This document shows positions 1-64,000 of a stretch of DNA of 64,000 nucleotides, piece after piece (positions within the stretch are counted from its first letter, which is position 1; each line of letters opens with the position of its first letter). This stretch comes from Flaccisagitta enflata. Its lineage: Eukaryota. The notes under the pieces were generated by a model, which was not told where the DNA came from, searched no databases, and worked only from the letters and a program-made list of their open reading frames with translations. The position numbers were made by a program, and so were the translations under genes. The DNA is taken from contig OZ231126.1 in the NCBI GenBank assembly GCA_965153355.1, positions 42,160,001-42,224,000 of the forward strand. Direction: 5' to 3'.

Positions 1-739
1 CTACTCTTGTGTGTGTGGGCGTCTGTGGTGTTTTCTTCCCGAATGGGGTGATTAGTTCTTCTTGTTAGATCCGTTTACGTGACCTAATATGTCGCTGTTT
101 CGGTCCGTCTATCCATCAATTTGTTAGTTCGTCAATCGGTTACATTTTTCATTTGCGATCATTTTTTTCGTCGCAGATTCTGCCCAACTATACATGTCAT
201 CTAGGGCATGGCTTTTCGTGTTTTTGGTTGTACGTCGTTTTTCCTCTGTCCTTGTTTTTGGTTGTTCTTCTGTCCTTGTTCTTGGTTGTTGTTCTTATTC
301 ATTACAAACGTTGCATTTTTTTTTGTCCTTTGCTGAGGTTATCGTCGTTGTTGTTGTCGTTGTCGTTATTGACTTTCTTTACTTTGTTGAAATTTATCTT
401 TTATAATTGTAGACGCTTTCGGCATTATGCTATTTCTTAAATATAGTTTTTTTTTGTCGCGGACAAGTGACGCTACAAGCCACCTTTTGGTTGGTCGGGC
501 GTTTCGTTTCAATTTTTTTTTCTGTGCGTGTTTTCCAAAACGATACAACTTGTTATTTGGTTGAGTTTTTTTTTTTCGTTCATGGGCATGGCTGTTTTTC
601 TGGGTCACTATTTTCTCGGTCTTTCTGTCTGCTTTTGCTTCGCAACGAGTGCAATTGAGTGCGGTTAGGGACTGAGGAGGTGAGGAACTTATCCGACAGA
701 TTTCCCACGTGGATTTTGGCGTCGTTAACATCGACGGCG

Positions 740-834
<95 letters not shown>

Positions 835-1084
835 CTTGTTGTCGTTGTTGTTGTTTTTATTGTTGTTATTGTTGTTATTTTTATTGTTGTTGTTTTATTG
901 TTATGGTTGTCCAACTCTTCTAGTTGTCGTTGTTTTATTGCTGTAGCTGTTGTCGCTGTTGTTGTTGACTTTCAACGTAATTGCGAAAACGAATAGATAA
1001 GCGTACATCTTGCAACTTAGAATCACATGAGAACAGAGGTCCAGGAAGGTTTACACAAAATGGCCCCTTGAGGTAGGCCACTGA

Positions 1085-4000
1085 CTATGGGATAAATGTC
1101 ATTTCTCCGTTGTACCATTCTCAAGTACTTTCCATGAGCTTCAATGCTACATGTTTGTTTTGTCAAAAAATGTTCGGGAAGTGTAAGTCCAAGGGGTCAA
1201 AGAGTCAGTATGATCTACAGAGTCAAAATTTCAAAGTTTAGAATTAAATCTGATTGCAGATTTGGATTCCTCTCAAAAAAGTAGCATAAGAAAGTACTCT
1301 TCTTTTTTTTCATTTCTCATTTTAAGTGGGTCAAAATTGGGGTCAAAGGTCACAAGTGACCCCAATCTGACCTCACGTGAGGTCAAAATGAAAACGCGAT
1401 AATCAAAATTTGGGACCAGTTTAAATCCCCTGGCAACAATGAGTTGGATATGCTACATTGTTTGATTTCTCAGATTTCTTCCCAGAAAATGTCTGTGAAA
1501 AAAATATTAACCTATAGAGCTAATTTGAGGTCAGGGGGTGTGAGGACCATCTTGAGGGCCAAGAGGGTTAGTTGGAGGCCTGAAAGGCTTGATTAGAGCT
1601 CAAGGGGGGGGGGGGAATACAACTACAGACAAATGAACAAACAAACAAAATTCCCCGTATTCAACAGGACTTCGTCCCCCTGCCCAAAAGCTTAATTTGA
1701 CTTTACAGGATGATCAAAAGTCAGAAAGGCCATATCTATATTAAATATATATGCTTAGGAGCTATGTTCTTTTTAAGTAGATTCAGAATACATAGCGAGT
1801 CTAGATTTCTGTTAGGACCCTGCTGTGCATCATGACAAATATTGTTATTTTTGACAGACATTTTCTGAGAAAACTTGAAAATGACAGTAATAACTATCAA
1901 CTAATTCATTCACAAAAAATTCCGCCGCTTGGATTTGACCCAAGGAACTTCCTCTACTCGGATTCGTTAGCAGTAACTGCCCATAGAATGCAGAATTCTG
2001 TGACAACAAAAAAGTTTATTTTTTTTTCACTAGGAAGACACTCAGTAAGTGGATCAGATACATGATGCCCTCGGAGAGATAATTGCAAATGACGGACTTG
2101 TTATCAATATTTTGCGTAGGAGGCGCGAACATTGAATCTGTAGCCTAAAATGAAATGACCTTAACAGAAGAAAATGTTCAATGCGATTACAGCCACAGTA
2201 ATTACATATTCGCTGTACAACATAATATTAAAGTTAAAATTTTCATTCATTTAGAAAAAAAGACCAAGGCTTAGCCAATGTTTTTAAAAAATTTTTAGAA
2301 ATTTCTACTTTTTTCATTTTTAATACTTACAGGATAAACATCTAAATTTAAATTCTGTGATAAAAGAAAAAATGAAAACAAAGAACATAGTTCTCTTCCT
2401 GTACCTGATTGCATATATAACTATGTTTTCAAAAAAAATGCAAAATTTCCCCGTGTTTGGCTTTCTTAGAATTTAGACCACAGAAAATGAAAAAAATTGT
2501 AAGCAGAAATTTGCTGAAAACTGTCATTTTTCTGTTTGTCTTCATTAGAATCGCATAGTTAAAATCACTTTTTAGGTCAGAATATGATAAAATGGTATAT
2601 ACCAAGTGACTTTAGAGACAATTTGTCCACTAAAAGCATTCCAGCTTCATTATTGTCCTAAAAATAATGCAAAAAGTATGGTGAAACACTTTATTTTCCT
2701 TCGAAAATTTGCCGTCTTATCAATATTTCGCGTAGGAGGCGCGAACATTGAATCTGTAGCCTAAAACGAAATGACCTTAACAGAAAAAAATGTTCAATGC
2801 GATTACAGCCAAAGTAATTACATATTCGCTGTACAACTTTCTCAGGATTTGTGCAGAGGATTAATGGTCATTCCTGGAAAATTTCAGAAAGTTTCACAGA
2901 ATATTTATTTAGCTATACCTTTTTGAAATTTCGGGGCAGGTAGGTTGATTCGAGTGGTTGGACCTTCTGGAATTGCGTGAAACTTTGCACCGTAGTAGAC
3001 AAGGTCATATGATGTCACCATACAAAAAATCAAGTCAATCGGACAATTCCTCTCCAATTTACAGCCTTTCAAAGTTGAGCTAAAAAAAGTCACGATAATT
3101 TCCGCCACTTTGAACAAATTGTTGCGCTTTTGCTTCAGACTCTTGAGCACTCATGAAATCATGAACAAACGACAAGCTCAAAGGCCAAGCTTTCCTTTGA
3201 TGTAAGATTTGATACTATTATCATTAAACATTAAAGCATATCGCCACTCTCTTTGGGCCGGTCATCTTATAAAGTTGAATCAGAAAATTCTTAGGGTCTG
3301 GCGAGGACAATTGCATTTTTAAAAGACCACATGGTCGCTCGCACCTCTCAGATGCTCACTCCACAGCGCTCCGCTCGCTCGCTTTGCTCGCTCGCTCCTT
3401 TCACGGGCTCGCGCACTCGTCACACACTTCTTGATGTGACAATTGAAATTCATGAATCTGCGCTGAAATCGCATTTTAAGGAAACAAATGTATTTGAAGT
3501 CGTCACTAAAAACGCTCTGAGTCTGTTTAAATGAGGATTAAATTCGATTCTGCATAATTACATTTTGCGACAGAACACGGTATGAGAGAAAGCGCAGGTA
3601 ACAAGGTTTGAGTTTATCATCGTAGCAACCAGAAGGCCGAGGATAGCAACGTGGGCAATATTCTCTCATGTTTCATGGGGATTCCAAAACTGGTCTCAGA
3701 ATTTGGATTATCCGCGTTTTTATTTTTGACCTCTCGTGAGATCAGATTGGGGTCACTCATGACCTTTGACCCCAATTTTGACCTACTTAAAATGACAAAT
3801 GAAAAAAAAGAAGAGTACTTTGTTTTGCTACTTTTTATCTTATCAGTTAAAGATGTGATTCTGGTAGCACAATTATAGGAAACTGTAGGCCACAGGGGTT
3901 AATTTTCAGACATCTGTCCATCTGTCTATCCTTCTGTCCATCTGTCCACCTGTCTGCCCAACCATCACCCCACAGACCTCCGCCCCAAATTAGCACCTCC

Positions 4001-4612
4001 CAGGCCTGGGATTAGCTCCCTCAGCCTTTGGAGTTAGCTTCTATTCAATTTTACACTTGGCCATCCAGACCTAAATCAGCTCTCCAGGCCTCAAATATGC
4101 CCTTTCAGCTACAAACATGCCCCCACCCCCCCCCCCCGACCTTAAATAAGCTGTATAGGTTGATATTTCTTCACAGACATTTTCTGGGAAAATCTGAAAT
4201 TGACAGTAATAACTATCAACTCATAATTTATGAGGATTCCAAAACTGGTCCCAGAATTCTGATTATCCGTGTTTTCATTTTTGATCTCTCGTGAGGACAG
4301 ATTGGGGTCACTCGAGACCTTTGACCCCACTTTTTGACCCACTTAAAATGAGAAATGAAAAAAAAAGAAGAGTACTTTCTTTTGCTACTTTTTTGAGAGG
4401 AATCTAAATCTGCAATCAGATTTTTTGATTTGGAAAATCTTTGAAATTTTGACTCCGGTAAAGATCATACTTGACCTCTCTCTGACCTGACCTCTTTGGA
4501 CCATTAACTTCTCGAATATTTTTTGACACAAAACAAACATGTAGCATTGAAGCTCATGGACATTACGGAGAAATGGTACAACGGAGAAGCAAAACTGTAA
4601 AAACCCCACTGT
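1085..4612. mobile_element. Degenerate long-inverted-repeat element or inverted pair of repeat copies
   Basis: ~1085-1560 is the diverged reverse complement of ~4085-4612 (e.g. CATGAGCTTCAATGCTACATGTTTGTTTTG). Partial extra copies at ~1850-1915 and ~3680-3835. No clear TSD. Confidence 0.65.
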
Positions 4613-5945
4613 TTAGAACATTTGAGGGACCATTGGAGGCAAGAAGAATATCCTTTCTAATCATTTAAAATTGTGCTTGTTAGAATTAATTCACTGAAGC
4701 ACACTCAGTGCTTAAATGAATGAACACAATCTAGTGCCATTTGCACTGAGCTTCAGTGGAATTGGTGTTGACTATTTTGTCAATGTAAAATAGAAAAGAT
4801 AGATGAAAGCTTAATGGTTTATTTGAGAACCAAGAAATCCCTTTTATTTCCATCTCTCTATGTCTCCGCTATTTCTTTTTATCTCTCCTTTTTTGTCCTT
4901 GAGAATTTTGATATCTAAAAGAAAACATTTTTTTACATTTGCTTAGTTTTCATTATTTTGAGAAAAATAATGGCATGTAAGACTTTTTTCCTCCAAAAAA
5001 ACAAAAAAATTGAGGAAGAATGAGTTTAAAAATACTAAGATATTCATAGAAGATACTTTAGAAAAAAAAAGAAAAAAAAAAACAATTCTGAATTAAAAGA
5101 AATCAAATAAGTTTCTTAATCTACTGAAATATTTATAACCACGAAAATGTTGCCGGATATTACTGCAATCCAGTTTCAAGATTTTATTACAGGAGCAGTT
5201 ATTTGAAACCGCTTTGGAATTCAAACGTAGACGTGACCAACGGACTAACGACCGCATATACCAACCTACTGACCGACACGGCAAGGTGTAGAGTCGCGTG
5301 TCCGCGACTAAAAAAACCTTAATTACTTCTCATTTCATTGCAAGATAAAAAATGGTCAATTGCAGTATAAAAATATATCAAGAGTCAATCCACTGAAGCA
5401 CGAATTCTAATTCCACTGAAGCACGAGGTCGTGCTACAGTGGAATGGGCCTTTACTGGCCTAATTTCCAGCCCAGTTTTCGTGATTCAATGGATAGGCCA
5501 GGTGAAATTATTAAGAGACCCTCCAAGGCTCCATCATGGGACCCCCATGTGAAAACCCTCCATAATCTATTGATCTCCTACGTTCTCAGTCGCAAACTCA
5601 AGACCGTGACTGATATCGTCAGCTTGAGACAAACTTGCCGGACGCTCGTATCATGTGGAGATGGTCTGTCCTAGTCTATTCGTTCGTGTATTCATATTTG
5701 ATGAACGCATGAATGGCGTCTCTTTGGTCTCATGAGAATGAATGTATGTTGCAGTCAAACGTGGAAACTGATGTTCTAATTCAATGGCCCGACCAAACAC
5801 AAACGGGTGGATACTATAGGCCACCGTGTATCCGGCCTTTTTTCATCACTTCCCAGCCAAAAGAATCCCCCCACGGATATCATCGTCGTCATCAAGCCGC
5901 CGAAGAGTAAAACCTGATTCTGAAACGCCGCAATTATCACGCTGA
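3574..5945 (+). CDS. Candidate 3' exons of a host gene
   Basis: Phase-compatible GT-AG exons 3574-3597, 5590-5663 and 5857-5945 give TRYERKRSRKLKTVTDIVSLRQTCRTLVSCGDAKRIPPRISSSSSSRRRVKPDSETPQLSR*. Short, with no recognisable domain. Confidence 0.3.
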
Positions 5946-7637
5946 TACTGCCGCCGATCCGTCTGCCTGTTCTTCCGTCGATTCTTCTACCGATTTTAAA
6001 GCCGCCACTCTCCCCCCTCGCCCCCCCCCCCCATCTTGTCGCTGATTCTAAGGCCGGATCTGGCGGCCTCACACACATGACTTCATCCGCTCCAACAAAT
6101 GATGTGGAATTCATTTCTCTCATCCTCTTTTTCTCTCTCTCACTTTTTTCTCTCTATGACGCGACGGGAACTTGTTCTATACGGAACAACCCAGAATTTC
6201 CCAAGACGAATCCACTCTATGTCTGTCAGTGCACGCGTGCGCGCGTGCGTGCGTGTGTCGGGGCAAATTTCTCATTGTATGACGCACTGAAAATTACCAT
6301 AGAATTTGCTACCCGAGCTAGATAAGTCATGAAATTTGTAAAATGAAATTTGATGATAATTTTTGCTTTTATGTTTTCAATTATACTGTCAACAGCCATA
6401 TTTTGCATGAATTGACTTGCGTATGCCAGTTTTAAACCCCAATCCTTTATTATACAGCTGAAAAAATATGCGAAATACAATAGAAAACTACTTTTGTCAA
6501 TCTACCATAGCTCATTGAAAATTTTAAATTTGCATAGAAAATCAAAATATCAACAAAACAAGAACATAGCGCGATTCCTAAAACATAAACTGAGGGCGCT
6601 ATGTTCTTATTTTAATGATATTTGGATTCTTCATGCAAATTTAAAATTTTCAGTGAGCAGTTACTGAAATGATTGTCGCTATTTTTTTCACTTTTTAGTC
6701 TTTTGAGAATCGAATTTCCTTCAATCTTTTAGCATGTTTGTCATTTGACAGTGACAGATCGGTTTTCTCATGTAAGTTTACACATTTATGTACAAAAAAG
6801 TAAGCACAAGCATTGACCTGAGTAAAAATAGTAAAGTGAATGGTAACTTTATCCTCTGGGTAAATTCCTTTTACTTTAATTTCAGTGCGTCGTATGTACA
6901 AGTTTTACAAGTGCCGTGGCGCCCCCCCCCCCACCCAATGAAAAATTGAATGAAGAAATGAAGTGGTCTCAGACAAAATACAGCGTGTAATGAATGAATA
7001 GAATGAAAAACTGAATGAACGCATCAATGAACGAGTGAGAAAAAGAAATGGGCTCGTCCCCTAGGCGCGTATTCGTTCGTTCGGTGACCGAACTTCGGTC
7101 TCAATGTTCGCGTGCGTTAATCCACCGCGTGCGGAGTTGAGTAACGCGTACGTGGTCTCTAACTCTCTATTCAGTGTTCCGTTCTCGAGCCGTCTCATTG
7201 GAAATGAATTTCTACGCGGGAAGAATACCAAATTAACTTATTAAGGATAGGAAGAAAAATTACCGACGCTTCGGAAATGTGGCGCACCTGATATTCCGCG
7301 CGCGGAAATCAGGCTTGATTCCGTTTGATTGCATGAGATAGATGGAGTGTGACATTCAGAGGCTGGGGGAATAAAATGAGAGCGAAGTAAAGAAGCGAGA
7401 GGGGGGTAGCATACGAATAAATTACTGACACGCTGTAGGCCTCTTAGTTAGTAGGCTATTGACAAACATGCACGAACGTACACACTCTCGTATGGTATGG
7501 TTGTACGAAAAAGAAAAAAGAAATATCGTTTTTGTTGGGGGGGGGGGGGTCAGGAGCGGAATGTGGGTTCCTTCACTTTTGGACTCGAGCGTAAAAGACC
7601 GCCCGACAGGCCAATGGACGGCCTGACAGAGCCTCTC

Positions 7638-8252
7638 CACCGTCCGTTCAAACTACCGCCAGGTGGTTTTTAGTATTACTCTGAATTTTCCGCTTGTTTT
7701 TACTCAGGATGGACTTCCTGAACTAGGATCCAGCTTCAAAGCAATCTTTCTCGTGGCGCCTTTTGAAAAAAATCAAAAACTGATAATTTTTCATCCTGTA
7801 TTGCACCCAGATTTTAGAGGATAGTTAGAAAAGTTTTTTAGATGGCATATTTGAATTCCTGATGAAATTTCCTTTCGTTTGATAGGTCGCACTATATATT
7901 TTTCATACGAGATCAAATTTTCAATTTTTCAGCCACCGTTACTTTTTGTAACGGTGGCTTGAAAATTAAGAATTTTATTTCTTTTTAAAAATATATAGTG
8001 CGACCTATCAAATGAAAGGAAATTTTATCAGGAATTTAGATATGCTATCTAAAAAGATCTTTTAACAACCCTAAAAATTCTGATTTCAAAATAATTGAAA
8101 AAACAATCAATTTTGGATTTTTTTCAAAAGGCGCCACAAGAAAGATTTATTTGAACCTGGATTCTTGTTCAGGAGGTCCATATTGAGCAAAATCAAGCGG
8201 AAAATCCAGAGTAATACTGAAAACCACCTGGCGGTAGTTTGAACGGATGGTG
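7638..8252. mobile_element. Palindromic MITE, Chapaev-like (CAC ends, 4-bp TSD)
   Basis: CACCGTCCGTTCAAACTACCGCCAGGTGG ... CCACCTGGCGGTAGTTTGAACGGATGGTG, with TCTC duplicated at 7634-7637 and 8253-8256. Inserted within a DINE-1-like copy. Confidence 0.88.
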
Positions 8253-8293
8253 TCTCATAGAGTCGCGTGTCCGCGACTAAAAAGAAATTGAAA

Positions 8294-8527
<234 letters not shown>

Positions 8528-8823
8528 GAGGGAACCGGAAATTGGCGCTGAAATCGCCGACAAATTCCGGCAATCGTCAACAAACACCGACAACGTTAAC
8601 AAACGCTTTCAAACATCGGTGGCGTTGACACTCGACAGGTTCGTCATCCATCATCCAAACTCTACAGTTTCAATTACATAGACGTGGCAAACGTCGTCTC
8701 ATTCGCAATTAATGAATTATTTATATCAAGTTCATTGAGCTTTTTCCGAGTTGAGTCATGCGAGTTGCGTTCTCTTTTTCCTTATCGTTGTTACTCGTTG
8801 TTAACAGTGTTAAGATGTTCTTG

Positions 8824-9028
8824 CAGTGGAACCCCGCTTCCTTGACAACGCCGTTAACGGTTACCCGCCTTTAGTGGACAACAAGCTGTGGTCCCAAATT
8901 TTTCTGGCCTTTTGTAATGCTAAATTGCCCCTAGATAACGGACACGCCTTTAATGGTGAATTGGCAATATCGGTCAAAAATTCTGGGCCAAAATGACTCT
9001 AAACTCCTTGTTAGCGGTGAACTGACTG
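8824..9028. mobile_element. Degenerate pogo/Tigger-like MITE
   Basis: CAGTGGAACCCCGCT ... AGCGGTGAACTGACTG|TA. Confidence 0.55.
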
Positions 9029-9124
9029 TAGCCCACTGAGGTCAACCACTAATCCCAACTTAGATTTTGACCGAATAAGCGTGAAACAGTTTTGGCGAAA
9101 CACGAGTGGCGGGGAGAAACAGAG

Positions 9125-9223
<99 letters not shown>

Positions 9224-9512
9224 CACCATTGAGGCATTTCTCAGCAATTCAATCATTTCTTGTTACCAAAGGCATAGCATGGAACAGTTATCTCTTCCAC
9301 AAAAAGCCGTCTTTTTTCTCTTGCTAATTTCAAACAATGCGTTACAATGCAATAATAGAACTCCCACTAAACAGAAGTAATAGTGCGTTCATGTTTTTAT
9401 TCCATCTTTTGGTCTTTCTGTCCGTCTGTCTTTCTGTCAGTGTTTGTCAGTTTGTATATGTGTGTCTGTGTGTCAGGGTCTTTCTGTCGGTCTGATTTTC
9501 CGTCAGTGTCTA

Positions 9513-9950
9513 CAGTACCATAGGAGCAATGAGAACCTCAGATGGAGGGTCATTTCCTGCTTCACTATTTTAATGAAGTAGCTTCAATTATGGTTTTTCT
9601 GAAAGCTGATGAGCAAGAGCTTTGAGTGAATATAGTTTTATTCCTCTAGCTCTAACTGTTGACCAAAAGGAAAAAAAGTGCAGCACCACTCGGGATTTGA
9701 ACCTGTGACACTGAAGAGAGAGAAATTGTCTTTCTTAAGTTCAACACTCTATCAACAGAGCTATCACGCCACATGCAATTCAGTGATAACAATTGGCGCT
9801 TGCTTATGAATCACTTGGTTTGGAATTTTGTGTTCACTCAATGCCTTGGACCATCAGCTTTTAGAAAAACCAAAGCTTTAGGTTCTTCCTTTAAACAGTG
9901 AGAATATAGAGGGCCCTCTTTCTACTGCTCTTATTGCTCCCATCGTACTG
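9513..9950. mobile_element. TA-flanked MITE (CAGTAC...GGAGCAAT family)
   Basis: TA|CAGTACCATAGGAGCAATGAG ... CTTATTGCTCCCATCGTACTG|TA. Confidence 0.8.
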
Positions 9951-11020
9951 TATGTGCCAGTCTGTCTTTCTCTCAGTTTTTCTTCTTTGTCAAGTTTTTT
10001 TTTATGTCAGGCTGTCACTCTGTCAGTGTCTTTTTGTCACATCAGTATGTCTCTCCTTATCTTTTCCTTTTTTAGTCGCGTGCTACGCGACTCTATAAGC
10101 CACTTTTTGGTCTGTCATTTGGTTCGTCAGTCCGTCTATCACAAAGTCCTTTTAAAGACTTCTAATTGCGTTTTTTTTTTATGACTCTTACCGGTAGAAA
10201 AGAAACTTGGAGGAATAAACAGCTTTTTCAAATGTTTGTCTGTCTGTATGTCTGCCTGATTTTCTTTGAAAGTGCCGACGCATGCGACTAAGGTCTAATG
10301 ACCTTGTTTTTCTTTTTTGTTGTTGTTCATCACACAGGCTCGTATACAATCTCATGAAGAATTGTCCGCCATTCACCTAAGCCCATGCATGAGGTCTCTA
10401 TCGATTGATTTAACTCCTCCGGCTGTTTAGTTAATCTTTCAGAATCGAGACTTGTTGCCCACACGCTTCATTGCTTCTCAATCTCAACGTAAGGCCGGAT
10501 GTACGGCTAGACAGTCGCGGATGATTGGGCAGGAGCAGTAATGCGAAAACCGCCTGAAATGGGACTGACCGACGGATGGACGGACCTATCGACTGACACG
10601 CACAGTTCGTGAGCTTCAGTCTTTTTTGTCACAACTTAAAAATGACACAGACGATCTTTTTTAGTTGCGGACACGCAACTCTATAAGAGGCATTGTCCAT
10701 CTGTCCGTTGGTCCGTCCGTCCGTCACTTGTTCCCACCTCAGCTCTCTTCCCTCAAAGCACATCCTCTCAAACAAGGCCGGCCGGATACACTGCCACCAG
10801 TTGCGGACGGGTGGGCAGGGGTGGAAATGCGCGTTTTCCCACTTTTCAACTCGAGCGTGAGGGACCAATCGACCAACCGACCAACCGACCAACCAACCAA
10901 CCAACCAACCGACCAACGGACGCACAAAGCCTCATAAAGAGTTGCGTGTCTGCGACTAAAAATCTGTTTTTTCATCAACCCACTATCATGCAATTTTTAC
11001 CTCGTGAGATGTGAGAAGTA

Positions 11021-11183
11021 CAGTCGAACCTCGCTATAGCCCATCCGCTAATCAGGCACAGTCGCCTATAAAGCATGACATATATCCTATATGAAATTTT
11101 GTAGTTTTTGCTCTATTAGCAAAACGGCATCATAAAGCATGAATTTGCTGTCCCTTGGCATGCGCTGAAATGAAGCTCAACTG
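11021..11183. mobile_element. Degenerate pogo/Tigger-like MITE
   Basis: TA|CAGTCGAACCTCG ... TGAAGCTCAACTG|TA. Confidence 0.6.
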
Positions 11184-11737
11184 TAGTAATTTAGTGTGCC
11201 AAATATCTATTGGTATGTGATATTGCACACTACTACGCATACATTTTATCAAATATCTAAATTATGCAAACTTATTTATCAAAAAAAAAAAGAAGAAACA
11301 ATCAAACATCAAGCAAATTAAAAGATATTGAATGCTATGCTAAAAATAATCAGCTAGCAAAATAGTTTTTCATGATAACGGTTCCCCGCGATAAAGGCCA
11401 AAATTGAAGGGTCCCCATGGGGCCGTTATCAAGGGGCAGGGCTGTAATTATTTTCTTTTTGTCGTTGTTGTTATTGTTGTTGTTATATATATATATATAT
11501 ATTATATATTATTATTTGGGAGTGAAATGTGAAAAAATTGGAGGGTGGCAGCTCTTAAATACCTGAAACAGGTTTCTTCCGCGGGGTGCACTAAGTTCTA
11601 ATGCATTTTCCATTTTATGCAAATCTAATGGATGCTTGTTGATATTTGCATTTCATCCGCATGTTGGTCGTCAGAAGCGATATTCATTCATTGACGAAAC
11701 ATATCGAGATCAAACGTCAAAAGCGAAAGGGCGCATA

Positions 11738-11795
<58 letters not shown>

Positions 11796-12702
11796 AAGTC
11801 GTTGTTGTTCTTGCTGTCATTGTTGTTATGTTGTTGTTGTTGTTGAGTTCCTTTCTTCGTGTTCATTTTTGGTCTTTTTTTTTCTTTCCGGTCCCTGATT
11901 TGTTGGTGGAAAGCTGATGTTGTTTTGATTCTGTTTATTCTCCCAAATCTGGCATTGTTTTTCCCATTCCGTTATCACTTATCCCATCGTCGACACTTTA
12001 AATTCCCGAGCGAAGAATATTTCACTGTTACGAATTTTGTTTACGTTTTAACGTTGACAGCAAAAGTCGCTCTTGAATAAGATCTGTTTGTGGTCCGTTG
12101 ATCAGTTGGGGTGTTACTTTGTTTCATTTACTTTTTCTTTTCTATTTATTCATTTTTATTTCCTTTTTTTTTACTTTACTGTTGGCGCCCAATGGCAAGC
12201 GACCGACATTGCGCATAAGCCGACTGCGACTAGCTTTGTCCCGAGCAAGGGGTCAATTGGGCAGGAGCAGATATGCGACAACCGCTAATAATCAAAAATG
12301 TTGCAAATCGACATACCGACGGAATGACCAACTTACCAAGACAGAGTAATATATGAGGTTTGTTTAATTCGTCAACTTTAAAAGTGACTGTGGCATACAG
12401 GCAGTGAATGAAAAAAACAAGTGAAGGCGGGGTCACAATATCGTTGCGCCTTGCGGACGGATGGGAAGGAGCGGAGCGTCCAATCCCCGTCCACACCCCA
12501 TGCCCCCTCCCACATACACACAAAGCATCTAAATCGTTTTTTTTTTTACTTTTTGACTGACAAACAGACCGATGGACCGACCGACCAACCAACCGAAAAT
12601 TGGCTTATTGAGACGCGTGCGCGCGGATAAAAAGTCGGATCAAGTACAAGCCAACCCAACAGACTGTGACGAGGCTCAGTGATTTTTCGTCTAGGTTCGG
12701 TG

Positions 12703-15808
<3,106 letters not shown>

Positions 15809-16920
15809 CGATTACACGACGTTCACACCATCAACGAAAATTGGAGGCAAAAGACGTCAACGGCAAAGACTAATAGATCTACACGTTGCTCGGCACGACG
15901 CTCTCAGATCTCGGGAAACTTGTAGTTCCTTGAGAAGAGCGGGGATCATCAACCACCACCATCATCATCCGTCAGTCGAGTCGCGTGTCTGTCCTTAGAT
16001 AACTCTACAATCCCTTTTTTAACGAATGGTTCTCGCATCGCGTTGGCAAATCCACTGTGTAATACACGTTCCGTGGCCGTGGCAAACATTTTGATAATCA
16101 TAATGTCTGTTCGTCTGTTCGTTGCGTCTTTTCATCCCATCAGGCGTTCATATTTTGTAAACCTTCCGAGAGGCAGAATTTCTGTCTCATTAGTTTCTGA
16201 CATAGATTTTCATGTCTGTTGGTATCTTTTTAGTTAAAATTGCAAAATGGTTCACTAAACAACATGCAAGATCTCTTTTTCACCCAAATTAGCCATGACA
16301 TAGAACCAATCGTGAAAAAGGTTTGAAAAATAATTGGATTCAATCAAATAATCAGATTTTTTTGAGTCTGTCAAAATACATCTTAGTACTCTATAGACCC
16401 TTGCGTAATTATCTTGTTTTGTTTGTTTCTTTGTTTCTTACATTGCCTCTCTCTTTGCTTCTTTTTCTTTGCTTCTTTTTCTTTGCTTCTACCAAGATCT
16501 TCCGACAACTTCCTTCACCTTCCGAGAAGCGGCGCTTCCCGCTTCTTCAAAATATGAACGCCTGCCCATCACCGTCCATTTGTAGCAAGCATTCTAAAAT
16601 GGGATTTCTATTTTGTTTCTTTTACATCGTAAATGTGTTATTATCTTGTTGAAGAAGTATTGATGTATGTGTACATCAGGATTGTTCATTGAAAATCGAA
16701 GCATCGGGATGCGTTTTGAAGAAATCATTATTTGAATGTTGGAAAAATTTCAGACTAGTTGTTTGTATTGTAATGAATGAGCACGTCTGCGAGTTTCAAT
16801 AACGTTTGGTTCCGCGTGACGAAAAATTGTTTTTCTTCGTTTGCGCGATCGCGAAGACGAGAAAGAAGGGTTTTTTTTCGTCTCACACCCACAACGACGC
16901 CTTTCCCGGTTTGTGAGGGC

Positions 16921-17864
<944 letters not shown>

Positions 17865-18357
17865 GGAAAAAAAGAGAGAGGAAATAAATTTCAAAAGGAA
17901 GAATTGTAACGCGTCTTAGTAGTTTTTAAGTCGATTGCTAAGGGACTCTATAGGAGGGTGCGTCCGTAGGCCCGTCGGTTGGTCTGTCCGTGATGTTATT
18001 TTGAAACAGTGACTCCTGAGCATTGCAGCCCCTGTCCACCCACATACTGCCCCTGTGCATAAGCATCACTGCTTGGTTTTAATCGGTAGAGACCCCTCTA
18101 CCTCTAGAAAATGGATATATAACCATAACCATGGTATATTTTGAGCAGTTGTACGTAAAGACAGTGATCATACAGAAACAAAAAAGTCGCGGAAAAGAAC
18201 CCCTTGCAAAAAAGACCGGATATTCCATACCATAGCGAGGTGCATGATTTTCGGTGAATTAAAGAAGCCCATGTGCTACGTCACTTGATTTTTCATCATT
18301 GTGATTTTCAAACATACGTGACGAAGGGACAAACAGACGGACTGACAAACTCCCTAA

Positions 18358-18690
18358 GGGGCGCATGTTAGCTTAGTGGCAGGACTGGCAGCGCGCTGGC
18401 TTCCCATTCGGGAGGTTGCGGGTTCGATCCCGCAGGCCGTTATGTGGTGTCCCGGCCTGGGATCCAAGGCGCTGCTCCGTGCCCGGCGTGGCATGGCTCG
18501 CGGAGTTTATGGGGAAGCCGAGCCTCAGGTGGCGGAGCGGGGAAGCGAACTGATCGGACATGCTCTCTCCCCATTCCCCAAAGAATATTCTGACATCTGC
18601 CTGTCTCTGTGGGATCTTACGGTCTCAAGACAGTGAGCGTAGGTTCTGTCGGCGCCGATCAGCCATCTTCGAGCCTTTGACAGACATACG
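18358..18690 (+). mobile_element. tRNA-derived SINE
   Basis: GC-rich ~330-bp unit with a tRNA-like head: A box TAGCTTAGTGG (~18368) and B box GGTTCGATCCC (18421-18431). It does not fold as a clean cloverleaf. Boundaries approximate. Confidence 0.7.
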
Positions 18691-20071
18691 CACGCTCTTA
18701 TGAAGAGATACAATGACGCATCTATGTGCCAATGGTCAGATTACAGTTGGTAGGGAAATGTGATTGCGTAGACAAAACCAATAAAAAGAGATTATTTTGT
18801 TTTCCATCGAATCTCACGAATGATCGATCGACGCGAACGCAAGGAAAAAACTGCCGTCGGTCGGCGCGCGCGCGTGACGTATGGCGCAAAACGATGGCGC
18901 AGAGCCAAAGATCATTTTTTTAGTTCGTTTGTTCGCACACAATGCTCGCTGTCGCGTGGAGATTTGTATTTGATATAACTTGTTATATCATGGTTATACA
19001 TCAAATCGGGCAATCGTTGTAAGGCAACAGGAACGACGTGACAAATCATTCATGAAATGGTAAATGTTGCCGTTGTTCTTGTTGTTGTTGTTGTTGTTGT
19101 GGTGGTGGTGGTGGTGCAGGTGGCTTGAGCGGGATAAAGTGTCGTTAGGGGCTTATTTCCCATCAGGGTGGGATTAGGTGGTCTGTGTAGGTGGCTTGAG
19201 CGGGATGAAGTGTCGTTAGGGGCTTATTTCCCATCAGGGTGGGATTTGGTGGTCTGTGTTGTGGTGGTGGTGGTGGTGGTGGTGGTGGTGGTGGTGGTGG
19301 TGGTGGTGGTGGTGGTGGTGGTGGTGGTGGTTGTTGTTGTTGATGTGGTAGATGTTGTAGACGTAGTAGTTGCAGTACAAGTTGTTGTTATTGTTGTTGA
19401 AATTATTGCTTTGGTTGTCGTTGTTGTGGATGATGTGTTAATTTGCTTCATATTCAAAAAAGATATTATACCAGCCTTAGGTAACGGCTTTGATAACGGA
19501 ATGGATGCGTATATAACTTGAAACAAGGACGGATACACGGTTATCCCAGTCGTGTGCGCGTGAGCAGAGGTCGTATTTGAGGTCACAAGATCATTTGGGC
19601 AGGGGTAGTGAGTGCAAAGAATAAAAAACATTTTAAAAGAATAAAATGTGACGGACCGACCAACCGATGGACGGACGGACGGATGGATGGACGAACGGAC
19701 AAAAGCGGGGTGTAGAGTCGCGTAGAACGCGTCTAAAAAACAAAGGGTCCCTCATCGTCATAAGTTAATCATAATTTTTCACTCGAGTCTTAAGTTGTGA
19801 ACGCATACAGTAGAACAGGCGAGAGGAAATTCGAAGAGAAGGATGAAATTATAATGAGAGACTTAAAGATCTTATGATGACGGGGATCAAGCGTTGATTG
19901 GGAGAAGTTGGAAGGAAAAATGGAAAGGGAGGAACTTGAAGACGGCTTGACGATGGCGAAGTTGATGACATTGACGAAGGCGATAACGACGACGATGATG
20001 ACGACGAAACGGATATGGCGTCGGGGTTTGTCGCAAGCTTGCGCCGCGCCGCTCAAGCCTCACTTTTTTTT

Positions 20072-29336
<9,265 letters not shown>

Positions 29337-29867
29337 CTGTCATTTTTCATGAAACCTTTCAAAATACTAAGTTTCAAATTACTAAGTTTAACGATTTTAT
29401 TTCAAATGACATCGTTGAAAAATATCGACGGCGACGGTTTTATTTCTTCATTTACTTAGTCGGATACACTTATGGTAAAACAAACTACCATTACCAACCT
29501 GCCAACGGATGAACGGACGGATGGGGACGCGACGCAACGAATGAAAGTCAGGAATGATATCGCATGTGATATAGAAGGGAGACAAATCCCGAATTATTGG
29601 TTACCATCCGCTTTCCACTGCGATAATGGGAAAAAGTGTAGGAGAGGAAAAAAAAAGAAATCTGATGTCTGACAATCTCTTCTTTTTTTCGCACTTGGAT
29701 ACTGAATCCACACTCCATGGATATCATATCATACATTACACATATGTGCACAAGCTGCGCATGCTTATCCGGATGTGTTAAACAGTATATGATAGGTGGA
29801 ACAATATCCCTCAATATACCCAAACTGAAAAATATGGAAGAGGGCCTTGTGAGCCCTCAATGACTAG

Positions 29868-31453
29868 TTGTGTTCCACGATAGTGGAACACTATATATTC
29901 AGAGTTTCTCCGTCCGTGCGTCTGTGCGTCCGTCCGTCCGTCCGTGTGTCACACAACCCAGTTTTCTCCGAATGTGTGTCACAAAGCCCAGTATTCTCCG
30001 AATGTGTGTCACACAGCCCAGTTTTCTCCATTGTGTGTCACACAACCCAGTTTTCTCCGAATGTGTGTCACATAGTCCAGTTTTCTCCAAATATGTCACA
30101 CAGCTTTTCTCCAATGTGTCACTAGCTCAGTTTTCCCATTGTGTGTCAGACAACCCAGTTTCCAATATGTGTCACACAGTCCAGTTTTCTCCAATGTGTC
30201 ACACAGTCCAGTTTTTTCCAATGTGTGTTACACAGGCTAGTTTTTTGTGTGTCACACAACCTGTTTTTCTCCAAATGTCACACAGTCCAGTTTTCTCCAA
30301 ATGTGTCACACAGACCAGTTTTTCAATGTGTGTCACACAGTCCAGTTTTTTCCGAATGTGTGTCACACAGCCCAGTTTCTTCCAAATGTGTGTCACACAA
30401 CCCAGTTTCTTCCGAATGTATGTCACACATTCCAGTTTTTTCCGATTGTGTGTCACACATTCCAGTTTTCTCCGAATGTGTGTCACACAGCCCAGTTTTC
30501 TCCAAATGTGTGTTACACAGCCCAGTTTTCTCCATTGTGTGCCACACAACCCAGTTTTCTCTGAATGTGTGTCACACAGTCAAGTCTTCTCCGAATGTGT
30601 GTCACACAGCCCAGTTTTCTCCATTGTGTGTCACACAACCCAGTTCTCTCCAAATGTGTGTCACACAACCCAGTTTTTTCCAAATGTGTGTCACACAGTC
30701 AAATTCTCCAAATGTGTGTCACACAGCCCAGCTTTCTCCATTGTGTGTCACACAACCCAGTTTTTTCCGTATGTGTGTCACACAGTAAAGTTTTCTCCAA
30801 ATGTGTGTCACACAGCTCAGTTTTCTCCATTGTGTGTCACACAACCCAGTTTCATCCAAACATGTGTCACACAACCCAGTTTTCTCCTAATGTGTGTCCC
30901 ACAGTCCAGTTTTCTCCATTGTGTGTCACATAACCCAGTTTTCTCCAAATGCGTGTCACACAGTCCAGTTTTCTCCAAATGTGTGTCACACAGCCCAGTT
31001 TTCTCCAAATGTGTGTCACACAGCTCAGTTTTCTCCATTGTGTGTCACATAGCTTAGTTTTCTCTGTATGTGTGTCACAAAGCCCAGTTTTCTCCAAATG
31101 TGTGTCACACAGCCCAGTTTTCTCCAAATGTGTTTATGAGCCCCGGGTTATAAGCCCTGGGGTCATGAGCCCTGCAGTTATAAGCCCCACGGTTAGGAAG
31201 CCTGTGATCATAAACCCCGTGGTTATACGCCCTGCAGTTGTAAGCCTAGCGGTTTCAAGCCCTACGGTTATAAACCTCACAGTTTTAAGCCCCACAGTTA
31301 TGAAGACAGGCAGTTGGGCCGCCTACAGGCGGCCAATATGTATAACACAGATTTCTCTGAACATTGATATTGGATAACTCATTGGAATTATTGTATTATT
31401 ATTCATGCTCAATCAAGTTATCGTGGAACACATTATGGCGAACGCCACTTGTT
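29868..31453 (+). mobile_element. DINE-1/Helentron-like non-autonomous element with a central ~29-30-bp satellite
   Basis: 5' TTGTGTTCCACGATAGTGGAACAC (subTIR plus inverted copy), then (GTCC)n, an array of TGTGTGTCACACAGCCCAGTTTTCTCCAAA-like units (29945-31133), a 3' subTIR ATCGTGGAACACA, hairpin TGGCGAACGCCA and CTTGTT. Confidence 0.85.
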
Positions 31454-32056
31454 ACTATGCGCATCACTCCTAGTTTTCCATTTAGCGAAACTAATTTAGC
31501 AAACATCCATTCTGAGGCTAACCCAAACCACTAATGCTTACAAAAATAGCCCGGATATCACCCAGATATCACCCGGATGCACACTCGCAATTTTGTTCAT
31601 GTTACTTGTTCTTTCATGCTTTCTTTCGGAATTTTTTTCTTATTTATTTATAGAAAGAGATGAAACATCAGGTTGCCTTCTCTTTTTTTATCTATTTATT
31701 TGTTTATTTATTTTTTTTTGCGGTGCTGCATGCTGAAATATTAATGTTTTTGTTTTTAATCACACGAGGAAACCAATATCAACGCATTTTACTGATATGA
31801 GAAGAATGAATCAGGAAGTGTAGGAAAGCGCGTGCGGATCAAGGAAGATCAGAAGAAACCCATATCCTAGAATCAATCTTGCCCTCAATTTTCAAGATCA
31901 GTTGATTTCCCTCCTTCTTCCTTCTCTCACTCTCGCTCGTTTATTTTTCTTATTCATTCTCGTAAATTTATCAAAATAAATTGGCACGATTGAATATCAT
32001 CGTATTTTAAGCATTTTCTGTTGAGGGAATGAAGGAGGCGGGAGCTTACTCTAAAA

Positions 32057-32171
<115 letters not shown>

Positions 32172-32565
32172 TCAAATGGAAGTGGTCAAGAAGAGCCGAA
32201 AAAAACAGTGCAGTCTGATGAAAACAAGGCCGGATACACGGCCATCAGTTGCGGACGGGTGGGCAGGGGCGGAAATGCAACTGTCCGCAACTAAAAATGT
32301 TCTAAAACGCTTGTTTTCCCACTTTTTGACTCGTGCTGACGGACGGACGGACGGACGGACGGACGGACGGACGGATGGACGGACGGACGGACGGACTGAC
32401 GGACGGACGGAAAAAAGCCTCTTATAGAGTTGCGTGTCCGCAACTAAAAAAAAGGATGAGTTAAAGAACACGTGAAAGAAATCGAGTTAGTAGTACTGCC
32501 CAATACCCAAAGATAAAGAGCTGAGGGGGAAAAAGAGACAGAAAAACCAATTATTTTCGCCGTCG

Positions 32566-32611
<46 letters not shown>

Positions 32612-33567
32612 GTCGCTTGCTGAGCGACTCTATATATGTCGAGGTGCAAACAAACACCAAATTAGAGGAGTCAAAACATTTTTTTCATTATTTTAAATTC
32701 TATTAATTTAGACTTTTTTAATCAAAGAATGTAATTGTCATATTATATTTGTTTTAGTTTTGCATAGAAAATCATTTGCAGATAAAAAAAAGAGTGCTGA
32801 GCAAGTGAAAATGGGGAGAAAAAAGAAGGAAATCTAAAGAAAATTTATTTTTGCAACTTGATTTGTCTCAGGGAAAATTCTAAGACTCTCTCTAAATACA
32901 AAATTTTGCATTTTCAAAAACATGGCCTCATTCTAAGAACATATAAGATAAGGGCCATGTTCTTAGAAATGCAAAATTGTTCAATTTGTTCAAGTCTTAG
33001 AATTTTCCCTTCACAGGTTTTGAATTTTTGCACTACTATTTTTAAAGAATCTATTATTTCCAGTAATTCTTTCTTGTCTTTGTCAATAAAACAAAGCAAT
33101 GCCTTTATCTTACTAGGGTTTCTTTTCCTAATGAAATATCATCAAACTACAAAATTACATATTTCATTAAAATAATCACAAAATAATTGTAAATATAGTT
33201 ATAAAAAGAGACTGAAACCGAAATTTTATCTTCATTTGCACCTTGACATATGAGGGTGTGTCCCATATAAAAAACCCCGCCTTTCATCATACTGCTCCTG
33301 CCGACCTGCATTGCATTGTTTCCCCTGCCCACCCACCAAAGACTACTTTTTGGCCGTGTATCTAGCCTTGTCCTATCTATCTCTCTATCTATCTCCCCCT
33401 GACTTTTATCTCGGGGATTTTTCTATTCCCAAAAGAAGTCGATAATTATTGGGAACTGATATCTCACTGAGTGCTTCTATTTATCCCCCAAACAAAAAGT
33501 TGACCAGCAGTGAGACCGCTCAATATGAATGGGATGGAAAGGCTGGAGTAGATTTGCCCCCTGTGTA

Positions 33568-33600
<33 letters not shown>

Positions 33601-33998
33601 TGTGTGTGTGTGTGTGTTGTGTGTGTGTGTGTTTGTGTGCGTGTTTGTGCGTGCGTGCGTGCGTGCGTGCGTTTGATACACATACCGCCATGAATCAAAT
33701 TCATCGCTCCGAATGCGAAAGCGACTTTTCCATCTTATTGATTTCTTTTGCCCTCTGGGTTCGCTTCCGGCTGATTTCTTAACCTAAGCAACGCGGGCCC
33801 TTGGTTTGGGTAAGACAGATGAAGGAGAAAAGGGAAGGAGTGATAAGGATGTCAAGATGGAGATTGGAGTGATGTTTGCTTACTCCTTTATCCCTTGATT
33901 TGGTTAAGACAGAAGCGAGGGGGAGAAGGGATAAATGTAACATCATGGAGTGACGTATGATGAGGATTACAACAGATGCCCATATAGATTCATTAAGT

Positions 33999-34322
<324 letters not shown>

Positions 34323-35389
34323 ATGATGGCCTTCTTTCTTCCCCAATACACACAGCATATTTTTCTGACGCTCTTACTTTTTTGCGACTCAATGAAGAAA
34401 GTGGTTGCCCAATTTTCCATTATGTATTCTGATCTTTCGCTATTTCATCCTCCTCGACGAGATCTGCTCTTTATGGGTTCCAAGCAGGTGTCCAAATTTG
34501 CCGTTGTTGTGCATAAGATATGGGTACCATTGTTGAGAATAGCGAAGAAGGCTATCTTCAGACACGGGGAGAGGATGTGAACACGTTCACAACACAACAG
34601 CACAACAGTTGTTTTGGGGAGAGCCGGAGAGGGCATTGCTATTGAAGGCCACTCTGGTCCTCATTCATAAAAAGAGATGCAAAACCTGTGGGCAGGCCTC
34701 TAGATTTTGGAGCAGCGAGCAGCGCCGCTTCTCGGCAGGGAAAGGGAGATGTCGGCAGGTCCCAATGATAATAGAAGAAGAAGGAGGAGAAGAAAAAGAA
34801 GAAGAAGAAGAAGAAGAAGAAGAAGAAGAAGAAGAAGAAGAAGAAGAAGAAGAAGAAGAAGAAGAAGAAGAAAAAGAAGAAAAAGAAGAAAAAAGCAAGA
34901 AAAGAAACAGAAATACGAGAAGATTGAAAGGGAGATGATGGTAATTGCAGTCAGCATAGATATCATTTGCATATTGTAGTTTTACGATTATTGCTCTTGC
35001 ATAACCTAGGTGATACGGAAAACTGTGAGTTTGAATTAAAGATATCATAAAAACTTAGTCCTGTATGTTGTGAACTAAAAAAAGGACAATCTTAATCACA
35101 TTTGAAAATTATCAACATCATCATGTGTTTCATGAAGCCACCCGCCAAAAAAAGCTCTTCCACTGCATATTTTAGAATGCAATAATACACTTCGGTGGTG
35201 AGAGTTAACTTTAGTTTGGCAGGGTATTGTGTGCGGTGCTCGGCTGCTTAGTTACTACAGAGGGGTGCTTAGCTACCAAAAAAGGCGTTTAACTACCAGC
35301 TACTAATTTAGATACTTTTGATGATTTCCTTTAGATACTCAAGCATTTATTTAGCTACTTGAGACTGATACTTTTTGCTACGAAATAAC

Positions 35390-36058
35390 TTTTTGGGCAG
35401 CGGCCCCGAAGGGGACGAAGTCCTGTAGATACAGGGGGACTTTCGTTCGTCCGTCCGTTCATTCGTTCGTTCGTCCGTCCCCCCCCCTCAGGCCCCTCAG
35501 GCCTCAAATCTGGCCTCTCAGGCCTCAAATCTTGCCTCTCAGGCCTCAAATCTCGCCTCTCAGGCCCCAAATCTCGCTCTCAGGCCTCAAATTCAACCTC
35601 TCAGGCTTCAAATCTGGCCTCTCAAGCCTCAAATTAGGCCTCTCAGACCTCAAATCCAAATTCTAGGGCCTCAAACCTGGCCTCTCAGGCCTCTCAGGCC
35701 TCAAATCAGCAATCTAAGCCTCAATTTATTGCTCTCAGGCTTCAAATCAGTCCTGTGATTTCAAGCTTTGATCCAGCTCTCCCAAGCCTCAAGTCAGCCC
35801 TCTCAAGCTTCCAATTGGCATTCTTAGGCCTTATATCAACCTTCTTAGACCTCAGTTTAGGCTCTTGAAGGCCTTTGGTCAGCCCTCTATAGCATCTCAT
35901 CCCCTTTCTCAGGCAGGACGAACAAAAGTCCCCCTGTGTTCTACAGGACTTCGTCCCCTTCGAGACCGCTACCCTGCTTCCCCCTCCCTCCAATTCACAA
36001 TCACTCAAAGCAGGGCAACGGGTATGGCTGACCACATATTGCCCTTGGGCGACCTGTT
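35390..36058 (+). mobile_element. Element with ~45-bp subterminal inverted repeats and a central 21-bp tandem array
   Basis: TTTTTGGGCAGCGGCCCCGAAGGGGACGAAGTCCTGTAG ... CTACAGGACTTCGTCCCCTTCG, 3' hairpin GCCCTTGGGC plus GACCTGTT, and CTCAGGCCTCAAATCTGGCCT-like units. Relatives at 36333-37093(-), ~44110-44587(-) and 45337-~45750(+). Confidence 0.8.
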
Positions 36059-36091
36059 AATGACTGATATATACAGAATAAACCGTTATAA

Positions 36092-37208
36092 GAGGTGTGG
36101 AGGGACCAAAATTGTAGTAACCCCCCCTACAGCCCATATCATTGCATATATTTCTATACTCTGGGTAGTGGTTTCTATTTTAAATGAATACAAATTTTTT
36201 CATTAAGGCGATCTTTGAAATTCTATCAAGATCCTTTTCAAAATCTCTAATTTTCCTATTTTTGGAGAGTTTCAAAAATGCTTCAATTTTAGCATAAGAA
36301 TGTCAATTGTGGCGATTCTGAGATGAGTCTTAAAACAGGTTGCCCAAGGGCAATATGTGGTCAGCGATACCCGTTGCCCTGCTTTGCATGATTGTGAATT
36401 GTAGTGAGAGGAAGCAGGGCAGCGGCCCCGAAGGGGCCGATGTCCTGTAGAACACAGGGGAGTTTCGTTTGTTTGTTTGTCGTTTGTCCATCTCCCCCCC
36501 CCCAAGGCCCTCACAGTGCTGAAATCTGCCCCCTCAGGCCTGAAATCTGCCTTTTCAGATTCAAACTCTGAGAGGGCAGATTTCAGGCCTGAGAGGGCAG
36601 ATTTCAGGCCTGAGAGGGCAGATTTCAGGCCTGAGAGGGCAGATTTCAGGCCTGAGTGGACAGATTTCAGGCCTGAGAGGGTAGATCTTAGGCCTGAGAG
36701 GGTAGATTTCAGGCCTGAGAGGATAGATTTCAGACCTGAGAAGGCAGATCCAAGGTCTCAGAGGGCAGATTTCAGGCCTGAAAGGTCAGATTTCACGCCT
36801 GAGAGGGCAGATTTCAGGCCTGAGAGGACAGATTTCAGGTCTGAGAGGGTAGATTTTAGGCCAGAGAGGGTAGATTTCAGGCCTGAGAGAGTAGATTTCA
36901 GACCTGTGAAGGCAGATTCAAGGCCTGAGAGGGCAGATTCCAGGCCTGAAAGGTCAGATTTCAGGCCTGAAAGGTCAGATTTCAGGCCTGAGAGGGCAGA
37001 TTTCAGGCCAGGCCGAGGATGGGGACGGATAAACAAACGAAAGTCCCCTGTGTTCTACAGGACATCGTCCCCTTCGGGGCCGCTGCCCAAAAAGCCTGGA
37101 TGAAAAAATTTGTTTTTACCTAAAGTATAAGCCACTGCCCAAAAAAAAGAAAAAAAAAAACCTTAGTGTGGGCTGTAGGGGGGGTGCTATAACTTCCCTC
37201 CACACCTC
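36092..37208. mobile_element. MITE with GAG...CTC termini (Sola3-like), carrying a nested element
   Basis: GAGGTGTGGAGGGA...CCCCCCTACAGCCCA and TGGGCTGTAGGGGGG...TCCCTCCACACCTC; flanks are ATAA and TTAA (imperfect TSD). Confidence 0.55.
36568..37010. repeat. 21-bp minisatellite (CTGAGAGGGCAGATTTCAGGC)n
   Basis: About 20 tandem units; explains the ADFRPER pseudo-ORF. Confidence 0.95.
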
Positions 37209-37327
37209 TTAAAATAGTTCCTTCTGTATATTTTTTGTTCATTGCCTTTTGCTACTTACTGTAGATACTGGAGGTTCTCATTTGTCTTAAGAGGGAAAAT
37301 CTCTCTGTCTGTCTGTCTGTCTTTCTA

Positions 37328-37460
<133 letters not shown>

Positions 37461-38140
37461 CCACGTTTTCTTCCCATTGTCTTTCATGTCACTGTGATTT
37501 TTGTTGGATTTTTGTTGGATACAAAACCTTGTTCTTTACTTGCAGTCGTTTTATTCAGTGCCATATAGTGCTAAGGTATGACAAGAGAAATTTAGCTACT
37601 TTTTCAGATACTTGGAAAAAATTTTAGATATTTTTTAGATTTTTTAGCTGCTGGCAGCTAATTGGGCTAGGACCTTGTTGGCGGCCGAGGTGCGGTGGCC
37701 AGATCCAAGTCGACTAACCAGTGGTATCTGCAATGAAAAGTTAATCCTTTTTTTATATCAAGTTGAGTCGGCAGTGTTCGGGGGAAAATTTTTGCTTGTC
37801 GGCAGAAAAGAACAATCAAGAGGCCTGCCTGTGGGAAATTTTGAATGGTTTTCTTCGCGATTTTGTTTTTTTTTTTCCGAATCCTCCGCCAGAGTGAAGT
37901 TTTGATTCGTGTAGCTTCAGGCCGTAGAACATAAAACCCAGCCATCCCTTAGCCCTAACGCTAACCCTGTCCTTAACCCTAAAACCATCCCCAACCCCAA
38001 CCCTAACCCTAAGCCGAACCCTAACCCTAATTTAAAAACCCGCCTAGAAAGTCTTAAAAACAAAAGACTCATACAACCATTCATTTATACCAACCTAGAG
38101 TGCTTAAGATTCACCCCCCCCCTTTTTTTTCCCCAGCGTG

Positions 38141-38202
<62 letters not shown>

Positions 38203-38941
38203 GTTTGCGTGTTCCGGGGTAAAACAATAATTGGTAAATCTTCACAAGTAAAGGAGTTCGAGTTGGCCTCGGACCCTTAGCCCCGCCTACCAACCTTTCT
38301 AACCTTTTCAAAGCTCTTCCACCAATTAGCCTTCCTCTCTCCCTTTCCTTATCGTAATCATTTTCTGCAAAACGATCAAAGAACGGAGAGGGTCGATTCG
38401 AAAGGAGTTGGTAGTGGCCAGGTTTGTGGAGAAGGTAAAGTCAGTGCATGTGAATAACAAGTCCGGCCCACCCTCGCGCCCCTGATGACTAAAATTTAGG
38501 TTTGTTCTTATTTTTCGAGAGCCAGCCTATAAAAGCGGTGTTCAAAAAAAACTAAAAACAAGGTCGTATGCACGGACCCTCAGTCGCGGACGGGTGGGCA
38601 GGGGCAGTATAGAGTATACAATAGACCGATTGACCAACAGACAGACCGACCGACCAATGGACCGGCCAACACAGAAAGCCTAAGATTCTTATTCAATTAA
38701 GGTTTGGGGTCTTATTCATACGTGCAAGAGCCTAGGGGAGAAGAGAGAAAGGTACTGTTTACATGTTTACCACGTGCGACACAAAAGTCATCAACTTCGA
38801 TTTTCCTTATTTCACTTGTATCTGGCAATGACCTAACAATCATCATCAGATGATATCATTCACTTCGAAAGATGAGAAGAGAGAGAAGATCCAGAAAAAT
38901 CCAGGAGAACATTTTTCAGAGAGATAGCAAGAAATAAAGAG

Positions 38942-39066
<125 letters not shown>

Positions 39067-40075
39067 AAAGAAAAAAAAAAGGAAAAGAAAAAAAAAGAAA
39101 GATAAAAAATAAACGGGCAAAATATTTCATTTTCCAGATTGATTTTATTATTTTGTGTAATCAACGTAAAAACCCGCAGTGAGCAAATAATCCACGCTGA
39201 CTTGAATCGCTCATGGCTCTGTTCTCAACTTCCCATAACTGAGTGGTCAATCATTGCGTTAATTGGTCGGTCCGTTGTTCTGTCAGTCCACAACATTATT
39301 TAAATGAGAACATCTCTTTTTCATTGCCGTCCCTGCCCAACTGTGCGCAAGCGTGTATGTATTCCACCTTTTTAATCGCTGGTTAGGCGGTGCTATAGGA
39401 GGCCGTGTCTGAAGGAAGGTCCAAAGGTAGGGAACGCAAAATTTTGGATGACGCGAAATCGGCTGAAATGCAGATTTCTGAGTATTACGGCCCCTGCTCC
39501 GCCCACCCACATACTGCCCATGCCCACCCGAATTACTGCCCTTTCCCACCCGCATTACTGCCCCTGCCCACCCTCCAGCGACTACTTATTGGCCGTGTAT
39601 CCGGCCTTGTTTTTCAAGCAAGAGGCTACCGTCTGTTGGTGGTTTTCTAAATAATGCAATTTTTAAAGTTCTCTCTTACCTTTAGCTTTACATCTTAAAT
39701 CTTGTAGTTCTTTACTTACATCCTAAATACTGATATTTTACATTTTGCTTATTATACAGTACTGTATTGGTTATATCTTGGCCTTGAACTTCATCCCTTG
39801 TGTTTGACTAATAAAGTAGGGGAGAAACGAAGATGGGGAAAGGAGTTGTGGAATGTGGAAGCCATTTACAAGAGACTCAAGACTCAAGAATTAGTAAAGA
39901 ATGGATCTAAGGAAAGTAGGAGGTGATATATCATTTATATACTATCCGTCTTAAGCATCATGTCTGATATGAAGTATTTTGACAATCTGACTGCGGACAT
40001 ACGCAAGCAAGACGGATTTTTTTTTTGTTTTAACATAACGTGTCAATTATGTCCTTTTGTATTATGGAAAAGTTA

Positions 40076-40675
40076 CAGTACGATGGGAGCAATGACGACC
40101 TAGACTGGAGGATAGATTTTAGGTACCCTAATTTCATTAGTATCATGAAATATTTGAGATCTAGGCTAATTGAAGGTTGCTCTATTGAGTGAATGCATTT
40201 GCGTCTCTTAAACCTCAACTTGTGACTTGACCTCATCAAGACTTCATTTTTCAAGGTTCTAACCATTTTCATTAAATCAGGCGAAAAATTTGATATAATT
40301 TTGAAAAAAAAATCAGCTCAATTAGACCATTTTTACAGGTTTTACGGCTATGTTTAATAAACAAATGTTATGCAAATTAACTTTTGAGCAAAACTTAAAA
40401 TGGCAATAAAACCTGTAAAAATAAACCGATTGAGCTGATTTATTTTTCAAAACTGTATAAAATTTTCCACATAATCTGTTGAGATAGGTTAGAACTTTGA
40501 GAAATGAAGTCTTGATGAGGTCAAGTCACAAGTTGAAGTTTGAGAGACGCAAATATTTTCACTCAATAAAGCAACCTTTAATTACTCTAGATCTCAAATA
40601 TTTTATGATACAAACAAAATTAAGGTACCTAAAATCTATCCTCCAGTCTAGGTCGTCATTGCTCCCATCGTACTG
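40076..40675. mobile_element. Palindromic TA-flanked MITE (same TIR family as 9513-9950)
   Basis: TA|CAGTACGATGGGAGCAATGACGACCTAGACTGGAGG ... CCTCCAGTCTAGGTCGTCATTGCTCCCATCGTACTG|TA; inverted similarity extends over most of its length. Confidence 0.92.
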
Positions 40676-43169
40676 TAGACAAGAAATACTCGAAAGTATT
40701 GACACTATATTTGAATGCCATCTCTAAGATATAAATGAATAATTGCTTACAAAACAGGTGTATTTTACTTCCAATGGATCTCAGATTTTGGACCGCCTAT
40801 TGGGACTCGAGTCAGTATCTTATGTAGTCTGGATTGGTATAAAATAAAGATCTTCATCAAATTTGCATAAAAGCGGAAATCGTTTCCGCGTTTCTTCCGC
40901 ATAAAGATCGCTAAGATGGGAACAACGCAGGAACGAGGCTATGAATAAATGAATAAATGAATGAATTAATGAATGAATGAATGAATGAATGAATGAATGA
41001 ATGAATGAATGAATGAATGAATGAATGAATGAATGAATGAATGAATGAATGAATGAATCGATGAATGAATCAAAAAATGAGTGGACGAATTAATGAACGT
41101 TTGTCATTTATGTCAATTTGTCATTTTCTTTTTTAGTCGCGTGCACGCGACTCTACAACCTGGTCGGTCGGTCGGTCACGCTTAACTTTTTTGGCTGTTT
41201 TGGGCGGATTTGGGGTTACTGCTCCTGCCCAACTGCTTGGTTGGTCAATTTCATCACTGCCCATGCCCACCCGCACGCGACTTGGGTAGCCGTGTATCCG
41301 GCCTTTTTTTTTTTTTTTTTTTTTTGCGGACACGCAACTCAATAAGAGGTTTTGTCCGTCCGTCCGTCTGTCCATTGCATTGGTCCGGGGTCGTTGAGTT
41401 AAAAAGATTGAGTCAACGATACTGTGAACCCGTGTCACTTGCTTTTCAATTTCTACCCATGAAGTAATTTGCAGCATAAACGTATACACATATGCATACA
41501 CTAACATGCTGTGCATCAATGCATGCATCATGGAATGTGAAGGCACGCGACTGAGCGCTGTTGGGCGTGTTTTTTATGTTGATTCTTTTTTTATAATACG
41601 AATCCGAGGTCATATCGTAAAGTTTAATGGCCTCTAAAATGTAAAGATGAAGTCAAACAACCGCGTGCGCGCGAAAAAATATCATAACTTTTTAGTTGCG
41701 GACACTCCATTCACTTTTACATCTTTTTTCCTTCTATGTATATCATTTTTCCCCATCATTTCAGGGAAATAAACCGTTGTCATTCAAACGTTGATGTAGA
41801 TGTTATTCTTTATCATCATTATGAGTTGTTTCACATGAACCTCCTGTATTTAGTATACATTTCTTGACGTGGGTGCAATAATGAAGGGTCACAAGGAATT
41901 ATTATAGTGTTATGGCTTTGGTTATTAATTGCGATTATTTTTCTTTCTTGATGAGTGGTAGTGGACAAGATTATTGTTCGTTTAAATAATATCATCACAT
42001 GAAAATATTATAATCCAATAGAATTTTTGTATGAGCGGCGACGATTCATTCATTCATTCATTCATTCATTCATTCATTCATTCATTCATTCATTCATTCA
42101 TGCATTGTAATGATAGAAAAACATAAGGACTCACCAAACTATGAACAAGGCCGGATACACGGCCAATAAGTAGTTGCTTGTGGGTGGGCAGTGGCAGTAA
42201 TGACTAATGTGGGAGGGCAGGGGCAATATTCTGGTGGGCGGGGGCTTTAACGTGCCTGGGCAGGGGCCGTAATGCTCAAAAATCATTATTTTAGTCGATT
42301 TCGCGTCATCCAAAATTTCGCGTTACGGATCTTCGGACGTTCCTTCCTTCCTTCCTTCCTTCCTTCCTTCCTGCGGACACGCCCGCTTGTAGAGTCGCTT
42401 AGCAAGCGACTAAAAATGAATTCAGAGCTACTCTGTCAGAGAGTGATTTTGTAGTGGCAAGATAAAACAAAACCTAGACAAAACTATGATCGCTCTTATG
42501 AACCAACCAACGCAATACAGACACACAGACAGATAGATAGATAGACTGATTTGTAAACGCAAAAAAAAAAAACAAGCCCGACCAGGCAACGATGCGTCCT
42601 GAAGGTGTCTCTGCGTGTATTGACTTTGGCGCTAGACTTGGACGGACAGACAGATGAAGACGTAGTATCAAATGAGGCTCTCAAAATATCCTAACAACTT
42701 GATACAAGACATCATCACGGCTGAAAAGTGCCTAAGACACGGAGGAAGATAAAAGTGAATTAGCCAGTCACATAATTCTTGCATTTATTTTTGCATCGAA
42801 AACTGTTATTTTTGACCAACAACGTGTTCTACTGGCATAATAGATAGTAAATTGTCACTTTCCAGGCAGATGATACTCTGGTGGGCCCATTTGAGTCCAA
42901 ACTAAAGTGATATCTTCAAAAGAAAAATGAGAAAACCTCAAAAAACAGCTGTAATCATCAAGACATCATGATTTCTTTGATCTGTTACGGATACATTTTT
43001 TGTTTTCAGCTCCTGTTCTTAAATGAAATCCACTCAGGCTATCATCAGGTTTGTGTGAAAAAAATTGGCACTCTTGTTTTTAAAACTTAGATGCCGAAAT
43101 AAAAATAAATGTAAAAATAGCCAAAATGTAATGAAAAATGGAAAATTTTTGAAAAAAATGGTTCAGCCC

Positions 43170-43905
43170 TGATTTGTCGCACTTCTTGATGGCGCAGCCT
43201 CACAAGATTTTAGTACAAGTTAACTAGATGTGTAATCCACTTACAGTTCAAATTTCATCCACCTGCGACTATATTAACCTGCATTTTTACTTTTTTTTTG
43301 CTGAGACGTGCTGCAATCCAAGATTTTGGAAAAAAACATTTTGAGTTTTGAGAATTATGAATACGGAAAATTAAGGGCAATTTTGCATTTTCAAAAACAT
43401 GAGCCTCTAGATATTGGATTTTGCCAGAGGCTGATGTTTTTCATTTTTGCATTTTTTTATTTTTTATGCAAATTCATAATTCTCAATGAGATGTGTCAAA
43501 ATGACAAAATTGTGATTTTTCTCTCTAGACTTGATATAGGCCTTGAATTGGCGCACTTCCTGATGGCGCAGCCCCACAAGATTTTAAGACAAGTGAAGTG
43601 GATGTGTAATCTACTTACAGTTCAAATTTCATCCACCTGCGACCATTTTAACCTGCATTTTTACACATTTTTTTCTGAGATGTGTCGCAATCTAAGATTT
43701 TGGATAAAAACATTTTGAACTTTAAAAATTATGAATACGGAAAACTAAAAGCAATTTTGCATTTCCAAAGACATGAGCCTCTAGATACTGGATTTTGCCA
43801 TGGGCTGATGTTTTTCGTTTTTGCATTTTTTTATTTTTTATACAAATTCATAATTTTCAATGAGATGTGTCAAAATGACAAAAATGTGATTTTTCTCTCA
43901 AGACA
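43170..43905 (+). repeat. ~370-bp direct tandem duplication
   Basis: CGCACTTC(T/C)TGATGGCGCAGCC...ACTTACAGTTCAAATTTCATCCACCTGCGAC recurs at ~43178 and ~43552. Confidence 0.9.
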
Positions 43906-46726
43906 TGATTTAAGCCTTAAAGAGCATATTTTTAGGCTCTGAGGGGCCAGTAAGCTCAATTAAATCCAAGGTCTTGCAAAAAAGTAGTCATCGCCATTTG
44001 AGAAAAGGTGCCTGGGCCCCAGGGGTCCTGGGGGACCCCTCATATGAGCAACAAGGATCTCACATGTTCTGTTGCCTTGCATGAGGTGTTAAGGTGATAA
44101 GGTGGGTTGAGTAGGGCAGCACGCCTAAAGGGCTGATATCCTGTAGGACACAGTGGTGAATTTTCATATGTCCAGTTAGGGGGGCTGAGAGGGCCTGATC
44201 ATGCCTGAAAGGGCAAATTTTAGGCCTGAGAGGAAAGATTCAAGGCCTGAGAGGGAAACAGGCCTTGAATCTGAGAAGGCAGATTTCAGGCCTGAGAGGG
44301 CAGATTCAAGGCCTGAGAGGACCGGTTTCAGGTCTGAAAGAGCAAATTTCAGGCCTGAGAGGAAAGATTCAAGGCCTGAGAGGGCAGATTCAAGGCCTGA
44401 GAGGGCAGATTTCAGGCCTGAGAAGGCAGATTTTAGGTCTGAGAAGGCAGATTTTAGGCCTGAGAGGGACTAGGGGGGGACGAACAAACAAACAAACGGA
44501 CAAACGGACGAACGAACGAATGAACGAATGAACGAAAGTCCCCTGTGTTCCACAGGAATTTGTCCCCTTTGGGGCCGCTGCCCAAAAGGGCTAATCTTGA
44601 GCCCTAAGGGATGATTTTAGGCTTATCAGGACTGATTTTACGCCTGTAAAGATTGATTTAAGACCAGTGAAGGGGTGATTTCAACCAGGTGAAAGCTGAT
44701 TTTAGGTCTGTAAGGGTTGATGAAGAGCAGGGAGGGCTGATTTCAGCTAGGTGAGAATTGATGCACACCTAAAAGAGCTGAATTTAAGACAATGAGGGAT
44801 TATTTAGGGCTAAAGAGAGCTGATTTAAGGCCTAAGAAGACTGATTTTAGGCCTAAGAGGATTGATTTAGAGTCTAAATGGAATGATTTTAGGCCTTGGA
44901 GGGTTGATTCCAGGTCTTCAGCTGGATTGAGGCCACAGGCTTTTTGAGGGTTGTCGCGGACAGACAGACAAATAGATGTATAAAGCTTCACCCCTGTGTT
45001 ATATTTGAGGCTGCTGCCCAAACAACATAGTTGAAGTATTAAGCAGACAAAGAGATAAGCAATGAGTCATCCAAGGATCACACAATGTCAGTGGTATCTA
45101 ATACCCTGCTTGGAGTGATCAGCTGAAAAAGTAGCATGAGAATAGGGCAGCAGCGTAAAAGGGCCGATGTCTTTTAGGACACTGGAGTGACCCCGCGTCA
45201 CTTGTTTTTTTCATAACTGGCTGTGTCTGTTGGTCGGTTGGTTGGTTGGTCAGTCTGTCGGTCGGGTAACGCATTCGTTTGACGATCCACACGTCGCACC
45301 TTATTGGCCTACTTGGCCTCGTTCATTCATGAATGCTTTTTGGGCAGCGGCCCCGAAGGGGACGATGTCCTGTAGAACACAGGGGGACTTTTGTCAGTTT
45401 GTTTGTTCGTTTGTTCGTTCTCCGTTCATCCCCCCAGGCCCTCTCAGACCTGAAATCTGCCCTCTCAGCCCTAAAATTTACCCTCTTAGGCCTGAAAACT
45501 GCCCTCTCAGGCTTTGAATCTGCCCTCTCAGGCTTTGAATCTGCCCTCTCAGGCCTGAAATCTGCCCTCTCAGACCTGAAATCTGTCCTCTCATGCCTGA
45601 AATCTGTCCTCACAGGCCTGAAATCTGTCCTCTCAGGCCTAATATCTGCCCTCGCAGACCTGAAATCTGTCCTCTTTGACCTGAGATCTGTCCTCACAGG
45701 CCTGAAATCTGTCCTCTCAGGCCTGTAATCTGCCCTCGCAGATTCAAGGTTGGAGGGATGCATCACTTTTCCTTCCCACCCACATAACAGCCCCCTACCA
45801 CCCACCAAACTGTCCCTGCCCAACAGAATAACTGCTTCTGCCCATTCGAAGCGACTCCGTATCAGTCATGTTTCCGTTCTTGTTTTTGTCCTGTGCAGAT
45901 GTCCAACGTGTGCATATGTTGGTCGGTTGGTCGGTCGGTTGCTTGGCCTTCTATTTGGCTCAGAATTAAGGATTGCTATAGACGGGAAAAGCAGATAAAA
46001 AAACAGTTATCATTCATGACTAAATTGAATGAATGAATGAATGAATGAATGAATATGCAAACAAAGTATAGATGATCGAAGTTATAGACAATTGCTCGAT
46101 GTGTAATCGCAAGCTAAAATCCTAATTATGACATTCAAATAATGACATGATGAGAAAATGAGCAAAAAATGGCTTTTTATTGCTTTTATTAAATTATAAT
46201 AGGGCAATTCAATGTAAAACTTGATGAAAAATAGATATTTTATATAATTATACTTAGTGGCAGTATATTGAAGTATTTTTTAATTGAATATACTTGAAAA
46301 ATATGGAAAAATCTCATCATATTATGAAAATTATTATCAAATATTAAATTATTAATATTTAACTAACTAAAATAGATTTTGCATTAATTGTTTTTGTTTT
46401 GTAACTGGAAAGTGATATACTATGCTACCATGAAGAAAAAAAATGCTTTATGACACTTAAATTTTTTAACCTTGGTGACTACCAAATTTCACGCAATCTT
46501 GCACCGTGTCCTAAAACTGCGATTTTCAAGGAGGCGTAACGGACGGACGGACGGACGGACGGACGGACGGACGGACGGACGGACGGACAGACCCTCTTAT
46601 AGAGATGCGAGGACGCATTTAAAAAAACTTTTTTGTGAAAAAAAATTAGGACAATCAGATAATCGAAAATCGTCGAAAATGAAAAATAAACGAAAACCTC
46701 GGACATGAAACATTGATGATGCATAT

Positions 46727-46783
<57 letters not shown>

Positions 46784-47438
46784 CAATTTACCAGAGGGAT
46801 TTATTTTGTTCCTTTTTTTTTTTTTTAAATTTTTGCATTCTGTTTCATAAGTAGAATCTGCATCACTCGTGTATCGTTTCAGTCAGGGGTTATGTTCAAG
46901 TGAATTGAATTAGAATTTTTTGTTTGTTGTCTATATAAAATGGCCGAAATGAAGTGGTCTCTTTTTAGTCGCGTGCGACGCGACTCTATAAGCCACTTTT
47001 CGGTTGGTCGGTCCGTCAGTCGGTCCGTCCGTCCGTCCGTCCGTCAGTTTAAATCATTTCATGTCACTTTAAGTCATTTTAAGTCTTATTTTTTAAATTC
47101 TGTCTGTTGGGTCATTTTAAGTCATATAATATCATTTAAAGTCATTCAAAATCATTTCCAATCACTGCAGATCAAATAAGTTGATAAAGTCGACGAAGTC
47201 GATAATGTTGATTAGGTCATTCAAGTCATTCAAATCATCTGATAGTCTATAAGTCAATGAATTCAATTTAGTCATCGCTGTGAATTCAGTCATATTGATT
47301 GAGTCAATTTGAAAAATTTAGTTATGGGTCAGGTCAATTCAATTATTTTCATCTCGCACGCGACTTAAAGGTGTTGACCTTGTTTTTTTGCACGCCATGG
47401 TTTCGTCAAAAAGCATGTGGCAGTCAACGAATTGGATA

Positions 47439-48100
47439 GGGGAGGGTGGGGCTATTCGGGACAAAAAAACAACATTTTTCAATTCAAAAAATTTTAAGAT
47501 CAAATTGAAAAATCGGGACTGGTGCCAAAACATAGGTAATTGTTCCCTCTAAAAAGCCAAGTAACAAAAATTATCCTAGGGGCCCCTTAGGGGCCCCTTT
47601 TTTTTATACCAAGTGCTTGTCCCGAATTACCCCACGGCGGGAAATTCGGGACTTAAAGGGTTTTTTTAAAAAAATGGCCCAGAGGGCCAAACCAAGTGAA
47701 CAATAAGAATGAACTGTGTCCCAAATTTCCCGATTTTTTAAAAAGCTTACTATAAAAAAGTAATAAAGCAATTTAAATATTTTTTTCCCTCAAAGTACAG
47801 ATAAATGAGTTATTTCAACAACAAAAGTCGAAAAATAGCAAAAAAAAATATTTTCATGTAGTTATAGCAAAGTTTGAGACACCATTAAAAAATTCAAACC
47901 TGAGAGACATATAATCAAAGTGGTGCTGCTGCTGCTGCGGCAGCAGCAGCAACCTGAATTTTGCAGCGCAACTGCCCCATACCAAGGGTCATAGGTTGAC
48001 CCCATAACCATTGTTCACTTCCATAAAGTTAAGTTTATATGTAGTCATTTATTTAATTTTGTCCCGAATTGCCCCTGTCCCAAATAGCCCCACCTCCCCC
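47439..48100. mobile_element. TA-flanked MITE with GGGG termini
   Basis: TA|GGGGAGGGTGGGGCTATTCGGGACA ... TGTCCCAAATAGCCCCACCTCCCCC|TA. Confidence 0.75.
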
Positions 48101-48189
48101 TACCTAACTTTTTTTTGTCATCCGATGAAATTACTGCTACTCCATATAACTAATGGGATAAGAACGAGAGAGAGAGCGGGAGAGAGAGC

Positions 48190-48244
<55 letters not shown>

Positions 48245-48404
48245 AGAGAAAGAGAAAGAGAAAGAGAAAGAGAGAGAGAGATCCAACACGTGGACCTTGA
48301 AATGTCAAGAGCGCGAGATTAATTAATTGCAATTGCATTAAAGACATTCTCTTGCGCATTTAGTCGATGGATGAAAGCAAGAATGTGGGTTTGAAAGAAA
48401 GAGA

Positions 48405-48470
<66 letters not shown>

Positions 48471-48479
48471 GCACCGACG

Positions 48480-48655
<176 letters not shown>

Positions 48656-48671
48656 ACACACACACACACAC

Positions 48672-48821
<150 letters not shown>

Positions 48822-49627
48822 TCGCACACACACAAAGAGATACTGAACTACTCGTACGAATGATAACGGATAGATAGATGGATAGATAGATTGATTGACA
48901 GATAGGTAGATTAATAGAGAGATAGATAATTGGATAGAAAAATACAGATAGATTAATGGATTGAAGGCGAATGTGAAATGCGGAACCATAGACGGGTCAA
49001 GTTAAGAACGAGATGAAAGGTTAACGATTATACATTTCGTGAAATCGAAAAAAAAGCCAGGGCAAGACGTGTCCAATAGATGCAATAGATGCGTCTTCTT
49101 GGCTACAAGATAACATGAAAGAAATTGTGAGAAAACCCTCAAAAATCGCGTCGAGAATTTCTTGTAACGGACAGACCTTTCTTTCTCCGTGCACATTCTC
49201 TAATTGAGATGCTAGGACGCCTCTAAAATTATAAAAAGCGCAGATGTTGTTCAATTAATCCAACTGAAAGTTGTCTTTGACTTTGTTTTTGTTATGCGTC
49301 ATGCATAAATCTAGCCAGTTTATTCGTTATCATTGTAAATGTTATTGCTTATTCTTTTCGTTTGATTCTTTAAATCCACGTATTTCCAAATTTGGTTCGG
49401 ATTTGCACAAATAGTGGGTTTAAACTGAGAAAGGTGAACACGAATCTAATAATTACACTCATGAATGCATTAGAAATGCGATAATTTTTTCATTCTTTTT
49501 CTTTTTTTTTCTTTTTTTTTTTTTTTGAGCAATGATGCAGAGGCCTTGAAGAAAAATGATAGCCTCTCGCAGGTCGGCATTAAAAAAAAGCACTCATAAA
49601 TTTCACAAGCTGGAGGAGGCAAAGGAC

Positions 49628-49714
49628 CTTAAGTCTTAAGTCTTAAGTCTTAAGTCTTAAGTCTTAAGTCTTAAGTCTTAAGTCTTAAGTCTTAAGTCTT
49701 AAGTCTTAAGTTAA
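49628..49714. repeat. (CTTAAGT)n heptamer repeat
   Basis: About 12 near-perfect units. Confidence 0.95.
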
Positions 49715-50049
49715 GAGCAAGAGAAACGCACGCGCTGCAGCGCGCCTTCAAGTTAAAATACTAAGTACCGTTTCAATATACCACTATTTTAAGCAGTGTG
49801 TTACGCGATTCCACAAGTCACTCTAACCATCCTTCCTTCCGTCCGTGCGCCCGTCCATCCATCCGCCAGCCACCCGTCCGTCTATCTGTCCATCCTTCCT
49901 TCCGTCCGTGCGCCCGTCCATCCATCCGCCAGCCACCCGTCCGTCTATCTGTCCATCCATCCGTCTATCCGTTTGTGGTCCGCAATGCGTCGTTCATGTT
50001 GATTTTCAAGCTCCTCGGTCATTGACAGATTCAGTGGAGTCAAACTGAT

Positions 50050-50283
50050 GGACTACATCACTTGAGTCCTGGACTAAAGCAGTTGAGTTCTGAACAACAG
50101 CACTTAAGTCCTGGACTACAGCACTTGAGTCCTGGACTACAGCACTTGAGTTCTGAACAACAGCAATTGAGTCCTGGACTACAGCACTTGAGTCCTGGAC
50201 TAAAGCACATCATACCACATGAGTTCTGAACAACAGCACTTGAGTCCTGGACTACAGCGCTTGAGTTTCGAACAACAGCACTT
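50050..50283. repeat. 21-bp minisatellite with two alternating variants
   Basis: CAGCACTTGAGTCCTGGACTA and CAGCACTTGAGTTCTGAACAA units. Confidence 0.9.
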
Positions 50284-50379
50284 TTGTCCTGACGTTTATC
50301 TGCAAATTACTTATGTACTGCAATGCTTTTTCGTCACCTCACACGTCAACAAGTGTGCAATCTTGTGTCTGTCAGACAA

Positions 50380-50481
<102 letters not shown>

Positions 50482-50740
50482 CAGTCACTTTAAAAAATCG
50501 CCCTCTCCTCTCTCTCTACAGGGTGTATCAAGTCTTTTGCTCTTTAAGGAATCGACATATCTTTTCTCCTAGAAATGCTAATCCAATTCTGAAAAAAGGT
50601 CTGAATAGATCTTGAAGTGCAGTTTTTTTAAGTCACCAATTTTTTATATCTGCGCATTTAAATATGCCCACTATGTAAGTTTGAAGAAAACAACCATATT
50701 CAGCCTGCATCTTTAATCTGGATAACTTTGGCATAAAAAA

Positions 50741-51074
50741 ATTCTTGAGTCTTATATTGAAAATTGGACGGCTAAAGAAAGGAAACAAGGTAACATATTG
50801 GTAAAAAAAGAAGATTTAGATTTATGGAAAAATGAGATACTAAGAGTAGTAGACAACAAAATAAGTCGAGGTAAAACTTTATTTAAAAGGACCTGGTCGA
50901 AAAGATTAGATGGTAGTCTAGCCACAGAATTGGCAAGATTGAAACAGGATTTTGTCATTACTGTGGCAGATAAAGCTCAAAATAACATTTTATTCACTTG
51001 TAAATATTTTTATATAAAAAACTTAAAGGAAGAATTGACACGACCAGGTCAATTAACCTATCAATTGTCAAATA
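50741..51074 (+). CDS. Penelope-like (Naiad-type) retroelement RT ORF, 5' part; 5'-truncated and interrupted by a DNA transposon
   Basis: Open frame ILESYIENWTAKERKQ...LKQDFVITVADKAQNNILFTCKYFY...TYQLSN. The ADK(A)xNN motif is typical of the region just N-terminal of PLE RT cores. The frame runs into the transposon TIR at 51075. Confidence 0.85.
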
Positions 51075-53201
51075 CACTCAAAAAAAACTTTTTTTTTCTA
51101 ATAATTATAGCAAAAAATTATATCAATCGCGGACGAAATTATACCACATAACAATTATATCGATATTATATCGATATTATATCGAAATTATAATTTTTTT
51201 ATCAAAATTATATCGAAATTATATCGAAATTATATCGAAATTATATCGCAGTGGTGCCATATGGTCAATATAACAGTTTTATTCAACCAATATAACTGTT
51301 TTAAGACAACTTACAACAATTATATTGATAATTATAATAATTATATTTTGGATTATCTAATAATTATACCATGAGCTATAATAGTTAGATCCCAAAATAT
51401 AATAATTATATTTGGTCCGGCGAGCTTAAAAAAAAAACCCAGGCTGGGCACCTGCTTCGAGTAAAATACTCGAAGCAGGTGCCCAGCCTGGGTTTTTTTT
51501 TAAGATCGCTGGACAAAATATAATTTTATCAAAATACTCGAAACAGTGAATTGAAAAAGTCGCATAACAATAAATGGCGCCAATGACAAATTTGTGTACA
51601 ACGTGGTGCATTGTATGAACATTAACACTTTGAATGACGAGAACGAAGCCGTTTCGAAACACTTTCCACCACTGGCACATCAGCTAACTAAACTTATCAA
51701 AACAGACAGATTCTAGATAACGAAGCCATGGTAATCGCATGAAATGTTGAAGCGGAAAAGAAATGGAATTAAACAAAGGGGAGTTTTATTTTTATACAAA
51801 CAAAACAATTGTTACAAGAAGTTACATTTCTTTGTGGGACAAATGAATGTATTTGGCAGGCGTTTTATTGCGGAATGAAATAAACCATAATATAACTGTT
51901 TTATTGCAGTTTTACGCGTGAAAAACTGAGCATTTTGCGACTCTCTCGGGCCATATACTTAAACAAGGCCAACACCTATAAGTCGCGTGCAAGACTTACA
52001 GACTTAGAATGACTTAGAATGACTTTGAATGACTTAGAATGACTTAAAATGACCAAAAACAACTTAAAATGACTAAAAAACCTAATAACCAAAAATGACT
52101 TAAAATGACTTAGAATAACTTGAAGTGACTTAGAATGACTCAAAATGACTTAGAATGACTCAAAATGACTTATAATAACTATTAATGACTTTAAATGACT
52201 TAAAATAACTTAAGAAATGATGTTATATTGTAAAAAAGTAAAGTGTGACGGACCGACGGACCGACGGACGGATGGACCGACGGACGGACCGACGGACGGA
52301 CCGACAAAGCGGGTTGCAGAGTCGCGTAGCACGCGACTAAAAATTGGCAAACGTTCCGGCCGGATCTAACAATTATAATCAGGTGTACGTTGGTGTTGTG
52401 CGGCGGTAAAAAAAGCTCGTAAGATCTAACTATTATAATTAGCGTTACTATGGTTTTATTAAGGCCTAAGAAAACGTTCGCCGGGGATCTAACAAATATA
52501 CTCGACCATTGCCAGTCGGGCTCGCCCCTCACAATTTGACAGAGCCCGAGACAAAAACCTTGAGCCCGGTAAAAATGTTATGCCAAATTTTACAATCATA
52601 TCAGCCTAGATTTGTAAAAGTAGCCAATGACTAAATGGTATAATGATAAAATAATCACTACAAAGATGATTCAGTTTGTGAAAGAAATCAAAAAAATAAA
52701 AAACGACTGAAAACTTGATGATTTTTCAAATATTTAACTCAATCAGCTTGAGCACTTTGAATCCACCCCATTAATGACAGAGAGCCAGCCGGGCTCAGAG
52801 CTTGCAAAACATGAGAGCCCGAGAGCAAAATAGAGAGCACCGGGCTCGCGGGCTCGCTCTAAAATCAGGCCTGATTATACGCCTATTCTACCGCGCACGC
52901 CTTTCCTCGCCTTCCTCAGCGTGCTGTCCATTTTCGTTCTCAGCGTCGATCGAGATTCGTTTTTGCGTCGTCCTTTTGTCCAATTTCGTATTTCCGGCAC
53001 TTGCGCTGAGCTTCCTCGTATCTCGACTGTGGAGAGGATTCTCCGTCGATTCCGATCGTCTTTTTGCGCAAAACGCGTTTTTTGCGCATAACTCGTTTTC
53101 CGCTCGGCGCTCCTTTTTCTCGTCTAGATTTGGTGTCTCCTCTCATCCTGGTCGTTGAGTGGTGGTCGCTGGATATTTTTGCGTTAACAAAGTAGTTCAC
53201 A

Positions 53202-53238
<37 letters not shown>

Positions 53239-53575
53239 AGCTAAATGAGCTAAAATACTCAAAAACGCCCTCACAGATGAAAACCCGTTTCTCTCGAATA
53301 TGTCAAAAAGTCGAAGACTGACTTCGACTTTTTTCCCGATAATTAGCGTTACTATGGATTTATTAAGGCCTAAGAAAAATTTCGCCGGGGATCTAACAAA
53401 TATAATTGGCTCGACCATTGTTTTTCGCGATTGTTTATACACGCTTTTCATTTTATAAGAACATGGATTTCTGAAGTGAGCCTCAGCGTTCTTATTTTTA
53501 GCCCCATTTTGAGGCTCAACTGTTATTAACATTGGTCTCCTTCAAGGCCTATTCTGACCCTAATTCTGCCAAATA

Positions 53576-53911
53576 CCGTATTTTCTCTAAAAAGCGCCCC
53601 GGGCGCTTTTGAAATTGAAATATGACTTTACTTTTTAACCCTCCAATTAGCGCCCCCTTTATATTGTACGTGAACTGTTATTGAGTCTTTTCTTTTTCAT
53701 GAAAGGCTAGCAAATTGCTAAATTTGAGTCAAAATGAATATATTCATTGCATATCTGTCTGAAAATCTTTGAAAATGGTTCATTGTGTTGTATTATTTTA
53801 TCATGTTACTAAATATTTCTGTCCAAATCTCTTCTGTAAAGTGTAATATCAAGAAAAAAAGAGGAGGGGGGCGCTTTTTGGAGGGGGGGGCGCTTTATGG
53901 AGAAGATACGG
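53576..53911. mobile_element. Tc1/mariner-like MITE nested in the large transposon
   Basis: TA|CCGTATTTTCTCTAAAAAGCGCCCC ... GGGGCGCTTTATGGAGAAGATACGG|TA. Confidence 0.8.
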
Positions 53912-54680
53912 TAGCCCAAATCCAAGCAATATGGCCCAAATCTAAGCGAAATGGCCCAATTCCAAGCATAATCGCCCTAATCCAAGCAAAATGGCCCAAA
54001 TCGTTTTAGGAGCTAAAGCTCTGCAAATAAAAGCACTATTTTGCTAAAACCACAACGATACACAGACAGACTAAGACTGAATAACAAGAATCGCACAAAA
54101 CAATGCTCGAGCCGATTATATTTGTTAGATCCTAAGCGAACGTTTTCTTTATCGCATGTAGGATCTAACAATTATACTACCCTTTGCCTATGTAAACTGC
54201 CTAAGTCCTAGTAACATATTACTACATAAATAGGCTATTATCTCATAAACTAGGCTTCAGATTTAATTTGAATTTTGCAGGGGCTGTTTAATTAATATCC
54301 CTTACTTGTATACCAACTAAAAAAAAATTCACATAACTTTACTACCCTTTGCCTATGTAAATCGCCTAAGTCCTGATAACATATTACTACAAAAATAATA
54401 GGCAAAGGGTAGTAAAAGTTTATGAATTTTTTTGAAAATTGGTACACAAGCTCCTATTGACCTATAAACAACACCAGCAAAGTTTCATAAAATTCTGAAG
54501 TCTGGATCCAAAGTTATGAGAAGGTTTTAAACAACAAACAAACAGACTACACGATCACTGCTATCACATAGTCACCGACGAAAACTGTTTGTCGGGGACA
54601 AAAAATAAAATAATAATGGCAGAATGACATACAGTTGAACCTCGCTCTAACGGATTTCAGGGCAGATGCAGAAATAAAGA

Positions 54681-55145
54681 AGTTGGATTTTCGGTTTTCG
54701 AAACGCCCCCACGTTTTTTAACGAGTAAGAAGAAGACGATATCCGATGGAGCTGAAATTTTTACCGTATGATGTCCCTGCCCAGGGGCAGCTCTGTGCAA
54801 AATTTCGTCGAAATCGGCCCAGTGGTTCAGGATTTATAAGCGGCCGAAGTTGACATGCGTTCGGCGAAAAAGTTGGATTTTCGGTTTTCGAAACGCCCCC
54901 ACGTTTTTTAACGAGTAAGAAGAAGACGATCTCCGATGGGGCTGAAATTTTTACCGGATGTTGAGCCTGCCCAGGGCCAGCTCTGTGCAAAATTTCGTCG
55001 AAATCGGCCCAGTGGTTCAGGATTTATAAGCGGCCGAAGTTGACATGCGTTTGGCGAAAGAGTTGGATTTTCGTTTTTCAAAACGCCCCCACGTTTTTTA
55101 ACGAGTAAGAAGAAGACGATCTCCGATGGGGCTGAAATTTTTACC
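54681..55145 (+). repeat. ~190-bp tandem repeat, about 2.4 copies
   Basis: GTTGGATTTTCG...AAACGCCCCCACGTTTTTTAACGAGTAAGAAGAAGACGAT recurs at ~54682, ~54872 and ~55062. Confidence 0.9.
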
Positions 55146-57505
55146 AATTTGTAGCGAGGTATAAAAGCATTGGTATGACTCCAAAGTCCAATGTTATTAA
55201 AACACAATGTTATAAAACACACAAGTCTTTTACCCTCGATTAACTTCCATAGACAGGGTCAGAGGCAGGGGCCTCAAGTCCATGGGTACCCCTGGGGGTA
55301 CTTATGATGCACAGGGGCTAGTAGCCCACGCAGAATAAAACACAAAGTCAAATCAAGGCCTTAGCCTTATATTCAATCAATAATAAAACGAGAGAGCAAC
55401 AGCTATAGGCTTGTAGCCTAAAAATTACCGAACCATGTGGTTGTGAGATGCGGCTGCGTTGACAGGAGGCTGCAGAGTCTCGTCGAGGGTGTTGACGATG
55501 GCGTGAAGTAAGAAGGGTCTCGTGACGTCGAGGAAGTGTTGTTTGAGTTTGTTGTTGGCGTCTCGAGTTCGTGGCCTTCTTGTTGATGAAGCAGCAGCGT
55601 CCGGAAGCAGCAGCAGCTCGTCGTCGAGGATGATGCTTCAGCAGCGTGGACGAGGTGATGCAGAGAGTTGATGAGGACGTCGAGGGTTCGGTAAAGGTGT
55701 CCACAAGACGAATCTGGTGTCTCTATAGTCGGTTGTTTAGGCGTGGTGGACGTCCGAAATTGACGACGCGAATAGCGATTTTCGAGCGATCCGAAAGGGC
55801 ACTTCCGGTTGGCGTAGAGTCACGAAATTTTCAGGGGTGGTAGACGGACCCTTGGAGTGTCTTCAGTTCAAATTTGGCGATCGTGGGACGACTCCTTCGA
55901 GTTCTCGATCAAATTGAAAATATGGGCGGTTTTCGAAGTCAAAAACGAGGATTTTTCCGCCGAGGGAATTTTCCACCTTCCCGTAGTTGCAATTCGATGA
56001 GCTTTGGAATGAAGCTAGTAGAGGTGCTGTAGTAGTTGGGGTTCAAATCTCGTGACGATCGGTTCGCAGGTTGAGCCGCAACAGCTCGTCGAAAACGAAG
56101 TTCGAATGGGCGCTGTTCGAAGGTTGAAAAAGAGTGGATTTCTTCTTTTCCTTCGCGAAGTGGGCGAGTTGTGGACGCTGAAGCGGCTCGTGGAGAGGCT
56201 GGAGAGGCTCGTGGGACGTCGTGGATCCACTGGAGATGCTCGTGGTCCCGTGTATTGGCGGCTCGACTCGATCACATGCGGAAGTAAGACGGGAAGGAAA
56301 ACAGCATGAGTAAGAGACAAATATGTTTGAATGTCTGTCGAGTTGGTCAAGGAGGTAAATGAGTGTTAAATATATTGTTATTTCACTCTGTAACCGGCTC
56401 ACCCAATGGAGTGGGTGCGTTTGCTGGCACCGGAATCCTCCTTAACGCCAAATCCCACAGGCAGTTGGATTCCAGCTTCGCCTGAAGCAGCTCCCGAGGC
56501 CAGCCAAGCTTCAGGACTCCTCTTCTTAGAAATGGACGAAGATAAGCGAAATTGATGTTGAAGTTTGAAGGCGAAACGGATGCGATTTCGACGAGCGACT
56601 GCGGCCGAATGCGTGAAGATATCTTGACAGATTTTGGTGTGGAGATGCCTGAGGACCTCCTCTACGATATCCAACCGTCCGTTCACGATTCATTCATTGT
56701 TTCTGGGGTCAAATTCGCGATCTCGTCGAGGGCCATCGGCGGTCCGAAGGCGAAGAATGGCGAAGGCGAAGCGGATGCGTTTTTGACGAGGTGCTGCGCC
56801 CGAACCGTTTGAAGCGGGGTGCTGATTTTTGGTACAAAGTTGCCTCTGTACCTCTTCTACCACGTCCCACCGTCCGGAGGTCTCAGCTCGACGAATTCGA
56901 TGCGAGAATGAAAGGCCCGTGGGGGGGCCTACGGAGCTCCGGAGGCGAATTTTCGATTGGAAAGAGTGGACGAAAGTATTGTTGTTGACGGCTCGAGGGC
57001 GTCCTCGTGGGCGCTGTCGTCGTCTCCACGCGATGTCAGAAGGTTGGAGAAAGTGACTAGTACTTCTTTTTGTCTTTTAGTCGGTAAAAATTTTTTTACC
57101 GGTAGCTCTGTGTGAAATTTCATCGATGTGGGCCAAGTAGTTTAGGATTTGTGGCCGACCGAAGTTGACTTAAGTTCGGCGAAGAGGATGCGGATTGAGC
57201 GACTCGACGAGGTGCTTGGGGGTCGAGGGTGTTGTTGCTGCTTGGTCTGTCGGTAGAGGGGACCTTGCTGCTGCTTTACCTCGATTCCCAGCTCGATTGG
57301 CGAAGAAATGAGTTGTTGAGCCGCAGTCAAAGTCGGTGGATGCGGAGGCTCGTCGACAGCGATGTTTGAGGGCTTCCACGAGCTGTTGGACGAGAGTAAT
57401 CGTTGCAGTCGCGGTTGGAGCACGTAGTGGTCGACCTGATGTACGTCTGTAGCGATTTGGTTGACGATTGGACTCGAACTCCGCGCTGTAGAGTCGTTTG
57501 AATGT

Positions 57506-58020
57506 GGCGGCGGCGGCGGTTCGTCGAGGACGCGATTAGGATGCGGTTGGCGGGAGACTGGAAGTTCGAGGCGCCGTTAATCGAGTTAGTTCATGTACCC
57601 CTAAGTGTCCTCCGCCTTTTCCCCGCATTTGCCGATCCTGAGTGTCGTGGTGCCGGAGCTAGACGTTGTTGTTGCTGTGGGCGGCGGCGGTTTGTCGGAG
57701 GCGCAGTTGGGATGCGGTTGGCGGGCAGCTGGAGGTTCGGAGGGCCGTGAATCGAGTTGGTTCATGTACCCCTAAGTGTCCTCCACCTTTTCACCGCATT
57801 TGACGATCCTGAGTGCCGTGGTGCCGAAGCTAGACGTTGTTGTTGCTGTGGGCGGCGGCGGTTCGTCGAGGACGGGATGCGGATGCGTTTGACGACGGAC
57901 TGGAGGCTCGTGGCGTCGCAGATCGAAGTGGTTCATGTACCCACAGTTGTGCTTCACCTTTTTGCCGGATTTGACGATCGTGGGTGTTGTACAACCGAAG
58001 TTATATGTTGTTGTCGCCGA
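57506..58020. repeat. GC-rich ~171-bp tandem repeat, 3 copies
   Basis: GGCGGCGGCGGTT(C/T)GTCG...GTTCATGTACCC...TGTTGTTG units at ~57506, ~57680 and ~57851. Confidence 0.85.
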
Positions 58021-58051
58021 TGGTGTTTGCCTCTGGCGGCTTCTCACAATG

Positions 58052-58785
58052 CACTATGTTCTGAGAGCGACTCAAAATTGGACAAAAATCATCTGATAGA
58101 TTTCTTATGTTTTAATGTTGTAAAATTACATATTATATATAAAAAATAATATTTTTTTTATTTTTTGCCTTTTTTGTTATTTTTTTTTAATAGAAAATCA
58201 CAAGAATAACCAAAATGACTAAGATACCTGATATGATTAAAATGACTAAAATGATTAAAATGATTAAATTAACTAAAATGACCAAAATGACTTAGATGAC
58301 CAAAGTGACTAAAATGACCCAAATCACAAAAAATCACAAAAAAACACAAAAATGACAAAAATGACAAAAATTAAAAAAAAATGACAAAAATGACAAAAAA
58401 TGATAAAAAATGACAAAAATGACAAAAATGACAAAAAATGACAAAAATGACAAAAATGACAAAAATGACAAAAATGAAAATAAATGACAAAAAATGACAA
58501 AAAATGATAAAAATGACAAAAATGACAAAAATGACGAAAATGACGAAAATGACAAAAATGACAAAAAATGAAAATAAATGACAAAAAATGACAAAAATGA
58601 CAAAAATGACAAAAAATGACAAAAAATGACAAAAAATGACAAAAAATGACAAAAAAATGACAAAAATGACTAAAAAGGAAATAAATAATATTTTTTCGAA
58701 ATAATATATAAATTTACAGTATTATAACATAATAAATCCATCAGATAAATTTTGTCCAATTTTGAGTCACTCTCAGAACAAAGTG
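58052..58785. mobile_element. Transib/RAG-like MITE with RSS-like TIRs, nested in the large transposon
   Basis: ~46-bp TIRs starting CACTATG and CACTTTG. 5-bp TSD CAATG at 58047-58051 and 58786-58790. The interior is largely an (AAAATGAC)n-like minisatellite. Confidence 0.88.
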
Positions 58786-60530
58786 CAATGAGGCCAAGTC
58801 AGAGGTTCCTTTACACTCGATATTTTTGGGCCATTGTTGCTTGACAACAGTGTTTTTTGGAACACGTATGATGCTCCGCTCGCCTTCGGAATTCGTACGG
58901 AAGCTTCTCCGGTGGCGGCGGCGGCGGCGGTGTGAAAATGTCCGCTCGCCGGCCGCGCCGTTTGATGATAAACGCGGATCTCTATAGGCTGTCCAGCCGG
59001 GCCGTTCGTCGTTCGAATATCGGTGTAAAATGCGAGAAATCCGGGTCTCTAGCAAGCCGCAAAACAGTCACGATATGGATGTTACGCGCGCGCGATTCGG
59101 CACTTGATAAGTAGGGGTAAAATCGGTAATAAGGATGTAAAGAAAGCCAACAAGACAAAAATGCGGATACTCCCTCAAAACCTTATCAAAATGAGCGCAA
59201 AAATGAGTACAAAAATGGGCATGAAAATGAGCATGAAAATGGATATGAAAATGAGCACGAAAATGACAAATAACAATGATATCTAGATGATAATTCATGA
59301 GCGCCTCCAATATTCATCTCCGGCGAGGTCATTCAAAAGACCATTCATAAGTCCGTTCACGAGGCCATTCACGAAGCTATTCACGAGGCCATTCACGAAG
59401 CTATTCACGAGGCCATTCACTAGGCCATTCATCAGTCAGCTCGTAAGGCCATTCATATAGGATGAGTCATTCGTGAGTTATTCATCTCCTCCGCCATTCA
59501 TTCATCACCTCCTTCATTCATTCTCCTCGTCCTTCATTCATTTCCCGTTCAGTCATATAAATTCATTCTCCTCCGTCATTCACGGCGTCGACCGTCCAGC
59601 ATCTTCGCGTTTGCGCTTCTCCAACGATTTTGGGGCACGAAAGCCGAGTCCGTCCAAAGTTAGCTTGGTGAAGGGTGCGCAGCATCCCCACCAGGCGTGA
59701 ACAAATTTTACACAATCGTCGAATTTTTGCTGCAGTACGCTGGGCGTGCTGCGCTGCCGCTCGAAAAACGTTTACGAATCTGGAAAAGGGGGGAAAAAAA
59801 GAATTAGTCCAATACAAAAACGGGCAGCATCCCCAACAGGCGCGAACAAATAATTGTAAAAATTTTACGCAATCGTCGATTTTTTGCTGCGGTCCGCAGC
59901 AGTACGCTGGGCGTGCTGCGCTGCCGCTGTTGCCTAATCTGCGGCGAGAGGAATTTCCGTCATTGAACAAAAGAGCAACCTTCTGGGTGTTCTTGGAAAA
60001 ATGAAATGGTCGATAGGTGTCGTATTTCGGCGTTGTCTTTTTTGTACGAAAAAGAACAATTACATGACTGTCTATTTTGTTAAAGTGGCTGTACGTTATA
60101 ATCGTTATAGTTTAGAAAACTCTGTCGCCAAAAATGGATTGCATTTTTACTAAAGTTTTTCCACAATCTAATTATAATACTTCAGATGTCTCTAACGCGG
60201 GAAAAAATGAGCATTTTGCGCAACTCTTTCGGACCATATACTTATTATATTGCGAAAACACTTTGATTTTTGGTGAGACTTAATGTTATGGCACTTTATG
60301 AAAAATCGCGAAGTAAAAGTGATATAAAAAATATATTAATGAATCCAGATTTTTTAGGCTAGCTTCAATATGATATAATTAAAATATTCCACTGTTTTCC
60401 GGCAAAATGGGTGGGATGAAATATAATTTCGATATAATGACTGTATAATTGTTATGTCATATAATTTCGTCCGCGATTGATATAATTTTTTGCTATAATT
60501 ATTAGAAAAAAAAAGTTTTTTTTGAGTGTA

Positions 60531-61717
60531 AGGGACAAAATGATATTAATAAAGATATAATTAATTTTTCAAAATGCAAGGGTATTAAAGTTCCAGAGAA
60601 TATGGGAGACCTGCCTCTGATATATTGGATACCCAAAATGCATAAGAATCCAATAGGCAGTAGATTTATTGCAGGATCCAAATTTTGTTCAATCAAGATG
60701 CTCTCAAAATACTTTTCTAAGGCTTTGAAATTAATTTTACATCATATGAAGCTATATAATAAAACAGTTTTTGAGAGGACATGTTTGAATTGTTTTTGGA
60801 TTTTGGATAACTCTTTAGAATTTTTGGAAAAAATAAAATCTGAAAGGATAAACCATATGGAAACATATGATTTTTCCACTCTATATACGGCCTTGCCTCA
60901 TGGAGAAATAAAACGTAAATTTTCAGCTATTTTTCAGAAAGTTTTTAATAGGGAGGCAAGGCCATACATAAGTGTCAATATGAATGAGGCTTATTTTAGT
61001 CCTACAAAGGCTAAAAATAAATTTTCATTCAGATCGGCAGACATGCAGGAAATTTTAGAATTTATATTGGATAATATTTATGTAAAATTTGGTGCAAATG
61101 TATATAAGCAAGTGATAGGTATTCCTATTGGTCTTGATTCTGGACAGGATATTGCTAATTTACTTTTATATAGTTATGAATCAGACTATGTGGGTGAAAT
61201 TTCTAAGGTAGATCTTCCGACAGCAAGGAAATTTAAGCTTAATGGAAGATATATTGATGATCTTTTTGTAGCTAATTTTCCAACCTTTAGGGATCATATC
61301 TATGAAATATACCCTCAAGACCTAGAAATTAAATTAGAATCTAATAATACCCAGGAAGTAACATACTTAGACTTAAAAATTAAATCGGAAAATTCTACTC
61401 TAAATTTTTCTGTCTATGATAAACGTGATGATTTCTCTTTTGATATTGTCAATTTTCCCTACATAGACAGCTGTATACCAAAGAAATCAGCCTTGGGTGT
61501 TTATTTAAGTCAATTGATAAGATATGCTAAATTGTCATCTAAATATGAAGATTTTTTACAAAGAAGCAGATCTTTGGTTGATAAACTAAAGACCCAAGGC
61601 TACAAAGAACATGATTTAAAACGACTAACTTCAAGATTTTTTAGGGAAAAACATGATATTCTAATAAAATATAATATTCCTAATACAGATGATTTTTTGA
61701 AAAATATATTTGAATAA
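60531..61717 (+). CDS. Penelope-like (Naiad-type) reverse transcriptase, 3' part (RT core and thumb, no C-terminal endonuclease)
   Basis: RT motifs IYWIPKMHKNP-SRFI, TYDFSTLYT, YKQVIGIPIG, YIDD, YLDL, VYDKRDDF. Open from 60533 (GQNDINK...) and in frame with the 50798 fragment once 51075-60530 is removed. Stop at 61715-61717 with no GIY-YIG domain following in the same ORF. Confidence 0.95.
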
Positions 61718-63042
61718 AATTTTGGTGGGAGGCTATGAGAATCTTTTGACCCACTTGTCGCAGACCATAGCCAAACACCATCTTAGTTTTAATATAGTCC
61801 CTAAATTTTGGTGAAAGGCTGTGTTTCTCTTGACCAACTTGTCGTAGTTACATAGCTGGACACCTTTTGGGAAATTTTAACACTTTTCTAAAATAATATT
61901 CATATTTTAATATAAGTGTTTCTATTTTGACCTTGTGTCGCAGATTCACTTTATCTTCTTATATAAAAAAAATATTTTTAACATATGTGTTTCTATTTTG
62001 ACCTTGTGTCACAGATTCACTTTTTCCTGAAAACAATTTTTAACTGGTGTCTAAAATGACTAAAGAAAAAAAATAATTTTTCCTATAATAAAGGATTTTG
62101 AAATTGGTTGGGAGGAAGCCATGATTTTCAATCCCATGGCCGATTCCTGATGATTTTCTTGATCTCTTCAAACCAAACAGTGGAGGGCACTTTGTTGAAG
62201 TGCGACCCGCCTGTACTTGGGTCTTGGAGGTGTATATATATGTATGTGGATACTTTTGTATGTATATATGTATATATATATGGGTCGAAACCCTTTAAGG
62301 TACAGGACTCCAACTGATGACCAGAAGCTGTATGGTTTGATAGTTTTATAAAAAAAATTTTTGGACATGTACTAAAACTTTTTTACCCTTCATGGTGACC
62401 TATCATCCCATGATATATCTTCTTTGAAGATGAAGGCCTTTTTCCCTTTAATCACTAAAAATCATAACCATAACCATATATAGTATAAATTCTCCTAAAT
62501 CCCACCCCCCTAATTAGGATAAAGGGGCTCAACTAGGGATATGGACACCTTGGTTCCCTTTTTCAATTAGGTCAACTTTAACCAAAATTGGGCTGAGTTG
62601 ATGGTCCCGATCAATGCCAGAAGACAGCTCTAACAACACCCTTTCCCTAAAATATTCATTATTTCTAAATAAAATATTTAGATATTCATTTTTAAGATAG
62701 GAAAATATGACACATTTAGTAAAAAGTATATGCCTAAGGAATTTTGTTAGTGTTTCAAAAGACCACAGATTAGGTATGTATGTGTATGTAATGGAAGCTT
62801 ACACTATATAAATGTCCATATCTTTTCCAAATTTTGTTCAATTTCTGTTTCCTTTTGATTAATTGTATGAGTTTTATATAGGATAAATTGTTGCACAAGC
62901 CACATAGTTTAGTGCCTTGGTATAGAATGTCCGGCGGTCCCATTTGGTGACTCTCGATTCTTGCCTTTAGGGCATGGTTTCTTTCAACAGTATTATAACT
63001 GTAATACAAAATATTGTAACAAATCTTTATTCCTCAACAATT

Positions 63043-64000
63043 ATGGCGAACGAAACTTTAATAAAAAAATGCAATGGGCGATCCTGTGGTACGTGTCCAT
63101 TTTTAGAAGAAAAAAATTGTTTTCATTCAAATTCTACAGGACAAAGACATAAACCTTTAACAGCAGATCAGGATTTTCTAACTTGTAAATCAGAAAATGT
63201 TATTTACATGATTTATTGTCAGGTTTGCAATATTCAATATATAGGTGAAACTAAACAAAAGTTAATAAGAAGATTTAGTAATCATAAGACTAACATAAAT
63301 GGTAAAAAGTCAGGCCAAGTTGTTCATAAACATTTTGAAGAAAGTGGCCATGGCATTTCCAATCTTAGAGTAATTCCCATAGAAAAAATAGATAAGAATA
63401 ATGTTAATTTGCGAGGCTTAAATGAAATCCAGAAGGATAAGGCAATAACTAAATACAGGCTAGAACGTGAGAAAATTTGGATTTCAAAATTGCAGACTGC
63501 TTATCCCTTTGGATTAAATATTTCTGTCAAAGGGGTCGGTGACTTTAATGTTTCCCAGGGACTGTACCAAAATTTTGAAGGACGAAAAAGGAGAAAAAAT
63601 AAAAAACATTCTAGAAGAAAACCAAAAAGGTTAAGAAATAACAATGATATATCTATGGATTTTTTAAAAAGAAAACATACTGAGCTTAGAGATAAAGATA
63701 ATTATATTCATTTCTTTAAAACCTTTTTATATGGTCTACCTAGACAACAGTTACAAACATTACAAAATAATGCAAGACAGGATAATATGATAGATGATAG
63801 ATTAAGAGATATGATAAATATGATTTCCCACCAGAAATTATTTAAACCAGTCCAAACTAATATAAAGAAGGATAGAGATTTTTATCATATTCAATTTAGA
63901 GACAAAGGACTGGATCATATCAATATAAGCCAAATACTTAGAAATAAAAGTGTCACAGATAAGATTCCAATTTATTTTACTGATAAGGAGCCTCCTATAA
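63043..64000 (+). CDS. N-terminal GIY-YIG endonuclease ORF of a second Naiad-type PLE copy (runs off the window end)
   Basis: Hand-translated with no stop from ATG 63043 to 64000: MANETLIKKCNGRSCGTCPF...TCKSENVIYMIYCQVCNIQYIGETKQKLIRRFSNHK...HKHF...RLEREKIWISKLQTAYPFGLN...FRDKGLDHINISQILRNK...IPIYF. Contains VIY/YIG motifs, CxxC plus His residues, and the R, E and GLN motifs. Confidence 0.93.
   Translation, partial: MANETLIKKCNGRSCGTCPFLEEKNCFHSNSTGQRHKPLTADQDFLTCKSENVIYMIYCQVCNIQYIGETKQKLIRRFSNHKTNINGKKSGQVVHKHFEESGHGISNLRVIPIEKIDKNNVNLRGLNEIQKDKAITKYRLEREKIWISKLQTAYPFGLNISVKGVGDFNVSQGLYQNFEGRKRRKNKKHSRRKPKRLRNNNDISMDFLKRKHTELRDKDNYIHFFKTFLYGLPRQQLQTLQNNARQDNMIDDRLRDMINMISHQKLFKPVQTNIKKDRDFYHIQFRDKGLDHINISQILRNKSVTDKIPIYFTDKEPPI

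What the first reader, a model, noticed from the sequence alone, without database searches (positions are those of the whole stretch)
50741..61717. One reverse transcriptase gene split 9.45 kb apart by a precisely bounded DNA transposon
Seen: ORFs 50798-51151 and 60602-61717 are two parts of one gene. Deleting 51075-60530 (element plus one TA) joins ...TAT CAA TTG TCA AAT A|AG GGA CAA AAT GAT... (YQLSN-K-GQNDINK...ENMGDLPLIYWIPKMHK) with no stop or frameshift, giving 487 codons from 50798. Inference: the intact halves and mismatch-free 69-bp TIRs imply that both the retroelement and the inserted transposon were recently active.
Basis: partly seen in the sequence, partly recalled or inferred. 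Interest (0 to 1): 0.75.

Follow-up and report, generated by a model that had tools for sequence, protein, structure and literature searches.

The report
Transposon nested in a truncated retroelement
A young cut-and-paste transposon landed inside an already truncated copy of a known retroelement, which is ordinary nesting, but the transposon depends on an unusually large, multi-gene partner element elsewhere in the genome that may deserve a look of its own.

Summary
The split is real. 51075-60528 has a perfect 69-bp TIR and a TA duplication, and 19 of 19 other family loci examined are contiguous at the site. It is not a whole gene, though. The halves are a 5'-truncated upstream tandem copy of a Naiad Penelope-like element, covering residues ~411-915 of a 915-aa ORF and lacking the GIY-YIG endonuclease. 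The "start" at 50798 is an internal TTG codon. The insert is not TA-specific: its 2-bp duplications vary (20 of 21 match, 9 are TA). It has no transposase and belongs to a ~10.0-10.4 kb non-autonomous family with at least 12 other near-identical copies. It shares only its ends with a 25.5-28.4 kb family encoding a RAG1/Transib-fold DDE transposase of CMC/EnSpm-like type, the likely mobiliser. The locus is a nest: MITE > Naiad tandem > CMC-like element > LTR-retrotransposon relic. The unexpected part lies outside the window. Three related 20-28 kb families share, in the same order, small RING genes, other spliced ORFs and a decayed inverted transposase copy.

The parts
50519..50741 (.). Left part of a ~1.0 kb TA-flanked MITE that hosts the Naiad insertion; the right part lies beyond the window (G000:C1:42227391-42228130)
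   Evidence: Arms 95% inverted over 130 bp. Uninterrupted relative in L035, 995 bp, 87-89% identical. About 25-30 bp of target is missing at the Naiad site.
50742..51074 (+). 5'-truncated Naiad copy, left half (residues ~411-520 of 915, includes the DKA motif)
   Evidence: 98-99% identity to family loci, alignment starting at 50732; residue positions
51073..51074 (.). Left copy of the 2-bp target-site duplication (TA)
   Evidence: empty site in 19 of 19 other loci
51075..60528 (.). Non-autonomous CMC/EnSpm-like DNA transposon, 9454 bp; member of a ~10.0-10.4 kb family
   Evidence: no transposase trace
51075..51143 (+). Left TIR, 69 bp, beginning CACTC, followed by 11-bp subterminal repeats to 51248
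51075..51904 (.). Left end shared with the 25.5-28.4 kb autonomous family (96-97%)
53204..53236 (.). (CT)n tract at which this copy lacks ~0.7 kb that the other copies have
55143..57084 (.). Relic of a Ty3/Gypsy-type LTR retrotransposon carried inside the transposon (LTR pieces and one internal flank, 78-82% identical to an element at G000:C9:70.128-70.139 Mb)
   Evidence: that element's pol has RVT_1, RT_RNaseH and rve
59770..60528 (.). Right end shared with the autonomous family (96-97%); right TIR at 60460-60528
60529..60530 (.). Right copy of the TA duplication
60531..61717 (+). Naiad right half: RT core (residues 521-915) to the stop codon
61718..62905 (+). Naiad non-coding region to the end of the first tandem unit
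   Evidence: 60529-62905 is 99.7% identical to the downstream unit
62906..64000 (+). Start of the second Naiad unit: ATG at 63043, CX4CxxC finger, GIY-YIG endonuclease and KR block. It continues beyond the window and is interrupted by a 406-bp TA MITE at G000:C1:42224125
   Evidence: PF01541 E 6.8e-6

Best explanation
Ordinary nested transposition in steps. (1) A young Naiad Penelope-like retroelement inserted into a ~1 kb MITE as a partial tandem, a 5'-truncated copy followed by a full unit. The structure is shown; target-primed reverse transcription is inferred from the family. (2) A non-autonomous CMC/EnSpm-like DNA transposon of a ~10 kb family was cut and pasted into the truncated copy, duplicating 2 bp. 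The insertion is shown. (3) The transposase most likely came in trans from a 25.5-28.4 kb family with the same ends. The shared ends and open transposase ORFs are shown; the mobilisation itself is inferred. (4) The 10 kb element probably arose from that family by losing its interior and refilling it with other genomic repeats, for instance by aborted gap repair, and was then amplified as a unit (inferred). The split copy has no function: it lacked its endonuclease beforehand, and the second unit is broken by another MITE.
For: Empty site in 19 of 19 other loci. 2-bp duplication matched in 20 of 21 testable copies with variable sequence (TA 9, CA 4, TT 2, TG 2, AG, CT, AT). 12 other full-length matches at 99-100% to the interior 55250-57050; 7 of 12 fetched copies collinear throughout. 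No transposase hit in the window element or 12 other copies by tblastn, nor by hmmsearch --max in the window element and 6 copies, while the control B1 scored 1197 bits. 5 of 5 long copies share both ends; transposase ORF of 926-945 codons open in 4 of 5. 13 copies of that gene at 96% or more. Invariant D157/D246/E510 with CxxC and HxxxH motifs in 11 homologues. Model matches RAG1 (Foldseek E 3.6e-7; Z 14.1, rmsd 6.7, 437 aligned), P element (Z 10.4) and Transib (Z 10.0). An internal motif occurs 7 times in the window element, 15 times in B1 and never in window 1-50700. Naiad motifs.
Against: No locus-specific empty allele was seen (one search is family-level). The transposase has no Pfam transposase hit, and only 4 of 28 homologues have CMC-related Pfam hits, all below cut-off. 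One copy has mismatched flanks (CA/TA). The model is of moderate quality (pLDDT 69.6, pTM 0.53). No named reference transposases were available for a tree. No expression data. The origin of the filler is inferred only.
Confidence: 0.88

Rival explanations
1. The insert is a TA-specific Tc1/mariner-type element.
For: TA on both sides at this locus; TA is the commonest duplication, 9 of 20.
Against: 11 of 20 matched duplications are not TA. The partner transposase has a RAG1/Transib-like fold with a large helical insertion; the mariner-type Metnase domain ranks only 47th, Z 6.1.
Confidence: 0.02
2. The 9.45 kb element is itself autonomous, with a transposase in small exons.
For: Its size; copies are nearly identical throughout.
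Against: No Pfam family above its cut-off in 19 interior ORFs of 100 aa or more. No tblastn or profile hit. The interior is tandem arrays, high-copy repeats and an LTR relic.
Confidence: 0.04
3. The arrangement is an assembly chimera of two repeats.
For: The MITE 125 bp beyond the window has a 3' end that looks overwritten by Naiad sequence, so local consensus errors occur.
Against: Both junctions are base-exact with a 2-bp duplication, both element ends are complete, and the outer MITE arms enclose the whole nest.
Confidence: 0.04
4. The insert acts as an intron, so the RT is still made.
For: An AG after a T-run lies at 60525, near the right end.
Against: The skipped part has ends TA..TG, not GT..AG. 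The nearest GT (51067) joined to that AG shifts the frame (my arithmetic). The copy has no start codon and no endonuclease.
Confidence: 0.02

Closest known systems
Naiad clade of Penelope-like elements (Craig et al. 2021, PMC8557442)
   Same: N-terminal GIY-YIG, CX4CxxC finger, KR block, CxC, GxKY, DKA, long RT3-RT4 spacer, ~4.08 kb unit, 5'-truncated partial tandems, no hammerhead found.
   Different: No in-frame UGA in the intact 915-codon copies, so not a selenoprotein type. The target at this locus is a MITE, not a (TA)n tract.
EnSpm-like CMC elements with 2-bp duplications, e.g. CNEST of Cryptococcus and its clade of animal transposases (PMC12139950)
   Same: CAC- termini, 2-bp duplication, DDE transposase.
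   Different: CNEST is ~7.2 kb with 33-bp TIRs and TA duplications. Here the TIR is 69 bp, the duplication varies, the autonomous partners are 20-28 kb with many ORFs, and membership of that clade was not tested by a tree.
Enlarged En/Spm families of Chondrus crispus (16-20 kb, 4-5 ORFs; Kojima et al. 2013 as cited in PMC6431247; original not seen)
   Same: Large multi-ORF En/Spm-type elements are therefore known.
   Different: Red alga versus an animal-type genome. The elements here are larger and carry small RING genes and an inverted transposase relic; whether the algal ones do was not checked.
Pack-MULEs and other non-autonomous cargo-carrying TIR elements (PMC6431247)
   Same: Foreign sequence between TIRs, moved in trans.
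   Different: About 10 kb rather than mostly 1-2 kb; the cargo identified is other repeats, not host gene fragments.

Membership tests
Naiad PLE | GIY-YIG endonuclease N-terminal to RT in one ORF | tested here: met
   915-aa ORF with GIY-YIG at 53-68 and YIDD at 761; PF01541 above cut-off. The split copy itself lacks this part.
Naiad PLE | CX2-5CxxC finger and two Cys inside the GIY-YIG core | tested here: met
   CX4CxxC at 10; two Cys between VIY and YIG
Naiad PLE | KR block, CxC, GxKF/Y and DKA motifs | tested here: met
   CxC 353-356, GPKY 389, DKA 486; KR block seen
Naiad PLE | Insertion in fingers (RT3-RT4 about 20 aa longer) | tested here: met
   83 aa here versus 56-62 in the 7 measurable C-terminal-endonuclease PLEs among the 87 hits
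Naiad PLE | Unit 3.4-4.4 kb, partial tandems, 5' truncation | tested here: met
   Tandem spacing 4064-4078 bp; truncated plus full unit here
Naiad PLE | No canonical hammerhead ribozyme | tested here: met
   Rfam scan of L093 (two tandem units): 6 weak miRNA matches, no hammerhead. The paper's own descriptor was not run.
Naiad PLE | Phylogenetic placement with named Naiads | not tested
   No named reference sequences fetched
CMC (CACTA/Mirage/Chapaev), EnSpm-like | CAC- termini and a short duplication (2 bp in the CNEST type) | tested here: met
   CACTC ends; 20 of 21 testable copies with a matching 2-bp duplication
CMC, EnSpm-like | DDE transposase with CxxC and Hx3-4H motifs between the second D and the E (signature recalled from Yuan and Wessler 2011, from no call) | tested here: met
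   In the partner element only: D157, D246, C266/C269, H486/H490, E510 invariant in 11 sequences; RAG1/Transib fold
CMC, EnSpm-like | Pfam Transposase_21 / DUF4218 | tested here: inconclusive
   None in P0002; sub-threshold hits in 3 of 28 homologues, plus one Plavaka hit
CMC, EnSpm-like | Tree placement among named CMC transposases | not testable with these tools
   Homologues carried no names; no Repbase copy available
Tc1/mariner | Strict TA target duplication | tested here: not met
   11 of 20 matched duplications are not TA
Autonomous DNA transposon (window copy) | Encodes its own transposase | tested here: not met

The most novel reading that the evidence does not exclude
The insert is the non-autonomous satellite of an undescribed lineage of giant (20-28 kb) animal CMC transposons that behave like small gene-rich genomes. 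Three families with 53-62% transposase identity keep, in the same order, two or three small spliced RING genes, several unknown spliced genes, a transposase with a possible chromatin-reading BAH-like tail, and an inverted decayed transposase copy that is closer to each family's own gene. The boldest reading: the RING proteins and a protein binding the family-specific internal motif counter host silencing, the inverted copy makes hairpin RNA that limits the transposase, and the 10 kb satellite kept the motif to share that protection.
Probability: 0.3. Interest if true: 0.62.

Novelty: new member of a known kind. Interest (0 to 1): 0.3.

Why it matters
The split RT itself matters little. It is a clean, datable nested insertion showing that a Naiad family and a CMC-like family have both been moving recently in this genome. 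What could matter is the partner. Reviews treat large cargo as a limit on cut-and-paste transposition (PMC6431247), yet 25-28 kb copies here are about 98% identical to each other with intact ends. If their RING genes and inverted transposase copy are functional, they would be a testable animal case of a DNA transposon carrying its own regulatory genes.

Tried and rejected
Pfam on 19 interior ORFs of the insert: nothing above cut-off. Pfam on 25 ORFs of the long partner: nothing above cut-off; RING hits in 2 of 3 candidate ORFs are also below cut-off. PDB sequence search with the Naiad ORF: 0 hits. Atlas search with one accessory exon gave generic helical-repeat hits at low recognition (1764) and was not used. 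Atlas search with the transposase tail gave unnamed clusters only. A single-sequence model of that tail was too poor to search (pLDDT 39.8), so the BAH likeness rests on whole-model matches at Z 6.2-7.6, under the tool's caution level of 8. Laid contigs could not test a locus-specific empty allele, because the tables were cut and the flanks are repeats. Earlier scan findings: none by place, sequence or words. Paper searches for a description of such large RING-bearing elements found none (one grapevine paper, listing only; 0 papers). The library is partial and Repbase is not in it, so this does not show absence from print. A selenoprotein reading was rejected because intact copies have no in-frame stop.
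Full report
Observation. The coordinates are right. 51075-51143 and 60460-60528 form a 69 of 69 inverted repeat flanked by TA on both sides. Removing the element and one TA in a script leaves a single open frame, 487 codons from 50798. The window is G000:C1:42160001-42224000 of a 794 Mb assembly in 9 contigs. Of the 20 best loci for the right half, 19 are other copies, and all 19 have the left half joined directly to it. Contigs from 4 of 4 runs laid (2 studies) show the same joint; this is the family's form, not proof of an empty allele here.

The retroelement. Among five other loci fetched, three copies have an intact 915-codon ORF and one has 972 codons; the others are truncated, frameshifted or stopped. 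The order is CX4CxxC (10), GIY-YIG with two internal Cys (53-68), KR block, CxC (353), GPKY (389), DKA (486), RT3 (634), RT4 (717), YIDD (761). The RT3-RT4 spacer is 83 aa, against 56-62 in the seven measurable C-terminal-endonuclease PLEs among 87 homologues. Tandem units are about 4.07 kb apart, and Rfam finds no hammerhead in two units. These are the diagnostics of the Naiad clade in PMC8557442, of which I read the abstract, parts 1-2 of the text and searched passages, not the supplements. The split copy begins at residue ~411, so it is the 5'-truncated first member of a partial tandem, the arrangement that paper calls typical. 50798 is an internal TTG. The second unit starts at 62906 and is broken just beyond the window by a 406-bp TA-flanked MITE of a very abundant family. 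The whole tandem sits in a ~1 kb MITE, with about 25-30 bp of target lost. Neither unit at this locus can make the full protein.

The inserted element. Ten other loci match its first 326 bp exactly (40 of 140 candidates scored). Pairing left and right ends gives 10.0-10.4 kb for eight copies and other sizes from 8.5 kb to over 25 kb. Seven of 12 fetched copies are collinear with the window copy, two are rearranged and three diverge after 2-3.4 kb. The seven differ from it by 0-1 bases in 1801 and 1-5 in 926. The window copy is shorter because it lacks ~0.7 kb at a (CT)n tract. Of 23 copies tried, 21 had both ends; 20 show a matching 2-bp duplication, 9 of them TA, and one is mismatched. That excludes a TA-specific Tc1/mariner. 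It fits the EnSpm-like CMC type with CAC- ends and 2-bp duplication described for CNEST (PMC12139950, searched passages only). No transposase was found in it. Its interior holds tandem arrays, pieces with very high depth in laid contigs, and a 78-82% relic of a Ty3/Gypsy-type element.

The likely mobiliser. Five fetched long copies (about 25.5-28.4 kb, roughly 97-99% identical over their main blocks) share only 51075-51904, 59770-60528 and short internal repeats with the window element. Four of the five have an open 926-945 codon ORF, and 13 genomic copies of that gene are 96% or more identical. It has no Pfam transposase hit. Its 10 close homologues keep a D, D, E triad with CxxC and HxxxH motifs. 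The profile reaches 2810 proteins, of which 4 of 28 scanned show sub-threshold Transposase_21, DUF4218 or Plavaka hits. The model (pLDDT 69.6) matches RAG1, Transib and P-element transposases best. The CMC signature motifs are recalled from Yuan and Wessler 2011, not from a call. It works like a CMC cut-and-paste system; exact clade membership is untested.

What was unexpected. Two sister families (23 kb, full ends seen in one of two copies; 20.5 kb, two copies, one with an 8.5 kb nested insert) have CACT- ends and 2-bp duplications. All three share, in the same order, two or three small two-exon RING-like ORFs, an acidic ORF, further multi-exon ORFs on both sides of the transposase, and an inverted, decayed transposase copy just upstream of the gene. 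The third codon position is the most changed in 11 of 12 accessory exon pairs; the pairs were picked from BLAST hits and had no intron control. 18 of 22 loci matching one RING gene lie within 20 kb of a listed transposase match, and no separate host donor was seen at DNA level. Each inverted copy is closer to its own family's gene: 74-94% versus 67-79% in the first family and 84-89% versus 67-80% in the third. The second family is barely separated, 75% over 570 bp versus 74% over 259 bp. This points to repeated origin or concerted evolution. A 13-bp internal motif occurs 234 times in the genome against 31 for the reversed control, and most of the 100 places listed lie in these elements. The transposase tail resembles BAH domains at Z 6.2-7.6 only, and a separate model failed. 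None of these functions is shown. Large En/Spm elements with 4-5 ORFs are known from a red alga (PMC6431247, section 5 and one passage read). Six searches found no paper on this gene set, in a partial library without Repbase.

Mechanism and verdict. Shown: the nesting order, the duplication, the truncation, the family relations and the youth of both families. Inferred: reverse-transcription-based insertion of the tandem, mobilisation in trans by the long family, and origin of the 10 kb element by interior replacement. Against over-reading: no locus-specific empty allele was seen, and a neighbouring MITE end looks overwritten during assembly polishing, so base-perfect identity here should be read with some caution. 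The finding as posed is an ordinary nested insertion of new members of known kinds and alone would score about 0.15. The large multi-gene partner lifts it to 0.3.

Noticed in passing
L054-L056 (G000:C6:46171576-46197674) and four more copies; sister families in L107-L122: 20-28 kb CMC-like transposons with a conserved, ordered set of spliced accessory ORFs, including two or three small RING-like genes.
   Followed up: partly
L055:8951-9827 versus L055:6383-7680; the same arrangement in both sister families: A decayed inverted copy of the transposase gene just upstream of the gene, closer to each family's own gene; it could form hairpin RNA.
   Followed up: partly
window 52365-54180 (five sites), 53440-53452 region and 60200-60215; also L054-L056: A 13-bp internal motif, 7 times in the window element and 15 times in the long partner, absent from window 1-50700; a possible binding site for an element protein.
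   Followed up: partly
L041:2125-2532 (G000:C1:42224125 onward): A 406-bp TA MITE in the second Naiad unit, whose last ~110 bp read as a gapped copy of the upstream Naiad sequence; probably a polishing chimera, possibly at a heterozygous insertion.
   Followed up: partly
L034, L036, L037, L038, L039 with their right ends L071-L074, L083: Five copies carry the same variant of the A/T run in both TIRs, while two long copies carry a variant on the left only; this suggests the two TIRs are homogenised.
   Followed up: no
G000:C2:89449576-89470606 (L094, L095, L014): A head-to-tail array of at least six Naiad units at ~4.07 kb spacing, mixing intact and frameshifted ORFs.
   Followed up: partly
L096-L097 (G000:C9:70128836-70139098): A Ty3/Gypsy-type LTR retrotransposon with 1.33 kb LTRs at 97.5% identity and a 1431-codon pol ORF; described only.
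   Followed up: partly
window 21602-23488, 7638-8252, 40074-40677: Further inverted-repeat pairs (83-95% complementary), probably MITEs or foldbacks.
   Followed up: no
window 29934-31228, 35446-37093, 44216-45796: 30-bp and 21-bp minisatellite arrays, some in inverted orientation to each other.
   Followed up: no

What the first reader, a model, noticed from the sequence alone, without database searches (positions are those of the whole stretch)
58047..58790. MITE whose ends look like V(D)J 23-RSS signals
Seen: the left end is CACTATG + exactly 23 nt + ACAAAAATC (58082-58090); the right end (reverse strand) is CACTTTG + 23 nt + ACAAAATTT; the TSD is 5 bp (CAATG). Established: the RSS consensus is CACAGTG-12/23-ACAAAAACC, and Transib and RAG-like transposons have CAC-heptamer ends and 5-bp TSDs. 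The left nonamer matches 8/9 at the canonical spacing. Inference: a Transib or RAG1-RAG2-like transposase with a symmetric 23/23 end architecture has been active in this genome.
Basis: partly seen in the sequence, partly recalled or inferred. Interest (0 to 1): 0.7.

Follow-up and report, generated by a model that had tools for sequence, protein, structure and literature searches.

The report
Small non-coding Transib transposon, riding passenger
This is a small, dead jumping-DNA element of the Transib group, whose ends resemble the signals used to shuffle antibody genes; that resemblance is real but is already a known trait of this group, so the element itself is ordinary.

Summary
Observation confirmed: a 734-bp element (58052-58785), CAATG duplicated on both sides, heptamer-23-nonamer ends (left nonamer 8/9, right 6/9). 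It is a non-autonomous Transib. Relatives show exact 5-bp duplications in 28 of 31 insertion groups. An intact 5,239-bp element on another chromosome encodes one 741-aa Transib transposase, no RAG2-like gene, and its 3' end matches the MITE end at 37 of 39 bases. Two corrections: the MITE is symmetric because it is two copies of the 3' end; and this copy is one old insertion carried inside a 9.5-kb CACTA-like element copied at least 31 times. RSS23-like ends on both sides are the published norm for Transib (PMC1131882); the scan noted a similar element in another genome. More unusual, and unlinked to the MITE: three same-strand RAG2-like/RAG1-like gene pairs elsewhere in this genome.

The parts
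58047..58051 (.). Left target-site duplication CAATG
   Evidence: 5-bp length confirmed on other insertions
58052..58058 (+). Left heptamer CACTATG (5/7 to RSS, CAC kept)
58059..58081 (+). Left 23-bp spacer
58082..58090 (+). Left nonamer-like block ACAAAAATC (8/9 to RSS)
58052..58191 (+). Left arm: copy of the 3' end of the autonomous Transib (87% over the first 106 bp)
58192..58675 (+). Non-coding interior of 9-10-bp tandem units, an expansion of the subterminal repeat of the right arm; length varies between copies (element 464-1039 bp)
58646..58785 (-). Right arm: second copy of the parent's 3' end (82% over 123 bp)
58747..58755 (-). Right nonamer-like block ACAAAATTT, decayed (6/9 to RSS, 2 changes from the family sequence)
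58779..58785 (-). Right heptamer CACTTTG
58786..58790 (.). Right target-site duplication CAATG
51075..60528 (.). Carrier: 9,454-bp element with CACTC ends, about 108-bp inverted repeats (94%) and a 2-bp duplication (TA here); CACTA/EnSpm-like by its ends only, no long ORF

Best explanation
The element is a non-autonomous Transib (cut-and-paste DNA transposon) made of two copies of the 3' end of an autonomous Transib. A Transib transposase supplied in trans bound the ends, cut at the CAC and inserted it with a 5-bp stagger into a CAATG site. The transposase most likely reads each end in two parts as RAG1 does: the catalytic core on the heptamer, and an N-terminal GRP-motif domain on the A-rich block 23 bp away, which is why spacer length and nonamer are kept while spacer sequence drifts. 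Shown: ends, duplications, partner, conservation pattern. Inferred: two-part binding, and the fold-back origin of the symmetric form. This copy inserted once into a 9.5-kb CACTA-like element and has since been copied only as cargo.
For: Exact 5-bp duplications in 28 of 31 insertion groups, none at 3, 4 or 6-9 bp; 6 of 6 for symmetric MITEs; duplications 56% G+C. Partner L168: 5,239 bp, 5-bp duplication, one 741-aa ORF, HzTransib E 7.8e-50, model Z 34.2, rmsd 3.4 over 470 residues to HzTransib, motifs with D311, D420, E658 and RGRPNK at 120. Its 3' end matches the MITE's left end 37/39 and 86/100. Five distinct ends in gap-free register: heptamer 0.77, spacer 0.37, nonamer 0.80, next 23 bp 0.27. 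A sister Transib (64% protein identity) has the identical heptamer and nonamer at 23 bp with 11 of 23 spacer bases changed. In 10 ends found through their other end: nonamer 0 changes in 90 bases, spacer 9 in 230. Cargo: 24 of 24 loci share the flanks at median 99.9-100%; 26 full-length matches of the right flank, 4 older copies and L109.
Against: The partner's 5' end differs from the 5' end of the 3-kb non-autonomous family (15 of 39 changes; about 71-74% in shared 5' stretches), so the exact parent may be a relative of L168 that is lost or was missed. The ends compared are related by descent, so the 0 of 20,000 shift result is not a probability. The sister's 5' nonamer is degenerate (CCAAATATA) and spaced 24 in a second copy. 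Another Transib of this genome with a GRPKK motif has candidate ends without a nonamer (L165, one candidate pair), so motif and nonamer do not always go together. The model is weak over the putative nonamer-binding part (pLDDT about 42-70 in residues 121-200); it aligns to the RAG1 nonamer-binding region in only some chains, at high whole-chain rmsd (9-15). No empty carrier was found in 5 of 5 candidates checked, so this site's duplication is not proved against an empty site.
Confidence: 0.9

Rival explanations
1. The ends are moved by a RAG1-like/RAG2-like complex. The genome has three RAG2L-RAG1L pairs; two RAG1L carry a GRPK motif and none shows a CCHC tail, the layout that needs a nonamer, so they might act on these RSS23-like ends.
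For: Pairs at C3:97.7, C4:29.9 and C8:38.4 Mb; RAG1L match amphioxus RAG1L at E 7.7e-26 and 9.8e-29; RAG2L profile's top structure is amphioxus RAG2L, E 5.5e-10.
Against: No MITE-type end within the 20 kb held around the C3 pair; no end pair with a 5-bp duplication in 1.9 kb upstream and 2.5 kb downstream of the C4 pair; the C8 flanks were not examined beyond 0.7 kb. A single-gene Transib carries the MITE end almost exactly and falls far from RAG1L in the tree.
Confidence: 0.05
2. The element is Transib, but the nonamer-like block is only part of an AT-rich terminal repeat and has no special role; the match to the RSS is coincidence.
For: The window's right nonamer has decayed; within the family most of the first 39 bases are conserved, spacer included (15 changes in 851); one sister end and one other family lack a good nonamer.
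Against: Between families and between the two ends of one element, the spacer diverges while the block stays in exact register; the best-conserved 9-mer windows after the heptamer start at positions 30 and 31. The decayed right nonamer sits in a cargo copy that need not be cut.
Confidence: 0.15
3. The element belongs to CACTA/EnSpm or Chapaev (CMC), as its left end begins CACTA, or is simply an internal part of the large CACTA-like element.
For: Left end CACTA; it lies inside a CACTC-ended element and most close copies are in that setting.
Against: Duplications are 5 bp, not 2-4; five further symmetric insertion groups and 25 asymmetric groups lie outside this carrier; the end belongs to a Transib-coding element.
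Confidence: 0.02

Closest known systems
Non-autonomous Transib families (TransibN1-N3_AG, Hopper/Kodama) and the 21-family Transib end consensus of Kapitonov and Jurka 2005 (PMC1131882, passages)
   Same: CAC heptamer, 23-bp spacer, A-rich block ending AAAAATC, 5-bp G+C-rich duplication with a CAWTG-type preference, about 700-aa partner; the paper says most families have RSS23-like ends.
   Different: Made of two copies of the 3' end rather than by internal deletion, as Kodama is (bioRxiv 10.64898/2026.08.26.747230, passages); N1-N3_AG are 12/23, this family is 23/23; this copy spreads as cargo.
HzTransib (PDB 6PQN/6PQX); Subgroup II Transib of Tao et al. 2022 (PMC9435367, whole main text)
   Same: Same catalytic core (E 7.8e-50, Z 34.2); single gene; GRP-motif region, which Tao et al. 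report in both Transib subgroups; no CCHC tail visible in the partner's sequence.
   Different: About 200 residues in front of the part aligned to the solved structure; a charged insertion near residues 500-530 shared with its closest relatives. Subgroup placement not tested against their reference set.
V(D)J 23-RSS and RAG1-RAG2
   Same: Heptamer-23-nonamer layout, CAC and the two key nonamer adenines kept, 5-bp duplication; partner model aligns to RAG1 core at Z 20-24.
   Different: No 12-bp end, no RAG2 in the element, ends face inward on a mobile unit, no sign of programmed rearrangement.
RAGL transposons (ProtoRAG, RAGL-A/B; PMC7204232 and PMC10462144, passages)
   Same: CAC ends and 5-bp duplication.
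   Different: No RAG2L, no A-rich block at positions 8-10, no CCHC tail in the partner.

Membership tests
Transib superfamily | 5-bp target-site duplication | tested here: met
   28 of 31 groups exact, 2 with 4/5, 1 without; partner also 5 bp
Transib superfamily | Ends start with CAC; RSS-like heptamer-23-nonamer layout with nonamer positions 5-6 AA | tested here: met
   Both window ends and six family or sister ends; definition from PMC1131882
Transib superfamily | G+C-rich target sites | tested here: met
   56% G+C over 28 duplications against 30-54% in 2-kb bins of the window; no genome-wide figure
Transib superfamily | Autonomous partner with about 700-aa DDE transposase related to known Transib | tested here: met
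   L168, 741 aa, E 7.8e-50 to HzTransib, Z 34.2; shares the end 37/39. Pfam gave no hit
Transib superfamily | Nick-hairpin cleavage of these ends by that transposase | not testable with these tools
   Needs biochemistry
RAGL (RAG1L-RAG2L) transposon | RAG2-like gene inside the element | tested here: not met
   No kelch ORF among 14 ORFs of 80 aa or more on both strands of L168; two RAG2L queries do not hit L168 or any MITE-family locus
RAGL (RAG1L-RAG2L) transposon | A-rich block at end positions 8-10 and CCHC tail in the transposase | tested here: not met
   Positions 8-10 read TTC, CTC or GGC; no such motif in the partner's C-terminus; definition from PMC7204232
MITE | Short, non-coding, terminal inverted repeats, duplication, independent insertions | tested here: met
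   734 bp; 6 independent symmetric insertion groups, all with 5-bp duplications
MITE | High copy number through its own transposition | tested here: inconclusive
   Only 6 independent sites seen; most copies are cargo of two carriers; searches give lower bounds
CACTA/EnSpm or Chapaev (for the MITE) | 2-4-bp duplication | tested here: not met
   5 bp
CACTA/EnSpm (for the 9.5-kb carrier) | CACT ends, inverted repeats, 2-bp duplication | tested here: met
   TA, AG, CA in 3 of 3 copies with both ends shown; 2-bp duplication for animal CACTA in PMC4298943 (passages), there with CCC ends; CACT ends recalled
CACTA/EnSpm (for the 9.5-kb carrier) | Partner with a CACTA transposase | not tested
   No search made; the carrier has no ORF of 200 aa or more

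The most novel reading that the evidence does not exclude
The genome holds both a family of natural 23-RSS-like ends and three RAG2-like/RAG1-like pairs in an unusual same-strand order, two of them with the GRPK nonamer-binding motif and none with a CCHC tail, as in vertebrate RAG1. The boldest reading not excluded is that these pairs recognise heptamer-23-nonamer ends of this kind, so that an invertebrate-type RAG complex works on Transib-derived signals, a living model of the 'Transib seed' or 'guardian' idea. The pairs themselves are well supported; the link to the MITE ends is not.
Probability: 0.05. Interest if true: 0.85.

Novelty: new member of a known kind. Interest (0 to 1): 0.3.

Why it matters
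The element itself changes nothing: RSS-like Transib ends have been known since 2005. Its use is as a test set. An intact Transib with a GRP-motif domain, two ends with different spacer sequences but the same 23-bp register, a sister family, and natural 3'/3' derivatives allow a direct test of whether a Transib reads the nonamer as RAG1 does; the solved HzTransib chains begin after this region. The case also shows that copy counts of a MITE can come from a carrier. The same-strand RAG2L-RAG1L pairs found on the way deserve their own study: in the papers read, that order is reported only for the alga Aureococcus.

Tried and rejected
Pfam RAG1 (PF12940) found 2 fragments and missed the partner; Pfam gave nothing useful for 4 Transib ORFs. 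The first RAG1-like loci (C2:32.2, C2:76.3, C3:97.7, C4:79.5, C6:12.7 Mb) have no MITE-type end within 10 kb. The large GRP/CCHC Transib family (L130-L154) showed none in the stretches held. No long MITE-ended copy (up to 18.5 kb; L090-L129) had RAG1-like or partner-like coding sequence. A 12-bp-spacer end was looked for in 28 unpaired left ends; the 10 with a candidate other end all had 23. Empty carrier: none in 5 of 5 candidates. The automatic grouping merged different sites and was redone, where one group still joins two sites (L095, L126). The structure model of the RAG2-like ORF had mean pLDDT 35.8 and was not searched. Sequencing runs: no RNA holder listed for the partner; 0 reads of about 6% of one RNA run lay on the C3 RAG pair, with no control stretch, so no test. 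A paper search on fold-back origin of MITEs returned 0. The tree has no named Transib or RAG reference except one beetle protein and has long branches meeting, so it was used only to show that the partner is not RAG1L. The organism was not determined.

Full report
Observation. The sequence is as described. The element runs 58052-58785 between two CAATG. The left end is CACTATG, 23 nt, ACAAAAATC; the right end, on the other strand, is CACTTTG, 23 nt, ACAAAATTT. Matches to the RSS are 5/7 and 8/9 on the left, 5/7 and 6/9 on the right. The arms match 90/106 and 116/140. The interior is a 9-10-bp tandem repeat in one direction. The end motif has 2 matches in the window against 0 in 100 shuffles, and 68 exact matches in the 794-Mb genome against 0 for the control.

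This copy is cargo. The 24 best genome matches have the same flanks as the window, at median 99.9% over 950 bp on the left and 100% over 410 bp on the right. The shared stretch is a 9,454-bp element, 51075-60528, with CACTC ends, inverted repeats of about 108 bp (94%) and 2-bp duplications: TA here, AG and CA in the two other copies whose both ends were shown. The right flank has 26 full-length matches; four older copies and L109 carry the same insertion, with heptamer CACTGTG: at least 31 copies of one insertion. No empty carrier was found in 5 of 5 candidates. A second symmetric insertion, at CGAGG, is likewise repeated with its flanks (10 rows, some the same locus fetched twice).

The family. 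Many left-type ends had no inverted partner nearby. For 10 of 28 examined, the other end was found by the duplication: a different sequence, CACTGAC or CACTTAG, 23 nt, CCAAAAATC, closing elements of 2.7-6.2 kb. That end has 39 matches at up to one mismatch. Over all loci held then, 77 paired ends fell into 31 insertion groups: 28 with an exact 5-bp duplication, 2 with 4 of 5, 1 with none, and none exact at 3, 4 or 6-9 bp. Six groups are symmetric MITEs, all 5 bp; 25 are asymmetric. One group joins two different sites. Duplications are 56% G+C and 11 of 28 read CNNNG. None of the long copies codes for a transposase.

The partner. A RAG1 profile found two fragments; stepping through their relatives gave 99 matches. 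Of ten loci then examined with flanks, one (L168, C2:47.30 Mb) is a complete element: 5,239 bp, CATTG duplicated, one ORF of 741 aa. Its 3' end matches the MITE's left end at 37 of 39 and 86 of 100 bases, and both MITE arms match that same end (87% over 106 bp, 82% over 123 bp). Its 5' end is CACTGAG, 23 nt, CTAAAAATC. The 3-kb family shares 5' stretches with it at about 71-74%, so L168 is a close relative and not certainly the exact parent. The protein matches HzTransib (E 7.8e-50); its model (mean pLDDT 76.2) matches HzTransib at Z 34.2, rmsd 3.4 over 470 residues, and RAG1 at Z 20-24. D311 and D420 are invariant in 23 aligned sequences, E658 lies in the aligned third motif, and RGRPNK stands at 120. 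The element has no RAG2-like ORF. Only one copy of this transposase was found; the next are 64-65% identical. Database relatives are unnamed proteins at 43-62% and one beetle protein at 29%.

Is the nonamer real? Five distinct ends (family 3', family 5', partner 5', sister 3', sister 5') align without gaps. Mean pairwise identity is 0.77 in the heptamer, 0.37 in the spacer, 0.80 in the nonamer and 0.27 in the next 23 bp; no cyclic shift reached 0.80 (0 of 20,000 at that window, 0 of 3,000 at any), but the ends are related, so this is not a probability. The sister's 3' end keeps heptamer and nonamer exactly while 11 of 23 spacer bases differ. In 10 ends found without selecting on them, the nonamer has 0 changes in 90 bases, the spacer 9 in 230, the heptamer 3 in 70. 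Against: the sister's 5' nonamer is degenerate and spaced 24 in a second copy, and another Transib here with a GRPKK motif has candidate ends without a nonamer.

Mechanism. Shown: ends, duplications, partner, conservation pattern. From established knowledge: Transib and RAG cut by nick and hairpin and insert with a 5-bp stagger, and RAG1 binds the nonamer through a GRPR/K domain (PMC10462144). Inferred: the partner's GRP region reads the block at 23 bp. The model gives weak support: residues 116-205 align with RAG1 385-459 in some chains, at low confidence. Also inferred: the symmetric MITE arose by inverted duplication of a 3' end, with its centre near 58191, followed by growth of the subterminal repeat. 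A possible starting point is an inward-facing, degenerate copy of the 3' end that lies just behind the ORF in the partner, two sisters and one 3-kb copy; but both MITE arms resemble the true end more than this site.

What is known. Kapitonov and Jurka (PMC1131882; passages) give the Transib end consensus as CACAATG, 23 bp, AAAAAAATC, with 5-bp G+C-rich duplications, and say most families have RSS23-like ends and a few 12/23. Yakovenko-type review PMC8355894 (passages) shows symmetric Transib ends. Tao et al. (PMC9435367; whole main text) report a GRP-bearing domain in both Transib subgroups. MITE-like Transib derivatives are described (bioRxiv 10.64898/2026.08.26.747230; passages). Also seen as passages: PMC7204232, PMC10462144, PMC4411706, PMC4298943. 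No supplement was opened. I found no report of a Transib MITE built from one end twice, but only searches 59 and 101 touch that.

Found on the way. At C3:97.71 Mb a kelch ORF with a cysteine-rich C-terminus lies 161 bp upstream of, and on the same strand as, a 984-aa RAG1-like ORF with a RING finger. The first matches amphioxus RAG2L as top structure hit by profile (E 5.5e-10) and RAG2 clusters at 0.95; the second matches amphioxus RAG1L (E 7.7e-26). Two more RAG2-like ORFs (41% and 38%) are each followed in the same order by RAG1L: an open 960-codon frame with KRGRPKK on C4, and one with GRPK and a frameshift on C8. All three end without a CCHC tail in the frames read. Contigs of one DNA run cover both C3 ORFs without differences, perhaps the same sample. 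Tao et al. name Aureococcus as the only element with this order; searches showed no other, and their supplement may. No ends were found for these pairs and nothing links them to the MITE.

Verdict. Real, correctly read as Transib, and ordinary: a new member of a known kind, interest 0.3. The labels 'CACTA-like' and 'Penelope-like' rest on ends and motifs, partly recalled.

Noticed in passing
L085:40-4934 (G000:C3 97.706-97.711 Mb); L184 and C4:29.920-29.925 Mb; L183 and C8:38.377-38.381 Mb: Three diverged RAG2-like/RAG1-like pairs, RAG2L directly upstream of RAG1L on the same strand, under 200 bp apart. C3 and C4 frames are open; C8 RAG1L has a frameshift. C4 and C8 RAG1L have GRPK; none shows a CCHC tail. 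No ends found. This order is reported only for Aureococcus in the papers read. Likely more interesting than the MITE.
   Followed up: partly
window 51075-60528: 9,454-bp non-coding element with CACTC ends and 2-bp duplications, in at least 26 nearly identical copies, carrying the MITE and other repeats (about 190-bp and 171-bp tandem units, G+C-rich middle). Its transposase was not sought.
   Followed up: partly
window 50726-51074, 60529-61717, 62971-63999: The carrier splits a reverse-transcriptase-like frame; a GIY-YIG-like frame follows. Penelope-like by motifs recalled; Pfam gave no matching family for the 403-aa frame.
   Followed up: no
L168:3030 (minus strand); equivalent sites in L170, L171, L093: An inward-facing degenerate copy of each family's own 3' end lies just behind the transposase ORF, 0.5-0.95 kb from the true end, so the 3' part looks like a built-in MITE.
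   Followed up: partly
L130-L154, L165-L167, L172-L173: The genome is rich in Transib: several lineages with open frames of 717-791 aa, one with a GRP-like motif and a CCHC-type tail, and series of short matches that suggest intron-bearing relatives.
   Followed up: partly
L026, L027, L030, L066, L080, L092, L096, L099, L102: A second symmetric MITE insertion (CGAGG) repeated with its flanks, so also cargo of a larger repeat; L102 lies next to an HSP70-like frame (by eye).
   Followed up: no
L128, L129 (G000:C3 51.27-51.30 Mb): Two 3'-type ends pointing away from each other in an inverted duplication of over 6 kb, with a different interior and no other end within 10 kb.
   Followed up: partly

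What the first reader, a model, noticed from the sequence alone, without database searches (positions are those of the whole stretch)
62186..62335. Hammerhead core pieces in a non-canonical, pseudoknotted order between the tandem PLE copies
Seen: GGGTC|TTGGAG (62219-62229), CGAAACCC (62286-62293) and CTCCAA-CTGATGA (62308-62320). TTGGAG pairs with CTCCAA (stem I, directly flanking a GUC triplet and CUGAUGA), and GGGT pairs with ACCC of GAAACCC (stem III). However, the GAAA strand lies inside loop I, before CUGAUGA, which fits none of types I-III. Extra helices: CCTGTAC (62210-62216)/GTACAGG (62300-62306), GACCC/GGGTC and GCACTT/AAGTGC. Stem II is poor (CC/GG with unpaired TC). Established: canonical PLEs carry hammerheads in their pLTRs, whereas Naiads were reported to lack canonical ones. 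Inference: this could be a topological variant ribozyme, or a different structured RNA that processes tandem transcripts.
Basis: partly seen in the sequence, partly recalled or inferred. Interest (0 to 1): 0.8.

Follow-up and report, generated by a model that had tools for sequence, protein, structure and literature searches.

The report
Rearranged hammerhead ribozyme in Naiad retrotransposons
The untranslated tail of a Naiad-type jumping gene carries every part of a hammerhead self-cutting RNA in a scrambled, knotted order that distant relatives keep through matching base changes, so these elements, reported to lack such ribozymes, probably carry an unrecognised form of one.

Summary
All motifs sit at the stated coordinates. 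They lie in the 3' UTR of a 5'-truncated Naiad copy, upstream of the next copy's GIY-YIG ORF.

The same strand order recurs in 5 independent Naiad lineages: window, L004, L002/L001, L006 and the L010 family, with RT identity down to 36-45%. The order is P0 hairpin, stem II 5' strand, Ha, stem III, H17 cleavage site, stem I, short linker, stem II 3' strand, GAAA, stem III, Ha, stem I, CUGAUGA.

- CUGAUGA, GAAA, A15.1-U16.1 and G10.1-C11.1 are invariant.
- 108 of 110 cells pair, and 13 of 22 pairs show compensatory changes.
- 0 of 15,694 decoys reach the observed score.

Stem II is GACCC(62204-08)/GGGUC(62282-86).

The closest known kind is the non-circularly permuted type-SGC hammerhead of Eckert et al. 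2023 (PMC10085705), which was shown to cleave. It shares the short I-to-II linker and the fourth helix. Here the CUGAUGA block is split from its stem II strand, which that study assumed cannot happen. No Rfam hammerhead matches. Cleavage after C62223 is inferred, not shown. The window copy has a 52-nt hairpin inserted in the linker.

The parts
60545..61717 (+). C-terminal RT part of the upstream, 5'-truncated Naiad copy (pseudo-LTR). The stop codon ends at 61717.
   Evidence: Open frame 60506-61717. tblastn of the 944-aa L001 frame: residues 556-944 match 60545-61711 at 66%. 994 relatives at E<=1e-10.
62173..62180 (+). Pc 5' strand (CCAAACAG), the closing helix formed by the two flanks.
   Evidence: Pairs with 62328-62335. 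Counted from the anchored CAG/CUG, 9 of 10, 8 of 10 and 8 of 10 positions pair in window, L004 and L002, with AU>UA and CG>UA changes. It is mis-registered by one column in MAFFT alignment A2, where only 46.9% of cells pair. Inferred, moderate support.
62187..62203 (+). P0 hairpin (GCACUUU/AAGUGC) directly 5' of stem II.
   Evidence: A hairpin 0-1 nt before G10.1 folds in all 6 sequences tested, with unrelated sequences.
62204..62208 (+). Stem II 5' strand, G10.1-C10.5 (GACCC).
   Evidence: Pairs with 62282-62286. The relatives have GGCGC:GCGCC (L004), GCGGC:GCCGC (L002), GGACCC:GGGUCC (L006) and GGCUCC:GGAGCC (L010, L012). G10.1-C11.1 is invariant in 7 of 7. In A2, 100% of cells pair and 3 of 5 pairs change on both sides.
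62210..62218 (+). Ha 5' strand (CCUGUACUU), the fourth helix.
   Evidence: Pairs with 62298-62306. 94.4% of cells pair in A2. Ha4, Ha5 and Ha7 have compensatory changes across lineages.
62219..62223 (+). Stem III 5' strand 16.4-16.1 (GGGU) plus C17. The predicted cleavage is between C62223 and U62224.
   Evidence: GGGU:ACCC in the window, GGGU:ACUC in L004, GAGU:ACUC in L002 and L006, UGGU:ACCA in the L010 family. U16.1-A15.1 is invariant. H17 is C or A in 7 of 7. The cleavage site is inferred by analogy with hammerheads.
62224..62229 (+). Stem I 5' strand 1.1-1.6 (UUGGAG).
   Evidence: Pairs with 62308-62313. L002 has UCGAAA:UUUCGA, L006 has UUAGG:CCUAA, L012 has UAGGAU:AUCUUA. Positions I2-I6 all show double-sided changes. 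In A2, 100% of cells pair.
62230..62281 (+). 52-nt TA/TG-rich self-complementary insertion in linker L (stem I to stem II).
   Evidence: Tandem repeat rows. Folds alone as a hairpin of -21.9 kcal/mol, z=-4.8. The relatives have only 2-5 nt here.
62282..62289 (+). Stem II 3' strand 11.5-11.1 (GGGUC) followed by G12 A13 A14.
   Evidence: CGAAAC is invariant in alignment A2 and in L006 and L010-L012.
62290..62293 (+). Stem III 3' strand 15.1-15.4 (ACCC).
62298..62306 (+). Ha 3' strand (AGGUACAGG), 1 nt before stem I.
   Evidence: The 1-nt spacers on both sides of Ha are kept in all 7 sequences.
62308..62320 (+). Stem I 3' strand 2.6-2.1 (CUCCAA) followed by C3-A9 (CUGAUGA).
   Evidence: CUGAUGA is invariant in 7 of 7.
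62328..62335 (+). Pc 3' strand (CUGUAUGG).
   Evidence: Also part of the MFE fold of 62140-62345.
62995..63999 (+). N-terminal GIY-YIG endonuclease part of the downstream Naiad copy, which runs off the window.
   Evidence: Pfam PF01541, 26.7 bits against a cut-off of 22.6. Matches L001 frame residues 13-349 at 53%.

Best explanation
Window 62173-62335 (+) encodes a hammerhead-type self-cleaving ribozyme with a rearranged strand order. It lies in the 3' UTR (pseudo-LTR) of a Naiad Penelope-like retrotransposon.

The strand order, 5' to 3', is: Pc, P0 hairpin, stem II 5' strand (G10.1...), 1 nt, Ha 5', stem III 5' strand, C17, stem I 5' strand, linker L, stem II 3' strand, GAA, stem III 3' strand, 4 nt, Ha 3', 1 nt, stem I 3' strand, CUGAUGA, Pc.

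- Stems I, II and III meet at a complete hammerhead core.
- The fourth helix Ha ties together the outer ends of stems I and II, as in the validated type-SGC hammerheads.
- Unlike those, the CUGAUGA strand is not continuous with stem II. The chain is open between A9 and G10.1, and that gap is bridged by hairpin P0 and closing helix Pc.

On a transcript that runs through the pseudo-LTR, the RNA would cut itself after C62223. That leaves ...GGGUC with a 2',3'-cyclic phosphate and a 5'-OH RNA starting UUGGAG. Tandem or read-through transcripts would thus be trimmed, as proposed for canonical PLE hammerheads.

Shown: the sequence pieces, their conservation, covariation of all helices, and the position in the element. 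Inferred: the hammerhead fold, the cleavage and its site, and the biological role.
For: (1) The coordinates are verified.

(2) Of the 3' UTR between the ORFs, only this block and one downstream block (62380-62511) are alignable to relatives with 63-66% RT identity. CUGAUGA, CGAAAC and GUC are invariant in A2.

(3) The same order and spacing occur in L006 and in L010, L011 and L012, at 36-45% RT identity.

(4) In 5 lineages 108 of 110 cells pair and 13 of 22 pairs change on both sides. With the 3' partner slid by 1-3 columns, 28-55 of 110 cells pair and 2-3 pairs change. 0 of 2000 column shuffles reach either observed value.

(5) The tool count on A2 gives stems II, III and I at 100% and Ha at 94.4%. 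0 of 500 shuffles reach the observed covariation score.

(6) G10.1-C11.1 and A15.1-U16.1 are kept and H17 is never G in 7 of 7 sequences.

(7) Model R1, built without the window, finds it at E=2.3e-12 and L006 at E=0.0013.

(8) 0 of 15,694 decoys reach the observed score.

(9) Eckert et al. 2023 (sections read) showed that S-G-C ordered hammerheads cleave at the predicted site. Those have a linker of about 3 nt from stem I to stem II and a fourth helix joining the other sides, and all four helices are needed. The linker (2-5 nt in the relatives) and Ha match this.

(10) In the L010 family the copies stay alike until about 65-70 nt past CUGAUGA, so the whole motif lies near the element's 3' end. 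This is where canonical PLEs carry their hammerheads (PMC8557442).
Against: - No cleavage data exist for any of these sequences.
- The break between A9 and G10.1 has no precedent. [quoted passage not shown]
- Ha is joined to the far end of stem III by 0-2 nt on one strand. In the L010 family, III plus Ha form a hairpin of about 22 bp. Stems II and III stack in the crystal structure, so a monomer fold is not obviously possible. Eckert et al. flag the same puzzle for a few SGC members.
- There are only 5 independent lineages. Anchors r and t were chosen by maximising pairing, which is offset only by the decoy control.
- Two other Naiad loci (L007, L008) have no CTGANGA in about 1 kb 3' of the RT, so the motif is not universal.
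- Only 3 of 11 aligned L010-family copies keep CUGAUGA, GAAA and all strands.
- The window copy has a 52-nt insertion in L and may be impaired.
- For a canonical PLE (Poseidon PAc), hammerhead mutants did not affect insertion in vitro (PMC11167929, passages). The role is therefore unclear even if cleavage occurs.
Confidence: 0.65

Rival explanations
1. The same RNA works only as a dimer or in trans. The III+Ha hairpin stays intramolecular, while stems I and II form between two copies: two RNAs, or the two pseudo-LTR copies of one transcript. This is a variant of the best explanation, not exclusive of it.
For: A domain-swapped dimer closes geometrically for any length of the III+Ha hairpin (own reasoning from the strand order). 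A monomer needs Ha to be about as long as III + core + II, which fails in the L010 family (Ha 8 bp, III about 14 bp). Minimal hammerheads of canonical PLEs are reported to cleave as dimers (Lunse et al. 2017, seen only as reference 58, otherwise recalled).
Against: Nothing was computed to support it. The type-SGC ribozymes with the same fourth helix cleaved co-transcriptionally as single short RNAs. The window clade's helix lengths (Ha 9, III 4, II 5) could allow a folded-back monomer.
Confidence: 0.2
2. It is a conserved structured 3' UTR RNA that is not catalytic, for example a recognition or priming element for the Naiad RT. Its hammerhead-like core letters would be a relic of an ancestral ribozyme.
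For: Covariation proves structure, not catalysis. The core strand is interrupted at A9/G10.1. PLE RTs start reverse transcription at internal 3' sites, and in PAc the hammerhead is dispensable in vitro. L006 carries CUGAUG directly 5' of G10.1 inside P0, which could be a relic of an older contiguous block.
Against: A relic would not keep all 11 core letters (CUGAUGA, GAAA), the A15.1-U16.1 and G10.1-C11.1 pairs and a non-G at position 17 across lineages whose RT is only 36-45% identical, while the helices change sequence freely.
Confidence: 0.13
3. It is a chance assembly of short words around a palindromic microsatellite at a junction of two insertions.
For: CTGATGA occurs 6 and 5 times on the two strands of the window, and a second copy lies at 62147. 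The loose descriptor gives about 0.6 hits per shuffled data set. The Rfam E-value scan only sees miRNA-like hairpins.
Against: The microsatellite is absent in all relatives while the flanks are kept. See also the compensatory changes, the independent CM hit and the decoys. The second CTGATGA at 62147 is not conserved.
Confidence: 0.02

Closest known systems
Type-SGC hammerhead ribozymes (HRIMA-1 motif and variants), Eckert, Friedrich, Weinberg & Weinberg, NAR 2023 (PMC10085705)
   Same: The block order is site, GAAA, CUGAnGA. There are two pseudoknots in the core. A short linker (typically 3 nt there, 2-5 nt in the relatives here) joins stem I directly to stem II. A fourth helix joins the other sides of stems I and II (Ha here). 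The far end of that helix is joined to the far end of stem III by few or no nucleotides.
   Different: There, CUGAnGA runs straight into the stem II strand at the 3' end and the 5' product is 15-18 nt. Here the stem II 5' strand lies 5' of the site block and is joined to Ha, and the chain is open between A9 and G10.1 with P0 and Pc in between. Formally this is a circular permutation of the SGC/GCS/CSG cycle opened inside block C, which that paper assumed could not be interrupted. Those RNAs come almost only from metatranscriptomes next to hairpin ribozymes. These lie in the DNA of animal-type retrotransposons.
Type-CSG hammerhead (2 metagenome sequences, same paper)
   Same: The stem II 5' strand precedes the site block, and the same helix joins stems I and II.
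   Different: In CSG the CUGAnGA precedes that strand contiguously at the 5' end. Here CUGAUGA is at the 3' end, after the GAAA block.
Canonical hammerheads of Penelope-like elements (minimal type I, in pLTRs; Cervera & de la Pena 2014; Lunse et al. 2017, both recalled or seen as citations only)
   Same: Host element class, location near the 3' end or pLTR on the sense strand, and the same core letters.
   Different: Those are nested three-way junctions found by Rfam or RNAmotif descriptors. This one is doubly pseudoknotted and no Rfam model finds it.
'HHR_core' / 'HHR_half_core' notes for some Naiads in Craig et al. 2021 (PMC8557442, Methods passage)
   Same: They saw CUGANGA and GAAA in Naiad UTRs that fit no descriptor, sometimes with the second half 'on either side' at 35-50 nt.
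   Different: No structure, helices, covariation or permutation was proposed, and the text concludes that Naiads lack canonical HHRs. The list is in supplementary file S1, which I could not open, so I cannot say whether this family is among them.

Membership tests
Hammerhead ribozyme (core definition) | CUGANGA strand between stems I and II | tested here: met
   CUGAUGA sits directly 3' of the stem I strand in 7 of 7 sequences. Its 3' side is not joined to stem II (see the contiguity row).
Hammerhead ribozyme (core definition) | GAAA between stems II and III, with the A15.1-U16.1 pair | tested here: met
   GAA plus A15.1 pairs with U16.1 in 7 of 7.
Hammerhead ribozyme (core definition) | Cleavage triplet NUH (position 17 not G) between stems III and I | tested here: met
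   GUC in window, L004 and L002. GUA in L006 and L010-L012.
Hammerhead ribozyme (core definition) | Three helices I, II and III around the core, supported by covariation, with G10.1-C11.1 | tested here: met
   II1 is G-C in 7 of 7.
Hammerhead ribozyme (core definition) | Contiguity of CUGANGA with the stem II strand (at most 1-2 inserted nt in all known members, per Eckert et al.) | tested here: not met
   No complement of the 11.x strand follows CUGAUGA in any lineage. The pairing strand lies upstream, after hairpin P0.
Hammerhead ribozyme (core definition) | Site-specific Mg2+-dependent self-cleavage | not testable with these tools
   Needs in vitro transcription.
Hammerhead ribozyme (Rfam models, types I-III) | Match to a curated covariance model | tested here: not met
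   0 matches at gathering score in the window and in 37 loci. No hammerhead among the 11 matches at E<=10. This is expected for a non-nested order.
Type-SGC hammerhead (Eckert et al. 2023) | 5'-to-3' order S, G, C with uninterrupted blocks | tested here: not met
   The order S, G, CUGAUGA is met, but block C is interrupted because its stem II half lies 5' of S.
Type-SGC hammerhead (Eckert et al. 2023) | Short direct linker from stem I to stem II, and a helix joining the other sides of I and II | tested here: met
   L is 2-5 nt in 6 of 7 sequences. The window has a 52-nt hairpin insertion. Ha pairs in 33 of 35 cells in 5 lineages.
Naiad clade of Penelope-like elements | Single ORF with N-terminal GIY-YIG endonuclease and C-terminal RT | tested here: met
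   GIY-YIG in the 62971-63999 frame. L001 has one 944-aa frame whose residues 13-349 and 556-944 match the two window ORFs. L001, L002, L007, L008 and L010 have EN 5' of RT.
Naiad clade of Penelope-like elements | Partial tandem (pLTR) organisation, and a CX2-5CxxC motif before GIY-YIG | tested here: met
   A truncated RT copy is followed by a copy with EN. C-NGRS-C-GT-C precedes the GIY-YIG region in P0002 (read by eye against the description). The CxC/DKA motifs and a phylogenetic placement were not tested.

The most novel reading that the evidence does not exclude
Naiads do not lack hammerheads. A large part of this very abundant invertebrate retrotransposon clade carries an active hammerhead of a new topology. 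In it the catalytic CUGAUGA strand is physically separated from stem II: the chain ends sit inside the core, between A9 and G10.1. The fourth helix is covalently continuous with stem III. This would break the 'uninterruptible block' rule used to enumerate hammerhead permutations. It would force either a new tertiary fold or obligate dimerisation. It would also imply that a hammerhead is ancestral to all endonuclease-bearing PLEs.
Probability: 0.5. Interest if true: 0.85.

Novelty: new variant of a known kind. Interest (0 to 1): 0.8.

Why it matters
Hammerheads are the best-studied small ribozymes, and only in 2023 were non-circular permutations found, in RNA agents of unknown hosts. A further permutation with an interrupted core strand would widen what searches must look for, especially in a retrotransposon clade that reaches tens of thousands of copies in oysters, clams and crabs (PMC8557442). 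It would give structural biologists a natural test of how the core tolerates a chain break at the A9/G10.1 metal site. It would also remove the main exception (Naiads) to the rule that endonuclease-bearing PLEs carry hammerheads. That sharpens the open question of what these ribozymes do for the elements. The prediction is directly testable: cleavage after C62223.

Tried and rejected
The sequence after CUGAUGA has no complement to the 11.x strand in any lineage.
- A canonical hammerhead using the second CTGATGA at 62147 is rejected. No GAAA or stem II follows it, and it is not conserved.
- A minus-strand hammerhead is rejected. The descriptor gave no minus-strand hit.
- No whole genome is held for this window. 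A self-BLAST of 60001-64000 found no second copy of the motif in the window.
- Earlier scan notes gave nothing.
- Viral contigs with P0002 and with A1, and genome contigs with A1, gave no relatives.
- MAFFT alignments A3, A4 and A5 misplace the window's insertion or shift L006. The CM alignment A7 also misplaces the loop region. The 5-lineage pair counts were therefore made on anchored coordinates in scripts, and the tool count only on A2. One search used a Pc register that was off by one and is superseded.
- Pc is weak in A2 because of a one-column MAFFT offset, so I give it only moderate weight.
- I first thought the element ends might lie in linker L, making a split ribozyme rebuilt only in tandems. 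This is rejected for the L010 family, whose copies run about 65-70 nt past CUGAUGA. It remains undecided for the window clade.
Full report
**What is in the window**

The region lies between two open frames on the + strand.
- Frame 60506-61717 is the C-terminal part of a reverse transcriptase.
- Frame 62971-63999 runs off the window and carries a GIY-YIG domain (PF01541, 26.7 bits against a cut-off of 22.6).
- A metagenome relative, L001, has one 944-aa frame. Its residues 556-944 match 60545-61711 at 66%, and its residues 13-349 match 62995-63999 at 53%.

The window therefore holds a 5'-truncated copy (a pseudo-LTR) followed by a copy that starts with the endonuclease. That is the Naiad layout described by Craig et al. 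2021 (PMC8557442; passages and section 6 read).

No Rfam family reaches its gathering score in the window. In 61500-63000 at E<=10, none of the 11 matches is a hammerhead; the best are miRNA-like matches to the hairpin.

**Relatives**

No genome is held for the window, and the window has no second copy of the motif. The RT fragment has 994 relatives at E<=1e-10, nearly all from metagenome assemblies. An alignment of 74 of them brought 37 metagenome loci.

BLASTN of the inter-ORF region against these loci aligned only a few blocks:
- 62178-62229 and 62286-62423 to L004;
- 62286-62334 and 62380-62511 to L002 and L001;
- 62903-62989 to L001.

In the alignment (A2) CUGAUGA, CGAAAC and GUC are invariant. 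The 52 bases 62230-62281 are absent from all relatives, which have about 5 nt there. That insert is TA/TG-rich and folds on its own into a hairpin of -21.9 kcal/mol.

A simple pattern (GAAAC, 12-40 nt, CTGANGA) then found the same arrangement 3' of the RT in more distant loci. These are L006 (41% RT identity) and L010, L011 and L012 (36-45%). L010 has the endonuclease 5' of the RT.

**Anatomy**

In all seven sequences the order is:
1. hairpin P0;
2. 0-1 nt;
3. a 5-6-nt strand beginning with G;
4. 1 nt;
5. Ha 5' strand;
6. 0-2 nt;
7. stem III strand ending in U;
8. C or A (position 17);
9. stem I strand;
10. a linker of 2-5 nt (52 nt plus in the window);
11. the complement of the first strand, ending in C;
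12. GAA;
13. stem III strand beginning with A;
14. 4-11 nt;
15. Ha 3' strand;
16. 1 nt;
17. stem I strand;
18. CUGAUGA.

It has G10.1-C11.1 in 7 of 7 sequences and changes completely between lineages: GGCGC:GCGCC, GCGGC:GCCGC, GGACCC:GGGUCC, GGCUCC:GGAGCC.

The two flanks can pair (Pc, 62173-80 with 62328-35). Anchored on the conserved CAG/CUG, 9, 8 and 8 of 10 positions pair in window, L004 and L002, with two compensatory columns. A hairpin sits just before G10.1 in all 6 sequences folded.

**Statistics**

On anchored coordinates for 5 lineages (window, L004, L002, L006, L012):
- 108 of 110 cells are standard pairs.
- 13 of 22 pairs have a change on both sides.
- With the 3' partner slid by 1-3 columns, only 28-55 of 110 cells pair and 2-3 pairs change.
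- None of 2000 column shuffles reaches either observed value.

With all 7 sequences, 146 of 154 cells pair. The misses are mostly in L010 and L011, which look like decayed copies.

The tool count on A2 has 4 rows, and L001 and L002 are nearly the same element.
- Stems II, III and I are 100% paired and Ha is 94.4% paired.
- Changes on both sides occur in 3 of 5, 1 of 4, 3 of 6 and 1 of 9 pairs respectively.
- 0 of 500 shuffles reach the covariation score.
- Pc scores only 46.9% there because MAFFT offsets its 5' strand by one column.

Because I chose two anchors by maximising pairing, I ran the same optimisation at 15,694 decoy positions without asking for any core letters. None reached the observed 21-22 of 22, and the maximum was 21.

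A descriptor of the whole arrangement gives 6 hits in 175,151 bases on both strands, all on the sense strand at the homologous place. Shuffled sets give 19 hits in 30 sets at loose thresholds and 12 hits in 100 sets at strict ones. The descriptor alone is therefore only moderately specific.

A covariance model built from L004 and L002 alone (nested helices only) finds the window at 55.6 bits (E=2.3e-12) and L006 at E=0.0013, and nothing else.

**Comparison with what is known**

Craig et al. 2021 state that Naiads lack canonical hammerheads. In their Methods they note that some have the core strings without fitting any descriptor ('HHR_core', 'HHR_half_core'), listed only in a supplementary file that I could not open.

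Eckert et al. 2023 (PMC10085705; abstract, sections 7, 13, 14, 15 and part 1 of the discussion read) discovered natural non-circular permutations of the hammerhead.
- They divide it into block S (site), block G (GAAA) and block C (CUGAnGA with both adjacent strands).
- They found type SGC (583 sequences, almost all from metatranscriptomes), type CSG (2 sequences) and type GCS (1 sequence).
- They showed cleavage at the predicted site and its dependence on stems I, II, III and a fourth helix.
- Their type SGC has a linker of about 3 nt from stem I to stem II, and a helix joining the other sides of stems I and II.

These are the linker L and helix Ha seen here. The difference is that they assumed the blocks cannot be interrupted. 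Here the stem II half of block C lies 5' of block S, so the chain is open between A9 and G10.1.

Read as a cycle (C, Ha, S, L, G, Ha, back to C), SGC, CSG and GCS are opened in connectors. This RNA is opened inside the core strand, with P0 and Pc at the opening.

Searches for Naiad with hammerhead or ribozyme, and for type-SGC or non-circular permutation, found no paper that links such ribozymes to Naiads or other PLEs (passages). Papers outside the held library could exist.

**How it most likely works**

By analogy, a transcript through the pseudo-LTR folds the III+Ha hairpin. The hairpin's loop strands then pair with the two flanks (stems I and II), and the core cuts after C62223.

In the L010 family, 11 aligned copies stay alike until about 65-70 nt past CUGAUGA and then diverge. 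The whole motif is therefore inside the 3'-terminal part of the element, as for canonical PLE hammerheads. For the window clade the exact element ends could not be seen, because all four loci are tandem contexts.

Cutting at both pseudo-LTR copies would release a unit-length RNA whose two ends can re-pair through II, III, Ha and Pc. What that serves is open. In a Poseidon element, hammerhead mutants did not change insertion in vitro (PMC11167929, passages).

**Doubts**

- The fold is not obviously compatible with the crystal structure. Ha is continuous with the far end of stem III, whereas stems II and III stack. In the window clade (Ha 9, III 4, II 5 bp) a folded-back monomer seems possible. 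In the L010 family (III about 14 bp plus Ha 8 bp) it does not. A domain-swapped dimer would close for any length (my reasoning, not computed). Eckert et al. raise the same puzzle for a few SGC members.
- The motif is not universal. L007 and L008 have no CTGANGA in about 1 kb 3' of the RT.
- Only 3 of 11 L010-family copies keep all parts.
- The window copy itself carries the 52-nt hairpin in L. That is the kind of insertion that can be tolerated, but it may slow the ribozyme.
- That an extra nucleotide between A9 and G10.1 is tolerated in a viroid hammerhead is something I recall, not something I checked.

**Verdict**

The closest known kind is the type-SGC hammerhead, and this is a new variant of it in a new biological setting. 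Catalysis is inferred.

Noticed in passing
window 62380-62511: A second conserved non-coding block (includes ACCCTTCATGG.GACCT.TCATCCCA.GA) lies about 60 nt 3' of the ribozyme. It is 75-76% identical to L002 and L001 and is also present in L004, although the rest of the UTR is unalignable. It could be the 5' end or promoter of the next copy, or another RNA element.
   Followed up: partly
window 61886-61955 and 61956-62026: A tandem duplication of about 70 nt (85% identical) in the 3' UTR, upstream of the ribozyme.
   Followed up: no
window 50741-51073 (+), and 51052-51182 against 60421-60550: Another Naiad RT fragment (L001 residues 440-550, 54%) lies 9.4 kb upstream. An inverted 130-nt match (89%) links its end to the start of the truncated copy. 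This suggests a complex or interrupted insertion, as described for PLEs.
   Followed up: no
L006 3081-3086: CUGAUG sits directly 5' of G10.1, as the 3' strand of hairpin P0 (CAUCAG...CUGAUG). This is where a contiguous block C would have its CUGAUGA, lacking only A9. It may be a relic of an ancestral contiguous (CSG-like or tandem) arrangement, or it may be chance (about 1 in 4096 at a fixed place).
   Followed up: partly
window 62147-62153: A second CTGATGA lies 57 nt upstream of stem II. It is not conserved in L004, L002 or L001 and has no partner strands.
   Followed up: yes
L031 5799-5860, L028 3392-3452, L018 1553-1660: In three loci the sequence 5' of the stem III strand is replaced by another sequence that the three share (GC-rich, ...GCGCGC...). 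These copies lack stem II and the Ha 5' strand. They are either recombinant or a different subfamily sharing only the 3' end. L020 has the ribozyme deleted, and L013 and L015 have internal deletions.
   Followed up: partly
window 57509-58021, 58194-58666, 59324-59455: Minisatellites just upstream of the element: 3 copies of a 171-nt unit, long arrays of 9-10-nt A-rich units (AAAATGAC-like) flanked by a 145-nt inverted repeat, and 8 copies of a 12-nt unit.
   Followed up: no
L007, L008: Two full Naiad loci (EN plus RT, 38-39% RT identity) have no CTGANGA within about 1 kb 3' of the RT, so at least one Naiad lineage lacks this motif there.
   Followed up: partly
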